This document shows positions 1 through 58,499 of a stretch of 58,499 bases of DNA, in pieces. Under the pieces are notes generated by a model, which saw only the letters and a list, made by a program, of their open reading frames with translations, had not been told where the DNA came from and did not search any database. Origin of the DNA: a virus (Duplodnaviria; Caudoviricetes); the IMG/VR virus record IMGVR_UViG_3300046011_001509, positions 1-58,499 of that record; one strand, given 5' to 3'. Each line of letters starts with the position of its first letter. The stretch's first letter is position 1. The position numbers and the translations under genes were made by a program.

Positions 1-129
1 GTGCATCAAGCAGTATCCGGGGTAAGGATACACAAATGTGGTATATGCCAGTCGAGATAAGGTGACTAACATTGCCCCTTCAAGAAAATAGGATAAAAAT
101 GAAAACAGGAATCTCGTGGGGGGGGGGAT
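1..129. repeat. Terminal direct repeat / circular overlap, copy 1
   Basis: 1-129 matches 58372-58499 except G10 (118-127) versus G9; indicates a circularly closed genome of about 58,371 bp. Confidence 0.97.
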
Positions 130-511
130 GATTGCCAGACATCATTCAGCGCAAGTTAGGTCGCTTCCATACGGTCAGCGAATCGTCCACGAATCGTACA
201 CCGGGGTCTTGACCAGTAATTCCTGCACATCGCTTGCAACAGCAGCAGCTAGAAGTCACCCATTGACTAGCGGCGTACTGTTCGACAAGTCCAAGGCCGT
301 CATCACCTACCACTCAATGGAAGGCATGAAGCCAATCAGAAAGAATCCACCCTGCGTGGCGTTCATTGTCCCTGACGGGTCTTTCTTGATGGTTGCCGAC
401 TACTGTCAGGCAATGGCAGTAGCGGGACTTCATTGGACTGCTTGGCTTGACTCTCAGCGGGAGCAGGCACAGAACTGGCTAGAAGCCTTCTCTTTGCTGC
501 GAACGAAATAA
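128..511 (+). CDS. Hypothetical protein, possibly SpoIIAA/STAS-like fold
   Basis: ORF from ATG128 (or GTG116); pattern YTGVLT...VLFDKSKA...VAFIV...EQAQNWL resembles SpoIIAA-like domains; 3' end overlaps the repressor 3' end. Confidence 0.45.
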   Translation: MIARHHSAQVRSLPYGQRIVHESYTGVLTSNSCTSLATAAARSHPLTSGVLFDKSKAVITYHSMEGMKPIRKNPPCVAFIVPDGSFLMVADYCQAMAVAGLHWTAWLDSQREQAQNWLEAFSLLRTK

Positions 512-845
512 GGGTCTGGCTGGCTGCAACGAAGGCGCTCTGCTTTGTTGCATCATCCATATCCATTGAATCAAAGGTAGCTGCCAGCAGGTTCGCAAGT
601 TCCGAGAAGTCCTGCGAAGCCTTTGGCATCTCCTGCTCTCCGTCAAGCCACTTCTTTGGCATGTGCAGACATGTCTCAAAGTGCCGCGCAGTCTTCTCGC
701 CGAATGATTTTCCTGCACTCAGCACCAGCGACACATAAGAGCGGGTCTTCCCGGTTCGTGTAGCCACATCCACTTGGGATAGATGTCGGGTACTCATCCA
801 CTCGGATAGCCGGGTTCGTCTCATTTCAAACGTTTTGTTTTCCAT
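363..845 (-). CDS. CI-like XRE HTH repressor (no S24 peptidase domain seen)
   Basis: RLSEWMSTRHLSQVDVATRTGKTRSYVSLVLSAGKSFGEKTARHFETCLHMPKKWLD is a typical phage repressor HTH; divergent from a cro-like gene; start chosen at ATG845 (MENKTF). Confidence 0.85.
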   Translation of the reverse strand: MENKTFEMRRTRLSEWMSTRHLSQVDVATRTGKTRSYVSLVLSAGKSFGEKTARHFETCLHMPKKWLDGEQEMPKASQDFSELANLLAATFDSMDMDDATKQSAFVAASQTLISFAAKRRLLASSVPAPAESQAKQSNEVPLLPLPDSSRQPSRKTRQGQ

Positions 846-880
846 AGAGGAATCATCCCAGATATTTGTTTCCTTTTCTA

Positions 881-909
881 TTGCATGCAACTTTACCTTT
901 TGGGATAAT
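881..909 (+). promoter_or_regulatory. Sigma70 promoter (PR-like) for the cro operon
   Basis: TTGCAT(881-886)-17 nt-GATAAT(904-909) with extended TG; predicted TSS falls at about the ATG916. Confidence 0.7.
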
Positions 910-915
910 GCCGCT

Positions 916-1134
916 ATGTCTAAATTCTCACAATGGCTTGAAGCCGAACCCGGTAGATCGTCAGCATTGGCTAGGCACATTGGGTACTCCCGTTCATTTG
1001 TTGCAAATGTCAAAGCTGGTCGCAAGAGGATGCCGCCCCACTGGTTTGAGCATGTCGTTGAGTTCGCCAGTGGCGACTTGTCGTATGCAGACCTCGTACC
1101 CAAACAACCGTTGGGCACCAGAAGGCGTGTATGA
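916..1134 (+). CDS. Cro/YdaS-like HTH regulator
   Basis: MSKFSQWLEAEPGRSSALARHIGYSRSFVANVKAGRKRMP; position divergent from the repressor. Confidence 0.85.
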   Translation: MSKFSQWLEAEPGRSSALARHIGYSRSFVANVKAGRKRMPPHWFEHVVEFASGDLSYADLVPKQPLGTRRRV

Positions 1135-1346
1135 GAAACGTCAAAGCTGGAAAAGACTTTCATATCCGTATCTCCGAGTCAATGGCTGACAGATTGCGGG
1201 TCATGGCTGAGTTTCATAACCAGCCTGAGAACTTCCTTGCTGCGATTCTTCTGGAGGAAATTATTGCGGGGAAATTCCACAGCTTCAGTATGGCTGCAAA
1301 GCGAATCAACAGTTTGGGATTGACAGGGATTGACCGTGACGAATGA
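1131..1346 (+). CDS. Small ribbon-helix-helix-like regulator (cII position)
   Basis: KDFHIRISESMADRLRVMAE is RHH-like; ATGA coupling to cro. Confidence 0.6.
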   Translation: MRNVKAGKDFHIRISESMADRLRVMAEFHNQPENFLAAILLEEIIAGKFHSFSMAAKRINSLGLTGIDRDE

Positions 1347-1470
1347 CCTTCGTGAGAGTGTACTGGCCCATTGCAAGTGGATCGCCACGTTCGACAGGGA
1401 CTACGCAGTCTGGGCGTTCAAGCGCTACTGCGAACAGATGCCTTGGCTTGAATTGCGGAGGCGCAAGTGA
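1336..1470 (+). CDS. Small hypothetical protein (44 aa, MTNDLRESVLAHCKWIATFDRDYAVWAFKRYCEQMPWLELRRRK)
   Basis: Read manually; GTG start, stop overlaps the next gene start (GTGA); not in the ORF track. Confidence 0.55.
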   Translation: MTNDLRESVLAHCKWIATFDRDYAVWAFKRYCEQMPWLELRRRK

Positions 1471-1991
1471 TCGTTCAGTTGACTGCTCAAGAATTAATCC
1501 TTGCCGCCCACTATGCAGGCTTGATAGAGGGCGTCAAAAGCGTTCAGGTAAAGGCCCATAGCGCATCGAACAAACGCATATCCAGCATGGGCGACTTCGC
1601 AATCCAGTACGCCGGGATGCTGGGCGAGGTTGCAGTTGCAAGGGTAATAGGCGCAGACGTTCAGCACGCCATTACTCGCGGTGGTGATGGCAAGTCAGAC
1701 CTTGATGTAAATGGTCGCACCATTCAAGTCAAGACCAGCACACACACAAAGACCGGGGAAGAGCGCAGGTTGATATTCAACAACGAGTCTGACTTTGCAA
1801 CAGAGTGGGCAGTATCCTGTTCCATTCAATCCGCATCGACTGTTGAGATTCACGGCTTCATTAGCAAGTCCCGTTTCCTGAAAAGGATGTTCATAGATGA
1901 CTTCGGCTACGGAGACAGAAGTTGCGTTGTTGAAAGCGACCTTACCCCAATCGAGAGATTCCAAGAGGCACTAAAGGCGACGGCACCATGA
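1467..1991 (+). CDS. PD-(D/E)xK nuclease-fold protein
   Basis: GMLGEVAVA...DGKSDLDVNGRTIQVKTS matches the E...D...(Q/E)xK pattern. Confidence 0.65.
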   Translation: MIVQLTAQELILAAHYAGLIEGVKSVQVKAHSASNKRISSMGDFAIQYAGMLGEVAVARVIGADVQHAITRGGDGKSDLDVNGRTIQVKTSTHTKTGEERRLIFNNESDFATEWAVSCSIQSASTVEIHGFISKSRFLKRMFIDDFGYGDRSCVVESDLTPIERFQEALKATAP

Positions 1992-2266
1992 AACAAACCG
2001 ACATTCTCAGAGGATTTATGAACGAAGACTCCAGCGCTACGACAAATGTAATGAACCTACTGATTATTCTCCTTAGCAAACTCTGGGACGAGTATGACCG
2101 GGATACAGGAGAGTTGCATCCAAGAGGGGTTGACTATCTTGAGACGGCGGCGGCTGTATCAATTTTCTACTACGGCAAGCTAACTGGTGGCAACCCAAAG
2201 CCAATAACCGGGGCACCAGCAGAAATACTCTCCGAAATCGAATCTATGGGAGCGCAACTGCAATGA
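1988..2266 (+). CDS. Hypothetical helical protein
   Basis: ATGA-coupled 92-aa ORF. Confidence 0.65.
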   Translation: MKQTDILRGFMNEDSSATTNVMNLLIILLSKLWDEYDRDTGELHPRGVDYLETAAAVSIFYYGKLTGGNPKPITGAPAEILSEIESMGAQLQ

Positions 2267-2652
2267 AAAGAGCTACTGCGCTAAGGTATTGCACCGAAAT
2301 TAACCGCAGAGTTTCATCTGTTAGTGGGCTGCTCTCTACCCCTCTTTGCGATTACGAAGCCGCAAGAATCTCAAGGATATGGTGTTTCGGAAGCACCGCA
2401 AAAGGGTCATTTACTCCAAGGGACTTGGACTTGCTAATTGAGATGAAAGATGCCGGTAGACACCTAACATGGAGGCAATCACGGGTTGACAAAAGATACC
2501 TACACTCCTATGGAATCAAGTCTGCACCTAGCTCAAGAGAGTATGCGCTGAAGTGGCTAACCAAAGGAATGAGGATGGTTAGCCGCCATGTGGATGACGA
2601 CCCAAACGGACCAAGAATTCTCGTCTATCCGAAGTGTGAGATGTTGGCATGA
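2263..2652 (+). CDS. Minimal nucleotidyltransferase (Pol-beta superfamily)-like protein
   Basis: RIWCFGSTAKGSFTPRDLDLLIE fits the hGS...DhDh motif. Confidence 0.7.
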   Translation: MKRATALRYCTEINRRVSSVSGLLSTPLCDYEAARISRIWCFGSTAKGSFTPRDLDLLIEMKDAGRHLTWRQSRVDKRYLHSYGIKSAPSSREYALKWLTKGMRMVSRHVDDDPNGPRILVYPKCEMLA

Positions 2653-3044
2653 AACAAACATTCAGATTGGTTCACTCAGAGGCAAGAGCAAGGGCCGCGT
2701 CAGCAGTTGAGAAAGCACCAGACGAATGGGTTGTCACGGTGTCTGAGCCGAATAGGTCATTGGAACAGAATGCCGCGCAATGGCCGCTCTTGCAGGCGTT
2801 TGCAGATCAGCACCAGCTATGCATCAACGGAAAGATGGAGTGGGCTACAGCAGACGATTGGAAAGACATTCTGACTGCCACCTACAAGGCAGATATGCGG
2901 GTAGCAGTGTTTGAGGATCGGATGATTCTTTTGGGCCAGCGTACCAGCAAGTTCGGCAAAAAAGGATTTTCTGAATGGCTTGAGTACCTTCATTCAATGG
3001 CTGCGCAGATGGACATTGACTTGAACTACCGGGATGCCGCATGA
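2649..3044 (+). CDS. ninB: NinB/Orf recombination protein
   Basis: VTVSEPNRSLEQNA...WKDILT...LGQRTSKFGKKGFSEWLEYL typical of NinB. Confidence 0.9.
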   Translation: MKQTFRLVHSEARARAASAVEKAPDEWVVTVSEPNRSLEQNAAQWPLLQAFADQHQLCINGKMEWATADDWKDILTATYKADMRVAVFEDRMILLGQRTSKFGKKGFSEWLEYLHSMAAQMDIDLNYRDAA

Positions 3045-3403
3045 ACAGTTACGAGCTTGTGCTACCGCTTGGACCTTCAGACAACCACTACTACGGGCAG
3101 CATGGTCATAGGAAGTACATCAAGCCTGCTGGCGTTGCGTTTCGTCAAGAGGTGGCTCTCGCTGTTAGGTTAGCGAAGCTACCAAAGATGGAGGGTGATC
3201 TGTGCATGGTTGTAAGGGTGTACGCCAAAACAAAACACAAGCTGTTCGACCCACTCAACAGGGCAAAAGCGTTGTGTGACGCGCTTACACATGCTGGCCT
3301 TATGGAAGATGACAGCCAGCTAAAAGACTCTCGCTTTATCTACGGTGGCGTATCCCCACCCGGCAGGATTGAAGTGCTGATTGGAGAGCTATATGCATCG
3401 TGA
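3041..3403 (+). CDS. rusA: RusA-like Holliday junction resolvase
   Basis: LPLGPSDNHYY...DPLNRAKALCDALTHAGLMEDDSQ. Confidence 0.88.
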   Translation: MNSYELVLPLGPSDNHYYGQHGHRKYIKPAGVAFRQEVALAVRLAKLPKMEGDLCMVVRVYAKTKHKLFDPLNRAKALCDALTHAGLMEDDSQLKDSRFIYGGVSPPGRIEVLIGELYAS

Positions 3404-3680
3404 TAAGAAGCTGCTCAAGCTGGCTCGTGACCAGTCATGCGTGTCTTGCGGGGCGCAGGATGGAACTGTGGTGTGGGCGCATGCCAACGGTGGAGAGTGG
3501 GGCAAGGGCATGGGCATCAAGGCACACGATTGCATGGGCATGTTCTTGTGCAGCATCTGCCACCACCAGCTTGACCAAGGGTTCCTGTGGACCCGCGAAG
3601 AGAAGCGTGAGTTCACCTACAAAATGATTTGCAAAACCCATATCAAGCTGTGGGAAGAAGGGCTGGTGAAGGTTGCATGA
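3393..3680 (+). CDS. DUF1364/Ref-like zinc-binding HNH-fold protein
   Basis: ARDQSCVSCG...TVVWAH...GKGMGIKAHD...LCSICH. Confidence 0.8.
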   Translation: MHRDKKLLKLARDQSCVSCGAQDGTVVWAHANGGEWGKGMGIKAHDCMGMFLCSICHHQLDQGFLWTREEKREFTYKMICKTHIKLWEEGLVKVA

Positions 3681-4183
3681 GTGATGACGAACAAACAACA
3701 ATGGTCGAGCGATACATGGTCGCCACCACAACCAGCAATCTAAAGGTCGTAGAGCGCACCACACTTAGCGCCACCGACATCCTTGCAGCAGCAGGCATGG
3801 CTGGTCGCAAGCATGGTCTGGCAACACAACTATGGATGCTAAACCACTCGCCAACACCAGCACTCATTAAGCGTGTCAAGCCCAAGCTAATGGCGCGGCT
3901 TGATGATTACATGCAGTACAAGAAACTCAAAGGAAGAGTCAGCCGCATCACCGAGCAAGTCATGGTGTGGCACATCGACAACGTATGCCCAGAGTGCGAT
4001 GGTCAGATGCGAGAACGCATAGGTGGAACGCCACACCTTAGCGATACACCCTGCCCTGCCTGCAATGGGTCAGGGCACAGGGAACTGCACACAGAGAACG
4101 ACCAAGCGGCTCTGTGGTTGGCTGATGAAATCAAAGCACTGTCATCCAGTGCCGAGACTGCCATCAGAAGACGAATCAAGTAA
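3677..4183 (+). CDS. Putative late antiterminator (Q-like, Zn finger)
   Basis: DILAAAGMA N-terminal motif, CPECDG...CPACNG zinc finger, located after nin/rusA genes. Confidence 0.65.
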   Translation: MSDDEQTTMVERYMVATTTSNLKVVERTTLSATDILAAAGMAGRKHGLATQLWMLNHSPTPALIKRVKPKLMARLDDYMQYKKLKGRVSRITEQVMVWHIDNVCPECDGQMRERIGGTPHLSDTPCPACNGSGHRELHTENDQAALWLADEIKALSSSAETAIRRRIK

Positions 4184-4219
4184 AGGTTAATTTTTTTGCT
4201 TAAATTATTCACCTTTTGC

Positions 4220-4248
4220 TTGCTTCTGGGTTGTCCTTTTGGTAAACT
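4220..4248 (+). promoter_or_regulatory. Sigma70 promoter for the recombination operon
   Basis: TTGCTT-17 nt-TAAACT with extended TG, AT-rich intergenic region. Confidence 0.65.
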
Positions 4249-4272
4249 GAAATTCAAATAAAGGGGAATGAA

Positions 4273-5196
4273 ATGAGCAACATATCTGTCATTCAAGGTG
4301 ACATCTACGGAGTCCAAGCGCAGTTCAATTCTGTGCTGACGGACAAGTCAATCAACTTCGAGCGTGAAGCTGGCTTTGCCTTGCAGATCATTGAAGGCAA
4401 CGACTATGCCCAGCGAATCGCAATCAGCAACCGCCAGTCGGTCATCAACGCTGTGGTCAACATCGCAGCCATTGGCATCAGCCTGAACCCAGCCAAGAAG
4501 CAAGCCTACCTTGTGCCACGCGACGGGAAGATTTGCTTGGACATTTCGTACATGGGCCTGATTGACTTAGCTGTGCAAGACGGTGCTTGCAAGTGGGCCA
4601 AGGCAGAGCTTGTGTACGAGACGGATGCATTCACCCTCAATGGCGCAGGCATTGCCCCTACCCATACCTACAACCCGTTCTCGAAAGAGCGTGGCGCAAT
4701 TGTTGGCGCGTACTGCGTAGCCAAGCTGCCTGATGGCGACTACCTGACAGAGACGATGAGCTTGGACGAAATCAATTCCATCCGTGACCGTAGCTCTGCA
4801 TGGAAGGCATGGATTGAAAAGCATAAGAAGTGCCCGTGGGTCACAGACTTTGGCGAGATGGCGCGGAAGACAGTCGTCAAGCGTGGGTCCAAGTATTGGG
4901 CATCGTCAGGCAGCGACCGACTCCAGCAGGCAATCCATCACCTGAATGTGGACGGTGACGAAGGTCTTGCCTCTATCAATGAGAAGCCAGTTTCCAGCTT
5001 TGATGTCTTGACCGCATGTGAACTGGTCAACAACTGCAAAACCATAGAGAAATTGCAAGAGGTCTGGAAAGAGCAAGGCGCAAAAGCCGTAGCCCAAAAA
5101 GACAAGGGTGGTCATGCCGCTCTAAAGAACGCAGTGCTTGAAAAGAAAGATGCGCTTGAGAAGGAATTGATTGTTGACATGGAGGAGGAGAAATGA
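4273..5196 (+). CDS. recT: RecT-family ssDNA annealing protein
   Basis: GISLNPAKKQAYLVPR...ISYMGLIDLA...PWVTDFGEMARKTVVKR. Confidence 0.93.
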   Translation: MSNISVIQGDIYGVQAQFNSVLTDKSINFEREAGFALQIIEGNDYAQRIAISNRQSVINAVVNIAAIGISLNPAKKQAYLVPRDGKICLDISYMGLIDLAVQDGACKWAKAELVYETDAFTLNGAGIAPTHTYNPFSKERGAIVGAYCVAKLPDGDYLTETMSLDEINSIRDRSSAWKAWIEKHKKCPWVTDFGEMARKTVVKRGSKYWASSGSDRLQQAIHHLNVDGDEGLASINEKPVSSFDVLTACELVNNCKTIEKLQEVWKEQGAKAVAQKDKGGHAALKNAVLEKKDALEKELIVDMEEEK

Positions 5197-5816
5197 TTGT
5201 CATCGACGTAGCGCAAGGAACAGATGCTTGGTATCAAGCGCGGCTTGGTCGCCCAACTGGAAGCGTGTACTCGGATGTGCTTGCGAAAGGGACAGGAATT
5301 ACTCGCCGCAAGCTGGTTGTGAAGCTGGCGCTTGAGCTTGTGACTCAGAAGCCTGCTCCATCAATCTTCAAGAACCAAGCGATGCTGGATGGAACTGAGC
5401 GCGAGCCATTTGCAAGAGCGCTGTATGAGTCATCTCGTGGCGTGTTTGTTGATGAGGTTGGGTTCTGCCAGCACGACACGATCTTCACTGGCGTCAGCCC
5501 TGACGGGTTGATTGGTAAAGACGGGATGTGTGAGTTCAAGTGTCCAGTCGAGTCTACGCACCGTGACTATATGCAGCGCAAGGATGAGCCACCGGAGTAC
5601 CGCGCACAGATTCAGGGCCAGTTATGGGTTGCAGAACGTGAATGGTGCGATTTCGCCAGCTATCACCCGGATTACCCAGAGAACGCGCAACTGATTGTTC
5701 GTCGCGTGTTTCGCAATGAGGACTACATCAAGAACCTTGAAGCCGAAATCATTCGGTTCAACGAAGAGGTATTGATTGAGGCTGAGTCAATTCGCAACTA
5801 CAAGGAGGCCGCATGA
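5193..5816 (+). CDS. YqaJ/lambda-exonuclease family protein
   Basis: QGTDAWYQARLG...GTEREPFAR...GVSPDGL...EFKCP...QIQGQLWV. Confidence 0.93.
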   Translation: MIVIDVAQGTDAWYQARLGRPTGSVYSDVLAKGTGITRRKLVVKLALELVTQKPAPSIFKNQAMLDGTEREPFARALYESSRGVFVDEVGFCQHDTIFTGVSPDGLIGKDGMCEFKCPVESTHRDYMQRKDEPPEYRAQIQGQLWVAEREWCDFASYHPDYPENAQLIVRRVFRNEDYIKNLEAEIIRFNEEVLIEAESIRNYKEAA

Positions 5817-5998
5817 CCGCAGACGAATACCGGGATGAGCTTAACAAGCTGGTCCGCAAGGCACCAAGGCCCGAGTCAATCGCAACTGTGCAGGCAGCTA
5901 GAGCTTTCAAGGATGCGGCAAAGAAAGCGCAGAAGGTAGGCAGCAAAAGCCTGATGCAACTCCAAACCATTTACAACCAACTTAGAGGATTTTACTGA
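5813..5998 (+). CDS. Hypothetical protein
   Basis: Coupled ORF with SD (AGGAGG). Confidence 0.65.
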   Translation: MTADEYRDELNKLVRKAPRPESIATVQAARAFKDAAKKAQKVGSKSLMQLQTIYNQLRGFY

Positions 5999-6204
5999 TG
6001 GCTACGAGGATTTACAAAACCATACAAGGCGACACAGTTCGCCTTGTCCGTGCAAACACACCAGCTACTGCGCGTAGCTTTGTCGCAAAGGACACGATTC
6101 AAGTGAGCGTTGCATCGCCTGATGACACCTACGAACTTGCGACCAAAGGCGTGAAGGTTGAAGACACAACGGATGCGCCCGCACAACTGGAGATTGGCGA
6201 ATGA
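5998..6204 (+). CDS. Hypothetical protein
   Basis: Coupled ORF with SD (GAGGA). Confidence 0.7.
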   Translation: MATRIYKTIQGDTVRLVRANTPATARSFVAKDTIQVSVASPDDTYELATKGVKVEDTTDAPAQLEIGE

Positions 6205-6506
6205 AAACATTTGAAGAACTTGAATCATTGGTCGTTGGTTGGGCTAAGGCGCGACGAATCATTCCTAATGCGAAGCCGCACACGCAACTGATGAAAGCGT
6301 TCTCGGAAATGGGAGAGATTGCTGATGCAGAAATCAAAGACGACACCGCTGGGATTGTCGATGGATTGGGCGATGTCATCGTATGCCTCCTTAACTACGC
6401 AGCACTCAAGAATCTAAATCTTGTTGCCTGCCTTGAGGTCGCCTACGACGAAATCAAAGACAGAACCGGAACTCTTACGCCAGAAGGCGTCTTCATCAAG
6501 GATTAA
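6201..6506 (+). CDS. MazG-like NTP pyrophosphohydrolase
   Basis: WAKARRI...QLMKAFSEMGEIA...DGLGDVIV...CLEVAYDEIKDRTG. Confidence 0.88.
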   Translation: MKTFEELESLVVGWAKARRIIPNAKPHTQLMKAFSEMGEIADAEIKDDTAGIVDGLGDVIVCLLNYAALKNLNLVACLEVAYDEIKDRTGTLTPEGVFIKD

Positions 6507-6508
6507 AA

Positions 6509-6949
6509 ATGAACGTTATATCTATCAGCGGCAACGTAACTAAGGATGGAGAAATCCGCACCATCCCGTCAGGAGAGTCAGTCCTGCAATTCAGCGTTGC
6601 TGACAACATGATCGGCAAAGACAAAGGCGCTATCTTTTGGAACTGCTCGTTCTGGGGTAAGCGCGGGGTTGCAGTTGCAGACTTCATTCGCAAGGGACAG
6701 CCAGTAACCGTGAACGGGTCCATCTCAGAGCGGTCATACGTTGACAAGGATGGGCAGCAACGCAAGTCTATAGACGTGCATGTCAATGACATCGCATTGC
6801 AAGGTGGGAAGCCACAAGGAACACAGGAGCCACGCGAACCACGGCAGGCACCTACCCCATCGCCACGACCACAAGCGCAGCGCACAGCCCCGGCTGCTGC
6901 GTCTGGTAGCGGGTTTGATGATTTCGACAGTTCGGACGTGCCGTTCTAG
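6509..6949 (+). CDS. ssb: Single-stranded DNA-binding protein
   Basis: ISGNVTKDGEIR...FWNCSFWGKR...KGQPVTVNG; acidic C-terminus DDFDSSDVPF. Confidence 0.95.
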   Translation: MNVISISGNVTKDGEIRTIPSGESVLQFSVADNMIGKDKGAIFWNCSFWGKRGVAVADFIRKGQPVTVNGSISERSYVDKDGQQRKSIDVHVNDIALQGGKPQGTQEPREPRQAPTPSPRPQAQRTAPAAASGSGFDDFDSSDVPF

Positions 6950-6951
6950 CC

Positions 6952-7191
6952 ATGAACAAACGCTGCAATCGCTGTGGTGCGCGTAAAGACGAGACTCACT
7001 TTGAGCTTTCGTCTTTAGCAAAGGATGGCTACCGAGCAACATGCAACGAGTGCCTTGCCAAGCCAGAGCCGAAAGCTACTGTCAAGGCAGGCACCATCAA
7101 TAAGTTCGCCGGAACTTACAAGCCAGAGAAGAACCTTTACTGCCGTGAGCAGGACAACAAATCCATCAAGTCTCACGGAACACCTTGCTAG
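6952..7191 (+). CDS. Zinc-finger hypothetical protein
   Basis: CNRC...CNEC. Confidence 0.6.
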   Translation: MNKRCNRCGARKDETHFELSSLAKDGYRATCNECLAKPEPKATVKAGTINKFAGTYKPEKNLYCREQDNKSIKSHGTPC

Positions 7192-7199
7192 GAATCATC

Positions 7200-7373
7200 A
7201 TGACAAAAGACCCGTTTGATGTAACCAGTTCGCTCTTTGTCGATGATAAAGAAGATCGCACATGGTCGTTCATTGACAAGGCGTTTGGCCTGATCTGGAA
7301 CTTCTTTGCTGCCATCGGCATGACCGTCTTTTTGATGTTCTCGATTGGCTACTTTATGGAGACGTGGAAATGA
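7200..7373 (+). CDS. Small membrane protein
   Basis: Hydrophobic C-terminal stretch FGLIWNFFAAIGMTVFLMFSIGYF. Confidence 0.6.
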   Translation: MTKDPFDVTSSLFVDDKEDRTWSFIDKAFGLIWNFFAAIGMTVFLMFSIGYFMETWK

Positions 7374-7576
7374 TCGAAGACACAGAATCAATTGTCATAG
7401 CCGACATCAAGAAGCGCCAGCAACTGGGCATTAAGAAGTACGGCACTACTGTCGCAAACAACCCTCTATATCTGCGTGAATGGCTTGAGCATGCCTACCA
7501 AGAAAGTCTTGATTTGGCGATCTATCTTAAGCGTTCGATGCAGGAAGCTGACAGGCTTGGAGATGATGGCAAATAG
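7370..7576 (+). CDS. Small all-alpha phage protein, NTP-pyrophosphatase-like
   Basis: GIKKYGTT...EWLEHAYQESLDLAIYLKR, a motif common in phages. Confidence 0.7.
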   Translation: MIEDTESIVIADIKKRQQLGIKKYGTTVANNPLYLREWLEHAYQESLDLAIYLKRSMQEADRLGDDGK

Positions 7577-7652
7577 CATCACTTGGCGCTGCGGACTGTG
7601 CGGCGCAGTATTTACCCACCCATCACCCGTGTGTAGAAAGTGCCACCCATGA
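7566..7652 (+). CDS. 28-aa Zn-ribbon microprotein (MANSITWRCGLCGAVFTHPSPVCRKCHP)
   Basis: Manual read; CxxC-x10-CxxC; GGAG upstream; ATGA coupling downstream. Confidence 0.5.
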   Translation: MANSITWRCGLCGAVFTHPSPVCRKCHP

Positions 7653-7762
7653 AGCGCCTACTTGAAGCAATCGCAGTGCTGTTCCTCGTAGTGTGGGCAC
7701 TGCTCTACTTTATTTTCATTGGCCCTTACAACAAATGGACTACAGGAAGGTGGTGGTTATGA
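7649..7762 (+). CDS. 37-aa single-TM microprotein
   Basis: Manual read: MKRLLEAIAVLFLVVWALLYFIFIGPYNKWTTGRWWL; ATGA-coupled at both ends. Confidence 0.55.
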   Translation: MKRLLEAIAVLFLVVWALLYFIFIGPYNKWTTGRWWL

Positions 7763-7827
7763 AACTAATCTGGACACCAACAGACTGGGGCCGCGCACGT
7801 GTTGTAGCGCGGTGGGTGCGGGTATGA
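7759..7827 (+). CDS. 22-aa microprotein (MKLIWTPTDWGRARVVARWVRV)
   Basis: Manual read; ATGA-coupled at both ends. Confidence 0.45.
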   Translation: MKLIWTPTDWGRARVVARWVRV

Positions 7828-8036
7828 CTGACCTACCAGAGCCAGCAATCAAAGTGTGGCTGCACGAAAACCCAAACTCGCCTGAGTTCACGCCCCTCAT
7901 TGGCTACACCGCCGCCCAAATGAAAGCCTACGGCGAAGCGTGTCGCAAGGCTGCGATTGCTGGGTGCATCGAAATCACAGAGCAATGGGGTCCGCTTGGC
8001 GTCCACTTTGCACAGACATTGAAGGAATTGAAATGA
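7824..8036 (+). CDS. Hypothetical protein
   Basis: MTDLPEP...YTAAQMKAYG, phage-type small protein. Confidence 0.65.
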   Translation: MTDLPEPAIKVWLHENPNSPEFTPLIGYTAAQMKAYGEACRKAAIAGCIEITEQWGPLGVHFAQTLKELK

Positions 8037-8533
8037 CCGAAGCTGAACGACTGGCAGCAGAGCTGCAACGCTACGGCGTAACCACCATGAACCGATGGGC
8101 AATTGACGGGGCTTTAATGATCCGCAAGCTGGCAGCGGAGAACGAAGCACTGCGTATGCACTGGGAAACTCGGGCTAACTTTGACGCACTGCAGGCGGAG
8201 AACGAAGCACTGAAAGCTACAAGCCGAGTTGCGCAGATGGCTGTAGTAGACAAGTGTGCAGAAATCTACATGCTAAAGCAGGATAACGAATCCCTACAAG
8301 ACTTGCTGAGCGACGCGCTGGCGAATCTCAACGAGATGACAGACGCGAAGAATGCGGAGAACGAATCACTGCGCGTGGATGCGGAACGTATGGATTGGCT
8401 TGAGAACAACGCAGTCATCACATACGGGTATGAAGCCACTGTGAAGGTTGCATTCCCATTGGCAGAACTTGGACGGACAGTAGTAACGCTACGGCAGACC
8501 GTGGATGAAGCAATGAAAGGAGAACAAACATGA
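8033..8533 (+). CDS. Ead/Ea22-like coiled-coil protein
   Basis: Repeated AENEAL segments and DAERMDWLE motif. Confidence 0.65.
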   Translation: MTEAERLAAELQRYGVTTMNRWAIDGALMIRKLAAENEALRMHWETRANFDALQAENEALKATSRVAQMAVVDKCAEIYMLKQDNESLQDLLSDALANLNEMTDAKNAENESLRVDAERMDWLENNAVITYGYEATVKVAFPLAELGRTVVTLRQTVDEAMKGEQT

Positions 8534-9195
8534 AAACTACACTCAACAAAATCCGCGAGCATTTACCCTACTCCGACGGCTGGGCCAAACTACTCAAGGA
8601 CTTGGGCAAGACCGAAGCCGATGATGAGCCTCTACTTATCACAACCCTCTTAGACAACAACGGGCTGGATGATGCCCTGTGGTGCCTACGTGCCGTAGAC
8701 GGGCACCAGCGCGAAATGCGTCTGTACGCTGTGGACTGCGCTCGCAGTGTTCAGCACTTGATGACTGACGCGAGAAGCGTCGCAGCTATCGACGTTGCTG
8801 AACGCTATGCAAACGGCCTTGCTACCGAATCCGAGCTGACCGCAGCATGGACCGCAGCATGGGCCGCAGCAGGGGATGCAGCAAGGGACGCAGCAGGGAC
8901 CGCAACATGGGCCGCAGCAAGGGCCGCAACAAGGGCCGCCGCAAGGACCGCAGCAAGGGCCGCCGCAAGGACCGCCGCAAGGACCGCAGCAAGGGCCGCC
9001 GCAAGGACCGCCGCAAGGACCGCAGCAAGGGCCGCCGCAAGGACCGCAGCAGGGGCCGCAGCATGGGCCGCAGCAGGGGGTGCAGCAAGGGACGCAGCAT
9101 GGGCCGCAGCAGGGTACGCTGCAATGGAAATCCAAGCTGACTTATTGCGGATTGTTTGTGCAGAGATTGAGCAGGGAGAGCACCATGCTGACTAG
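8530..9195 (+). CDS. Imm5-like domain protein with Ala-rich tetrapeptide repeats
   Basis: GLDDALWCL...RLYAVDCARSV...AIDVAERYANG then (AAR/W-A/T/D)n. Confidence 0.75.
   Translation: MKTTLNKIREHLPYSDGWAKLLKDLGKTEADDEPLLITTLLDNNGLDDALWCLRAVDGHQREMRLYAVDCARSVQHLMTDARSVAAIDVAERYANGLATESELTAAWTAAWAAAGDAARDAAGTATWAAARAATRAAARTAARAAARTAARTAARAAARTAARTAARAAARTAAGAAAWAAAGGAARDAAWAAAGYAAMEIQADLLRIVCAEIEQGEHHAD
8840..9123 (+). repeat. Degenerate 12-bp tandem repeat (GCCGCAAGGACC-like)
   Basis: Roughly 23 units visible; opens all frames and creates shadow ORFs. Confidence 0.9.
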
Positions 9196-9769
9196 AGAAG
9201 AAGTTGTGAAGCTGGCAATGAAAGCCGGGTTTAGGCATCCAGTGCGTAGTGATGGCTACATGGGTACGGCTTTCGACTACCGAGATGGAAACGACAGCGG
9301 TGCAAGCCTTGAAGTGTTTGCCAAGGAAGTTTGGCAAGCCGCCCTCGCGCAGAAGGAATCAGATTGGAACCGCTTTCACCATGTCATGCACAAACATGGG
9401 CTGCACCCCGGACGTACTGACGATGACTTGATTGATATTCTGGATAAGGCTTTGTCTCCACGTACCGCGATGCAGAAGGAAGCGCATCGTCTTCCCGACG
9501 CCAGGGAACCGATAGAGCCTATCGGTGAAGTACAACTAATCCAGACAGGTGTGCATGACGAAGCACAAGTACGGTTCCACATGTACGGCAGCATCCCAGC
9601 ACTTGGAACAAAGCTCTATACCACCCCACCCAACCACACCGCCGTGCTGAAGATGGCGTTGGAGGCGCTTGCAACCGCACAAGAGGCACTCCCACCTTAC
9701 GGAGCCATTCGTAGGGAGCTTGATGCTGCCATCGCCGCGATTCGTGCAACCTTGGGAGAAACGAAATGA
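9185..9769 (+). CDS. Hypothetical mosaic phage protein
   Basis: MLTREEVVKLAMKAGF...GTKLYTTP...ALEAL; SD GGAGAG. Confidence 0.7.
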   Translation: MLTREEVVKLAMKAGFRHPVRSDGYMGTAFDYRDGNDSGASLEVFAKEVWQAALAQKESDWNRFHHVMHKHGLHPGRTDDDLIDILDKALSPRTAMQKEAHRLPDAREPIEPIGEVQLIQTGVHDEAQVRFHMYGSIPALGTKLYTTPPNHTAVLKMALEALATAQEALPPYGAIRRELDAAIAAIRATLGETK

Positions 9770-10038
9770 CTAACAAGGTAAGACTCTGGTATCCAGAACT
9801 TGAAGATTTCGCGCATGAGCTTCTTGGTTTGCCTGATAACTTCGATGGTGAAGTTACTGAGGTGTTGGAAGAACATTTTGATTGTGACTTTGACACGTTC
9901 ACTAAGATCATTGAAGCCGTTATTCAGTACACACCTACGCATATTTCGCCGCTGACAAAACGGTTACATCGTGGATTCATTAAGGACGGTCACTTCATCC
10001 TGAAGTACGAAGTAAAGGAGCAACACCATGAGCGTTGA
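9766..10038 (+). CDS. Hypothetical protein
   Basis: Coupled ORF. Confidence 0.65.
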   Translation: MTNKVRLWYPELEDFAHELLGLPDNFDGEVTEVLEEHFDCDFDTFTKIIEAVIQYTPTHISPLTKRLHRGFIKDGHFILKYEVKEQHHER

Positions 10039-10339
10039 ACTTGAAATGATGAACGAGGAAAACGGCAGGCTGCGTAGGCACATCAAGACGCTTGGGGTGG
10101 AGATGCAAAGGCAATCGGATTTGCTCGAAGGCTATGAGTACAACCACAGCCTGTTGGTCAACATCCTTGACGCTATCGCCACCCAGCTAAAGGGAGAACC
10201 AAAGGCAGGGTCTATGCACGGTTGGCAGGACTTGCCGGACGTGTTGAAGAAGAAACTAGATGAGTCGTGGATTGAAGGCTACAAGCACGGAGCTTGGGCC
10301 AACAAGCCGAAGACAGACGTGGAAGGACACCCGGTATGA
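10028..10339 (+). CDS. Hypothetical protein
   Basis: SD AAGGAG; coiled-coil N-terminus. Confidence 0.65.
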   Translation: MSVELEMMNEENGRLRRHIKTLGVEMQRQSDLLEGYEYNHSLLVNILDAIATQLKGEPKAGSMHGWQDLPDVLKKKLDESWIEGYKHGAWANKPKTDVEGHPV

Positions 10340-10569
10340 ACCGCACTATCGCAGCAGCACGGGCACTGTGCCGCCACGCATCAATTGAGTGCAATGTTGA
10401 TGCCGATGACAACTGGACGCACTACAGCGCCATGTTTATCAGTGATGCAAAGGCCGCACTCAAAGCGGCTGACAGCATCCTTGACCCTGACGAAAAGCTG
10501 ACGAAGCAAGTCGCAGCGCTGCAAGAGCAGGTGAACTTTTACAGAATGAAATATGGAGCAGAGGCATGA
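10336..10569 (+). CDS. Hypothetical protein
   Basis: ATGA-coupled; MNRTIAAARALC. Confidence 0.6.
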   Translation: MNRTIAAARALCRHASIECNVDADDNWTHYSAMFISDAKAALKAADSILDPDEKLTKQVAALQEQVNFYRMKYGAEA

Positions 10570-10826
10570 CTATTAAAAGACGTTGCAAAGCCTGTGGTCA
10601 GTCAAAGCCATTGACTGAGTTTTACGCAGACCAGCTTAGATATGAATCAACCTGTAAATGCAAAGTGTGCGTGAAGGCTGGGCGAAAGCCGCGCGAAGAT
10701 GTACCAGAGGTCGAACGCAAGCAAGGATCGAATCCTTGGGAAAGTCTTGGATCGGAGTGGAGTCAGCGCCAGCCATACGATCCATACACAGCAAGTAATC
10801 GCTATGGAGATTTACGCCATGAGTAA
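10566..10826 (+). CDS. Zinc-finger protein
   Basis: RCKACGQSKPLTEFY...CKCKVC. Confidence 0.65.
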   Translation: MTIKRRCKACGQSKPLTEFYADQLRYESTCKCKVCVKAGRKPREDVPEVERKQGSNPWESLGSEWSQRQPYDPYTASNRYGDLRHE

Positions 10827-11055
10827 GGGTTCTGGACGTAGGCCGGGTGAAGGATATGAGGATGGATGGAGTCGCATCTTTGGAAACAAGGATGCGGAGC
10901 GCAAGAAGAATCAAGACTTGCGTAAGCGCCTTGATGCAATGCCAGTAGAGAAGCTGCACCAGATCACTGAGCCGTGCAGCATGAAGAGCGTGTGCAAATG
11001 CGCTCATCCATTCTGTTCCTGTGAAGAGGGTAAGTGCTTGATGGAGGATGTATGA
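10819..11055 (+). CDS. Hypothetical protein
   Basis: MSKGSGRRP...GWSRIFG, Cys-rich C-terminus; SD GGAG. Confidence 0.6.
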   Translation: MSKGSGRRPGEGYEDGWSRIFGNKDAERKKNQDLRKRLDAMPVEKLHQITEPCSMKSVCKCAHPFCSCEEGKCLMEDV

Positions 11056-11360
11056 ACGTCAAAGAAGCATCCAGAACTCTTGGCATATCAACGCGAATGG
11101 TCTATGCACTTTCTGCCCCAGCAGGACCGATCCCATGCTATCGGATTGGTAGGCGTATCATTTTCGACCAGTCAGATATTTTGGAGTACCGGAAACAATG
11201 TCAATATACAGGGACAAAAAGCGCGGTTGCTTCGTATTTGAGTTCTCGCGCACCATTGAAGGTCAGAGGGTCAGGACTACGAAAAGCCTTCCTCGCGCTT
11301 GGAATCAAGCCCAAGCCGATGCTTATGACAGACAGGAGTCTGCAAAGCTCTACGCCATAG
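11052..11360 (+). CDS. xis: Excisionase (MerR-like/HTH_17)
   Basis: MNVKEASRTLGISTRMVY...IPCYRIGRRIIF; overlaps the integrase start. Confidence 0.8.
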   Translation: MNVKEASRTLGISTRMVYALSAPAGPIPCYRIGRRIIFDQSDILEYRKQCQYTGTKSAVASYLSSRAPLKVRGSGLRKAFLALGIKPKPMLMTDRSLQSSTP

Positions 11361-12166
11361 CGACACAGGTAGAGGGTGCTGACTTCTTGATTGAGGATGC
11401 GGTGGAGAAGTATGTCACTGAGAGGTGCCCTCAGTTGAAGCATGGCAAGGGCTGCGCCTTGGAGCTTCAGGACTTGATGCCGTTCTTTGTTGGGCGACCA
11501 CTGTCAGCACTGGTGGATGTGTGCAAGACCATCAGGCTGAAGGCGGTCAAAAGAAACGGTGAGCCGCTTGCGCCAGCCACCATCACCAACAGGATCAGAT
11601 ATCTGACTGCTGCATGTAGGTACGGCTGGAAGCATCACAGTATGGGCAAGCATGACCCTGCTGCCGGGGTTGTAACTCCTGTGGTTAAGAACCAAAGGAA
11701 TAACTACATCACCCGCAAGGAGATGCTTCAGGTTGCAATGCGAGTTGATAACCGGGAGGCACGGGCTGCAATCCGAGTCCTGTTTTATACGGGAATGCGA
11801 ATCGGTGAACTGCAACGCGCTGAGATTATCGGCAGCGCCTATGTCCTGAGAGACACCAAGAATGGCGACCCAAGAATCATCCCGATACACCCAAAGATAC
11901 GGTGCTGCCTAAAGTATTCAGTCCCGTCAAAGTTCACTGTGCGCTACCACCTGTACCTGCACAAAGAGGTCGTCGGGATACCTTGGGTTCACGTTCACGA
12001 CATACGGCACTCAGCCGCCACAGCAATGATTGAGTCTGGGGTTGAGGTATATACCGTAGGCGCTGTGCTTGGACACAAGTCTTCTGCCAGCACAAAGAGA
12101 TACGCGCATCACTCTATCGGGAAACTGACGGAAGCAATAAATTCAATCGGGAGGAAAGTGGCATGA
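11198..12166 (+). CDS. int: Tyrosine integrase
   Basis: TGMRIGEL, TKNG, HDIRH, LGH, RY catalytic set. Confidence 0.95.
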   Translation: MSIYRDKKRGCFVFEFSRTIEGQRVRTTKSLPRAWNQAQADAYDRQESAKLYAIATQVEGADFLIEDAVEKYVTERCPQLKHGKGCALELQDLMPFFVGRPLSALVDVCKTIRLKAVKRNGEPLAPATITNRIRYLTAACRYGWKHHSMGKHDPAAGVVTPVVKNQRNNYITRKEMLQVAMRVDNREARAAIRVLFYTGMRIGELQRAEIIGSAYVLRDTKNGDPRIIPIHPKIRCCLKYSVPSKFTVRYHLYLHKEVVGIPWVHVHDIRHSAATAMIESGVEVYTVGAVLGHKSSASTKRYAHHSIGKLTEAINSIGRKVA

Positions 12167-12366
12167 CTGAGCGATGCGATAACTGTAAGTTTCATCGGAA
12201 CATTTATTCCGACGAAGCAACTCCACCAACCGTGTACTGCAAAAGGTTCCCTCCATCCACCCCTGTTATGGAAGAAGGGGAATGGAACTGGTACACACCT
12301 GAAGTTGACGCCGATGGTTGGTGCGGAGAATGGAAGAAAGCCAAGAATCTTCCAGAGCAAATCTGA
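12163..12366 (+). CDS. Cys-rich hypothetical protein
   Basis: CDNCKF...CKRFPP...WCGEW. Confidence 0.65.
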   Translation: MTERCDNCKFHRNIYSDEATPPTVYCKRFPPSTPVMEEGEWNWYTPEVDADGWCGEWKKAKNLPEQI

Positions 12367-12404
12367 TTGCTATAGATTAAGTAGCATCAAACCCGCTTGG
12401 TTAC

Positions 12405-12451
12405 TGGAGGCGCGATCCAGAGTCGAACTGGACTAACCGGATTTGCAATCC
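12405..12451 (-). other. attP core: 3' half of tRNA-Cys(GCA) including CCA
   Basis: Minus strand GGATTGCAAATCCGGTTAGTCCAGTTCGACTCTGGATCGCGCCTCCA = anticodon arm, T arm, acceptor 3' strand; 5' half absent; downstream of int. Confidence 0.92.
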
Positions 12452-12589
12452 AACATGCGAATGTAGCACACCGCTGTAACCCGCATGGATACTGGGCTAC
12501 TGGTCGTGCATACAGCGCATAGGTGCCACCACTTGCACCCTGTTTGCCAGATATTTACCAGAGGAGTATTCCCCCTACTAGAATGCGCC

Positions 12590-12850
12590 ATGCGGTTTGC
12601 CATAGTGATTACCCTTGCCCTGCTTGGCTGCTCAAAGGAGACGCCAAAATCTAATGCGCTCAACGTTGAGCGCATTGCGCCAGAGCCGCAGCGCACACTT
12701 CAAGTGGGAACCAACCAACTCATCTCGGTACAAATCCCCGGACAAGAGTGGCACTCCACCCAGAAGTGCTACATCTTCCGCGACTTGGAGTTCAAGACAT
12801 CCAGCATAAGCTGCCCAGCCGGGGCTACTGGGAAGATCGAACCGGACTAG
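12590..12850 (+). CDS. Small lipoprotein
   Basis: MRFAIVITLALLGC lipobox; beside attP. Confidence 0.75.
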   Translation: MRFAIVITLALLGCSKETPKSNALNVERIAPEPQRTLQVGTNQLISVQIPGQEWHSTQKCYIFRDLEFKTSSISCPAGATGKIEPD

Positions 12851-15800
12851 CTTTTGCGCTTCAGCTTCGACTCCTTCTTGTACCAATCGGTATTGAAGTC
12901 TTCAGCCATCTTCTCCCGCTTCTTCTGAACCATCCGGCGCTTGAGTTCCTTCTCCTTGTCGGTTGAGTTGCTCTCAGCGATCTTGACCTCTTCCTTCTTA
13001 AGGTCACCCATCATTTCGCTAATGTTCTCGGCGTAAGCCCCCATTCCTTGTAGGAACTTCTTCTCGTCTGAGTACTTGGGCTGGATGCCTATCTTGGCTT
13101 GCGCCTTCATGTCAGCGAACTCTTTCTTCGCTTCCTTGGAGCGGTCATAGAACAGGCTCATCCCAGACTTGGAGTCGTACTCGCCATAGAACGCCTTGTA
13201 GATTGGGATGTCTCTGGTGTTTATTGGCGCATCGATTGCTCCCAAGTACCCAAGGTTGATCACATCTCCGACAAACCTACCAAGCCCACCGCCAACAATC
13301 CCCTCAAGGTTTTTGATCGTGCCGGGTTCAATGTCAACCGCACCCTTTAGAGCCATGTTCCCACCAGACACGCTATTGAGCCACCTTGCTATGCGATGCT
13401 CCACTCGACCATGATTTGTGGCAGAGACAGTTTCAGAGTCAGGCTTCTGGTCGTATGGTGACTTCTCTGGCCCAAGCTTCCTTCCGAACCCGTCAACACC
13501 CTCTCGGATTTGGTACTCAGCATCCAGTATCGTCGGCCTCCATGCTAGTGCTGCCTGATGCTCATCCCGTGGATCGAACGACCCGCCAGCAGGGTTGTAT
13601 GACCCAGCCGTGGCACTCAGCATGTTGATTGCAACCTTAACAGCGCCAACGCCTCGCGCAGGGTCTTTGACGTTCCTTGCGAGGTCAGCCAACTGATACC
13701 CCAGCACAGGGAACACGTTTAGTCCATACGCCATTGGGAACTTCATGTACCTTCCATGTGTGCCAACCTTCTCTCCAATGTCTGCACCCGGTGTCAGCAT
13801 GATGATTAGGTTCCGCTCTTTCTCAAAGTCCGGTATCTTGTCCCAGTAAGCCTGACCGTCTTCGTCATCTCCACCCACTGAAGCAGCCCACAGAGCCAGT
13901 CCCATACCGACTGACGCCATGCCAGCCATTGCGTAGCGGACCTTCGGGTTCTTTGCCATCTGGTAGATTCGCACGGAACCCTGCACCGATGCGTTGTAGA
14001 ACAGGAAGGCTGTGTTGATAAGCTGCCCCTGTTCGCCAAACCTATTGAAGTTCACCGTCAGATTCTTTGCAATCGAAGCGGCTTGAGCCGGAGTCTTGCC
14101 CATCTCTCGGGCAGTCGCATAAGCCGCCAGACGCGCAGTATTCTCCGACATTGACCCAACCAACTCCAGCCCGTGAAGAAGCTTCCCAGTAGCCCACCAA
14201 GCCGTGGTCTTCCTAGCCCTCTCCCCTGCGGCTGTAGCATAGTGATCTAGTTTGTTAATGACCCCGCTCTTGTTTGACGCATCAAATGATATGGGTGCTG
14301 CTCCAGCTTGCAACATGGCGTCACGAAGCTCCTGTCGTATAGACGCATGGTCGCGCATGAACACGCCACCCGTGGTCCCACCAGCAAAGCGCATCTCACG
14401 CATCCACTTGTCCATTGGGTGAGCTTGTGGGTCAGAGGTGTTCCTCTCAACTCGCCAAGACGCAACACCAGCAGCACCATAGTTCGCTGTGTATCTACGC
14501 AAGCCCTCTGCTCCAAGCTCGTCAAAGATTGCAGCCGCGCCCATCTGAGCGTCCCGTGCCGCATTGACCAATCCGAACACAGGGTTGTAGCGGGTAATCG
14601 TATTGCGAAGCAGTGATGTGTACACGCCAAGCGTCTTGGTCATCATCATCTCTGCATCACTTGTCTCTGCCTTGAACGTGTTCTGCATGGCGCGAAGCAG
14701 CAGCGGGTCATTGATCTTGATGTAGACCTGTTCACCACCAACCTTCACAGAGATGGTTTCGTCACCCTTGTCGAGTGTGTCAACGTACTCAATCAACCCG
14801 TTCACCTTGCGGGTGGCGCGGGTCATTGGCTGCACTTCCCATAGATTTGCATCTGGGTTCGATGTCACCAAGTCGAGGAACGTCTTGCCTACAGCGTTGC
14901 GCTCTGCGCGAATTGTGATGCGCTCGTAGTCACGGATGATGTTCTCAATGATGTCGCCAGCCTTGGAGTCACGGCCCATCGCTGCGATGGTTTCTTTGCC
15001 CTTGGTGTTGAATCCCCTGCCGAGTCCGGGGCGCACACTACCGCTGTCAGGATCGACATCTTCAAAGCCGCGCAACGGAACGTAGTTCTCGTACTGGCTC
15101 TCCAACCCATCGTACTGGTCTTGCGTAATCAAGCCCTCATCCAGCATCAGCCTGCGGGTTGTGGATGTGATTGCCAGAAGGTCCGCATGCAACTCTTCAA
15201 ACTTTGCTGCGTCTTGCGATAGTTCCACCAGTTGGATGATGTTGTCAGCTTCGGCGTCACTCATTCCAGAGCCAGTCTTCACATGCTGGTTCGTCTTCTG
15301 GATGTGAGCGTTGCGCTCTTTGGCATGTTTTGCATAGGCATAGGCAGCAAGCTCATTCAAGTCAACCTTGTACTCCACAGCCTTATTGATCAGCGGGTGG
15401 ACTACGTTGTCAGCAAAGTCTCGCAGAACCTCATGGACCCGCCCGTGCATGCGCTCTTCAGCGCGATACACATCCTGCTCTTCGCCAACCACTCCACCAC
15501 CCTCTAGCAGCAAGTCCTGCACCATCTTGACACGGTTGTACTTGTCCTGCATCACGCGCTGAATCGCTTGGCCCTTTGACTCTTCTGGAAGTCCTTGTGC
15601 TGCTGGGTATCCTTTGCGTTTAAACATTGGCACATCGACCACGCCAGACTTCTCGAACGCTGCTACCCTAGACTGCTTCAAGATATGTGCAATGTCAGCC
15701 ATATCGAGTTTCGCAAGCTGCATAAATCCGTTGTCACGCAGCCAAGACTTGATTGCACCGACAACCTCTAGCGCAAATTGCCTCAATGATCCCGTTTCAT

Positions 15801-18800
15801 TTTCCGCTATGTGCGAAAGAACTTCCTCCATAAGCCAAGCTCGGCGAATCTCACTTTGCCCTCCTGCCGCACGGTTCATGTGTTGGCTTGTAGTGATGTT
15901 GTTGGCAAAGTTCACATAGCCGTTGGTATCCAGCTTGTATTTCTGAACCAAATAAGCTATCTTCGACTCGCCAAGAGACAGCGATAGTTTGTTTAGGCGC
16001 TTGTATATCTCTGGCCCGAACAAGGCTCTAAGGCCAATGTGCCCATAAAGCTCATGGATTACAGTGGATTCAAAGTCTTCAGCAGAATGGATATTATCTT
16101 GAACGATATAAACATCACCCCTACCGAAAGTAATGCCCATGTCTCCGGGGCTAGAGACTTGCTGCACATTGACAGGCAAGTCCCCGTGAGTCTTGACAAG
16201 GTGGATGGTGTTGCCGGAACCAAGCAGACTCTGGTTGAGCTTCCCGATGAAGGCGGCTTCCTGCCCTGCCGTTATTTTGGTAGAGACTCCGCCAAGACTG
16301 GTGATTGAGCGCTTGTAGCCCGTCAGCCCTTCTTCGGAGTCCCGTACACCCGGTTCATTACTTCCTTGTCCTGCTGCGCCGTCGTTGGCTTCTGAAGTTG
16401 CAGCTTCATTCGCTCCATCGCTGCCTTCGCTTTCGGACTCAGAGACTCCTGCGCTGTTGCGCCATCCGTCGAAGATTTGTGGGTCAACATAATGTTCTTT
16501 CGTGGTCGCTAGGGTATCCCCTATTTTAGTCGCTGCTGCCTGTAAAGCCAAGTCAACATAGGCTTTGAACTCCGCTTCGTTGGTAGGCTGTGGCATGCCA
16601 TCCACAACCAGTTGCGCAGACTTCGTGGCCTGCCAAGTCCTGAAGTCATGCACCTTATATTTCTTGCCGCCATCCAGTGAATCCTTGTACTTGCGTACTG
16701 CGCGGTCTGCGGTTTTGAACAATGATTCTCCACCCATGCGCTTGGATATATCCTTTGCGATGTCGGCATTCTTAATGCTGTGACGTTGCTGTACGCCAGA
16801 CTTTCCAATGAAGTCAAACTGCGCCACATCTCCAGTCACCTTCACATGCTCTGGCCTTAGAGTGGACGCGCCGTAGGTAGGACCAGACTTGCTCATGCCG
16901 CCGCCAATGCGGAAGCCTGTGTGTGCGATCAGACGTAGGACCACGGCCTCTTCCTTGCCTGCTGTAGCGTCACGCTCAATCTGCGTCAACAGCGAGTCGC
17001 GGTCATTGTGGAAGTCGCGCATGCGCTTGAACTTCTCCACCAGCGCAGCGGCTTTCTGCTCCTTGGTGTAGCCCTTCTCTGCAACACCTTCGACATCCTC
17101 AACTGCAAGAACGTCAATGCGCTTGCGTGCGTAGGCGATTGGCTTGGCAAACTCATTGACTTCATTGGCATCAACCTTGCCCATGATGATTCCGTTCGTC
17201 ATCACGGCCCGGGCCAAAGTTGATTCACCTATCCCTGTGCCACGATTCTTTGGATCATTCAACCAACGCTGAATTCCCTTGGTTACATCCTTGCCAGACG
17301 AATCGGTGAACACTCCAGTCTCAGGGTCCAATGAAAGACGGGTCAAGCCAATCATTGTCGGGCTGTCGTTCTCGTCAATCCACTGGCTAGTGGATGGCTT
17401 GTAGGTAGCCTTGTGACTTCCATTCTCAGTAGTCGTTGTGTCGGGCAACACCTCCATCACATTACGCATATTGGCAATTGCCAAGCGCGATATGTTCATC
17501 AGATGCTCTTCTGGTGTTGATGCGTTTTCATCAAACCCATAGATGCGGTTCTGCTGTCCGGGGAGCAGGGTCGTTGAGTCACCCGTCTTGATGGCGAACG
17601 AGAATGATTGCTCAGTCCTGCGGAACGTGTTAACTGCTGAGATATTGGTATCGCAGTAAAACTTTTCCTTCTGGTTCTTTGCCCACTGACCAATCACTGC
17701 ATACACGGCGGTGCCAACGCGACTTCCTTTAAGGCCCATTGTGTTCACAGCAAATCCGTCGTCATCTGACAACTCGGAGAAGTGCGTTACCGCCAAGTAA
17801 TTGTGATTGGTTGATTTATCAATGAAGCGTATCGTTGCGTCACGAATGTTGGTGCTATCCACTGACACGGAGTACCCGTTGAATGCATCCAAATCTTTGC
17901 CTATTTGCGTGAAGTCAGTGGACGTGCTGGTCTTGTACTTGAAAGCATTCTTTGCCTTTGCCAGTTCAAGCCACGCCTTCGCTATCTTCAGGTTCGTGCC
18001 TTTCTTGTAGGCTGATGCAATGTCGTACCCCGAGTCGTGAATAAACCCGCGAACCAAGTGCGCCTTAAACAAGTTGATAGCAACGTTCTTGGTGTAGTTT
18101 GAACCATTGTCAAACCATCCAGCCGCTGCGCTTACCTTGTACTGGTCATCGCCAACCTTGGTTATTGTCGAGTGAGGGTAGGCTGCATTCGGATTCATTC
18201 CGACTGAACTGCCAACAGAGTCACCGTTAAAGTCCGGGTTTCCAAACGTGTGTGCGAATGCGCGTTCTGGGAATATGCCGTGCTGCGCCATGCTCTCTTT
18301 GGTAACAGCTTTTGGGCCTTGCGGGTTGTCGATCCTTCTGGCCCTATTCACCATCCGTTGACGGAACGCAGCCTCATCAGCAAGAGCGGAAAGTGCGTCA
18401 TCATCTGGAGAAGTGAAGTCCAAGTCTCCTATGTCTTCCTTGTCTAGCTCTTCAACCTCTATGGCGTCTAGGTTGAAATTTCCAAGGTCGCCAGTCGTGT
18501 CTTCATCGTAAACAAAGTCGTCCACCGATTTGGTGCGGCGTTTGTAGGATGGCATTTCAATTGAGTGCTTGCCAAGCAGCACGGCGAAGTCTTGATTCGC
18601 TGCCTTGTCCATGAAGTAGCCATCAAAGCCAGCATTCTTGACAAAATTCTCAAACTTGGTTTGACGCTCTTGCTCTGTTGCGCCAGTGGACATGCGGCCA
18701 AAACCCTTGTGATCTTTGGACACATCGTACAAATTGTTAAGCTTGATGATGTGCTTCACACCACCCACACCCGCTTCAGGCGTTACCCCATTGCCCCTGT

Positions 18801-21800
18801 CCACATAGAAGTAAAGGCGGTCTTTGATGTAGCCGCTTGATTGAGCGCGGTCACGCTCTGCGCCATTGAGACCGGAGCCGTGGAACTGGCTGCTGAGTAT
18901 CTTCCGGCGCTGCTGGCTGAAGTGAACTCCAACCTTGGCTACCGATCCTTCTCTGGCAACTCCGTAGTCGCGTTCGGCTTCTGCTGAAGACTGCGTAGCG
19001 TCTGCGAGAGCGCGTTCCTGAACTCTTGATCTTGTGCGTCCAGCGCTGCTATTGTCGATCCAGTCTTGTCGCTTACCAATAGATTCTCTTGCGAGTTTTC
19101 TGAGTTGAACGAGGTGATCCCTTTTCTCACTCCGAAGAATGGTCCGTCCTTCACTGGATCGTGTTTGCTCCGAATTACCTTTGCCATACTTGCCTTCTTT
19201 CAAATAGTCGCCACGGTTATCTGACCAAATCAACTCACTCTCATAGCGCTCAATCTCTTTGATATCCAATGCTGCGCCATCCCATTCAAGAGACTCAACT
19301 GCACTCACAATTCCAGCTTCAAACTCCTCATCACTCAGCCTTGACTCACCATTGAATGCTGTGAAGTTTCCAAACACCAACTCACTCGGCTTTGTTTGTG
19401 TGTTTGCGTCAGCGCGTGGGAACTTTTCGTGAATCAGATCGCGCAGTTCTTGTAGCTTACTGCTAGGGAACCCTTCAGGCAAGATCACCTTGATAAATGA
19501 GTTCTGATTACCACCGCTGGTGTTGCCCTCATCAAACACAACCATTGATTGCTGGTCGAGGATGTAGCCAAGCTCACGGGCTACATCGTTCAACTGGTCT
19601 TGAGTTGCGCTCTCTGGCGCGTCAATGATGAAGTTCGGATTCGTCTTTCCTTGGTACTGACCAGTGGACATATCAATGTCCCAGCCACGAAGACCGTGCA
19701 TATCCATCAAACTTCTGAATAGCTTTTGCGCTACGTTGCGATTGGCCGCAGCCTTCTCGCTCCACTCTTGCGCATCCCATTCCTGCGCCGTGCTTTCTCG
19801 CCTGCGCATCAACTTTTCCTTGTCACTCATTAAAGAGTAGTCTCTGGAAATCTTCTTGCCACCAAGCAATATTTCTTCGCCGGACTGGTCTTGCTCGTAC
19901 CCCCTGTCGACCGGGTGCGGAGCAACCTCACCGATTACACCCTTGCGGCTGTAGTCGGGATCATCCACCACTGAATCGCTGATAGTCCCGTCACGGCGAA
20001 GCTCAACAATCGCATCGCGCAGAACCATCTTGGCTTTGGTCAGGTCCGCAACATACTGGTCTACCGCTTTGGACTTGGCATTACCTTTGCCACCACGCAG
20101 TTCAGCGATCAGATCGTTAATGGTTTGCAGCCACTTGCTTGCCCATTGCTGGAAGTTCTTGGGGTCAGCTTTCGCAAGAGACTTGATGAACTCACGGTCT
20201 GTGGCGCGGTTGCCAACAAAGTCAGCCATCATCTCCTTGCGCGTCTCAGCCTTGTCAAGATAGCCCTTCGCGGCTTCCATCCTCAACGCACTGAGCTTGG
20301 CTTTCTGCGACACCGACCAATACTTCTGTGGCATCGGGTTACCCTTGCCGTCCTTGATCGAATCCGTGTAAGCGACTATCTCTGGAGAGGCGTTAATCCT
20401 GTCTGACGCAAGGAAGTTGGCGATGTAATCCAGCTTGCCTTTCTCCCCCATTGAGTCGTAGATTGCATCGACCTTGGAGATGTACTTCTGCGCGGGTGTG
20501 TTTGTCTTGCCGTCGCGTGTGTCAGCTTCGGCTTGCGCCTGCATGACGTGGTGGGTTTCATGCCACCCAGTTGTCAGTGCATTGGAGGTGAGTCCCTTGG
20601 TGTTGATGTAGACCTTGCCATCAAGCTGGATGCCATTGACTGAGTCAGGGCTTGGGTCACTGAATGCAACCACTTCAGCGGTAACGCCAAACAGCGCCTT
20701 CGCCTGCTGCATAGCAGCTTGAATCTGTGAGTCAGCCTTTGCATCTGGCGCTCCCAGAGTTATCTTCGGGTTGGTCGCCGGGTCTTTGGCGTTCCAGTGG
20801 TCTAGGACTTTTTGGGCTGACTCTCTGCTGGCAACGGCTGCTTGTTGAACAGACTGTTGTACGCTTGATCCCGCTGTGTTACCCACAACTGGAACTCCTG
20901 CGGCGACAGTGTTCGTCGCATTTCCTGTTCCTTGGCTTGCTCCAGTAGCGCTGTTCCGCACTGCCTCTGATTCATTTGCAACCTCCGTTGATTGTGGAAC
21001 CCGAGATAGTAAATCCGAATCACTGGTCCGCGCAATCGGGTTCGTTACTGTCGTTGCATTTGCTCCACTGGCTGGTTGACGTGGTTCACCCACAGCAGCA
21101 GCCGCAAGTCCTCCCGTGTCGGTTCCCACTCCATTTCCAGTCGCAGTTGCATCGACCACGCCTGTCGTGGCGTCAGCGCTCCCGCTTGGTAGGCTGACTG
21201 GATCGGTTGGTAGAACTCCAGTTGTGTTGCCATTAAGTACGCCTTCGATGTTTGCAGTTGCGGCTTGGATTGCCGGGTCAGCTTGCGCTTCACCGACTTG
21301 AGCTACGCCCCCCACAGACGCTTCAAACGCAGCGATGGCTGTGCTGGTATCAGGCGCGGAACTTATCGCAGCCGTGGCCCTATCCTGCCTCTGCTCTGGG
21401 CTATTGGCAAGGTTTGGATTCAGCGTTGTAGGCACATAGCGCTCTGGCTCTTTGCGTGACTCGCTGAGTGCAGCAACTCCTGCAAACGGACCGCTCGTCA
21501 ACGTTGCAGTAGCCATTGCCTCTGCAACACCCTCATCCCACTTCCTGCTCGGGTCAATGGTTTGTATTTGCTTGTTAGCGATGACGTTTGACGAACCTTC
21601 GTCAATGTTCTCGCCAGCCAATTCTTTGGCAACAATCTTGGCGAAACCTTGCTTCTCGGCAGTTTTACCAGCAGCCTTCGCTAGACCTGATGCAACCATT
21701 GCCGCTTCAGCGCCGCCATAACCAAACGCCATACCAATGGGGGCAGCTATCAGAGCAGCCATCCTTGCCTTGGTAGTGGCGATCTCTTTCCTTGCCTCAA

Positions 21801-22827
21801 GAGGGTCCATCCCCTTGTTGTCAACCAAGTCACGATAGTCTGGGTTCGCATCCATTAACGACTGTTTCGCCGCCATGACACCGTCATAGGTTGAACCAGC
21901 AGCGTCACCCGCTGACATACCGCCAGCCGCTGACATACCGCCAATCGTCCCGCCAAGCTTTGATGCCGTGCTGGCAATAGCTCCGCCAGACACAGCCTCT
22001 CCAAGCGCCAAGGTAGGGGATGCCCTGCCAGCAAGACCAACCGCTCCAGCCGCAGTTCCAGCCACAAGCTTAGATGCGCCAAGAATGCCGATGAAGTTTG
22101 GTATTTGCTTGATGCCCTCTTGTATTCCAAGAGAGGGGTTCGCCACAAGTGATGTCAATGTTTCAACATACTTGCCAAAGAAACCATCCTCTTCATCGAT
22201 ACGCTTACGCATGAGTGCGCGTTGCGCCTTTACTGTCTCAGACTCCTCGCCAGCAAAGTCTGCCTGTACTGCGCGGAAAGTATCTGCCAGCATGCTGCCG
22301 GGAGCGATGATGTTGGTTGGCAACTGTGCAAGCGATAAGGTTCCTTGCTTTAGCGCAGCAACTGAATCTCCAGCCCACTCACCAATACTGCGGAACTCAT
22401 CTGCCTTGGCTTTCAGAAGTGTGCCGTCATCTCCTGAGTCGTTGGCTTTTCTGGACGCATCAACCCCTCCAGCCAAAACCTTTGCGCCCCTAGCCGTAGA
22501 CCTGTCCGCAATGTCAGTCGCATTGGCTTTGGTGAACATGACAGACTGCGGACTCTTGCTTCGATTACGCGCTTCGCGGTTAGCAGCGAGGTCAACGTCA
22601 TCAGTCATTCCAGCAGGAGCCTCCATCGTCACATCCTGAAGAACGCTCTCCTTCTTTGGCGTACTTGCGCCAGTGGCAAAGTTACGCACGGAGTTCATAG
22701 CGCTGCCGACCATATCCATCATGGATGGCTCTGGAATCGCCTCAACTGCTTTAGCCTCTGGTGCGTCTGGCAAGTCGTCAAACAAGCCACTATGCGTCAC
22801 TGGCAAGTCATCAAATAGTCCAGCCAT
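12847..22827 (-). CDS. 3326-aa polyvalent (LPD38-type) internal virion protein with two HExxH peptidases, ART-like, GNAT-like and topoisomerase IB core domains
   Basis: Last gene of the late operon after ejection proteins; WHETHH, IHELYGHIG, TGFRIG/FIGKSG/HDFRTW/HYVDP, C-terminal NLTVNFNRFG...FLFYNASVQG...YWDKIPDFEKERNLII LPD38-like region. Confidence 0.85.
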   Translation of the reverse strand: MAGLFDDLPVTHSGLFDDLPDAPEAKAVEAIPEPSMMDMVGSAMNSVRNFATGASTPKKESVLQDVTMEAPAGMTDDVDLAANREARNRSKSPQSVMFTKANATDIADRSTARGAKVLAGGVDASRKANDSGDDGTLLKAKADEFRSIGEWAGDSVAALKQGTLSLAQLPTNIIAPGSMLADTFRAVQADFAGEESETVKAQRALMRKRIDEEDGFFGKYVETLTSLVANPSLGIQEGIKQIPNFIGILGASKLVAGTAAGAVGLAGRASPTLALGEAVSGGAIASTASKLGGTIGGMSAAGGMSAGDAAGSTYDGVMAAKQSLMDANPDYRDLVDNKGMDPLEARKEIATTKARMAALIAAPIGMAFGYGGAEAAMVASGLAKAAGKTAEKQGFAKIVAKELAGENIDEGSSNVIANKQIQTIDPSRKWDEGVAEAMATATLTSGPFAGVAALSESRKEPERYVPTTLNPNLANSPEQRQDRATAAISSAPDTSTAIAAFEASVGGVAQVGEAQADPAIQAATANIEGVLNGNTTGVLPTDPVSLPSGSADATTGVVDATATGNGVGTDTGGLAAAAVGEPRQPASGANATTVTNPIARTSDSDLLSRVPQSTEVANESEAVRNSATGASQGTGNATNTVAAGVPVVGNTAGSSVQQSVQQAAVASRESAQKVLDHWNAKDPATNPKITLGAPDAKADSQIQAAMQQAKALFGVTAEVVAFSDPSPDSVNGIQLDGKVYINTKGLTSNALTTGWHETHHVMQAQAEADTRDGKTNTPAQKYISKVDAIYDSMGEKGKLDYIANFLASDRINASPEIVAYTDSIKDGKGNPMPQKYWSVSQKAKLSALRMEAAKGYLDKAETRKEMMADFVGNRATDREFIKSLAKADPKNFQQWASKWLQTINDLIAELRGGKGNAKSKAVDQYVADLTKAKMVLRDAIVELRRDGTISDSVVDDPDYSRKGVIGEVAPHPVDRGYEQDQSGEEILLGGKKISRDYSLMSDKEKLMRRRESTAQEWDAQEWSEKAAANRNVAQKLFRSLMDMHGLRGWDIDMSTGQYQGKTNPNFIIDAPESATQDQLNDVARELGYILDQQSMVVFDEGNTSGGNQNSFIKVILPEGFPSSKLQELRDLIHEKFPRADANTQTKPSELVFGNFTAFNGESRLSDEEFEAGIVSAVESLEWDGAALDIKEIERYESELIWSDNRGDYLKEGKYGKGNSEQTRSSEGRTILRSEKRDHLVQLRKLARESIGKRQDWIDNSSAGRTRSRVQERALADATQSSAEAERDYGVAREGSVAKVGVHFSQQRRKILSSQFHGSGLNGAERDRAQSSGYIKDRLYFYVDRGNGVTPEAGVGGVKHIIKLNNLYDVSKDHKGFGRMSTGATEQERQTKFENFVKNAGFDGYFMDKAANQDFAVLLGKHSIEMPSYKRRTKSVDDFVYDEDTTGDLGNFNLDAIEVEELDKEDIGDLDFTSPDDDALSALADEAAFRQRMVNRARRIDNPQGPKAVTKESMAQHGIFPERAFAHTFGNPDFNGDSVGSSVGMNPNAAYPHSTITKVGDDQYKVSAAAGWFDNGSNYTKNVAINLFKAHLVRGFIHDSGYDIASAYKKGTNLKIAKAWLELAKAKNAFKYKTSTSTDFTQIGKDLDAFNGYSVSVDSTNIRDATIRFIDKSTNHNYLAVTHFSELSDDDGFAVNTMGLKGSRVGTAVYAVIGQWAKNQKEKFYCDTNISAVNTFRRTEQSFSFAIKTGDSTTLLPGQQNRIYGFDENASTPEEHLMNISRLAIANMRNVMEVLPDTTTTENGSHKATYKPSTSQWIDENDSPTMIGLTRLSLDPETGVFTDSSGKDVTKGIQRWLNDPKNRGTGIGESTLARAVMTNGIIMGKVDANEVNEFAKPIAYARKRIDVLAVEDVEGVAEKGYTKEQKAAALVEKFKRMRDFHNDRDSLLTQIERDATAGKEEAVVLRLIAHTGFRIGGGMSKSGPTYGASTLRPEHVKVTGDVAQFDFIGKSGVQQRHSIKNADIAKDISKRMGGESLFKTADRAVRKYKDSLDGGKKYKVHDFRTWQATKSAQLVVDGMPQPTNEAEFKAYVDLALQAAATKIGDTLATTKEHYVDPQIFDGWRNSAGVSESESEGSDGANEAATSEANDGAAGQGSNEPGVRDSEEGLTGYKRSITSLGGVSTKITAGQEAAFIGKLNQSLLGSGNTIHLVKTHGDLPVNVQQVSSPGDMGITFGRGDVYIVQDNIHSAEDFESTVIHELYGHIGLRALFGPEIYKRLNKLSLSLGESKIAYLVQKYKLDTNGYVNFANNITTSQHMNRAAGGQSEIRRAWLMEEVLSHIAENETGSLRQFALEVVGAIKSWLRDNGFMQLAKLDMADIAHILKQSRVAAFEKSGVVDVPMFKRKGYPAAQGLPEESKGQAIQRVMQDKYNRVKMVQDLLLEGGGVVGEEQDVYRAEERMHGRVHEVLRDFADNVVHPLINKAVEYKVDLNELAAYAYAKHAKERNAHIQKTNQHVKTGSGMSDAEADNIIQLVELSQDAAKFEELHADLLAITSTTRRLMLDEGLITQDQYDGLESQYENYVPLRGFEDVDPDSGSVRPGLGRGFNTKGKETIAAMGRDSKAGDIIENIIRDYERITIRAERNAVGKTFLDLVTSNPDANLWEVQPMTRATRKVNGLIEYVDTLDKGDETISVKVGGEQVYIKINDPLLLRAMQNTFKAETSDAEMMMTKTLGVYTSLLRNTITRYNPVFGLVNAARDAQMGAAAIFDELGAEGLRRYTANYGAAGVASWRVERNTSDPQAHPMDKWMREMRFAGGTTGGVFMRDHASIRQELRDAMLQAGAAPISFDASNKSGVINKLDHYATAAGERARKTTAWWATGKLLHGLELVGSMSENTARLAAYATAREMGKTPAQAASIAKNLTVNFNRFGEQGQLINTAFLFYNASVQGSVRIYQMAKNPKVRYAMAGMASVGMGLALWAASVGGDDEDGQAYWDKIPDFEKERNLIIMLTPGADIGEKVGTHGRYMKFPMAYGLNVFPVLGYQLADLARNVKDPARGVGAVKVAINMLSATAGSYNPAGGSFDPRDEHQAALAWRPTILDAEYQIREGVDGFGRKLGPEKSPYDQKPDSETVSATNHGRVEHRIARWLNSVSGGNMALKGAVDIEPGTIKNLEGIVGGGLGRFVGDVINLGYLGAIDAPINTRDIPIYKAFYGEYDSKSGMSLFYDRSKEAKKEFADMKAQAKIGIQPKYSDEKKFLQGMGAYAENISEMMGDLKKEEVKIAESNSTDKEKELKRRMVQKKREKMAEDFNTDWYKKESKLKRKS

Positions 22828-23894
22828 TACAGTCCTTTGGTGTCGATGCCCATCATCTTCAAACGGGCTTTCACTTTTTCTGGGTCTTTGCCAGCCTTGA
22901 TTGCAGCCTTGGCTTCTGTCAGTGCAGAATCCTTATTCACGTTCTTGGGTGGAGTCCACGAGTCAGCCTTTGGCTTTTCTGCTTTCGATGGAGAGCTTTG
23001 TTCTCCAGACTGTGAGCCAGCAAGCAAGCTCATATAAGTCCGCTGCTCTTCTCGCATAACGGAAATATTGTCTTGCACAGCCTTCTTCTCTTCTTCGTTG
23101 TAAATGTTTTTCAACGATGCAGTAGCGGTCTTGATGTCAGAGCCAACGCGATTCATAAGCGCTGTGTAAGTCTTCCGTTCGCCCTCGTTCAAGCTCTTTC
23201 CGCTGCCACCACCCATCTTCTCCAGACGCGCCATCGCTTCTACATGGCGTTGCCTACTTTCTTCCTTGTCTTGAATCAACCGCGCATCGCCTTGCTCAAC
23301 CTTGCGTTCAGCCAAGACTCTATCCGCTGCATCCTTGTTGTCCTTAAATACAGTGGCGCGAGACTCCTTCAGTGACTTCGATGTGTCGTAGTAGCCCTTG
23401 CTGTCAGAGGCTTTGATCTGGTCATCAATCTCTGATATCTGAGTCTTTGGCTTGACATAGCCAGCCTTCTCATAGGTGGCGCGGTTCGTCTTCAACAAGC
23501 CAGCCAACTCTTCAGGCGTAGCGCTAGGAGAGTCTCCAGCGATCTTCGACTGGGTTTCAATCAACCCGCCGACATCGCGCTTCTTGCCTATCTCTTCGGC
23601 ATCGGATTTGACTTCAGCTTCCTGCCTACCAAGGCGCTCTTCGGTACTCTTGCGAGTGTCTTCCTTCTGTTCGGCATCCTGCTTCAGCTTCTTCCCGTGG
23701 TCCTCAAGGTCGCGCTCTCTGCGAATCTTGTCCAGTCGCTCAGAGAGTTCCATCTTCTTCTGGTCGCGCAGTTCCTCGTAGGCATTCTTGCGAGTCTCGG
23801 CTTGCTGGCGTATTTCATCTTGAATCATCGCGCCGCCAAAGTCGCTGACGCTGCGTCCAAGCGCTTCACCCATGTAGTTGCCAATCATTCCCAT
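22827..23894 (-). CDS. Putative internal virion/ejection protein (coiled-coil)
   Basis: Charged helical protein adjacent to the giant protein. Confidence 0.65.
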   Translation of the reverse strand: MGMIGNYMGEALGRSVSDFGGAMIQDEIRQQAETRKNAYEELRDQKKMELSERLDKIRRERDLEDHGKKLKQDAEQKEDTRKSTEERLGRQEAEVKSDAEEIGKKRDVGGLIETQSKIAGDSPSATPEELAGLLKTNRATYEKAGYVKPKTQISEIDDQIKASDSKGYYDTSKSLKESRATVFKDNKDAADRVLAERKVEQGDARLIQDKEESRQRHVEAMARLEKMGGGSGKSLNEGERKTYTALMNRVGSDIKTATASLKNIYNEEEKKAVQDNISVMREEQRTYMSLLAGSQSGEQSSPSKAEKPKADSWTPPKNVNKDSALTEAKAAIKAGKDPEKVKARLKMMGIDTKGL

Positions 23895-23896
23895 GA

Positions 23897-24340
23897 TTAC
23901 CTCCGAGCCATGTGTGCGTCAATCTGACCAGCAATGTCGTCTGGCGGAGCAAGCATCTCATCTGCCTTTGCAGGATCGACTCCGTTCTCCGACAGGAACC
24001 GCATCAGCATGTTCCGTGTCGCCATCGAAATCTCCTGCCCACCGATCTTTACTCCAGCCGCGATGCCAGCTTCAGCAACCTGCCCCAGCACATCAGCGGC
24101 AACAGCAGGCAGCATCTCTGGGTCCATCATCCCGCGCGACTTCTCGTCCAAGGTTGCGGTGATTTGGTAGGCAAACTTCGCAAGGTCGGTAGCAACATCC
24201 TTGCTGCTCTTCAAGGCTGCAACAACGTTGTCCGCTCCATTCGATTCTCCGAACAATAGCTCCATCGCAGCCGTGGAGAACTTCTCCAATTCAGCACGTT
24301 GCTCCTTGGAGAATCCTTCTGCTTGAGTCTTAGCCTGCAT
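23897..24340 (-). CDS. Hypothetical virion-associated protein
   Basis: ORF in the ejection module; start at MQAKTQ. Confidence 0.6.
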   Translation of the reverse strand: MQAKTQAEGFSKEQRAELEKFSTAAMELLFGESNGADNVVAALKSSKDVATDLAKFAYQITATLDEKSRGMMDPEMLPAVAADVLGQVAEAGIAAGVKIGGQEISMATRNMLMRFLSENGVDPAKADEMLAPPDDIAGQIDAHMARR

Positions 24341-25076
24341 TGCCGTTCCTTTGTGCGTAGGTGTTTGGTACTTGCGTTGCATACCCTTTGATCAATCCGG
24401 GGATGGTGTACGCAGCGCGGAGCTTTTCTTCCTTGGCGCGTTCAGCCTCTTCAGCAGCAGCTCCCTTGAAGTAGCCACCAGCCAAGTCGCCAGCCATCTT
24501 GACGCCCTGCATTTGGACCAATGGGTTAGACATCATCTTGCCAATCAATCCTGCGGGTGCTGCTGGCGCTGCCGCTGGTGTTGCCAAAATATTTGCCAAT
24601 TCAGTTGGAGCGGCGTACCCAGCGTTAATCAACCCGCCAGTCTGTGTTGCGGCAGTAGATGCTCCACCAGCCACGGCTTCTCCGGCAGCGTATGTTTGAG
24701 CGCCAAAGTCAGCAGCAGCGCCAGCAGCACCACCGCCAGCCGTTGCCAGCCCTGCTCCAGCCACTTCACCACCGAACCCAGATGCAATAGCCGAGCCTGC
24801 CGCGCTAAACTCCCCGGCTAGTAGCGAAGTCCCCGCCGACATAAGACTGGACCCGGCAGCGCTCATTCCAGAGATTCCCCCTGAGATGGCACCCCCGATC
24901 CCGCTACCAGCGGCTGAACCCATAGCTCCTGAGATGAAGGCACCGCCGAAGTAGATGGCAGCAGCGCCAATGACAGCTTTGCCTATGCCGCTACTCGCAA
25001 CGTCTTTGACGGCTTTTACAACACCATTGACGACTGAGCCAACAGCGTCGAATACTCCAGTTACAACTTGCGACAT
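24330..25076 (-). CDS. Gly/Ala-rich DNA ejection (pilot-like) protein
   Basis: Hydrophobic Gly/Ala N-terminus typical of podovirus ejection proteins; follows a GNAT gene. Confidence 0.65.
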   Translation of the reverse strand: MSQVVTGVFDAVGSVVNGVVKAVKDVASSGIGKAVIGAAAIYFGGAFISGAMGSAAGSGIGGAISGGISGMSAAGSSLMSAGTSLLAGEFSAAGSAIASGFGGEVAGAGLATAGGGAAGAAADFGAQTYAAGEAVAGGASTAATQTGGLINAGYAAPTELANILATPAAAPAAPAGLIGKMMSNPLVQMQGVKMAGDLAGGYFKGAAAEEAERAKEEKLRAAYTIPGLIKGYATQVPNTYAQRNGNAG

Positions 25077-25513
25077 TAAAGCCCCCTACAGAAAGTGAGT
25101 GATTGCGTCTGAAGCCCAAAGCCCAGTCGCTGTAAAAGTTTTGCCAGTCTCGGATCGGCATCCGGTTCCAAGCTGAAGATTGCCAGCTTGATTGATGGTC
25201 GGCTCTTGACCCACCGCGCGTACTCTCGCAGCAGTTCAATTCCAAGGCCGGGTGTTTTTGTGTAGAACATGCAGACGCTTGATTGCTGTCGCTCAAACCA
25301 GAAGCCGTTTCCAGTCTTGGCAGCAACACAAGCTTTGACGACACCATCAACCTCTCCAACCCACACAAAGTCTGCGCTGCATGAGATGCCTTGTGTCAGC
25401 ATGTTCACCATGCTTTGGCGATTAATCTTGAGTGGGAGTGGATTCCGAGACACCGATTCCACTGCAAGCTCAACGATTGCAGGGATATCGGAGGGTTTGG
25501 CTTTGCGGATCAA
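25076..25513 (-). CDS. GNAT-family acetyltransferase
   Basis: MIRKAKPSDIPAIVEL...FVWVGEVDG...PGLGIELL...LLQRLGF. Confidence 0.75.
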   Translation of the reverse strand: MIRKAKPSDIPAIVELAVESVSRNPLPLKINRQSMVNMLTQGISCSADFVWVGEVDGVVKACVAAKTGNGFWFERQQSSVCMFYTKTPGLGIELLREYARWVKSRPSIKLAIFSLEPDADPRLAKLLQRLGFGLQTQSLTFCRGL

Positions 25514-26973
25514 CCTGCGCCTTCAGGCCAGAAGTCTGCGAGGTCAAGACCCGCAAGCTGGTAGTACACCTTGGCAGACGCGCGCGAACGGTCTTGCTCG
25601 GCTTGAATCAGTGCAGGCTTCAGGTCACCCGGTATCTCTGGGTTGTTCGTGATCTTGCTGATGTTCTGGTTGCCAATGTTGATCTCAGACACAAACGACT
25701 GGTAGGCTTGGCTCTCTTTGCCTGCCTTGGTCTTCATGTCCTGAAGCTCTTTCTCCATGCCGAACTTCTGGGCATTGAGCAGCGTGTCGTTGCTGAACTG
25801 AGCTTCCATCTTGGCTTTGTCGTAGCCATTGCCAATTGCCATAGTCGCCAGCGTATTGATCTGCTGCTGGCTCATCTTGCTCAAGTCGTAGCCGTACTGA
25901 GTCGCAAGCTTTCCAAGGTCGGCAATGTTCTGCACGTCCATCTTTTGCAGGTCGTATCCTTGACCAACAAACATCTTCTCCAGCGAGTTCTTCTGGTCAA
26001 CGCCCATCTTCTGGAGGTCAAACCCGTTGGCAACGCCCATCTTCCAGCCGTCAAGTGTGGCACCGTACTGCATCTCGTCTTTCGACAGCAATGACTTCTG
26101 GGTCAACTGGTCGCTGGTGATCTTGCCCTGAAGACCAACTGCGCCCAACTCTGCCGCCGTCTTGTACTGGAGATTCGATCTGTCGTTAGCAGCGCCGAAT
26201 GCAACCTTGGTGAAGTCGTTGAGTTGACCAGCATTGAACTGACTAGCGGTGTTCTGCGCGTTGACGTTGGTAGTCGCAGCGTTGGAGTAAATGTTTGAGT
26301 CGTTCAGAGCGAACTGACCAGCGGCGTCAATCGCTGCGTTAACCCCTGCGCCTTGAGCCAAGCTACTAGACAGCAGCCCACGCTCATTCATCTTATCCAT
26401 AGCCAACTCTTTGGCTCTGGTAATGTACGGGCTGTCAGACGCCAGCATGGCTTGCAGTAGACCAGCCGATGTCTTCGATGGGTCTACCGTAACCTGCGCG
26501 GCTTGGTATGTCTTTGCTGGTGCTATTGCTGGTGGTGGTGTCCCGGCAGCAGCCGCAGCAGCCAGTATCTTGTCGATTGCTGCGGAGTAGTCTGGAGCAG
26601 CAGCAGCAGCGGGTGCGGCTGACTGCTGTGTCACTGTCGATGGAGCCGGGGCTTGCGTAACAACTGGGGTAACCACCGCATCTGTGACAGCTTTTTCAAC
26701 GACAGCTTTGTCATTATTCTTGACAACCGCAGTAGCCGCTGGAGCCTTCCATGCAGCGACTTGGTCTGCCGTGTAGGTATTTCCACCTGTCCCAGTGAAG
26801 AGTGGCGCAAAGTCCTTGTCGGTAAATCCGTAGGTTTGCTGGTTCTGGTTATAGAACGCCTTGGCAGCGCCCTCGTTTCCGCCAGCAACCAAATCACCAA
26901 TCTTGTTGGCGACTCCTCTAGCTGCTGCTACATGCGCGGCATTATTGGGATCGTATACTTCGACATTCGCCAT
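25510..26973 (-). CDS. Putative internal virion protein
   Basis: RGLLSSSLA motif; repeated G(Y/F)DLxKM helical units. Confidence 0.65.
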   Translation of the reverse strand: MANVEVYDPNNAAHVAAARGVANKIGDLVAGGNEGAAKAFYNQNQQTYGFTDKDFAPLFTGTGGNTYTADQVAAWKAPAATAVVKNNDKAVVEKAVTDAVVTPVVTQAPAPSTVTQQSAAPAAAAAPDYSAAIDKILAAAAAAGTPPPAIAPAKTYQAAQVTVDPSKTSAGLLQAMLASDSPYITRAKELAMDKMNERGLLSSSLAQGAGVNAAIDAAGQFALNDSNIYSNAATTNVNAQNTASQFNAGQLNDFTKVAFGAANDRSNLQYKTAAELGAVGLQGKITSDQLTQKSLLSKDEMQYGATLDGWKMGVANGFDLQKMGVDQKNSLEKMFVGQGYDLQKMDVQNIADLGKLATQYGYDLSKMSQQQINTLATMAIGNGYDKAKMEAQFSNDTLLNAQKFGMEKELQDMKTKAGKESQAYQSFVSEINIGNQNISKITNNPEIPGDLKPALIQAEQDRSRASAKVYYQLAGLDLADFWPEGAG

Positions 26974-27023
26974 GATTTAAGCCTTTTGCGCGTCCAGCTT
27001 TCGCTTGACTTGTGGTTTATATT

Positions 27024-27530
27024 TTACTTGACAGGTGCAGAATTAGCCAGCATTTCGCTCTTGCGTTGACTGCCGCTTGAACTGCCAAGCCAGAAGTTCA
27101 CCACTGCGCCAAAGGCCGCGCCCAGCGCACCCAGCATGATGAGAAGTGGCTCAGTGGGCTTGTATTCCCAGACCAGCATCGTGATTAGGATGGAGAAGAA
27201 CCCAACAGTGATGAATGTGGACAACGTGGCTGGGAAGTAGCTCTTCGTCTGCTTCTGCATGTCCCGTGCATCTTGCGTGTTCTTGAATTCAAGTTCAGCG
27301 TAGCGGAACCCGCGCTCCTTTTCGTCGTTCTGGTATTTGAGTTCAAGCTGCTTGATGGCAGTCAACTGGTCAGGCGTCATCCGACCATCTTGGAAGACCT
27401 TTGACACTTGCTCAGTCGTGGCGCCATCAATGCCGAAAATCTTGCCCAGCGCGGCAACAGCTACGCCGCCCAACGGACCCATGATTGCGCTTGCCAGAGT
27501 AGGGGCAAGACCTGCCAGAAAGTCGTTCAT
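27024..27530 (-). CDS. Holin (3TM, GTA-type)
   Basis: LAPTLASAIMGPLGG...two C-terminal TMs...VVNFWLGSSSGS; next to the endolysin. Confidence 0.75.
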   Translation of the reverse strand: MNDFLAGLAPTLASAIMGPLGGVAVAALGKIFGIDGATTEQVSKVFQDGRMTPDQLTAIKQLELKYQNDEKERGFRYAELEFKNTQDARDMQKQTKSYFPATLSTFITVGFFSILITMLVWEYKPTEPLLIMLGALGAAFGAVVNFWLGSSSGSQRKSEMLANSAPVK

Positions 27531-28042
27531 GCGTAGCTCCTTGTTCCGAGTTGATCGATTACTAATGCCTGCTGTCTGTTGTTGTCGCTGAAGCTGATGT
27601 GTACCCAGCCACCGTTGACAGAGTTGGGGAATTCCAGAATGCATTGGTCGTATTCAAGACCGTTGCCGTGGTGAACGAGTAGCTTGACGATCTGTGCTGG
27701 TGTGCCGTAGTTCGACGTGAAGTCAACCGCTTGCCCTTTGACGTGCGACTTGGTTAACAGATAGTCAGACCACGATTGCGGGTTGACTTCCATTTCACGG
27801 CGCTTGCACCACGCGCGGTATGCTGAGTCACACAGCACACGCTCCAGTGCGGGGCTTCGGTAACCGCTTGAAATGTGGATGGCATTGTTATTCAACAACT
27901 GCCGCACTCGCTCCAATCCATTTGCAGTCCTCTTGAGGTTGAAGACGACATCAAGTGGTGGGTCGTTGTCGATTGACAGTCTTACAGCGGTGTCGCTTCT
28001 CGACATCTCCTGTAGAGAAAAGTGAGGTGATAGCTGTGTCAT
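27527..28042 (-). CDS. Endolysin, peptidase M15A (D-Ala-D-Ala carboxypeptidase-like)
   Basis: LSPHFSLQEM...ISSGYRS...SHVKGQAVDF...WVHISF. Confidence 0.9.
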   Translation of the reverse strand: MTQLSPHFSLQEMSRSDTAVRLSIDNDPPLDVVFNLKRTANGLERVRQLLNNNAIHISSGYRSPALERVLCDSAYRAWCKRREMEVNPQSWSDYLLTKSHVKGQAVDFTSNYGTPAQIVKLLVHHGNGLEYDQCILEFPNSVNGGWVHISFSDNNRQQALVIDQLGTRSYA

Positions 28043-28386
28043 TTTGCTGGCCCATGCAGGAACTGTTGCCAGAGTGCGTACGCTGCCCAGCCCAAGAATC
28101 CAATCAGCCCCCAGCGAGCAATCTCGAAAACCATCTTTTGCCAAAACACTGCCCTCGCTTCCGCTTGCCGAATCACAAGTTCGTGGTGGCGGCGATGCCC
28201 AGACGGGTCGCCCTCCGGGAAAGCATCTGTCATAAGGCGCGTGATTGCTTGCGCAAGCTCATCAGTTTCGTTGGTCATGTGGTGCGTGAGCTTCGCGTCG
28301 AGCGCCAGTTGGTTGTCGTGTATCTGTTTAATGATCTCAAGCATCTCTTGTGAAGTCGCTCGGCGGTCAATACTTGCTGCGGTCAT
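28039..28386 (-). CDS. Membrane protein in the lysis cassette
   Basis: C-terminal TM (WGLIGFLGWAAYALW). Confidence 0.6.
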   Translation of the reverse strand: MTAASIDRRATSQEMLEIIKQIHDNQLALDAKLTHHMTNETDELAQAITRLMTDAFPEGDPSGHRRHHELVIRQAEARAVFWQKMVFEIARWGLIGFLGWAAYALWQQFLHGPAK

Positions 28387-28628
28387 GCTTGGTCCTTATA
28401 TAAATCTTTCTGCCACTCCCAACTCCCTTTGCAGTGGTTCTTGTCGAAGAAGAACAGGGCGTCGATCAGCGGGACCATTAGCTTGCCTTGCCAGCGGTTT
28501 TGAAGGTGTAGGTTCCATGCAGCCGACGAGGCGCACTCACCTTGCTTGATGTTTCCTGCCATTGCTATGGCGAACAGAAACGTATCAAGACTTGTCAGCA
28601 GTCGAAGGATGCGTGTTCTGAAGCTCAT
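28383..28628 (-). CDS. Conserved small phage protein
   Basis: LTSLD...ECASSAAW...IDALFFFDKNHC. Confidence 0.65.
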   Translation of the reverse strand: MSFRTRILRLLTSLDTFLFAIAMAGNIKQGECASSAAWNLHLQNRWQGKLMVPLIDALFFFDKNHCKGSWEWQKDLYKDQA

Positions 28629-29317
28629 GGGATGCAGTTCACGGTGCCAGTCACCGACACGCCGCATACCGCAGAACTCGTCGCCGGGTTCGTAGTGGTC
28701 GTTGTCGTAGTAACAGGGTTACTCGTTGTAGTCGTAGTGACCGGGTTAGCTTGCGTGCTATATGCGCCACTGCCCAGCGTTCCAGTGCCTGAGAGGGTTG
28801 TCGTTGTCGTCGTCGGGTTAGCCGTAGTGGTCGAAACAGCATGGTTGTCTGTTGACGTGGTTGTCGTGCTAGTGGTCGTCACGTTAGCCTGTGGCAGTAC
28901 AGACACGGGGGCTTGAATCTTCCCGGCGATACTGGAGAACGTTGAGTTTGTAGACTCAGCAATCCGTGCCGAATATTCGGCAGTAGCCATGCTGGTTTTG
29001 TTTGCGTAGTGCAACCCTGCAATGTTGGTCAAACTGGGCACTAGGATGCTGGCCCATTGCAGCGCATTGCTCGCTTGTGGAGCTTGTACTACCGTTTGTG
29101 TGGAGGTAGTAGAGTTGCCGAGCGCCAAAGCCATAACAGCGGCAATCTTTGCAGAACCGTCGCCAGTCTCTGCGATCTTGCTAAGAGCGTTGTAACGCGC
29201 GGTGTCTGCGTTTGATTTTGCGACTGCGATATCTGATTGTGATTTTGCATAGGACTCGTAGTCCGTGGTTGCACACGCCGTTAGTGACAGCGCAATTGGA
29301 ATCAGTAGATATTTCAT
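28625..29317 (-). CDS. Lipoprotein with Thr-rich tail
   Basis: MKYLLIPIALSLTAC lipobox; poly-Thr stretches. Confidence 0.75.
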   Translation of the reverse strand: MKYLLIPIALSLTACATTDYESYAKSQSDIAVAKSNADTARYNALSKIAETGDGSAKIAAVMALALGNSTTSTQTVVQAPQASNALQWASILVPSLTNIAGLHYANKTSMATAEYSARIAESTNSTFSSIAGKIQAPVSVLPQANVTTTSTTTTSTDNHAVSTTTANPTTTTTTLSGTGTLGSGAYSTQANPVTTTTTSNPVTTTTTTTNPATSSAVCGVSVTGTVNCIP

Positions 29318-30132
29318 TTGAGACTTCCTTGGTTGATTAATCCGCCTATGCGCTTGGATGTACCAAGCTTTGATGTGTCGTAGACAGTCGGTGCTGGCGC
29401 TGCAACTGCAACGGGTTGCGCGGCAACTATCGGAGCAGGTTGAGCAGCAACAACTGGAGCGGTTTCTTGAGGAGCAGCAGCAACTGGTTGACGGGCTGCG
29501 TTCCATGCGTTCCATCCGCCAACTATCTTGTTGACTCGGTCCGAGCCTACAGGCTGATACTTGTTGACGGTGGACGCCCACTTGTTGAGTTCGTCGCCCT
29601 TGTAGTTGCCGTAGGCGTCTTGGTTAACACCCTTCAGCCCAGCTAAAGCAGACTGGTAATCGCGCTGCCTGCTAGAGACATCTTCGACTGATTCATATTG
29701 GTCGAACGGCTTGTCGATCTTGTACTGGCTGTAGAACGCCTTGTTGACAAGCTCCTTGGCTTTCATTGCTTCTGCGACCAATGCTGGGTTTGCATTCTTG
29801 TCGCCAACAAAAGCGCCGCCATACTTTTTTGCAAGCGCTTGATACAGCCCGTTGTAGACGCCAGCCGCCTCTGGGTTATCAAGACCCTTCGGAACCCAAG
29901 CGCCGTCACCATTCTTGACATAGCCTGCCTGAGACATCTCTTGGTCAAAGTGCGGCTTAAAGTCATCGAACTGACCCATCTGGTCGAAAGCTTCTTGGTC
30001 TGTCCAATCAACCTTGCCAGCATCCTTGACTTGCCCCTGACCAGAGAACGCTTGACCAGAGCCGACCCACAGTCCATTGTTGGAAATAGTCCCAGTGAGT
30101 TGACGCTGCGAGTTGATAAGACCCTTGCTCAC
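29314..30132 (-). CDS. Hypothetical protein
   Basis: 272-aa ORF, Pro/Ala-rich C-terminus. Confidence 0.65.
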   Translation of the reverse strand: MSKGLINSQRQLTGTISNNGLWVGSGQAFSGQGQVKDAGKVDWTDQEAFDQMGQFDDFKPHFDQEMSQAGYVKNGDGAWVPKGLDNPEAAGVYNGLYQALAKKYGGAFVGDKNANPALVAEAMKAKELVNKAFYSQYKIDKPFDQYESVEDVSSRQRDYQSALAGLKGVNQDAYGNYKGDELNKWASTVNKYQPVGSDRVNKIVGGWNAWNAARQPVAAAPQETAPVVAAQPAPIVAAQPVAVAAPAPTVYDTSKLGTSKRIGGLINQGSLK

Positions 30133-30647
30133 TTCACCACTCCAGTCAGAATCTCAGCCTTCCTGCCTACAGCAATCAAGCCAAGATAGGTCATGTAATC
30201 CAATGCATCTTGAATGGATTGGAGCGATAGATCGACGTTCACTGTGCGTGGGTCGTTCATCAACTCTTGCAGGTCAATGATGACGGGGTCAACAGAAGCC
30301 TTCACTGCGATTCGCTCTTGGCTGGTGAAGAGCATCTTCCATTCAATCACAGTGATTTTTGGAGGCTTCACTGTGACAACTGGTACTGGTGTGCTGTCAA
30401 CGTAGCGATGCTTGACAACAGGTGAGCCGTCAACCATTTCGTCGTAAGTCTCAATGGAGGTGTACGGGTTCTTGAACACCGTGTTCGCTGTGAGATTGCC
30501 GTCGATGATCTCTGTGATCTTTTTCCAACCGGGCTTCACATCGTCAGCAACTGCTACGAACTGAGCAGCGATGTCTGGTGTGAAGTTGAGAGTGGGGTTC
30601 GTAGATACGTCAATAGCTACGTCATTGATGATTCGTGCGTAGTTCAT
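30129..30647 (-). CDS. Tail fibre assembly/chaperone-like protein
   Basis: MNYARI...VKPGW...LFTSQERIA...NVDLS...GRKAEIL; follows the fibre gene. Confidence 0.65.
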   Translation of the reverse strand: MNYARIINDVAIDVSTNPTLNFTPDIAAQFVAVADDVKPGWKKITEIIDGNLTANTVFKNPYTSIETYDEMVDGSPVVKHRYVDSTPVPVVTVKPPKITVIEWKMLFTSQERIAVKASVDPVIIDLQELMNDPRTVNVDLSLQSIQDALDYMTYLGLIAVGRKAEILTGVVK

Positions 30648-30649
30648 GC

Positions 30650-31837
30650 TTATCCTATGTAGTAGATTGCGACATAGCCGGGACCGCCAGCGCCAGACCT
30701 GCATGCGGCACCACTACTGTTTGCATGAGCGGCACCACCACCTCCACCTCCAGCGCCTCCGGTTCCTGCGGTACTCATCCCAATGAGCGTACTAGAGCCG
30801 CTACCAATAGAAAAAATGCTTGCGCCGCCACCACCAAACAACCCGCCGCCACCACCCCACGAGTTGTGTGTTGTTGACGTTGCATCTGCCGTGATAATGG
30901 TTGCGCCACCTCCGCATCTTGCTGCTCCCTTGGCGGCATATATCTGAGTCCCAGCGCCTCCACCAAACGCACTCCCGCCACCGCCACACATACCAGTTGA
31001 TGTCGCCAGCGTAATAGCTGCCACAGCCACATCTCCACCTGTTGTGTATGGGCAGAGATGGAATCCAGCAGCACCATAAACAGTTAACGCCGATGAAGTA
31101 AGATTTCCATCGGTGCCGTCTGACTTAAGTCCAGCGCCTGTTGCAGTGGTGAAATCAATGCCAGCAGGACTTGCTGCATAGATAGAAGCCCCTCCAGTAG
31201 CCTGCATTGATGCGGAGCTAACGGATGTTGCAGAACCGCTTGAATACCCAGCCCCAATGAAGCTTCCTGATGAAGCTCCACCTGTTGCCGATACAGCCCA
31301 GTTGGTCCCAGAGACAGTCGCAGAACCAGCAGTTCCGCCAGCAACACTAGCAAGAACGTACCCGCCAGTTATCGTTGGGGCGCTTCCGCCAACGCCACCG
31401 CTTGATGTGCCTGCGGAATTCCCACCACCACCTCCTCCTCCTCCGGGCGATGAGATCATTGACCCGAAACTGGATGTCCCTCCTGCACCTCCTGCGCCAG
31501 CAGTATTCGCAGTCGCGTTAAAGTACGCGCCGCCTGCTCCAACTGTTACGCCATAGGTTGTTCCGGGGATGAGGTCAACAATAGCGGCTGCGAATGAGCC
31601 TCCACCTCCACCGCCCCCCATAGCACAATAGCCAGTGGATGATGTTCCTTGACCAGCCCCGCCACCACCTCCAGCGCCAACAACAACCACTAGAGCGCGC
31701 GTCATCCCGTTCGGCACCAAGAATGGGTAGCTCCCAGCCTCATACTGAACGAACAATTCCTTTGATACCGACCAGTCAATACCAAGGTCGCTTACAAGGT
31801 AGTTGCTCTGCGGCGTACCGAATGTGCCGATGTTCAT
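30650..31837 (-). CDS. Glycine-rich tail fibre/receptor-binding protein
   Basis: VVVVGAGGGGG...GTSSFGS...GAGGPGYVAIYY glycine-rich domain. Confidence 0.8.
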   Translation of the reverse strand: MNIGTFGTPQSNYLVSDLGIDWSVSKELFVQYEAGSYPFLVPNGMTRALVVVVGAGGGGGAGQGTSSTGYCAMGGGGGGGSFAAAIVDLIPGTTYGVTVGAGGAYFNATANTAGAGGAGGTSSFGSMISSPGGGGGGGGNSAGTSSGGVGGSAPTITGGYVLASVAGGTAGSATVSGTNWAVSATGGASSGSFIGAGYSSGSATSVSSASMQATGGASIYAASPAGIDFTTATGAGLKSDGTDGNLTSSALTVYGAAGFHLCPYTTGGDVAVAAITLATSTGMCGGGGSAFGGGAGTQIYAAKGAARCGGGATIITADATSTTHNSWGGGGGLFGGGGASIFSIGSGSSTLIGMSTAGTGGAGGGGGGAAHANSSGAACRSGAGGPGYVAIYYIG

Positions 31838-31839
31838 GG

Positions 31840-32226
31840 TTAGTAATCTCCACCGAACGCAATAACGTTGAATGACTCGCTTGAGTTATTCACGCTTGCA
31901 CGGAGTGACCATAGATTGGGCAGATTCAACCCGCCATCCAAAGTGATACTCTGGTTGAACGCTGGCTGCGTAGCAGATGGGACAATCGGCGTGATAACTA
32001 CTTCTCTGAAGAGCTTCGCCACAGTTCCGTCATGCAAGAACAGTCGAACGGTTCCCTGTGCTGTTGTTGTTGTTGCCTGTACTGTCACCATGTCAACCCG
32101 TGAGCCACTAGCGCCAGCAGTAAATACTGTCCCAATAGTCCCAGTTCCATCGCGCAACGTGTTTGCAGTAGCGACGACTGCGTAGCTGACGCGAGGGGTA
32201 GCGGTCCATGAAGGTGTAGATGCCAT
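31840..32226 (-). CDS. Tail-associated beta-sandwich protein
   Basis: RDGTGTI...GSRVD...AFGGDY. Confidence 0.65.
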   Translation of the reverse strand: MASTPSWTATPRVSYAVVATANTLRDGTGTIGTVFTAGASGSRVDMVTVQATTTTAQGTVRLFLHDGTVAKLFREVVITPIVPSATQPAFNQSITLDGGLNLPNLWSLRASVNNSSESFNVIAFGGDY

Positions 32227-32868
32227 TTAGATAACTCCTTGAAGAAAAAGTGAGGTGTGATCGATGGGTGTGATGTTCACAACACCATTGACCGTTGCGG
32301 AAACGCTTGAGTTGAAACTGACACGGGTGTTGCCGATACCCTTGGAGACTCCGTTGACCAGAATCTCTATCGGGTATTGGAAGTTTGGTTTACCAGTGAC
32401 CGATGTCCAAGTGATCGTTGGGAACACTGTCCAAGAAGCTACTCCTGCGCTGGTTGTGAGGTACTTCCCATCCTGACCCGTTTGGTTTGGCAGAGAGAAC
32501 CCATCCGACCAGAAAGCCACGCCACCTGAAGTAGACAAAGCCTTGCCATCTTGTCCAGACTGAGGTGGCAGCAACGCGCCAGAAGCACCAAGGACTTGTT
32601 GCACAAAGTGCGTGTTAGCCGCCTTCGTTGAGTCATCCAGCGTACTGGCTACGTTCGGGATATTGAAGGTTGTCAATGACGAGAAATCACCCGCGCCAGA
32701 TGCTGTCGGATTCATCTTCGGCATCTTCAGCGAATCAAGGCTGTTGACCGCTGCGAACACTGCATCGAACCCGGTGTAGATCAGGTTGTACTCATCACGA
32801 ATCGTTCCGCTTCGACCTTGTGAATACGATACCGGGTTGGGCGTATTCGTGTAATACGGGTTGCTCAT
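32227..32868 (-). CDS. Tail fibre proximal/adaptor protein
   Basis: Two LPxQxGQDGKxLxT repeats; ANTHFV motif. Confidence 0.65.
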   Translation of the reverse strand: MSNPYYTNTPNPVSYSQGRSGTIRDEYNLIYTGFDAVFAAVNSLDSLKMPKMNPTASGAGDFSSLTTFNIPNVASTLDDSTKAANTHFVQQVLGASGALLPPQSGQDGKALSTSGGVAFWSDGFSLPNQTGQDGKYLTTSAGVASWTVFPTITWTSVTGKPNFQYPIEILVNGVSKGIGNTRVSFNSSVSATVNGVVNITPIDHTSLFLQGVI

Positions 32869-34712
32869 CTCTGAATCCTTCTAGGGGTGTAGTGCAGATT
32901 TACCGACTGGAGCGTGAAGGGTTCCGAGTACGCATCGTTGCTGAAGAACAGCAAGCTGATATTTCTGGATGTGCCGTTCAGGTCGTAGATCGGGGGCGAG
33001 ATCAAGGGTGAATCCCAAGTGAACTCATCCCATGTGAACTGGTCCCAGAATCCACCACCACCGGGTGTCTCTACCGTCTGCGCAAACTCTTCCAGTGAGG
33101 TTGCCGCTACAGGCAGCGAGTAGTCGCCGTAGTCCTGCTCATACGCCATGTAAATCTTCGCGTAGCTTGGAATGCGCGTCTCCAGTGATGCGCGTCTCCA
33201 GCGCTTCCTTGTCGTTGGACCGCGCTCTGCGTTGAACGCAAGGCGAATCCACGACTCAATCGCTACTCCGTCAAATGAAGACCCGACCTCTGTCTGGTAC
33301 ACATAGCCATTCGATGAGCCAAAGAAGACGACCTCCGCGCCATCGATGTCTTCACCAGAGACGATGCAAGAGACTGGGTCCGGGTAGATGATTGGCAGGA
33401 CTCCACGCATCTGACCGTTCTCAAGGTGGAACGCCAAGCCAGAGCCGTCAGAGAAGTACACACGGTACTGGTTCTGAGAGCGCAGAACACTGGAGTCAGT
33501 GACCAGACCAACCCGCTTGTCAATGTAGGGCTGCACCGCTTTGCTGATGCTTGACGCTGCGAAGTTGCCGAAGTTCTGCGTGGCTGACAAAGATGTCACT
33601 CCACGGTCATCCAGTGCAATACCCATCGACACATACTTCGCGGTGTGCGCCAGCGCTCCGGTGTCAGGAGATACTGAGACAATGTTCCATGTCGCAGTCG
33701 ATGACCCGTACAGAATCGCTGTCTTGTTGCGAGAATAGACCGCCATCGCGCCACCAGACGATGAGTCGGCTGGCAGTGGCAGCATCGCTGTAATCTCGTC
33801 GCCAATACCGATCTCAGCCGCTGTTGAGCCTACCGCTGCCCACACCCCCGTAGGCGCTCCGGGTGCAGACAGGAACATTGAACCAAGGATGGCTAGGAAC
33901 AAGCGGTTCTTGTGCGCTGCAATGTGGCTAGGCGTATCAGGAGACGCAGTCGAAGTGATCTGCGTGAAGGTCGTGCCGTCGTACTGGAACGCCTTGTTCT
34001 TGCCGTCACAGCCATACATCTTCAGGGCATTCGCAGCGCCTGAGAAGTTGTAATTGACGAACTCATAGCGACCACCAGCCACCAGAGCGGGCGTCGTAAC
34101 AACCTGCCAACCAGACGTTGTCGCAACATACATCACGGCAGCGGTGTTGCCTGCATTGTTCCTGAAGGCGTACATCTTGCCGTTGTAGACCCACACACCA
34201 AGGATGGGGCCAGAACCGGGGACGACTCCGATGTCGTTGCGATACTGTGTCGCCGCGAGGTTCAGATACTGTCTGTCAGTCAAGACATCCGTAGCGCCAC
34301 CCAGCGAGTACGAAAGCAGTGTGCAGCGCGGAGTGGCAGACACATTCAGCGTCTCCGAGATGGTCAGTGCGCCAGACAGCTTTGTCACCACCAAGCTTGT
34401 GGTCGATACCACGGCAATCACAACAGCAGTGTTTGTCGATGAAACGCCAGTGATGGTGTCGCCGACCACAATGGTTGACTGCGGACTCGTGGTCACCATG
34501 TAGTACACCGCATCACTTGGCTTCAGCCGCCCATCGAACCGCTCGTACCCCCCTACCCGCTTGTAGCCGCCGCTGATTTCAGGAACGAAGTTCCCGGCAT
34601 CAATGCAAACTCCGGGTGGAATCTGCAAAGCTGGCGTGAGCAAGTCAAGCCCACCCTCCAGCTTGACGTAGCTCTCCTTGATGGGGACTGGTCGGATTTG
34701 CTGGTGGATCAT
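32865..34712 (-). CDS. Tail nozzle / tubular protein B (P22 gp10-like)
   Basis: GGLDL N-terminus, beta-propeller-like repeats (HKNRLF), WDQFTWD C-terminus. Confidence 0.75.
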   Translation of the reverse strand: MIHQQIRPVPIKESYVKLEGGLDLLTPALQIPPGVCIDAGNFVPEISGGYKRVGGYERFDGRLKPSDAVYYMVTTSPQSTIVVGDTITGVSSTNTAVVIAVVSTTSLVVTKLSGALTISETLNVSATPRCTLLSYSLGGATDVLTDRQYLNLAATQYRNDIGVVPGSGPILGVWVYNGKMYAFRNNAGNTAAVMYVATTSGWQVVTTPALVAGGRYEFVNYNFSGAANALKMYGCDGKNKAFQYDGTTFTQITSTASPDTPSHIAAHKNRLFLAILGSMFLSAPGAPTGVWAAVGSTAAEIGIGDEITAMLPLPADSSSGGAMAVYSRNKTAILYGSSTATWNIVSVSPDTGALAHTAKYVSMGIALDDRGVTSLSATQNFGNFAASSISKAVQPYIDKRVGLVTDSSVLRSQNQYRVYFSDGSGLAFHLENGQMRGVLPIIYPDPVSCIVSGEDIDGAEVVFFGSSNGYVYQTEVGSSFDGVAIESWIRLAFNAERGPTTRKRWRRASLETRIPSYAKIYMAYEQDYGDYSLPVAATSLEEFAQTVETPGGGGFWDQFTWDEFTWDSPLISPPIYDLNGTSRNISLLFFSNDAYSEPFTLQSVNLHYTPRRIQR

Positions 34713-35380
34713 GCGAGACTACCGCCTAAAGTAAGCGATGGGAGTTGGTCAACACGCAGTGCGCCCATCAGCGATGAGTAGTTCTCAGCCGCTTCCTGCT
34801 TCGCCTCTTGAGCCGCCTCGTAGCCTGAATACTTCAGCATGGCCCGGTAGACGATTGCCATGTGGAAGTTGTCTGGCATCGAAGGGATGTCAGCGTCTAG
34901 CGCAAGGATGACAGGCTTGCAGAAGTAGTTTCCTACAAAGGTAAGCCCCACCGGAGGAATGCGGTCAAACCACAACGACTTGTCGGCAGGGTCGATGGAG
35001 AACGTATTGGGCCTTCCGTTTTGCCGTACTCCGTAGAGGTAGGTGTTGCGGAAGTCTTCCCACGGCATAGGGTCGAGGAACTGTTCATCCGCCACACCAG
35101 TTGCTGTCAGATAGCAGCGCATGCTGTCATCCTTCAGAACCCGCAAATCAGTCGCACCCATGTCTGTCAGCGAATACTGCTGAGTTCCATTGGACACGAA
35201 GCTCAGATTCTTACGCAGGAAGTTCCACTGGGCATGCTGGTTCTGGATGTCTTCCCAAGCACGGATAACCCAGTTGACAAAGCGCAAGCTCTCGCCAGAC
35301 TGGGACACAACCGTTACTGGTCCCGTACCCGTCCCACCGCATAGGCTGCGAGTCTCTTTGCACAGTTCCAGAAAGTTCAT
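34709..35380 (-). CDS. Head-tail adaptor / tubular protein A
   Basis: MNFLELC...WNFLR...DIPSMPDNFHMAIVYRA. Confidence 0.75.
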   Translation of the reverse strand: MNFLELCKETRSLCGGTGTGPVTVVSQSGESLRFVNWVIRAWEDIQNQHAQWNFLRKNLSFVSNGTQQYSLTDMGATDLRVLKDDSMRCYLTATGVADEQFLDPMPWEDFRNTYLYGVRQNGRPNTFSIDPADKSLWFDRIPPVGLTFVGNYFCKPVILALDADIPSMPDNFHMAIVYRAMLKYSGYEAAQEAKQEAAENYSSLMGALRVDQLPSLTLGGSLA

Positions 35381-35381
35381 G

Positions 35382-35870
35382 CTAGACCGCCGATGCCAGA
35401 ACCTGTTTCAGCCATGCGCCACCCTTGGGGTTGCGGTCTTCCAGTACCGAGAACGGATAACGAACAGCGGTGTGACGATTGATTCGATTCACTGTCTCGT
35501 CGCCATTTGTGGCAACAGTGGTCTTGATGCTGGTCTGACGCGCACGGGCCAGAATCTCAACGAACTTGCGCTTGACGGTTTGCTCTTGTCCGCGCAGAAA
35601 ACGCTGCGGAGTACCGTTGCAATACACGTCTACCAAAGGCTCTGCATTTTCGTCAGTGCTTTCATGCACGATGACCTTCACAGGCTCTTCATTGAATGCG
35701 AGTTCCGCTGCGTAGTCACCCAACATTGGGCCGTCAGCGATGACAATCTCTTGGTCTGGGCGAACCATACCAGCCAATGGGCCAGTAGTTGGCATATCAA
35801 GACTTGCTGTCTGTCCGATGCTTTGCTCGGAAGAGGAAATCGCTTTGTTATTTGGGATACCACGGGGCAT
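35382..35870 (-). CDS. Conserved hypothetical protein (post-capsid gene)
   Basis: VYCNG...RGQEQTVKRKFVEILARA...YPFSV. Confidence 0.7.
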   Translation of the reverse strand: MPRGIPNNKAISSSEQSIGQTASLDMPTTGPLAGMVRPDQEIVIADGPMLGDYAAELAFNEEPVKVIVHESTDENAEPLVDVYCNGTPQRFLRGQEQTVKRKFVEILARARQTSIKTTVATNGDETVNRINRHTAVRYPFSVLEDRNPKGGAWLKQVLASAV

Positions 35871-35892
35871 TGTTAACTCCTGTTTGGACATG

Positions 35893-35917
35893 AAAAAAGC
35901 CACCCGAAGGTGGCTTT
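35893..35917 (-). terminator. Rho-independent terminator after capsid genes
   Basis: GCCACC-loop-GGTGGC followed by T6 on the minus strand. Confidence 0.75.
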
Positions 35918-35934
35918 GCTAGGTGCGTGGTTGG

Positions 35935-36297
35935 TTAGGCGTAAGCCATCCACTGCATCGTCTTGGAGGCTACGATAACCAGCAGCGAACCGTTCTGCGA
36001 CACAAGGAAACCAGACTGATTCGGGGTGATACCCTTGTTAGTCGTTTCCAGTGTGACCGTGCCAGCGGCTGCGGTCTTGACGCAAGTGTCATCAGCCATG
36101 CCGTCAAAGAACTCAACCGCAATACGGTCAGTCACATTGACGAACTTCACATACTTTGGCTTGAAGCCGCAGTTGACTTGGATGTAGTCAGCAGCCGTGA
36201 TGGCAGTGCCGTCAAAAACGATCTTGCCAACTGCAAACTGACCTTGCTGCTGGGACGGTGTGGCGGTCAGTGTTTGACCAGCGGTATTGATTGCCAT
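35935..36297 (-). CDS. Putative capsid decoration protein
   Basis: Small beta-rich ORF (CGFKPKYVKFVN) after the capsid gene. Confidence 0.6.
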   Translation of the reverse strand: MAINTAGQTLTATPSQQQGQFAVGKIVFDGTAITAADYIQVNCGFKPKYVKFVNVTDRIAVEFFDGMADDTCVKTAAAGTVTLETTNKGITPNQSGFLVSQNGSLLVIVASKTMQWMAYA

Positions 36298-36316
36298 GAT
36301 TGTGTTTCCTTAAAAG

Positions 36317-36517
36317 TTACTTGGCGAACTTGCCAGTGAAGGTTGTCCCGGTGTTAGTGGCAGTTACGCCAGCGTCACCATCGAGGATGGTTGTTACTGC
36401 CAGAATCCCGTCAACCAGAGCGTTCAGCAAATTGGTCAACGCTACTTGGTCAGCAGGGCTGATAGAGTTCAAAGTCCCAATGCGTTGGGCGATGTATTCA
36501 GGTACTTGAGATGCCAT
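36317..36517 (-). CDS. Small virion-associated protein
   Basis: SD AAGGAA; LDGDAGVT motif. Confidence 0.6.
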   Translation of the reverse strand: MASQVPEYIAQRIGTLNSISPADQVALTNLLNALVDGILAVTTILDGDAGVTATNTGTTFTGKFAK

Positions 36518-36561
36518 GTTGGTTCCTTAGTTAAAAATGGGAGCCGAAGCCCCCATCAGAA

Positions 36562-37632
36562 TCACAGTGCTGGTGTACCGACCCAGACCAACGCTGCCCA
36601 GCCGTTATTCAGAATAACGGAGGTCATGTAGGTCTTGGCACCGATGTAACCACGCTGGCCCAAAGGATCGTTCTTATCCTTCTGACCGGGTGGAATCCAG
36701 CTAACGTCCATCGAATCAGCACCGCGCAGAGCGACCTGACCCCATGCGTCTTCAGCCACAACTATGACTGGGTAGCAGTCAACCTTGGTGCCGCTGGAGT
36801 ACAAGCCTGTGGAGCCAGTAGCAGCGCCAGCATCGGTGTTTGCAGCCAGTTCAGGCGACAGCACAAAGCGGAAAGATTCGACAGAGCCGATCTCTTGTTC
36901 ATGCACCACCTTGCGGTTGCCGTACTCAGCCACATGCTTGAAGCCGGGGAGGTCGCGGATAGCGGGTTCCAAGTCAGTCGAGCAGAACACCAGATACGAT
37001 GCTTCCACAGGAGCGGTAGCAAAGTTCGGGCTGGGTGCCAGAATGCTGGTGATCATCTTGCCGTGGTTACCCTTGATAGAACGTGTCACCTTGCGGATCA
37101 GGTTCAAGCTCAAGGTGCCATTCACGGTAGCGATGGAGTTACCAGTGCCGCCGTAGAACAGGTTGGTCAAACCCTTCAGAGCGCCATAGCGAACCATCTC
37201 GCGCAGCAAGCCGATACGCTCGCCAGCCTGCTTCTTCATCTCAGCGGGGACATCATCTTCGTACAGGTCGAAGGTTTTGTCCGTCACTGCATAGAGGCAG
37301 GAATACTGCTGGAGAGTCGCCGTCACATCAGACGCCACAAGGGTGTCTGCTGCGGGTGTCACGCCTTCAGTCGTCAGGTGGCTGGACGCGAAGGTCGCCA
37401 CGTTAGAGCCGGTAATCCAGCGTGATTGCGGATCAACACCACCAGACAGAGCGCCAGCAGATGTGCCATAAGGCAACCAGCGACGGAACTGAACCGTGTC
37501 GCCGTTGTTCTTTGGAATCTGTTTTTGCGTTCCAGTGATACCGAGAATTTCTACCGGCAGAGCGTGAGCCAACACCTCGCCTTTTAACTTACCAATTCGC
37601 TGCGCTTGCGTCAGCATTGTTTGAGTAGCCAT
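36562..37632 (-). CDS. Major capsid protein, N4-gp56 family
   Basis: IPKNNGDTVQFRR...EGVTP...EIGSVESFRF...DPLGQRGYIGAK. Confidence 0.92.
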   Translation of the reverse strand: MATQTMLTQAQRIGKLKGEVLAHALPVEILGITGTQKQIPKNNGDTVQFRRWLPYGTSAGALSGGVDPQSRWITGSNVATFASSHLTTEGVTPAADTLVASDVTATLQQYSCLYAVTDKTFDLYEDDVPAEMKKQAGERIGLLREMVRYGALKGLTNLFYGGTGNSIATVNGTLSLNLIRKVTRSIKGNHGKMITSILAPSPNFATAPVEASYLVFCSTDLEPAIRDLPGFKHVAEYGNRKVVHEQEIGSVESFRFVLSPELAANTDAGAATGSTGLYSSGTKVDCYPVIVVAEDAWGQVALRGADSMDVSWIPPGQKDKNDPLGQRGYIGAKTYMTSVILNNGWAALVWVGTPAL

Positions 37633-37653
37633 GATTTAATTTCCTTAAAAGGT

Positions 37654-38445
37654 TTACCCTCGTACCGCCTTAAAACCGGCGAGAAAGGCGTCTGTTTCTG
37701 ATAGATTGGGTTTTCCGCTGGCATTGCCTTTCGGCGTGATTGCAGCCTCTAACCGTTTCTGATTGGTTTGTTTTGACTGGGAGGCTTTCGCTTTCCAATC
37801 CTTGTAGGCAGAAATCTTTTCTCCGATGAACTCAGCGTCCCAACTTGCGTCGAGGGCTTCCTTTTCATCAGCAGGCAAGGTCTCTTTCCAGCCAACAAAG
37901 TCTTCCGATGCCACTACTGTTTTCCAGTCCCGATGCTGCACAGTGAGGAGCTTGGTTTCAAAGGCTTTCGTGGTTTCTTCCACGGAAGTCTTGAGTCGCT
38001 GCTCAAACTGATCTGAGTTGGGCTGACCTGCAACGCTCATACCGTTGAGGTCTTCGGCTAACAATGCGGCTAGTTCTGGATAGTCGGCAGACAAGCGCTT
38101 GAACTTGTCTGGGCTGAGTGCTAGAGCCTGTGACTGCTGCGGGGTTGACTTGAGAGAATCAATCGACTGCTTCAGCGAACCCATCGAACCAAAGATTTTT
38201 GACTCTCTCTGTTTCAACGCTTCCACTGTGGAGACAAGCTCCTTGATTTGCTCTTCGGTGTAACCGGCAATCAGCTTCGGCTCTGGTACGGGTTCAGGTT
38301 CGGGTTGCTCGATACCGTTTGCGGAATCAAATCCTGCCTGAAATGCAGCGTCTTCGTTGGCTTCGACTTGCGTCTCTTCCACTTGTGGCGCTTCAGCCTG
38401 TACTTCCTCTACTGCTACTTCCTGAACTTCGTTCTCTGTTGACAT
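37654..38445 (-). CDS. Scaffolding protein
   Basis: Acidic helical protein just upstream of the capsid gene; AAFQAGF and AFLAGF motifs. Confidence 0.75.
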   Translation of the reverse strand: MSTENEVQEVAVEEVQAEAPQVEETQVEANEDAAFQAGFDSANGIEQPEPEPVPEPKLIAGYTEEQIKELVSTVEALKQRESKIFGSMGSLKQSIDSLKSTPQQSQALALSPDKFKRLSADYPELAALLAEDLNGMSVAGQPNSDQFEQRLKTSVEETTKAFETKLLTVQHRDWKTVVASEDFVGWKETLPADEKEALDASWDAEFIGEKISAYKDWKAKASQSKQTNQKRLEAAITPKGNASGKPNLSETDAFLAGFKAVRG

Positions 38446-38505
38446 ACACACTCCAAAATGCAAAAGCCACCCAAAGGCAGCTTTCCTAAATGAGTTCGGC
38501 TATTG

Positions 38506-38709
38506 CTAGTCGGACTCGGCTTGCACTGTCTCTTGTTGACCAAGGGACAGAATCTGTTTGATAGCAGAGATACGTCCCCGGAGTCGAGACGTTGCTATCG
38601 CATCAAGCTCACCATCGTTTTGTTGACGGCAAGCTTTGAGTTGTTCGTTAAGGTGTGCGTCCAGACGCAGCCAAACGGCTGACTGGCGCTCTAATTCACT
38701 GAGCTTCAT
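38506..38709 (-). CDS. Small protein between portal and scaffold
   Basis: RLRGRISAIKQIL. Confidence 0.65.
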   Translation of the reverse strand: MKLSELERQSAVWLRLDAHLNEQLKACRQQNDGELDAIATSRLRGRISAIKQILSLGQQETVQAESD

Positions 38710-41066
38710 GCTTGGTATGCCTCGCCCGGTTTAGCCCGTCCTGCGGGTTCTACTGGCGGCTTCAGCACTTGCTTGGTGTGTGAATCAAGGTGGGCGAGTT
38801 CGCGTTGCAGGTTGATCTTCGCGCTCTCGGTGGAGAGTTTTGCCTTCACTTGATCCAATGTGATCTGGTGCTTGTTGGCGTATTCCAGTTGAGCGAGTGC
38901 GTATTTCATTTCCAACTCGCGCTCCTTGGCGTTCGCCATGATTCGGTTCTTTTCTGTCTCCGACTCAACATAGGCACGGTCACGGTCAGTGTCCACATTG
39001 GTGCGGTGGATGTCTGCTTCGGCCTTGGTCTGCGCCAGCTTCATCTCAATCGCACCACGGGTTTCGATCTCGTGGACATCGCCCTCCGACATCGTCTGAA
39101 CCTTCTTGAGTTCGACCTGACCCTTCATCGCAGCGATCTCTTTGTCAGTCTCGGCGCGAATCTTCGCAACCTCAACCTGCGGCATGGGTGGAGGCTGAAC
39201 GTTCTGTGCCGCCTTCTTCTCTTCGTCGGTAGGCTCAAAGCGTTTGGCGTCAAACCTGCGAGACTTCAGGTACTCCGTCATCGCCTGCTTCGGAGAGATG
39301 CCAAACGCTGGGTTGAGTGACATCTGGAGAATCTGCGCGGCTTCGTTGTTCTGAAAATCCCGCTCAATCAAAGCGGTGGAGCCACGCGCATCGATCTGGA
39401 AGTCGCCCTTCGCCTCTTCATCCTCGCCGTATAGCATCAGGTATTCGTAATATCTGCGAATGTGCGGCTCTGTCAGCTTGTCATCGATGGTGCGAACAAT
39501 CCTGCGGAGAACCACGTTGGCGTTGTTGTTCACAATCGTCATACCGCCAACCGTGTCTGGTGCGGTTCCCTGAGAACCCTGCATCAGCATGGGCAACCCA
39601 GTTACATCCTCTGCCATCTTGAGCGCGAACTGGATGATGTTCGATAGCTCCTGCTGCATCGTCGGAATGTTCACGGCAATGAAGGCTTGCGCTGCGGCCT
39701 GTACGTCAGCGCCTTCTCGCACGAACCAAATCTTGCGCGGAGTGATCGTCCAGACACCATCAGCAGGCTCAATTGCATCGCGCTTCACGATCAACTGAGG
39801 ACCAGCAGAGAAGCCTGCGTTGTCCATCATGTTGCGTGTCGCAGCATTCAGCATCCGTTGTGGCGTATTGATCTGACGCGCTACACCCATACCCCACGGC
39901 ATGCCAGAGCGTCGTTGCCACGGCAGAACGTCGTATGGGAAGTCGCCAGAATCAAGCGGGTTCAGCGCTGCCTTGATGGGAACATCGTTGACCATCGTAA
40001 TAATGGCTGGCACCGACACATCGCCATCAAGCGGAATGTCTACGTTGGCCGCTTCCAAATCCTCGCGCTCTGCAAGACCATAGAAGTACCAAATCTCAAA
40101 CTTGTCGGCGTCATTGATCTTCTCTTTGAACTTCAGACTCTTGTTGGTCTTCCCCTTCTGCGGACCCAGTTCAAGCGCCTTGTCAATTTGTTCATCCAGA
40201 TACCCCGGGATGCCCTTGAGTTCACGCAACTGTTTTGCAGTGATCTCATCCATCTCCCACACATAGGAGCCGTTGTGGATGTCTTCTCCACAGGCGGGGT
40301 CCGGGTAGAACTTCCACAGATCAATCGACTTCGACTCTGGCGCAATGGTTTGCTCAATCGCCATCGCCAGCATGCCGCCATTGGAATTGGCTACACGGTT
40401 GTACTTCTTGGCAGGAGTCGGGCCTTTCAGGATACCTGTCCCCAGTCGAGCGCAGTTCTCCAATACCTTGCGTACTTCGGAGTGCCATTGGCATTGAACC
40501 AGCCAGTCTTCCAACTGGGTCTTGGCTTTCTCGCATGCAGCACGGGCTTGGTCCTGAATGGCTTCAGCCGGGTCAACCGTGGGAGCAGGAGGTTGTGGCA
40601 TGCCCTGCATGGCTGGATCAACGTTGGGCTGCGCTATCGCCTGCGCTACGGGTGTTGGCTGGAACTTGCCTTGAGAGATGGGAGTGGGACGAATACCCCA
40701 GTTCGTCTCATCATTGGGCAAGGTCATGTCCGCCACGCGCGCGGCAGCAGCATCCACATATGGGCGAGTGATGTTCAGGTAGACCGTTGAGCGACCAGCC
40801 ATCGACTTGCGGTTCGTCTGGAACCCGCCATTCGGAGTAGAAGGCTTCAGTACAGATTCGCGGTTCGTGTCATCGACGCCTTGGTATGCCTCTTCATCAG
40901 CAGTCCAGTCGTCCTCAATCCCGCTACTAGCCCGTCCTTGAATAGCCTCTTCCCGCTTCTTTGCGAGTGAAGCTCCGAATGCTTCAATCTTTTCGGCGAG
41001 TTTTGCCTTCTGAATCGCCATCGCTTCGATGACCTCATCCGGTAAGTCTTGAAGTTGTTCGTTCAT
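38706..41066 (-). CDS. Portal protein
   Basis: NITRPYVDAAAAR...LGTGILKGP...FYPDP...WGMGVA...NAATRNMMDN. Confidence 0.9.
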   Translation of the reverse strand: MNEQLQDLPDEVIEAMAIQKAKLAEKIEAFGASLAKKREEAIQGRASSGIEDDWTADEEAYQGVDDTNRESVLKPSTPNGGFQTNRKSMAGRSTVYLNITRPYVDAAAARVADMTLPNDETNWGIRPTPISQGKFQPTPVAQAIAQPNVDPAMQGMPQPPAPTVDPAEAIQDQARAACEKAKTQLEDWLVQCQWHSEVRKVLENCARLGTGILKGPTPAKKYNRVANSNGGMLAMAIEQTIAPESKSIDLWKFYPDPACGEDIHNGSYVWEMDEITAKQLRELKGIPGYLDEQIDKALELGPQKGKTNKSLKFKEKINDADKFEIWYFYGLAEREDLEAANVDIPLDGDVSVPAIITMVNDVPIKAALNPLDSGDFPYDVLPWQRRSGMPWGMGVARQINTPQRMLNAATRNMMDNAGFSAGPQLIVKRDAIEPADGVWTITPRKIWFVREGADVQAAAQAFIAVNIPTMQQELSNIIQFALKMAEDVTGLPMLMQGSQGTAPDTVGGMTIVNNNANVVLRRIVRTIDDKLTEPHIRRYYEYLMLYGEDEEAKGDFQIDARGSTALIERDFQNNEAAQILQMSLNPAFGISPKQAMTEYLKSRRFDAKRFEPTDEEKKAAQNVQPPPMPQVEVAKIRAETDKEIAAMKGQVELKKVQTMSEGDVHEIETRGAIEMKLAQTKAEADIHRTNVDTDRDRAYVESETEKNRIMANAKERELEMKYALAQLEYANKHQITLDQVKAKLSTESAKINLQRELAHLDSHTKQVLKPPVEPAGRAKPGEAYQA

Positions 41067-41076
41067 ATTTGGTCGT

Positions 41077-41100
41077 AAAAAAACCACCTCATGGGTGGTT
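41077..41100 (-). terminator. Terminator-like hairpin before the portal gene
   Basis: AACCACC-loop-GGTGG followed by T7 on the minus strand. Confidence 0.6.
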
Positions 41101-41105
41101 CGTGT

Positions 41106-41744
41106 TTATCTTCTTGCCCGTCTTCTCAACTGAGCAACGTAGTTAAAGTTGCCCTCATTCGCTGCCGTATCCCAGCAAATCCAACTGACCTTCACATCGC
41201 AAGGTGTCGCGTTGGTGTCAAACGCCAGCCACGAAACCTTGACATCACACGGCGTTGCGTTGGTGTCAAACGCCAGCCACGAAACCTTGACATCACACGG
41301 CGTTGCGTTGGTGTCAAGCTGCAGCCAACTGACCTTGACATCAATGGTCGCGCTTGACTGAGCCACCGTGGGTGCATAGCCCGTAATCGTCAGACTGCCA
41401 GCGCCAGCAACCACACTCTGATTCGCAGACTGCAAGACAGTCGGTGCATTACCAACCAGCGTTAAACCGCCCACACCAGCCGTTACAGCTTGATTCGCAG
41501 TCCGGGTGACTGTTGGTACATACCCGGCAATTGAGAGGCTTCCCGCCCCTGCTGTGACCGCTTGGTGTGCTGTCTGTAAAACCGTGGGCGCGTTACCGAC
41601 TAGGGCAATACTTCCAACGCCGGGGGTAATTGCAGTTGCCGCTGTCTGAATTACAGATGGCGCGTAACCCTGTATTGAGACAACGCCTTCCCCGGGTGTG
41701 ACCGTCGTGCCACCACCCGCTTGTAGGGCAAGTAGCAGTGACAT
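41106..41744 (-). CDS. Repeat-rich structural protein
   Basis: 24-aa (A)NQAVTAGxGxLxxxGxAPTVxQ repeats plus four 16-aa DVKVSW repeats. Confidence 0.7.
   Translation of the reverse strand: MSLLLALQAGGGTTVTPGEGVVSIQGYAPSVIQTAATAITPGVGSIALVGNAPTVLQTAHQAVTAGAGSLSIAGYVPTVTRTANQAVTAGVGGLTLVGNAPTVLQSANQSVVAGAGSLTITGYAPTVAQSSATIDVKVSWLQLDTNATPCDVKVSWLAFDTNATPCDVKVSWLAFDTNATPCDVKVSWICWDTAANEGNFNYVAQLRRRARR
41176..41345 (-). repeat. 48-bp tandem repeat encoding DVKVSWLxxDTNATPC
   Basis: About 3.5 copies visible. Confidence 0.85.
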
Positions 41745-41747
41745 AGG

Positions 41748-43190
41748 TTATTCCCAGTAACCGCCAATAGAGATTACAAAGGTGATTGCTCCGGTAGTCG
41801 TTACAGTGCCGATATTTCGCGCAACAATGTCAACGAATTCACCGGGGCGTACCACAATTGGTACATCGAGATTCAAGTCAACCACCCCGCCGAGTGTGCC
41901 AACAGCAGCGGTTGCCGCATAGCTTTGCATACCGATTTGCATAACTCGTGGTGCGTGGGTTGTAGCTGTCGCGAACGATGCTGTTTCACCTGTTGCCAAT
42001 GTTGTTGCAGTGTGCCCAACTGCCAAGGCAAGAGCGTAGATAACAGGTCCACCCGCCAAGATCACAGATACAGCGCCATTTAGCGTTACCCGGGTGATAT
42101 ACAGGTTGCGCCCTGTGATGTTGATTGACGGTACAGGGTTTTGATACGTAATCAGCTTACCGTCATTGTTTGCAGTGAGTGTCGGCAGTACAGCAACGAT
42201 TCCACCCAAACCAGTAAACGCCGCAGCAGTGTTTGTCAGTGCTACCGCTGTAGGTGCGGTGTTGTTTGTCCAGAGGGTTGTCTTTCCTTGTGTGTGCCCA
42301 TTCTGCCCAAACAGAGCGTGCTGCCCCATGCCTGCTACCTGATGTGCCCAAGGCTTGCTTGTTGCAAGGTCCATCAGGCTAACAGTAACGTCTGTCAATC
42401 GGATAACGTTGGTGTTTGCTACGACACCTGTGCAAAGTTTCTGCATAAACACCGGGAGAGAACCTTGCATAAACGGTTGCCCGTAGGCAACTGGGATAGC
42501 GATCTCTCCATACAACACATCGTTCACCCAAAACTCGATCTCCTCCTCGCCAACCACCATCGCAAACCGTGAGTTTGTAGCAAGCGGTATCTGAGTAGCC
42601 ATTAAGGTAACTTGGACAACCGTGTTGTTGTTGTACTGCAATTCACCGTACAGGCCAGTTGCATTCATCTTGAACCAGCAACCGTCAGTAGGAGCAACGC
42701 CACCAGCACTAGGCAATCCCAATCCTGCGTAAAACACCTCATTGGCAACCATTGACGCCGTGTTGCTTGCGCCTGAAAACTCCACCGATAGCGGTGCAGT
42801 GCCAATCAGCGGGAAGTATTGAAATGATCGAACAAACGCACCGTGAGCATTGGCCGTACCTTGTACCGTGCCAAATTGCAGATAACCACCCGGCTGAGTG
42901 CAAGTCAAAGTAGCAGCCGTATAGCTCCATAACGTTGTGTTTTGTGTAGTGGCGTTAAAGGTATCAGTGAGCAATACCGTATCAACACCTACCCGCAATC
43001 GGAAATCTGGTGAAGTCTCTGGGCTTTTTAGATACGGATCGCCAGTGATAGAACCATCGTCGTTTTCACTAAACAAGCGAACACCACCTACACCCGCAGG
43101 AGCAGCAGAAGCATCACCTGTGAAAACAGGCACACCGTTTGCCGTTGTAGCTATGTCTGTGCCATTTTTACCAATGATTGAAATGCTCAT
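41748..43190 (-). CDS. Beta-rich structural protein, possibly lectin/ConA-like
   Basis: 480-aa Thr/Gly-rich ORF; IEFWVNDVLYG resembles a LamG-type strand. Confidence 0.6.
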   Translation of the reverse strand: MSISIIGKNGTDIATTANGVPVFTGDASAAPAGVGGVRLFSENDDGSITGDPYLKSPETSPDFRLRVGVDTVLLTDTFNATTQNTTLWSYTAATLTCTQPGGYLQFGTVQGTANAHGAFVRSFQYFPLIGTAPLSVEFSGASNTASMVANEVFYAGLGLPSAGGVAPTDGCWFKMNATGLYGELQYNNNTVVQVTLMATQIPLATNSRFAMVVGEEEIEFWVNDVLYGEIAIPVAYGQPFMQGSLPVFMQKLCTGVVANTNVIRLTDVTVSLMDLATSKPWAHQVAGMGQHALFGQNGHTQGKTTLWTNNTAPTAVALTNTAAAFTGLGGIVAVLPTLTANNDGKLITYQNPVPSINITGRNLYITRVTLNGAVSVILAGGPVIYALALAVGHTATTLATGETASFATATTHAPRVMQIGMQSYAATAAVGTLGGVVDLNLDVPIVVRPGEFVDIVARNIGTVTTTGAITFVISIGGYWE

Positions 43191-43453
43191 GCGTAGACCC
43201 ACCCAATGTTATATATACCGTGCGCGAAACCTGTCCTGCACTTGGCGTAAATAGTGAAGCCAACACCGCTATTAGCAGGCCCGGCAATCACCACCAAATC
43301 CTCTACCCAATGGTTATCCAAAGTGTTTGAAGCAGTGTCGGCAGGAATAATCCATGCCTCTACCTTTTCAGCCAAAATAGAAGGCTCAGACACCGCAACT
43401 GATGCGTCAGTCTTGCCCGTACCAAAATCAACCGTTGTTGTGCCAGTTGCCAT
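43187..43453 (-). CDS. Small structural protein
   Basis: MATGTTTVDFG...GVGFTIYA. Confidence 0.65.
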   Translation of the reverse strand: MATGTTTVDFGTGKTDASVAVSEPSILAEKVEAWIIPADTASNTLDNHWVEDLVVIAGPANSGVGFTIYAKCRTGFAHGIYNIGWVYA

Positions 43454-44460
43454 CAAGCGCTCTCCAATTCAACACTTAACGCACCAGAGGTTATTGCGGC
43501 AATCTCGCCACTCGTGAGCGCGATGCTGTACTCTGTGTCCGATGCTGTCAGAACCTGTGTCTGCTCCCGCACCGTTGTAACGCCCTGCTTCAGTCTCACG
43601 ATGACTGAGTTTCCTGTGCTGGATGACGCGCGGTACTTCAGCACTTGGCTCGTTGGACTGCCGGGGTAGATCGTGGTGTTCATACCCATCTCGCATACCT
43701 GACCAACAGCGTTGCTGCTGATGTAGTCCAGTGGATCAGGGGTTACCTCGTCAACCATCGGGTACAAGTCTGTACCAGTGCTTGGAACCCAGCCACCGGG
43801 GCTGATATCGCTATTGGGTCGTGCAATAGTCTCTGTGTCAGCCGTGCGCGTAACTGTCGGTGCCCAGCCGTCGATGGTGAACACACCAAAGCCGGGGACG
43901 ACAACCTGATTCGCAGTCTGCTGAACCGTTGGTGCGTAGCCGTTGATCGTGAGGTTGCCAACAGCAGGAGCGACGATTGCCTCTTGCGTGACCGTTGGTG
44001 CATAGCCTTGGATGCTGACACTACCAACACCCGCTGTGACTGACTGGTTAGCAGTCTGTGTGACCGTAGGCTCATTGCCTGTGATCGTGATGCTGCCAAC
44101 GCCGGGTTGGATGGTGCCTGATGCGGACTGATCAACCGTGGGCGCGTAGCCAACAATGGTGACGTTACCAACGCCAGCGGTGACTGCTTGATTCGCGGTC
44201 TGAGCAACCGTTGGGGCTTGACCCGTGATAGTGACACTGCCGCCCCCTGCCGTGACTGCTTGATTCGCTGTCTGCTGAACAGTCGGTGCGTTACCTGTGA
44301 TCGTTACATTGCCGACACCCGCAGTAATCGCTTGGTTTGCAGTCTGCTGAACGGTGGGCGCATTGCCGACCAGAGTGAGACTTCCAACGCCTGCAGTAAC
44401 GGACTGATTTGCAGTCACGCTTGAGGTTGAATACTCCCACGCTCCAATGTCATAGGCCAT
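43453..44460 (-). CDS. Repeat-rich structural protein, probably the C-terminal half of a fusion with 44464-45378
   Basis: About eight 24-aa repeats; begins MAYDIGAWEY in frame with the upstream ORF. Confidence 0.65.
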   Translation of the reverse strand: MAYDIGAWEYSTSSVTANQSVTAGVGSLTLVGNAPTVQQTANQAITAGVGNVTITGNAPTVQQTANQAVTAGGGSVTITGQAPTVAQTANQAVTAGVGNVTIVGYAPTVDQSASGTIQPGVGSITITGNEPTVTQTANQSVTAGVGSVSIQGYAPTVTQEAIVAPAVGNLTINGYAPTVQQTANQVVVPGFGVFTIDGWAPTVTRTADTETIARPNSDISPGGWVPSTGTDLYPMVDEVTPDPLDYISSNAVGQVCEMGMNTTIYPGSPTSQVLKYRASSSTGNSVIVRLKQGVTTVREQTQVLTASDTEYSIALTSGEIAAITSGALSVELESA

Positions 44461-44463
44461 ACT

Positions 44464-45378
44464 TCATGACCTCGCAGTTCCAACAATGTCGTTGGGGGTG
44501 TTTGTGGCGTCCGTTGTTCCTACCCCGATAAGGGCACTTCCAGTAACCAGCCGGAAATCTTCAGACCCGCTTGTTACATTGACAAATGTTGCAGTGCTGA
44601 ACGGAATTGATCCAGTAAAGCCGGAATGGGGTGATGTATCGTCTGAGGCGCATGTTGTGGTCGTAGAGCCTGACGAATTGGCATTGGTTAAATCATTTGG
44701 GAAACCGAAAACAGCACAATTTCTAACGGTTGTTGCGCTGGAATAATCTAAAGCGATTCCTGCTCTGGAACCATTATTATCAAAACGAACTACTGTGCAA
44801 CCATAGACATTTGCATTGCCTGCAACGCTAACTCCACCCACTGACACGGCAGCACCGCTGGGCACAACAATAAGCGAGTTTTTTAGTATGCCATCTGAGA
44901 TAGCTGTAGCGGCTGGTGTTCCTTTGCCATACAGAATGCATGCGTCTTGTACCGTACCCGTCCCGCTGATATTTGTTGCGCCTGTACTACTTGCAGCGAC
45001 CCCTGTGGACTTGATCTGTAGATTAGACAGTCTGAAATAGTTTTCAGTAGCAAGCACCGTGAAGACATATCCACCACTCTGCGTTATGGCAACACCGTTC
45101 GCTTGGTTGTAGCGCAGGGCATTTGTCAGCTTGTTGGCGTTATCCGCAAAACTCTCGCCTGCCGCTGCTGTCAATTCTTTGTAGCGAGTGGAATCAGAGG
45201 TGGACCCTGCTACGGTCAGCATGGTTGTTGCTCCCGTGAACTCGGTATCGTTGTAGCATTCGCCACGCCATATCTGGTCAGCCGTTACAAGGTTTGCAGG
45301 CGCGGAGTCTTCCCACGCTTGCAGTGTCGAGTAGTCTCGGCTTGATGTTCCAATGGAATGAACGACTGTAGTTGCCAT
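44464..45378 (-). CDS. Beta-helix (pectin-lyase-like) structural protein, N-terminal half
   Basis: RDYSTLQAWED N-terminus; DFRLVTGSALIGVG...DIVGTAR C-terminus (choice-of-anchor-Q-like), truncated by TGA. Confidence 0.65.
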   Translation of the reverse strand: MATTVVHSIGTSSRDYSTLQAWEDSAPANLVTADQIWRGECYNDTEFTGATTMLTVAGSTSDSTRYKELTAAAGESFADNANKLTNALRYNQANGVAITQSGGYVFTVLATENYFRLSNLQIKSTGVAASSTGATNISGTGTVQDACILYGKGTPAATAISDGILKNSLIVVPSGAAVSVGGVSVAGNANVYGCTVVRFDNNGSRAGIALDYSSATTVRNCAVFGFPNDLTNANSSGSTTTTCASDDTSPHSGFTGSIPFSTATFVNVTSGSEDFRLVTGSALIGVGTTDATNTPNDIVGTARS

Positions 45379-45380
45379 GT

Positions 45381-45791
45381 TTAGTCAAACACGTTGGGAT
45401 CAGCCAGTGGTGGCTTTTGTATTTTCAGGGCCGCTATGTCTTGCGCTGACATTGAGGTACGGGCAGTCGGGTTGCGCCGTTTAACATCAGCCATTACCGC
45501 TGCAACGCTGGCGGGGAGGTTATCCAAGTCCAGCTTAAATCCACGCGCCTGTAGCATCATGCTTGGGTTTAACGGGTCAATCTCAGGCTCAGAACTAAGA
45601 AACGTGGTGACCATAGTTACCGGGACACCCGGTAGCTTGACGATGCGCCACGCTGGGTTCTTTTGTTCTTGCTTACCCCACACCCACCCGTCAGGCTGCA
45701 CAACGATCACGTCACCGCGCTTGGTGCATTTAGCGTCCAAGTACGGGTCTGCGTTGATCTTGTCAACGACCCTGACCAGTAGCTCTGCCAT
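45381..45791 (-). CDS. Hypothetical protein
   Basis: KRGDVIVVQPDGWVWGKQE. Confidence 0.7.
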   Translation of the reverse strand: MAELLVRVVDKINADPYLDAKCTKRGDVIVVQPDGWVWGKQEQKNPAWRIVKLPGVPVTMVTTFLSSEPEIDPLNPSMMLQARGFKLDLDNLPASVAAVMADVKRRNPTARTSMSAQDIAALKIQKPPLADPNVFD

Positions 45792-46228
45792 CAGACATAC
45801 GCCTCTGACCAGCCGTCATAGTGCTGGACGATGTTGCCGAATTTCAGTTCGCACAGTTCCATGAGTCGTGCCAACAGTGCATCGTATTCAGCGTCGATCT
45901 CTGGGGCCACGTCAGTGATGCCACCGTGGTCTGCTGTCAGGCCCATAGGGGTGCGGTGCGAGTAAACGCAATGCGCCATGCAGTTGTCTTCAAGCGCAGT
46001 GATGCGATGCTTGACGTTAGCTTTGATAAGCACCCAGTTGCGCCCATCCTGCGCCCGCTTGATAGCGGACTGCTTGACCGTATCGTCATCGTTCAACGAC
46101 TCCACGCGAACAGAGCCACGCACCACATAGGTGGTGTGGTCGAAGTTGTGGGTATGGCCGTTAACTACCTCGCCAGCCTTTTGGAATGGCATTTCGCGCA
46201 AGTAAATATTGCCGCTGACATATTCCAT
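45791..46228 (-). CDS. Cupin-fold protein
   Basis: GHTHNFDHTTYVVRG...IKANVKHRITALED. Confidence 0.75.
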   Translation of the reverse strand: MEYVSGNIYLREMPFQKAGEVVNGHTHNFDHTTYVVRGSVRVESLNDDDTVKQSAIKRAQDGRNWVLIKANVKHRITALEDNCMAHCVYSHRTPMGLTADHGGITDVAPEIDAEYDALLARLMELCELKFGNIVQHYDGWSEAYV

Positions 46229-46552
46229 TTAGACCACCCGCAGTTGTTCGTAACGCAGCACTGCAAGCACTTGCAGCATCGCCATGTTGAGTGATGTGTC
46301 GGCACCCAGCGGCAATGCCGTTTCGGGGTCTATCAGAGGGATTGGGTCATTGCCAGCGTTTGGCATGTCGAGTTGTCGGTGCAACGGCAGCAAGTCTTCA
46401 ATCTTGCGTACCGTACCGTCTGCCAGTTTTACGGCTAGTGATTGATCAATCTTGACACTAGGCAACAGGTTGTTGTCTGGATAGTCGATAGTGATCTTGT
46501 GGGCGCGGACGTATGGCGCACCTACTTGCGAAGGGTCGTAATTAACGGTCAT
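46229..46552 (-). CDS. Hypothetical protein
   Basis: 107-aa ORF in the operon. Confidence 0.65.
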   Translation of the reverse strand: MTVNYDPSQVGAPYVRAHKITIDYPDNNLLPSVKIDQSLAVKLADGTVRKIEDLLPLHRQLDMPNAGNDPIPLIDPETALPLGADTSLNMAMLQVLAVLRYEQLRVV

Positions 46553-46631
46553 TTATAGCTCCAGACTAGATAGACGAATACTGCGAGGGCGAGGATGTAG
46601 GTCAGCCAGAATAGGGCTGCTGCGCGGGTCA

Positions 46632-47114
46632 TTACGTTGCGCTGAGTACGCCTGAAGGAACGGTGACCGTTAGGGTGTTCCCGCTTGTGGTGATAGCGAT
46701 GTTTGCACCACCAGAGTCACCAAGGAAGTGGCCCACGATAGGGTTCAGCTTTCCGTTCAATGTTCCGCTTGCGTATAAGACGCCGTACTTCCACGCTGGA
46801 ATACCAGTACCGTCTGCGGTCCATGTTGGGCTTGGTCCAGTGAATGTAAAGCTCACGTTGTTTGAGCCACCCAGTGCGGTGGAGTCCCCAGTTACAGTTG
46901 CGCCGCCATCTGCGTAGGCGGTCTGACTACCTAAAGCCACCTGATAGGTTGATACATCACCCCACAACTCGTTGCCAGCGTCTCCGTTGTTAGGAGTCCA
47001 TCCTGATGTGACAAGAGCCAGCTTGTAGGTGTTGTTGGTTGCGTCAAGTAACTTCGTTGCGTTGAAGAAGTTCAGCTTTGATTTATTAGGGAAGATGAAA
47101 GGTCCGGCGGCCAT
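46632..47114 (-). CDS. Structural (fibre-associated) protein
   Basis: YKLALVTS...YADGG...PTWTA...GVLY...GNTLTV. Confidence 0.7.
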   Translation of the reverse strand: MAAGPFIFPNKSKLNFFNATKLLDATNNTYKLALVTSGWTPNNGDAGNELWGDVSTYQVALGSQTAYADGGATVTGDSTALGGSNNVSFTFTGPSPTWTADGTGIPAWKYGVLYASGTLNGKLNPIVGHFLGDSGGANIAITTSGNTLTVTVPSGVLSAT

Positions 47115-47188
47115 GATTTACTCCTTGTTGATTCCGAATAGTGCGTACATAAAGATGTAGCCGATGATGGTTAGGATGGTCAGGATGC

Positions 47189-47704
47189 TCATGCCAGCTT
47201 CGCTTTCAGCTTACTCAGCGCATCATTCAGGCTGTCAAGCTGCTTCTGCTTCGATACGATGTCAGACTCAACCACAACCAGCACAGCCTTGGCTTCGCGC
47301 AGTTGATACTGGACACCAGTCACATCATCAGTGACCTTCTTCAGTTCGCTCTTGGCTGCGAGGATGATCTTGTCGGACTGCTCGTTCGCTGCCTTGACAG
47401 CGTCAACAACGATGTGGTCAGCTTCCGCCAATGCCGATTGAGTTGCAGCATCTGCCCTAGCCTTGGCGTCTGCGACATAGTTGTCAGCGTCGAGTCGCTT
47501 GCCTTCAGCTTGCAGGATCAAAGAGGCGAGTTCTGCTTGTACGGCATCGCGCTCCTTGACAGCTTTATCTAGTGCTGCGGCAGCTTCCTTGGCAGCGTTG
47601 TCAACAGAACCGATAGAGTCCAGTGCCTCTGCTGCAATCTTGAAGCCCTCCAGCAGCTTGGATGCGCGGCGAATGGCGTCTGCCGCCTCGTTAAAGTTGC
47701 TCAT
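47189..47704 (-). CDS. Coiled-coil protein
   Basis: Ala/Lys-rich heptads. Confidence 0.7.
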   Translation of the reverse strand: MSNFNEAADAIRRASKLLEGFKIAAEALDSIGSVDNAAKEAAAALDKAVKERDAVQAELASLILQAEGKRLDADNYVADAKARADAATQSALAEADHIVVDAVKAANEQSDKIILAAKSELKKVTDDVTGVQYQLREAKAVLVVVESDIVSKQKQLDSLNDALSKLKAKLA

Positions 47705-48075
47705 TGGTAAGCCTTTCGCATGCAAATAGTGACTGTCAGATTGGTTGTGCCGTCACCCGCAGTCACCTTGGGGCGAACGTAACGTGGAAGCTCCAGTAGC
47801 TGCTCACCGCCCAGCGCGGTCTTGGTCACAGCGTTCCCTTGTGGATCAGCGAGGGGGAACCAGTCCGCTGCTACGACTCCACCGATGTTGGAGCCTTCCA
47901 GAGTGACAGAGCCGCCAACGCCTAGAGTGCCTGTGAGTTGGAAGCAGCGGTCAGCGTACTCAACCCACTGCACTGGTGATCCATCGTCTAGGTTCAGCAA
48001 TCCCGTCCAAGTGACGAGAACCGCTGCGTTGCTGTCTGATACGGTTCGATCAAACGTTGCACTTCGTGTTGCCAT
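47701..48075 (-). CDS. Small beta-sandwich structural protein
   Basis: VTLEGSN...WFPL...PRYVRP. Confidence 0.7.
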   Translation of the reverse strand: MATRSATFDRTVSDSNAAVLVTWTGLLNLDDGSPVQWVEYADRCFQLTGTLGVGGSVTLEGSNIGGVVAADWFPLADPQGNAVTKTALGGEQLLELPRYVRPKVTAGDGTTNLTVTICMRKAYQ

Positions 48076-48083
48076 GCTGTCTC

Positions 48084-49358
48084 CTACGTCCCGAACTCGG
48101 GATCAAATGCCTCGAAAGGCGTGATGTGAATGTGCGGTCTTTCGTCGTCGTTCGTCATCATGTCTGCACATAGCGACAGATAACGCCAGTTGTCAGCACC
48201 ATGCGAGTATTCGTCGTGCAGTGGTGCGCCGGGTTCGTTTGTTGTGCTGTTGACTGATCGTCTGTAGCGCTTCAGGCACTCGACTAGCCTGTCGGTCTTG
48301 CCCTTGTTAAACACGGCTTGACCCAGAGCCATGCGACCCGACTTGATGCCGTTCTCAATCGACTCATTTGGCACAGGCTTCACTGTGCGACCAAACGCCT
48401 TCAGGATTTGCTCTGCGCTCTTGCCGCTCTTGAAGTCTTTGTGATACCCATCGTGGGGCAGGAAGTCGAAGCCCCAGTTGTACCTGCGCTCCTTGATCTC
48501 TGCGACATAGCTGTCAAGGGTGCGGTGGCTGTCTTCGATGTAGTCAATCACTCTAAGCTCTGAGCGCACACGCTGCACAAAGCTCACAGTCATTGAGTCG
48601 TTCCAGCCCAAATCCCAAACGGTGTGGACCTTCAGCTTGGGGTCGTAAGGGATGAAGCACACACGCTGCTCACGCTGCGCTGTGTCTATCTCCTTGGCAT
48701 AAATCGCACCCACCACGGCAGAGCGGCACTTGCCTTCCCAAATAGTGGGGTAGTCATCAGGGCTGGCAGCTAGGCAGTGCTGGCGCTCAAGCTCCAGAAC
48801 CTCACCAAACCACGGGTTGTCTTGCCAGTTGACTTCTACTGCCATGCAGTGGTCTGGCTTGTTGACGATGAAGCGCTTGTATGTCTCGTCGGTGTCCAAC
48901 TCTGGGTTCAAGCTCACCCAGATTTCTGAGCCGGGGCGGCGAATCGTGGGTGTCAGCACGTCCCATGACTTCTTGCTGACCGATTGACCTTCCTCTACCC
49001 AGCATATGTCCGCACCCTCAAAGGACTTGATTGAGTCCACGGTGTGCTGTGAGAGGCCAGAGAAGCTAAAGGTCGTGCCGTTCTTTCCTCTGATCTCCGT
49101 CTCCAAGACTTCGTAGAAGCTTGACAGGTTTAGGTCACGGATGCGGTCACTCAGGAGCCTATGGACAGACTCTTTGATGGACTTCTGCACCTCACGCGCA
49201 CAGATGATACGGGTCTGCTCCTGCGTACCCATGACCAGCAAAGCCGTGGCAAACGACCACGATTTTCCCGACCCCCGTCCTCCATAGGCCACCTTCAGTC
49301 TATGTGGCTCAAACAGGAAGCGCAGCTTCTTAGGAAGCTCTACCGCAGTTTCAGACAA
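48084..49358 (-). CDS. terL: Terminase large subunit (PBSX family)
   Basis: YGGRGSGKS Walker A, CWVEE Walker B, WDLGWND nuclease, HGAD. Confidence 0.96.
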   Translation of the reverse strand: MSETAVELPKKLRFLFEPHRLKVAYGGRGSGKSWSFATALLVMGTQEQTRIICAREVQKSIKESVHRLLSDRIRDLNLSSFYEVLETEIRGKNGTTFSFSGLSQHTVDSIKSFEGADICWVEEGQSVSKKSWDVLTPTIRRPGSEIWVSLNPELDTDETYKRFIVNKPDHCMAVEVNWQDNPWFGEVLELERQHCLAASPDDYPTIWEGKCRSAVVGAIYAKEIDTAQREQRVCFIPYDPKLKVHTVWDLGWNDSMTVSFVQRVRSELRVIDYIEDSHRTLDSYVAEIKERRYNWGFDFLPHDGYHKDFKSGKSAEQILKAFGRTVKPVPNESIENGIKSGRMALGQAVFNKGKTDRLVECLKRYRRSVNSTTNEPGAPLHDEYSHGADNWRYLSLCADMMTNDDERPHIHITPFEAFDPEFGT

Positions 49359-49824
49359 AGCTCACCTTCAGGCTGAAGTCGATTGGAGCGCCGTCCTTGC
49401 CGGTGATTTCCTGCTCGGTCTTATCGCGCCAGCGTCCACCTTGTCGATTGCGAAGCCAAAGGCTTGCTGCCGTTGTGTCTGGAGGGTAATGCTTAATCAG
49501 GTGCGTCTCAACGATCTGATTCTGAATAACCTTGATATCCACCTCTGGATGCGAGTAGCCTTTTGCTCGGTGATATAACGATTCCGCTATATCGGAGTCA
49601 GCAATTACCTTTCCAAGGCGTATGGACTCAAGAAATTCTGGGTGAGCAGTCTTCCAAGCGTTTAGTGTTTGCTCTGAAACTCCAAAGAAGTCAGCCATCT
49701 CGCCATCTGTGAACCCAAGCAAACAAAGCTTTCTGCCTTGCTCTGCATATTCTGGCTTGTAAGCGCTTGGCCTACCTACTGGCGCAGCCTTAACAGCAGG
49801 CTTCACAGCCTTCTTGGTAGCCAT
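49351..49824 (-). CDS. terS: Terminase small subunit
   Basis: GRPSAYKPEY...ADFFGVSEQTLNAWK...HYPPDTTAASLWLRNRQ. Confidence 0.9.
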   Translation of the reverse strand: MATKKAVKPAVKAAPVGRPSAYKPEYAEQGRKLCLLGFTDGEMADFFGVSEQTLNAWKTAHPEFLESIRLGKVIADSDIAESLYHRAKGYSHPEVDIKVIQNQIVETHLIKHYPPDTTAASLWLRNRQGGRWRDKTEQEITGKDGAPIDFSLKVSFV

Positions 49825-50330
49825 TAGACCAACTCTCCCTTGCGGGATGCCACTCGGCGTTGAGTTGCTACGGCAGCAGCTACCTCTGGGCTGTATGAAG
49901 CAAGTCCATAGGCGACTATCTGCTTCACTGCGTTTGAGCCAACCCCTAGCTTTCGTCTTACATCAACAATTGTTTTGAACTCATCCAACACAGCGGAGAC
50001 TTCAACCGCCCTGCTTCTCAAATAGGCTTCGTTCTTCTCTTTGTTTTGCTTGGCAAGCTTTGCTTTACCAGCATCTGACATTTCATGGGTTTTCCCGGCG
50101 TTGTTCTTGGAATTTTCAAGACACCGTAAAGTCGCTGCCGCTTTGTAGTCCGGGTCTTGCAGTGCCCGTCTCTGCGAATCAGCTATCCGGGTAGAGAGTT
50201 CGTCATCAACCAACGCTTTCGTCTTTAGCAATCCAAACTCATGCCTATACTCGGCTGGGGTAATCTTGTGCTTGTGCTTTACATGAACCCCAAGCGCAAC
50301 AAAATCCCTCTGGCAAATCAGGCAGCGCAT
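49824..50330 (-). CDS. MucR/Ros-family zinc-finger protein
   Basis: CLICQRDFVALGVHVKHKHKITPAEYRHEFGL...ALV. Confidence 0.75.
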   Translation of the reverse strand: MRCLICQRDFVALGVHVKHKHKITPAEYRHEFGLLKTKALVDDELSTRIADSQRRALQDPDYKAAATLRCLENSKNNAGKTHEMSDAGKAKLAKQNKEKNEAYLRSRAVEVSAVLDEFKTIVDVRRKLGVGSNAVKQIVAYGLASYSPEVAAAVATQRRVASRKGELV

Positions 50331-50331
50331 C

Positions 50332-50559
50332 TCAGTGATCCACCACAAGCATCTGCGACTCAAGGGATGGAAAGGTTCCGAGGTTCTTTTGCAGGCCAGT
50401 CAGACCAGCATCTTGGCGTTGCATCAACTCGTCCATGCGCTTCAACAGCAGATAACCGACTTGGTGCGCGTTGGAACGCTGGTCAAAGTCCGTATCCATT
50501 ACGACTTGGGACTCTACTGCGCCATCCACATCGTCCAGAGTGATTGTGATCTTTGGCAT
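50332..50559 (-). CDS. Hypothetical protein
   Basis: 75-aa ORF. Confidence 0.6.
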   Translation of the reverse strand: MPKITITLDDVDGAVESQVVMDTDFDQRSNAHQVGYLLLKRMDELMQRQDAGLTGLQKNLGTFPSLESQMLVVDH

Positions 50560-50868
50560 TTACGCTCTCCGACCTTGTGACATTTGTTCGGCTGGTGAGC
50601 CTCTTACGCTCTGGAATCCATTGGAAAAGGAGTCAACAGCTTCTTGCTCACCATCCATCATTGGAGCCTGCTCTTCTGCGGGTCCACCAGAAAGCATCTG
50701 CTTGGCAGCGTTCAGCGCTTCATCAATGCTGGCAAAGATTGAGCCTTCAGCTTTGTCTTCAGCCATGTCAGCTTGACCCATCTCGCCACCCATAGGCTCG
50801 GCTTCACCTTCAGGGGCCACCTCAAAGGTGCCGTCTTCTAGCGCGGTGATGCAGATGGTTTGAGACAT
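50560..50868 (-). CDS. Acidic hypothetical protein (first late gene)
   Basis: 102-aa ORF. Confidence 0.65.
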   Translation of the reverse strand: MSQTICITALEDGTFEVAPEGEAEPMGGEMGQADMAEDKAEGSIFASIDEALNAAKQMLSGGPAEEQAPMMDGEQEAVDSFSNGFQSVRGSPAEQMSQGRRA

Positions 50869-50884
50869 GGTGGCTTTCAAGAAT

Positions 50885-50907
50885 AAAAAAGCCAGAGCTA
50901 GTCTGGC
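50885..50907 (-). terminator. Terminator ahead of the late operon (tR'-like)
   Basis: GCCAGA-loop-TCTGGC followed by T6 on the minus strand. Confidence 0.65.
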
Positions 50908-51215
50908 AAGGGTCAGACAGGGGGACTGACCACGGGGAGGTAATGGGTGCGGGGTGCGGGTCTTTGTGTACAGGTACGGATAAAGGATGATTCCCGACCC
51001 CTACATAGGTTGGAACAGAAGGCTTGCATAAAGCAGCATTCAGTTAAACCGTATCAACAACAAGAGATATCAAGTTACACGGCGCTAACCCGTGTCACCT
51101 TCAGTTCCAAAAAAGCCGACTGAGCCAGATGGCTTGTTTGGAGACACCTATCCAAAAACACGGTTGGGCATCTGTTGCTGTTACTGGAACACCCAGTATT
51201 TCTTGCCTTGCACAC

Positions 51216-51243
51216 ATTTTACCTATTTATTGCACATTTGCAA
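51216..51243 (-). promoter_or_regulatory. Putative late promoter (PR'-like)
   Basis: Minus strand TTGCAA-16 nt-TAAAAT, followed by terminator hairpins. Confidence 0.5.
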
Positions 51244-51251
51244 CATCCCTC

Positions 51252-51280
51252 TTGACATATTGTTGAGTCTTTGGTAAATT
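51252..51280 (+). promoter_or_regulatory. Sigma70 promoter for the replication leader
   Basis: TTGACA-17 nt-TAAATT with extended TG. Confidence 0.8.
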
Positions 51281-51289
51281 CTCTTCATC

Positions 51290-51396
51290 GACCTTGGCAG
51301 GAAGATGAATCCAGACCCCTTTGGTCTTAGCTTCCTAGCCCCTCACCGGGCGTCACCACCTGCCAAGTGGGGAGCTAAGAACCAAAGGGGTTTTTT
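51290..51396 (+). ncRNA. Structured leader RNA / attenuator
   Basis: Long stem 51315-51335 pairing with 51369-51391 plus U-tract; loop CCTGCCAAG complementary to upstream CTTGGCAGG. Confidence 0.6.
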
Positions 51397-51725
51397 GCTT
51401 TCTGGAGCCAGAACCGAAGTTCGTCTGGCACGAAGTGGGACTCAGAACCCAGCCAGAACCCAGTTGATTGACTTGAATGTGGGCGGGCTTAACAGCGTCA
51501 ACAGCGCATCAAGTGAGTAGCGGTACTGGTGGGAAAAGGTCTGCAACACCGCGCAGATGGGTGGCGAAGCTAGTGCCCATGACCTGAACGACTGGCGGGT
51601 GTCGAGTGTCCGTACTGGATTTTGACTGAAGGCTTTTCTCTTTATTGAGGAAAGGCTAGGTGCGCTCGGAACCGTTTGGATTAGAGGTTTCTTAGGTAAG
51701 TAGTTACTAACAAGGAGTAAGTTGA

Positions 51726-52121
51726 ATGAACGATCTTCCAAGCTATATCGACCCCGAACTGTGGGCTGGGTTCCTTGAATCACGCAAGGCAATGAAAGTC
51801 CCGTTTACAGACTTTGCCAAAAAACTGACCCTGAAGAAGCTGATGGGCATGTATGAAAACGGCTGGTGCCCGAACTCTGCGCTGGAGAAAAGCATTACCC
51901 ACGGTTATAGGGGCGTTTTTGAGACTGACCGCCGTGATGCTGGGCAAAAGATGATTGGTCAAAGTCAGCGCACCTACCTTGAGAGCTTCAAGGAGCGCGA
52001 CACCCGGATAGCCCAGCAGCGCTGGGAAGAGATGACTGGCCTAAAGCACCCGGGCAACAGCCATCCTGACTTTATTGACGTAATCGGTTCCAACCAACTG
52101 TTTCTGGAGGTGCAGCAATGA
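51726..52121 (+). CDS. Replication initiator C-terminal-type domain (no N-terminal HTH)
   Basis: LPSYIDPELWAGFLESRKAMK...SITHGYRGVF resembles the C-domain of phage replisome organisers; SD AAGGAG. Confidence 0.65.
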   Translation: MNDLPSYIDPELWAGFLESRKAMKVPFTDFAKKLTLKKLMGMYENGWCPNSALEKSITHGYRGVFETDRRDAGQKMIGQSQRTYLESFKERDTRIAQQRWEEMTGLKHPGNSHPDFIDVIGSNQLFLEVQQ

Positions 52122-52534
52122 TCCGCGCTATTGACCGCTTGTTCCACCGATTGGGGGCTACCTACGGAGCAGAATGGGACCGTTCACTGGGCGCAACTCC
52201 AATTGGAGACGCCAAGACTGTATGGGCGCATGAACTGTCTTGCTATACAAGCAACCTGCAATCCATCGCATGGGCACTGGAGAACCTGCCAGAGCGCTGC
52301 CCGAACGTCATCCAGTTCAAGAACCTCTGCCGCCAAGCCCCTGCGGCAGCTACCGAGATGCTGCCAAGCCCGAAGGCTGACCCAGCCATTGTCAAGATGA
52401 TTACCGAGAAGCTGGCGTCTGCACCAGTGCATCAGATTGGTAGACACGACTGGGCTAAGTACATCCTGCAAAACCCAAAGGGACGCACACCAACTGTGAT
52501 CCATATGGCTAAGAACGCACTGGAGTATGCATGA
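52118..52534 (+). CDS. Lambda P-like helicase loader
   Basis: IDRLFHRLGATYG...WAHEL...PNVIQFKNLCR. Confidence 0.7.
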   Translation: MIRAIDRLFHRLGATYGAEWDRSLGATPIGDAKTVWAHELSCYTSNLQSIAWALENLPERCPNVIQFKNLCRQAPAAATEMLPSPKADPAIVKMITEKLASAPVHQIGRHDWAKYILQNPKGRTPTVIHMAKNALEYA

Positions 52535-52665
52535 CCTACTCAGAAGCAGTTGTAATCCTCTCCCGGGTCCGCGCCGGGGACAAGTCACCCACATCATTGC
52601 AGATTAACCAAGCGCTCGTGCTGACGGGCGACTTGGAAGGCGTGAACCTGCAACTCGCAGACTAA
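52531..52665 (+). CDS. 44-aa hypothetical protein (MTYSEAVVILSRVRAG...ALVLTGDL)
   Basis: Manual read; ATGA-coupled, SD GGAG. Confidence 0.6.
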   Translation: MTYSEAVVILSRVRAGDKSPTSLQINQALVLTGDLEGVNLQLAD

Positions 52666-52851
52666 CCCACAGGCTCACCCGTTGAGCCTACGCATCGTTC
52701 ACACGCAGGACATGCGCGATCCCGCATCGCATAAATCCAAATCAGTTGCACACGTAATGCGCGGGACTTGAAACCCATGTTGTTGCGTTTTTGCAACATG
52801 ATCGTTTCATTGGGGAATTCACATTATTTTGAACTTTTGTTGAAATATCGC

Positions 52852-52880
52852 TTGACTGCTTGTTTTCCTTTTGGTAAAGT
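52852..52880 (+). promoter_or_regulatory. Sigma70 promoter for the early small-gene block
   Basis: TTGACT-17 nt-TAAAGT with extended TG and AT-rich upstream element. Confidence 0.8.
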
Positions 52881-53152
52881 TCAACCCATCGAATCGCATC
52901 GTCGGTATCGAAAGCCAGCAAAAACGGCGACCCGCTCTCAACGGCGGCATAGAAAAGAGTTGACGCCCTTGCATCCCCATAACAACGGGAAGCGGCCTAC
53001 AGCAGCAATGCTGGCCTCAAAGCGACGGTGTGAAGAGTGGCCCGGTAACGGCTACAGATGGAACCCAACGGGATATGCCATTGACCTACCTCTCACAAGA
53101 GGACAGGAGCATGGGTACTCGTTGTGAGTGTCCATACCACTGGAGATGAACC

Positions 53153-53314
53153 ATGAGCAGAAAGCACTTTGTAGCCCTAGCGTCAGAAATCCACAAAATC
53201 CAAGACGATGCCTCTCGCCGCGCCGCAGCAATTGCAGTTGTCGCTGCATGCCGCCAATTCAACGGCGCGTTTGATGCAGGCCGTTTCTATACAGCTTGCG
53301 GGGTGGAGATATGA
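53153..53314 (+). CDS. 53-aa phage early protein (MSRKHFVALA...FNGAFDAGRFYTACG)
   Basis: Manual read; SD GGAG; N-x2-F-D-x2-R-F-x2-A-C motif typical of phage early proteins. Confidence 0.7.
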   Translation: MSRKHFVALASEIHKIQDDASRRAAAIAVVAACRQFNGAFDAGRFYTACGVEI

Positions 53315-53505
53315 GCCTCCGTCTTATCCGCACAGAGAAGTCAAACGGCGACACACACATCGCCAAGATTTATCGCAATGCTGAGTACGACGAATACGTT
53401 GTCAAGTTCTACCGCGATGGCGTCTACCAAGTCGATGCCGACTACTTCACTGACGACATCGGCGATGCGATCTCCACGTCGACCCACTTCACATCAAACA
53501 AGTAA
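53311..53505 (+). CDS. Hypothetical early protein
   Basis: AKIYRNAEYDEYVVKF...ADYFTDD..DA. Confidence 0.7.
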   Translation: MSLRLIRTEKSNGDTHIAKIYRNAEYDEYVVKFYRDGVYQVDADYFTDDIGDAISTSTHFTSNK

Positions 53506-53514
53506 GGAGCAGAT

Positions 53515-53721
53515 ATGTACCAAGGACATTGTGCAGACGGCAGCAGCATCCAGAAACATAGCTGCGGTGCTTTGTACCCACTTGTGCTTGTGTACACAGA
53601 GGGTGCAGGGTATTACTTCCTTTGCCCAGATGGGTTGGAACTCAAAACCATCAGCGGCGATTTTGAAACTGCGCACAAGGTAGCAGATGCTTACAACGGG
53701 TTGAAAAGCGTACTGCACTAA
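53515..53721 (+). CDS. Hypothetical protein
   Basis: SD AAGGAG. Confidence 0.65.
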   Translation: MYQGHCADGSSIQKHSCGALYPLVLVYTEGAGYYFLCPDGLELKTISGDFETAHKVADAYNGLKSVLH

Positions 53722-53777
53722 AGCTCAGCCTATTGCCAGCGATGGCAATGGAGTGTGTTTTACCCAAGGAGAACAGC

Positions 53778-53969
53778 ATGATTGATATGGGACAAGCTGA
53801 TAGCTCATTACGCCGCAGACAACTCAGCGAACAAAGCCTTGTTTGCTGGACTGTAGCGCTCAAAAGAGCCGCAGAGCAGATGGGGTTCAAGCATTACATG
53901 GACGTTCCAATGGAGCGCGATGAAGAGTTGCGTTCTCTGGCACACGAAATACGGGGGACAGTCGTATGA
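53778..53969 (+). CDS. Hypothetical protein
   Basis: SD AAGGAG. Confidence 0.6.
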   Translation: MIDMGQADSSLRRRQLSEQSLVCWTVALKRAAEQMGFKHYMDVPMERDEELRSLAHEIRGTVV

Positions 53970-54127
53970 AGTACATCCAGCGAAACGGACAAGGCTACCT
54001 TGAAACCGTTGATGAGTTCACGACTTACCGCGAGGCCCGGGACATGCTCAAGGAATACCGCATGTCTGACCCAAGCGCTCACTACTACATCAGCCAGCGT
54101 TGCTGTGCGAATTGGAGGCAATCATGA
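53966..54127 (+). CDS. 53-aa hypothetical protein (MKYIQRNGQGYLETVDEF...SQRCCANW)
   Basis: Manual read; ATGA-coupled at both ends. Confidence 0.65.
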   Translation: MKYIQRNGQGYLETVDEFTTYREARDMLKEYRMSDPSAHYYISQRCCANWRQS

Positions 54128-54333
54128 AACAACCACGCTACTACGCCCTACGTTGCTATGCCAGCACGGGGTTCCCAAAGTTCTATGACTCATTCAAGAC
54201 GCTCACTCTGGCACGACAGTGGGCGAAGCAAGCACTCAAGGATGGGTATCACACAGTCGAGATTCTGCGGGATCAACCCCGGAAGGTCGGCTACTTCGGA
54301 ATTGAACGTGAACTACTGGAGACACTGCAATGA
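54124..54333 (+). CDS. Hypothetical protein
   Basis: SD GGAGG; coupled. Confidence 0.6.
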   Translation: MKQPRYYALRCYASTGFPKFYDSFKTLTLARQWAKQALKDGYHTVEILRDQPRKVGYFGIERELLETLQ

Positions 54334-54563
54334 AGATCATTGGCTACACCTATGAGGCAGACGTTCACTGCCCTGCTTGCACACTGAAGGCCACCGAGCA
54401 TCCGTATGCATGGATTTCAAACCCGGTCCCGCTGCGAGATGAGCATGGCATCTTGCAAGATGCAGTTGACCGCGAAGGCAACACTGTGCGTCCAGTCTTT
54501 GACATTGACGAAGACCCGGATGGTTCTGTTACCCACTGTGGCGATTGCCACGAATCACTCTGA
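54330..54563 (+). CDS. Zinc-binding hypothetical protein
   Basis: HCPAC...HCGDC. Confidence 0.65.
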   Translation: MKIIGYTYEADVHCPACTLKATEHPYAWISNPVPLRDEHGILQDAVDREGNTVRPVFDIDEDPDGSVTHCGDCHESL

Positions 54564-54611
54564 CCCTACCGCATTGCATCCTATGGGTGCAATCCAGTGG
54601 AGTTACTAACC

Positions 54612-54632
54612 AACCGCTTCGGCGGTTTTTTT
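54612..54632 (+). terminator. Terminator-like hairpin
   Basis: AACCGC-TTCG-GCGG followed by T7. Confidence 0.7.
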
Positions 54633-54649
54633 ACGACTGGAGGTCAATC

Positions 54650-55156
54650 ATGGGATGGTCATTTGAAATTCGTGAACGTAGCCGCAAAGACTTTATCGAG
54701 AGCCTGACCGGAGATAGACACTTCAGCGAAGACTACAAGGCGCTGGAGTACCGAGTCGTCGGCAACCATGTGTGGCAGCTTGTCCGTCAGGTGTCTGCGA
54801 ACCGTGTGTTCATCTGCTTGGACCTGATCGCCAAAGAGCGTGGCGGCGGCTGGGGCTACAAGGGCTTGAGCGAAGACATGGGACCGTACACCTATGACTG
54901 CCCATTGGCGCTGCTGAATAAGGCATCTGAGCCTATCAACGAGAACGCAAAGGAATGGCGTATCAAAGTGCGTGAGTTCCACGCCAAGAAAACAGCCAAG
55001 CGCAAACCAGCGGCTGGGATTGTCGTCAAGTCTGGCTCTCACCAGTACGAACTGCTTGAGCCATGTGCGCCCCGTAAAGGCTGGCGCGTCAAGGACATTG
55101 AGACTGGCGCTACCTACCGTATGCCAGCAGCACAACTATCGAGGGCGTTGGCATAG
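54650..55156 (+). CDS. DUF6927-like protein
   Basis: MGW...WGYKGLSEDMGPYTYDCPLALL...AKEWR. Confidence 0.7.
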   Translation: MGWSFEIRERSRKDFIESLTGDRHFSEDYKALEYRVVGNHVWQLVRQVSANRVFICLDLIAKERGGGWGYKGLSEDMGPYTYDCPLALLNKASEPINENAKEWRIKVREFHAKKTAKRKPAAGIVVKSGSHQYELLEPCAPRKGWRVKDIETGATYRMPAAQLSRALA

Positions 55157-55175
55157 CGCCATTCACAACAGCATC

Positions 55176-55202
55176 AGCCACCTACGGGTGGTTTTCTTTT
55201 TT
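55176..55202 (+). terminator. Terminator-like hairpin
   Basis: GCCACC-TACG-GGTGG followed by a T-rich tract. Confidence 0.65.
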
Positions 55203-55213
55203 AAGGAGTAATC

Positions 55214-55666
55214 ATGGGAACAAGAGCGCGAGTCGGAATCGTCAGGCCAGACGGCAGCATTATCAGCATCTACACCCACTGGGATGGCTACCCAGCGCAC
55301 CATGCACCCATCCTGCTGGGCCACTACGACACCCCTGAGAAGATGGGCGAACTGCTGGCTCTGGGTGACTTGTCTGTGCTGGCCGAAAACATCGGTGAAA
55401 AGCAGGACTTCGATGACCGCGACCACCGCGACTGGTGCAAGTCCTATGGCCGTGACCGTGGCGAAAAAGACTGCAAAGCGAATCTCAGCCCAAGCACCAC
55501 CGCATTTGAGCAATCAGCCCATGACTGCGGAGCAGAGTATGTCTACCTGCTTGATGGTGGGGGGTGGATTTACAGCGAAGTGCCGATGTACGCCACGCAG
55601 TCATTCCACTACGGCGAACTGAAAATTCCGGCTCCACGGCCAGACACCATTAGCGACCCGTATTGA
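55214..55666 (+). CDS. Conserved phage early protein
   Basis: MGTRARVG...SIYTHWDGYP...LALGDLSVL...YGRDRGE...EYVYL. Confidence 0.75.
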   Translation: MGTRARVGIVRPDGSIISIYTHWDGYPAHHAPILLGHYDTPEKMGELLALGDLSVLAENIGEKQDFDDRDHRDWCKSYGRDRGEKDCKANLSPSTTAFEQSAHDCGAEYVYLLDGGGWIYSEVPMYATQSFHYGELKIPAPRPDTISDPY

Positions 55667-55765
55667 TATGAACCGACACCGACTGCTGAATTTCACCCTT
55701 GGGGCTGTGTACATCGCAGCCCTTTTTGTTTTGTACCTTGACGTTTTTATTTTTAGGAGTTAATC

Positions 55766-56758
55766 ATGGCCGCACTACTCGACGAATCAAACAGCCAATT
55801 CAACATCGCCTACGTTGGTGACGTTCCTTGGCATGGCAACGGACAAGCGCTGGAGGCTGGTCAGTCCATCGAAGTCTGGGCGAAAGCCGCAGGCTTGGCA
55901 CACGAAGTCAAGCGCACCATCGTGCAGTTCCACAACGGCAACGAAGTCGCACTCTACGGGGACCGCGAAGTGCTGTACCGCAGCGACACACTGCAACCAC
56001 TGGGTGTGGTCGGCAACAAGTACAAGATCGTTCAGCCTGCACAGGTGTTGGACTTCTTTGCGAAGCTGGCGCAGAACAACCACTTCCAGATTGAGACGGC
56101 TGGATCACTTGCTGGTGGTCGCCGCATCTGGGCATTGGCAAAGGTCAGCGATGGCGCTCCTGTGCTGGGTCAGGATGTGGTCAAGCCTTACGTCCTGCTG
56201 GCTACGTCTTATGACGGTACGTTGGCTACCACTGCCCGGTTCACTACGGTGCGGGTTGTGTGCCAGAACACACTTGGCTATGCCACCGAAGAGGCAGGCG
56301 ACACCGTGAAGGTGCCACACAGCGCAGAGTTCGATGCAGACGCTACCCGCTTGGACTTGGGCATTGCATTCTCTGGCTTCGACAAGTTTTTGTTCGATGC
56401 TCGCAAGCTGGCAAAGCGTGAGGTCAATGAAACCTTTGCGATTGAGTTCCTGAAGCAGTTGCTGCCTGACACCGTGAGCGTGAAGACCGAGAAGGATGGA
56501 CGCCGCACAGTCACCCCTGTACCAGCGGAAGAGACGAAGGCATTCGCCGCCATCTTGGACTTGTTCAAGGGCAATGCGCTGGGTTCAGGATTGCCTGAGT
56601 CCCGTGGTACTGCATGGCAGTTACTCAACAGCGTGACCCAGTACACGGACCACGTTGCAGGACGCAGCGTTGACACCCGCCTGTCATCGGCATGGTTCGG
56701 TCAAGGCAATGCACTGAAGTCTCGGGCAAGGGACCAGTTGCTGGCGGTGGTGGCGTAA
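55766..56758 (+). CDS. DUF932 / phage-plasmid-like protein
   Basis: PWHGNG...ETAGSLAGGRRIWALA...TSYDGT...VRVVCQNT...GTAWQLLNSVT. Confidence 0.88.
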   Translation: MAALLDESNSQFNIAYVGDVPWHGNGQALEAGQSIEVWAKAAGLAHEVKRTIVQFHNGNEVALYGDREVLYRSDTLQPLGVVGNKYKIVQPAQVLDFFAKLAQNNHFQIETAGSLAGGRRIWALAKVSDGAPVLGQDVVKPYVLLATSYDGTLATTARFTTVRVVCQNTLGYATEEAGDTVKVPHSAEFDADATRLDLGIAFSGFDKFLFDARKLAKREVNETFAIEFLKQLLPDTVSVKTEKDGRRTVTPVPAEETKAFAAILDLFKGNALGSGLPESRGTAWQLLNSVTQYTDHVAGRSVDTRLSSAWFGQGNALKSRARDQLLAVVA

Positions 56759-56796
56759 ATCAATGGGGCTTCGGTCCCTTTCCTTTTGGAGGGTCT

Positions 56797-57027
56797 ATGG
56801 AAAGCACTGTCGCAGGCATCCCCTGCATCATCAATGTGACCTACTACTTCAAGCAGGAACCGCTTGGCCCAATGTGTGATAGCGACTTGGATTGCTATGG
56901 ATACACGGAGATTGAGTTTGAAGTCTGCGACAGGCGTGGCAGGCCAGCACCTTGGCTGGAGCGCAAGCTGACGCAGGAAGAGAAAGAGCGCATCGAAACC
57001 GAAATAGAGGAGTATCAAAGTGATTAA
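56797..57027 (+). CDS. Conserved phage protein
   Basis: VAGIPC...EVCDRRGRPAPWLERKLT. Confidence 0.7.
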   Translation: MESTVAGIPCIINVTYYFKQEPLGPMCDSDLDCYGYTEIEFEVCDRRGRPAPWLERKLTQEEKERIETEIEEYQSD

Positions 57028-57292
57028 GCAACTACCAGCCTACCTGCTGTATAGCGAAGACTACAAGGGCAACCCGCAATACATCTTGTCGCTTTGCGAG
57101 TTGAAAGTCGCAGGCTACGTCACCGTCAACCAGCAGCAGTTCGACGTTGAAATTCCAGACGACTTCGATCCCCGCAAGCTTCAAGTGGAGGCGCTGCGCG
57201 AAGAGAAGCAACGCATCAGCGCAGAGTTCGCAAGGCGCTGCACCCAGATTGAAGAGCAGATAAATAAGTTGACTGCCTTGGAGTACACATGA
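57020..57292 (+). CDS. Hypothetical protein
   Basis: SD GAGGAG; C-terminal coiled coil. Confidence 0.65.
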   Translation: MIKQLPAYLLYSEDYKGNPQYILSLCELKVAGYVTVNQQQFDVEIPDDFDPRKLQVEALREEKQRISAEFARRCTQIEEQINKLTALEYT

Positions 57293-57507
57293 CACAAATC
57301 ATCAACAACACAGGTGGCTTCGTAGAGCGCGTCACCATCGACCGGGTTGACGCACTACCCGGGAGTTTTCACATCCATGTGGAGATGCAGTACGCCGACT
57401 CTCGCAACCCTGATGCATGGCGTACCGTCTACCGTACAACATGTGAGCAGTGGGCGCTGGAGTCTTTTGGACGCGAAATCTATGAGGCTGTGGTTCAATC
57501 AGAATAA
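57289..57507 (+). CDS. Hypothetical protein
   Basis: SD GGAG; coupled. Confidence 0.6.
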   Translation: MTQIINNTGGFVERVTIDRVDALPGSFHIHVEMQYADSRNPDAWRTVYRTTCEQWALESFGREIYEAVVQSE

Positions 57508-57517
57508 GGAGTAATTT

Positions 57518-58396
57518 ATGCCGATCAAAGTGTTTTATGACCCCCGTCAGTCCTGCGAATCGGCAAACAGCTACAGCCCATCAGCCGCCAAGCCTGCGAA
57601 GGTTGTGGCTGATTGGTTGAGCGATGAGCGCATTGCTCCACACATCCAAATTGAGACGTTCAACAAGGCCACGGATGATGTCCTGTGTGAAGCGCATGAC
57701 CCGGCGTACATCGCAGGCATCTTGGACGGTTCAATCGACAACGGCTTTGGAAACAATAGCCCAGAGATCGCAGAGTCCCTGCGCTACACCGTAGGCTCTA
57801 TGCTGGCTGCTGCGAAGTACGTCTTGAACAAAGACCTCTTCAATGAAGAGCGCGTTGCTGTGTCTCCGACATCTGGTTTCCATCATGCGGGTCACTCGTT
57901 TGGTGGTGGCTATTGCACGTTGAATGGCTTGGTCATCACGGCGAAACGGCTAAAGACGTTGGGGCTTGTGAACCGTGTGTTAATCCTAGACCTTGACCAA
58001 CACTACGGCAACGGTACACAAGACATCATCGACACGCTGGGGCTTGATTGGATCACCCACATCACGGCAGGCAAGTCGTATGACACGGCAAGAGATGCGC
58101 TATCACATTGCTGGCTTGCGAAGGAGTATGCACCTACCGGACGTAATCCGCATGACCTTTTACTGTATCAGGCTGGTGCTGACATTCATGTGGACGACCC
58201 GCTTGGTGGGCGTATGACGACTCAGCAAATGCAAGAGCGTGACAAAGCCGTGTTCCTTTGTGCATCAGGATATGGGTTGCCATGCGTGTGGAATCTTGCT
58301 GGCGGCTACAAGCGTGATGCACAAGGGACGATTGAGCCAGTGCTTGCACTGCACCGCCAGACCATGCTGGAGTGCATCAAGCAGTATCCGGGGTAA
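57518..58396 (+). CDS. Zn-dependent histone deacetylase (HDAC/AcuC) family amidohydrolase
   Basis: GFHHAG, GGYCTLNG, DLDQHYGNGT, YQAGADIHVDDPLG, LAGGY; SD AAGGAG. Confidence 0.93.
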   Translation: MPIKVFYDPRQSCESANSYSPSAAKPAKVVADWLSDERIAPHIQIETFNKATDDVLCEAHDPAYIAGILDGSIDNGFGNNSPEIAESLRYTVGSMLAAAKYVLNKDLFNEERVAVSPTSGFHHAGHSFGGGYCTLNGLVITAKRLKTLGLVNRVLILDLDQHYGNGTQDIIDTLGLDWITHITAGKSYDTARDALSHCWLAKEYAPTGRNPHDLLLYQAGADIHVDDPLGGRMTTQQMQERDKAVFLCASGYGLPCVWNLAGGYKRDAQGTIEPVLALHRQTMLECIKQYPG

Positions 58397-58499
58397 GGAT
58401 ACACAAATGTGGTATATGCCAGTCGAGATAAGGTGACTAACATTGCCCCTTCAAGAAAATAGGATAAAAATGAAAACAGGAATCTCGTGGGGGGGGGAT
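58372..58499. repeat. Terminal direct repeat / circular overlap, copy 2
   Basis: Matches 1-129 with G9 instead of G10. Confidence 0.97.

Follow-up and report, generated by a model that had tools for sequence, protein, structure and literature searches.

Bacteria rely on reversible acylation as one of their major layers of regulation, and phages are known to encode writers of such marks, among them spermidine acetyltransferases and GNATs like Rac. On phage acylation enzymes, the available sections of PMC7824862 deal with GNATs and sirtuins only, and our literature search found no study of the function of a phage-encoded classical (zinc) HDAC. Viral HDAC-fold enzymes with published biochemistry were found by the same search only among giant viruses, of which Klosneuvirus, Tupanvirus and Hyperionvirus encode functional acetylpolyamine or acetylspermidine amidohydrolases (APAHs) of about 345-354 aa, described in the available text of PMC9992855 for Imitervirales only; spermidine acetyltransferases of phages are mentioned in the same source. 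The closest described systems to the protein reported here are class IV HDACs. VcHdaH of Vibrio cholerae (Graf et al. 2024, PMC11532494; sub-cluster 5b; structures 9GKV and 9GKY) appears in the accessible parts of PMC11532494 and PMC13325672 as a weak de-decanoylase only. According to the available sections of Novakova et al. 2026 (PMC13325672), clade B enzymes, to which Leptospira interrogans HDAC11 (9GZ5/9RJD) and human HDAC11 belong, are long-chain fatty-acyl-lysine deacylases, and an F141T mutant was made to probe specificity. Clade A enzymes, including chrHDAC11-1/A (9RJE), had in the same sections no activity on acyl-lysine peptides and are suspected of acting on non-peptide substrates; one of them co-purified with hexanoate, and the eukaryotic members are organelle-targeted.

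The window, i.e. the whole stretch of 58,499 nucleotides of phage DNA analysed here, carries an ORF at 57518..58396 (+) that starts with ATG and encodes a protein of 292 aa, which the ORF list, Pfam, an AF2 model, Foldseek, a profile search and a tree identify as a compact class-IV-like Zn-dependent deacylase of HDAC fold. The protein matches Pfam PF00850 (Hist_deacetyl) at E=3.5e-32, its 112.4 bits exceeding the cut-off of 27.9, and the match was also confirmed on the DNA; no family was assigned to the protein in PHROGs or NCBIfam. Its AF2 model has a mean pLDDT of 90.6 and a pTM of 0.91, and all the matches listed among the 485 that Foldseek retrieved from the PDB at E<=0.001 are HDAC-family structures. 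With motifs defined as in the available text of PMC11532494 (Fig. 1 legend: His-His dyad, Asp-x-His plus Asp, Tyr in GGY), the catalytic set comprises the H122-H123 dyad, D160 and H162 (DLDQH), D222 (GADIH) and Y264 (AGGY). These six residues are invariant in our family alignment A1 and occur together in 158 of the 159 aligned members, the sole exception (L066) being cut by a contig end. The gene is thus confirmed as a real and intact HDAC-family enzyme gene, as the first-pass annotation had proposed from the hallmark residues; the strong Shine-Dalgarno sequence that it had also claimed was recovered as AAGGAG, read from the sequence at 57506..57511 (+), 6 nt ahead of the ATG. The same fold is used by class IIa HDACs, which are devoid of the catalytic Tyr. 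That the phage protein has lost catalysis and keeps the fold for binding or as a scaffold, a reading to which the low activity of class IIa HDACs (available text of PMC11532494) and the shortened rim loops described below would lend themselves, is highly improbable given the invariance of all catalytic residues across the family, Tyr included. From this conservation we infer enzymatic activity.

Kinship with class IV was established by structural and sequence comparisons alike. The top five Foldseek matches are class IV structures, with TM 0.77-0.79 for 9GKY/9GKV (V. cholerae HdaH) and 0.80 for 9GZ5 (Leptospira HDAC11), and phmmer against solved structures placed 9RJE first (E=2.5e-24) and 9GKV second (E=4e-19), both of clade A. 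The family profile scores 103 bits on 9GKV, 97 on 9RJE and 71.5 on 9GZ5, as compared with about 65 at most for a single HDAC6 domain and about 50 at most for class I and APAH chains. [quoted passage not shown] VcHdaH, the best single-domain profile match, has in common with the phage protein a single domain of about 300 aa, the G-aromatic-HH motif, the zinc ligands and the GGY tyrosine, but identity is only 25-26%. In the phage family loop L2 is shorter by about 10 residues (NGFGN for RRIGFPW), a stretch of about 20 residues with the NFPxRK loop is missing, and the H-x-(F/Y)-P..KY of VcHdaH-like proteins is replaced by SPSAxKP. In an IQ-TREE analysis of 51 rows the 40 rows of the compact family formed one clade (SH-aLRT 92), which grouped with three VcHdaH-like paralogues from host-like genomes as its sister (joint starred branch, SH-aLRT 97, quick search) and stood apart from class-II-like and APAH paralogues. 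Judged from these sequences, the compact lineage of about 290 aa appears to branch beside class IV (HDAC11/VcHdaH type) and could sit just outside it, since the tree came from a quick search and held no class I or clade B sequences; it may also already fall in one of the sub-clusters 5a-5g of Graf et al. 2024 (PMC11532494). Many relatives carry the JGI source label 'acetoin utilization deacetylase AcuC-like enzyme'. AcuC, which is class-I-like (Graf sub-cluster 2c), was rejected as the identity of the protein on the at most about 50 bits to HDLP and class I chains, and neither AcuA, AcuB nor AcsA was present among the 25 most frequent neighbour families listed, viral and bacterial.

Similarity to acetylpolyamine hydrolases over the full length is likewise absent, with 3Q9B (44.5 bits) and HDAC10 (45 bits) both matching in the core alone (120-172 or 35-168). 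The giant-virus enzymes are APAH-type whereas the phage protein is class-IV-like, and giant-virus HDAC-fold proteins matched it in a BFVD Foldseek search with TM 0.64-0.74 and identities of 16-18%. The host-like genomes searched encode either a genuine APAH or other PF00850 paralogues with a far stronger match to the family model, and the APAH of a host-like Rhodoferax genome reaches 405 bits to 9GKZ. Therefore, the earlier suggestion that the phage enzyme frees polyamines is weakened, because the protein lies far from APAHs and a host-like Rhodoferax already possesses one.

The rim of the active site sets the compact family apart from both described clades. Among its 159 aligned members L1 reads S-P-S-A (S20 in 147, P21 in 153 and S22 in all), the gatekeeper is Phe in 158, and L2 is a shortened NGFGN without an acidic residue, the NFPxRK loop being shortened as well. 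The clade A signature, with Arg for Pro in the HPFD motif of L1 and a Thr gatekeeper (GGTHH in 9RJE), does not occur in the family, whose L1 is SPSA and whose gatekeeper is Phe. That of clade B is represented by the Phe gatekeeper only, HPFD in L1 and Glu94 in L2 being absent from the phage protein; the Leptospira enzyme, in spite of its fold match, is also the weaker sequence match. The L1 motif of 9RJE differs too, and what its protein possibly has in common with the phage family, on alignment only, is the L2 'second selectivity filter' glycine: in the NGFGN of the family, the invariant G76 lines up with the glycine that clade-A-like paralogues have in their IGFPW stretch, at a position that may be the one where clade B carries its peptide-positioning glutamate.

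The explanation that we consider best, and regard as nearly but not quite probable, is that the phage protein is a conserved accessory class-IV-like Zn amidohydrolase stripping acyl groups from protein lysines. As its conserved residues suggest, the enzyme would be a cytoplasmic, zinc-dependent and catalytically competent amidohydrolase, with Zn2+ held by D160/H162/D222, the H122-H123 dyad serving as general base/acid and Y264 polarising the substrate carbonyl, so that an N-acyl amide would be hydrolysed and a carboxylate, from acetate up to a medium-chain acid, set free. Its target would be acyl-lysines of a host (or phage) protein, and we infer that it is expressed during infection or lysogeny, when such an 'eraser' could serve host takeover or counter-defence without a phage-encoded writer. 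The acyl-lysine on a protein is our best guess for the substrate. A close rival, and a real possibility, is a non-peptide acyl-amine such as an acetylated polyamine, an N-acetyl/N-acyl sugar or nucleotide-linked amine, or an N-acyl signalling molecule, in which case the gene would be an auxiliary metabolic or signal-quenching one. The best solved-structure matches, 9RJE and 9GKV, belong to clade A, peptide-inactive and with one member retaining hexanoate through purification (PMC13325672, available sections), which speaks for the acyl-amine; the gatekeeper is nevertheless Phe instead of the clade A Thr, a hint to a protein substrate in that peptide-active clade B has the same residue. The shortened L2 and NFPxRK loops imply substrate recognition unlike that of peptide-active enzymes, and the alignment of G76 with the clade-A-like glycine likewise tells against a protein. 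Giant-virus acetylspermidine amidohydrolases and phage spermidine acetyltransferases do exist (PMC9992855, available text), but the phage protein resembles APAH and HDAC10 in the core motif alone (44-45 bits), and APAH is already provided by the host-like Rhodoferax genome. The gene neighbourhoods bear on both substrates. In other phage lineages the neighbours include nucleotide-metabolism genes (YfbR-like HD, ThyX, RNR), which suit a metabolite role equally well or better, whereas conserved partners for biosynthesis or transport are lacking among the 25 most frequent neighbour families listed. No conserved writer or substrate gene was found either among the 25 most frequent families listed for flanking proteins, 150 of them viral and 144 bacterial, nor a writer or other partner among those listed for 148 proteins around 20 bacterial copies of the window's clade.

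Domain fusions were observed in two of the ten longer relatives scanned, one (P0172) carrying an N-terminal SAP DNA-binding domain and the other (P0065) a C-terminal TY-Chap3 peptide-binding chaperone domain. Each is a single protein; both hint at protein substrates and sit uneasily with an acyl-amine. It is also tempting to speculate, although we think it unlikely, that the SPSAxKP/NGFGN/SGFHH proteins make up a third, phage-adapted class IV lineage working as stand-alone eraser of a host stress, signalling or anti-phage acyl mark, be it on protein or metabolite. If so, they would be the first enzymes of classical HDAC type that bacteriophages use for counter-defence or takeover. To our knowledge, no natural substrate of class IV clade A enzymes has been reported to date; the question could be opened to experiment with a phage homologue that is small and soluble, has a simplified rim and offers infection as a read-out.

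Within the phage the deacylase gene is the last of a translationally coupled trio. It is preceded by an ORF of 72 aa at 57289..57507 (+), whose start overlaps by 4 nt the stop of a 90-aa ORF at 57020..57292 (+) assigned to phrog_2479 (unknown function) from the ORF list and PHROGs. No Pfam or NCBIfam family was found for the 72-aa product, and a jackhmmer search of 511 upstream ORFs retrieved homologues at only six other loci (L004, L082, L059, L086, L054 and L061), all in or near the same phage lineage, which rules it out as a general partner of the deacylase. The same accessory block contains a 330-aa DUF932/TIGR03299 'phage/plasmid-like protein' gene at 55766..56758 (+), homologues of which precede the deacylase in L003, L004 and L082. 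The trio closes this plus-strand block, which converges on a gene at 363..1163 (-) for a 266-aa HTH protein, repressor-like by HTH similarity and synteny; it has no Pfam match of its own, and over residues 114-174 it shares 48% identity with the HTH of a CI-like S24-peptidase protein in L049. Beyond it lies an operon NinB-RusA-RecT-exonuclease-SSB-integrase, with the tyrosine integrase at 11198..12166 (+; PF00589, E=2.7e-14), and integrase and repressor-like gene together support the earlier view of a temperate phage. Erasure of marks made by GNATs of the phage itself, another role put forward by the first-pass annotation, is left without basis because no GNAT was detected: acetyltransferase families were absent from the 77 window ORFs at E<=1e-3 (21 families matched in all) and from the 10 ORFs rescanned at E<=0.05. 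Nothing in the data speaks for or against reversal of an acetylation-based host defence, the third role put forward there. Megablast of positions 45000-58499 against 50,697 phage records gave no match.

The deacylase gene runs up to the end of the assembled contig, the two ends of which overlap by about 128 nt. The right-end copy of this overlap (58372..58499) equals the left-end copy (1..129) except for G9 versus G10, and the latter takes in the last 25 nt of the deacylase and the first part of the intergenic region. The overlapping ends indicate a circularly permuted, complete assembly of a genome of about 58.4 kb. A separately built contig of 26,049 nt from run X1, possibly the sample from which the window itself came, spans the junction, passing from the gene to window position ~126 onward. 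The possibility that the map position is an artefact of a contig ending after the gene was thereby ruled out, and it follows from the overlap and the X1 contig that the deacylase adjoins the convergent HTH gene. Its description as the last large gene of its block was therefore correct, the next gene being found across the junction; that the block is an early one is an assumption of the first-pass annotation. CheckV gives the record 78% completeness and the label 'linear', both of which probably fall short because of the G9/G10 mismatch between the overlap copies.

The gene is by no means confined to this phage. Relatives are encoded by 190 of the 225 candidate IMG/VR stretches and by at least 577 bacterial contigs, they span 40-kb temperate phages to contigs of more than 300 kb, the compact lineage amounts to about 527 clusters at 50% identity, and the nearest ESM-Atlas cluster is 71% viral. 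At 8 of the 80 viral loci kept, the deacylase is followed by an opposite-strand HTH gene and then by homologues of the NinB-to-SSB block of the window, and the copies in eight related phage contigs occupy the same map position after divergence to about 37-61% identity. A lineage of temperate phages from lake water, with probably Comamonadaceae-type hosts, thus keeps the deacylase as a conserved accessory gene. The compact HDAC11-like lineage as a whole recurs in many phages and proteobacteria. The possibility, raised at the outset, of a one-off capture nested among host genes is at odds with the position kept in eight diverged contigs; in the comparison with bacterial HDACs, bacterial copies did turn up in the clade of the window, yet the interleaving is not that of a single capture.

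This interleaving would also fit a passenger (moron) gene traded between Comamonadaceae-type genomes and phages, with a cellular function and no specific contribution to the phage cycle. On a tree of 159 rows, phage and bacterial labels change at least 13 times, 7 of these forced by starred branches, and the copy of the window falls in a clade of 13 rows (starred support of 98), 6 of them bacterial, including Rhodoferax and Ramlibacter; the same tree nevertheless holds large all-viral clades, e.g. of 27 and 21 rows. The surroundings of bacterial copies vary and resemble islands, with integrases, transposases and WYL regulators nearby, and within 6 kb of 20 bacterial copies of the window's clade there are two integrase and two excisionase matches, with no structural-gene families among those listed for the 148 proteins. 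One viral copy (L003) has an in-frame stop near the N-terminus, but 78 of 79 viral copies have kept their catalytic residues. Given also the retained map position and, in the window, translational coupling to neighbours and a strong Shine-Dalgarno sequence, a mere passenger is unlikely. In cultured phages the gene is a rarity, in keeping with its earlier description as unusual cargo: homologues were found in 4 of 50,697 records, corresponding to 3 distinct phages. One of them is gp202 of Rhodococcus phage E3 (HM114277.1/NC_021347.1), a 'putative histone deacetylase protein' for which the literature yielded no functional study; it is of similar length and has small unknown genes as neighbours, but it is only 30% identical to the phage deacylase and belongs to a 142.6-kb phage of an actinobacterium.

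The deacylase gene (57518-58396, plus strand) is real: it opens with an ATG, preceded at 6 nt by the Shine-Dalgarno sequence AAGGAG, read directly from the sequence (the first-pass annotation had reported a strong SD), and it encodes 292 residues matching Pfam PF00850 (Hist_deacetyl) with E=3.5e-32 and 112.4 bits, the cut-off being 27.9 bits. PHROG and NCBIfam searches with the same protein matched no family. The hallmark HDAC residues claimed for it are all present, i.e. H122-H123, D160 and H162 (DLDQH), D222 (GADIH) and Y264 (AGGY), and these six occur together in 158 of 159 aligned relatives (78 of 79 viral and 79 of 79 bacterial rows plus the window copy), the sole exception being a copy cut by the end of its own contig. 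The AlphaFold2 model, built on 24 relatives, reached a mean pLDDT of 90.6 and a pTM of 0.91. Predicted fold and catalytic residues are established by these data, and the encoded enzyme looks catalytically intact from its sequence; that it is dead is highly improbable.

In both sequence and fold the protein compares best with class IV, the HDAC11-type enzymes divided into clades A and B in PMC13325672, and kinship with this class is established. The best solved relatives retrieved by phmmer were 9RJE (E=2.5e-24), which is the class IV clade A enzyme chrHDAC11-1/A (PMC13325672), and 9GKV (E=4e-19), which together with 9GKY represents V. cholerae HdaH according to the PDB entry titles; this protein belongs to sub-cluster 5b of Graf et al. 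(PMC11532494) and has also been assigned to clade A (PMC13325672). A profile of the compact family, the relatives of about 290 aa, scored 103, 97 and 71.5 bits against three class IV chains, about 65 bits or less against a single HDAC6 domain and about 50 bits or less against class I, HDAC10 and acetylpolyamine amidohydrolase (APAH). Foldseek placed 9GKY/9GKV (TM 0.77-0.79) and the Leptospira HDAC11 9GZ5 (TM 0.80) in the top ranks for the model, and the TSGFHH motif fits the class IV type (PMC11532494, section 15). Five host-like genomes each carry further PF00850 paralogues, which score 186-297 bits on the Pfam model versus 70-91 for their compact-family copies; the three classified against PDB were class-II-like (5JI5, E=5.7e-111), a true APAH (9GKZ, E=3.4e-120) and VcHdaH-like (9GKV, E=1.5e-96). 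All 40 compact-family rows of a 51-row IQ-TREE 'quick' tree fell into a single clade (SH-aLRT 92), sister to three VcHdaH-like paralogues (starred branch, 97) and apart from the class-II-like and APAH paralogues; as drawn in this tree without class I or clade B sequences, the compact family would lie either inside or just beside class IV.

In an alignment with clade-A-like paralogues, loop L2 of the compact family is shorter by about 10 residues (NGFGN instead of RRIGFPW), and about 20 others, the NFPxRK loop among them, are missing after the zinc DxH strand; compared with class IV enzymes the family carries SPSAxKP at the place of the L1 motif, and its gatekeeper is Phe. Clade A is recognised by an Arg in the L1 motif, a Gly where clade B has Glu94, and Thr as gatekeeper, and clade B by HPFD, Glu94 and Phe141 (PMC13325672); the compact phage family matches neither set. 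Since the altered loops are those forming the active-site rim, its substrate recognition probably differs from that of both clades. According to PMC13325672, acyl-lysine peptides are not turned over by clade A enzymes, hexanoate co-purified with one of these enzymes, and clade B members remove long-chain fatty-acyl groups from lysine.

We infer an active zinc amidohydrolase in the host cytoplasm, predicted to take an acyl group off an amine. That its substrate is acyl-lysine is a tentative reading, falling a little short of probable; in favour of a protein substrate are the Phe gatekeeper, common to the compact family and the peptide-active clade B, and two fused forms among 10 longer relatives scanned, one (P0172, 394 aa) with an N-terminal SAP DNA-binding domain preceding the deacylase and the other (P0065, 479 aa) with a C-terminal TY-Chap3 peptide-binding chaperone domain. 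The Pfam scan of the other eight left seven extensions unmatched and gave only a sub-threshold TPR in the eighth (P0145). Alternatively, the enzyme might act on a non-peptide acyl-amine, a possibility we regard with some doubt: its closest solved relatives are the peptide-inactive clade A enzymes, it has shortened rim loops and a glycine, G76, that may hold the Glu94 position, and in some phages the gene lies among nucleotide-metabolism genes. The specific proposal that it frees polyamines is less likely, since its sequence stands far from those of APAH and HDAC10 and one host-like genome already encodes an APAH; with an APAH query, Li et al. (PMC9992855) recovered viral APAHs in giant viruses only. 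Our literature search found no published function for a phage-borne compact HDAC11-type deacylase. The first-pass annotation described the gene correctly, and its interpretation is upheld in part: the reading as an HDAC enzyme of a temperate phage stands, but the phage GNATs that it invoked are not supported. The Pfam scan of the 77 window ORFs at E<=1e-3 yielded 21 families, none of them an acetyltransferase, nor did one emerge when ten mid-sized ORFs were rescanned at E<=0.05.

Conserved gene order argues for retention in phages. The deacylase gene is followed by an opposite-strand HTH gene in 8 of the 80 viral loci kept (L003, L004, L049, L054, L057, L058, L059 and L061), and in all of these but L054 homologues of the NinB-to-SSB block (NinB, YbcO, RecT, exonuclease or SSB, differing by locus) lie downstream of the HTH gene, the eight deacylases being only 37-61% identical to the window copy. 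A FastTree of 159 rows from 160 loci (L003 and L140 were dropped for an in-frame stop or X) contains large all-viral clades and needs at least 13 changes between 'viral' and 'genome' labels, 7 of them forced by starred branches. The 51-row tree, which is the better modelled of the two, places the window copy in a 13-row clade (98, starred) whose members include Rhodoferax and Ramlibacter copies, viral L004, L039, L067 and L071, and L057 and L058 of the syntenic lineage. Given the shared order, the repeated label changes and this mixed clade, a one-off capture from a host, the outcome that could have overturned the original reading, is ruled out, and selection in phages is established; that the gene is a passenger with no role for the phage is unlikely. 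The case is well supported and moderately interesting: a compact relative of the HDAC11-type deacylases that phages carry and conserve. The gene has also moved between modules: in L041 (5880-8678), another phage with related portal, terminase and head genes, a homologue (44% identity) sits between scaffold-like and major-head genes. Its neighbours in other phage groups include YfbR-like HD phosphohydrolases, HNH, ThyX and RNR, ten of these rows coming from near-identical contigs. In the closest syntenic viral relative (L003, 9995-10900; 61% identity) the reading frame is broken by a stop codon near residue 14, which is due either to a sequencing error or to disruption of the N-terminus in this copy.

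Bacterial copies have heterogeneous, partly island-like surroundings, the matches listed for 144 flanking proteins including Ham1 (4), WYL/WCX (4), VWA (3), integrase (2), transposase (2), TOTE primase (1) and a Macro domain (1). A PafBC-like WYL regulator family (318-381 aa) lies about 0.1-4 kb from the deacylase in 11 of 80 genome loci (L083, L091, L093, L101, L112, L130, L131, L132, L145, L156 and L159), which come from several families. Relatives are widespread: 3999 of 5337 candidates in a 90%-clustered protein collection at E<=1e-5 (the best 120 of them with identities of 53-100% and, for the most part, a length of about 290 aa), 527, 3316 and 11,377 at E<=1e-30, 1e-10 and 1e-3 when a profile was run exhaustively against 1.84 billion representatives, 190 of 225 candidate IMG/VR stretches, on contigs from a few kb to 390 kb, and at least 577 of 600 candidate species-representative genomes. 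Those bacterial carriers listed are mainly Burkholderiales (Rhodoferax, Rubrivivax, Polaromonas), Gallionellaceae, Lysobacterales and Myxococcota; Rhodoferax lacus (L184/L186) and Deefgea chitinilytica (L173/L175) each hold two compact-family copies beside canonical HDAC paralogues. Only 4 of 50,697 deposited phage records match. Two of them are uncultured phages of very large size, and the other two are duplicate entries for Rhodococcus phage E3, in which gp202 bears the annotation 'putative histone deacetylase protein'. In BFVD no more than six entries passed E<=0.001, five of them HDAC-fold proteins of giant viruses and the sixth a phage fragment of 113 aa. Of the 105 members of the closest ESM-Atlas cluster, 71% are viral; the two clusters ranked after it are mostly bacterial. 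The window stretch is present in four runs, all lake-water metagenomes; besides the probable source run, X2 (7 contigs) and X3 (4) hold 99+% identical pieces at low depth, from two further studies.

In IMG/VR the window is a whole record, classed as linear and 78% complete. Its terminal 128 nt (58372-58499) equal the initial 129 nt save for a G9/G10 run, and a separately built 26,049-nt contig of run X1 equals 55700-58497 with zero differences and runs on into window positions ~126 onward, X1 being possibly the window's own source sample and this contig then not independent. Because the ends overlap and this contig crosses the junction, the genome is circularly permuted or terminally redundant, of about 58.4 kb, and probably complete. 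The homopolymer, the only difference between the overlapping ends, probably accounts for both labels. Across the junction the deacylase gene converges with the HTH gene (363-1163, minus strand; 266 aa), whose product has in its middle an HTH with 48% identity to that of an S24-peptidase CI-like protein from a related contig; beyond it lies a plus-strand operon of NinB, RusA, YbcO, RecT, YqaJ exonuclease and SSB. The temperate lifestyle proposed earlier is supported by the integrase (11198-12166, plus strand), the CI-like HTH and the phage gene layout, with terminase, portal, major head and tail genes and a 3326-aa ORF on the minus strand. As had been noted, the deacylase gene closes its plus-strand, putatively early block (about 51.3-58.4 kb), which also contains a DUF932/TIGR03299 gene. 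The last three genes are coupled, 57020-57292 and 57289-57507 overlapping by 4 nt and the latter being separated from the deacylase by a 10-nt spacer with the SD. Terminator-like hairpins on both strands of 50300-58499 number 15, versus 8.1 +/- 2.9 expected from shuffles, an excess that suggests moron-like units or an antitermination-controlled operon; several fall between plus-strand genes, e.g. at 54612, 55176, 55701 and 56765. The 3326-aa single ORF (12847-22827, minus strand) may encode a giant protein of the virion or one that is injected; over the C-terminal ~900 residues it matches phrog_14770, 616 and 10691, profiles of about 2800-3900 aa whose PHROG function is unknown, and weak homologues occur in L027 and L060. 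At 38706-41087 (minus strand) and in neighbouring genes, the portal and adaptor match the Pfam families SU10_portal and SU10_adaptor, with a further match to YuA_Gp49, and the combination of an SU10-type portal/adaptor with a lambdoid-style NinB/RusA/RecT/integrase module is an unusual pairing.
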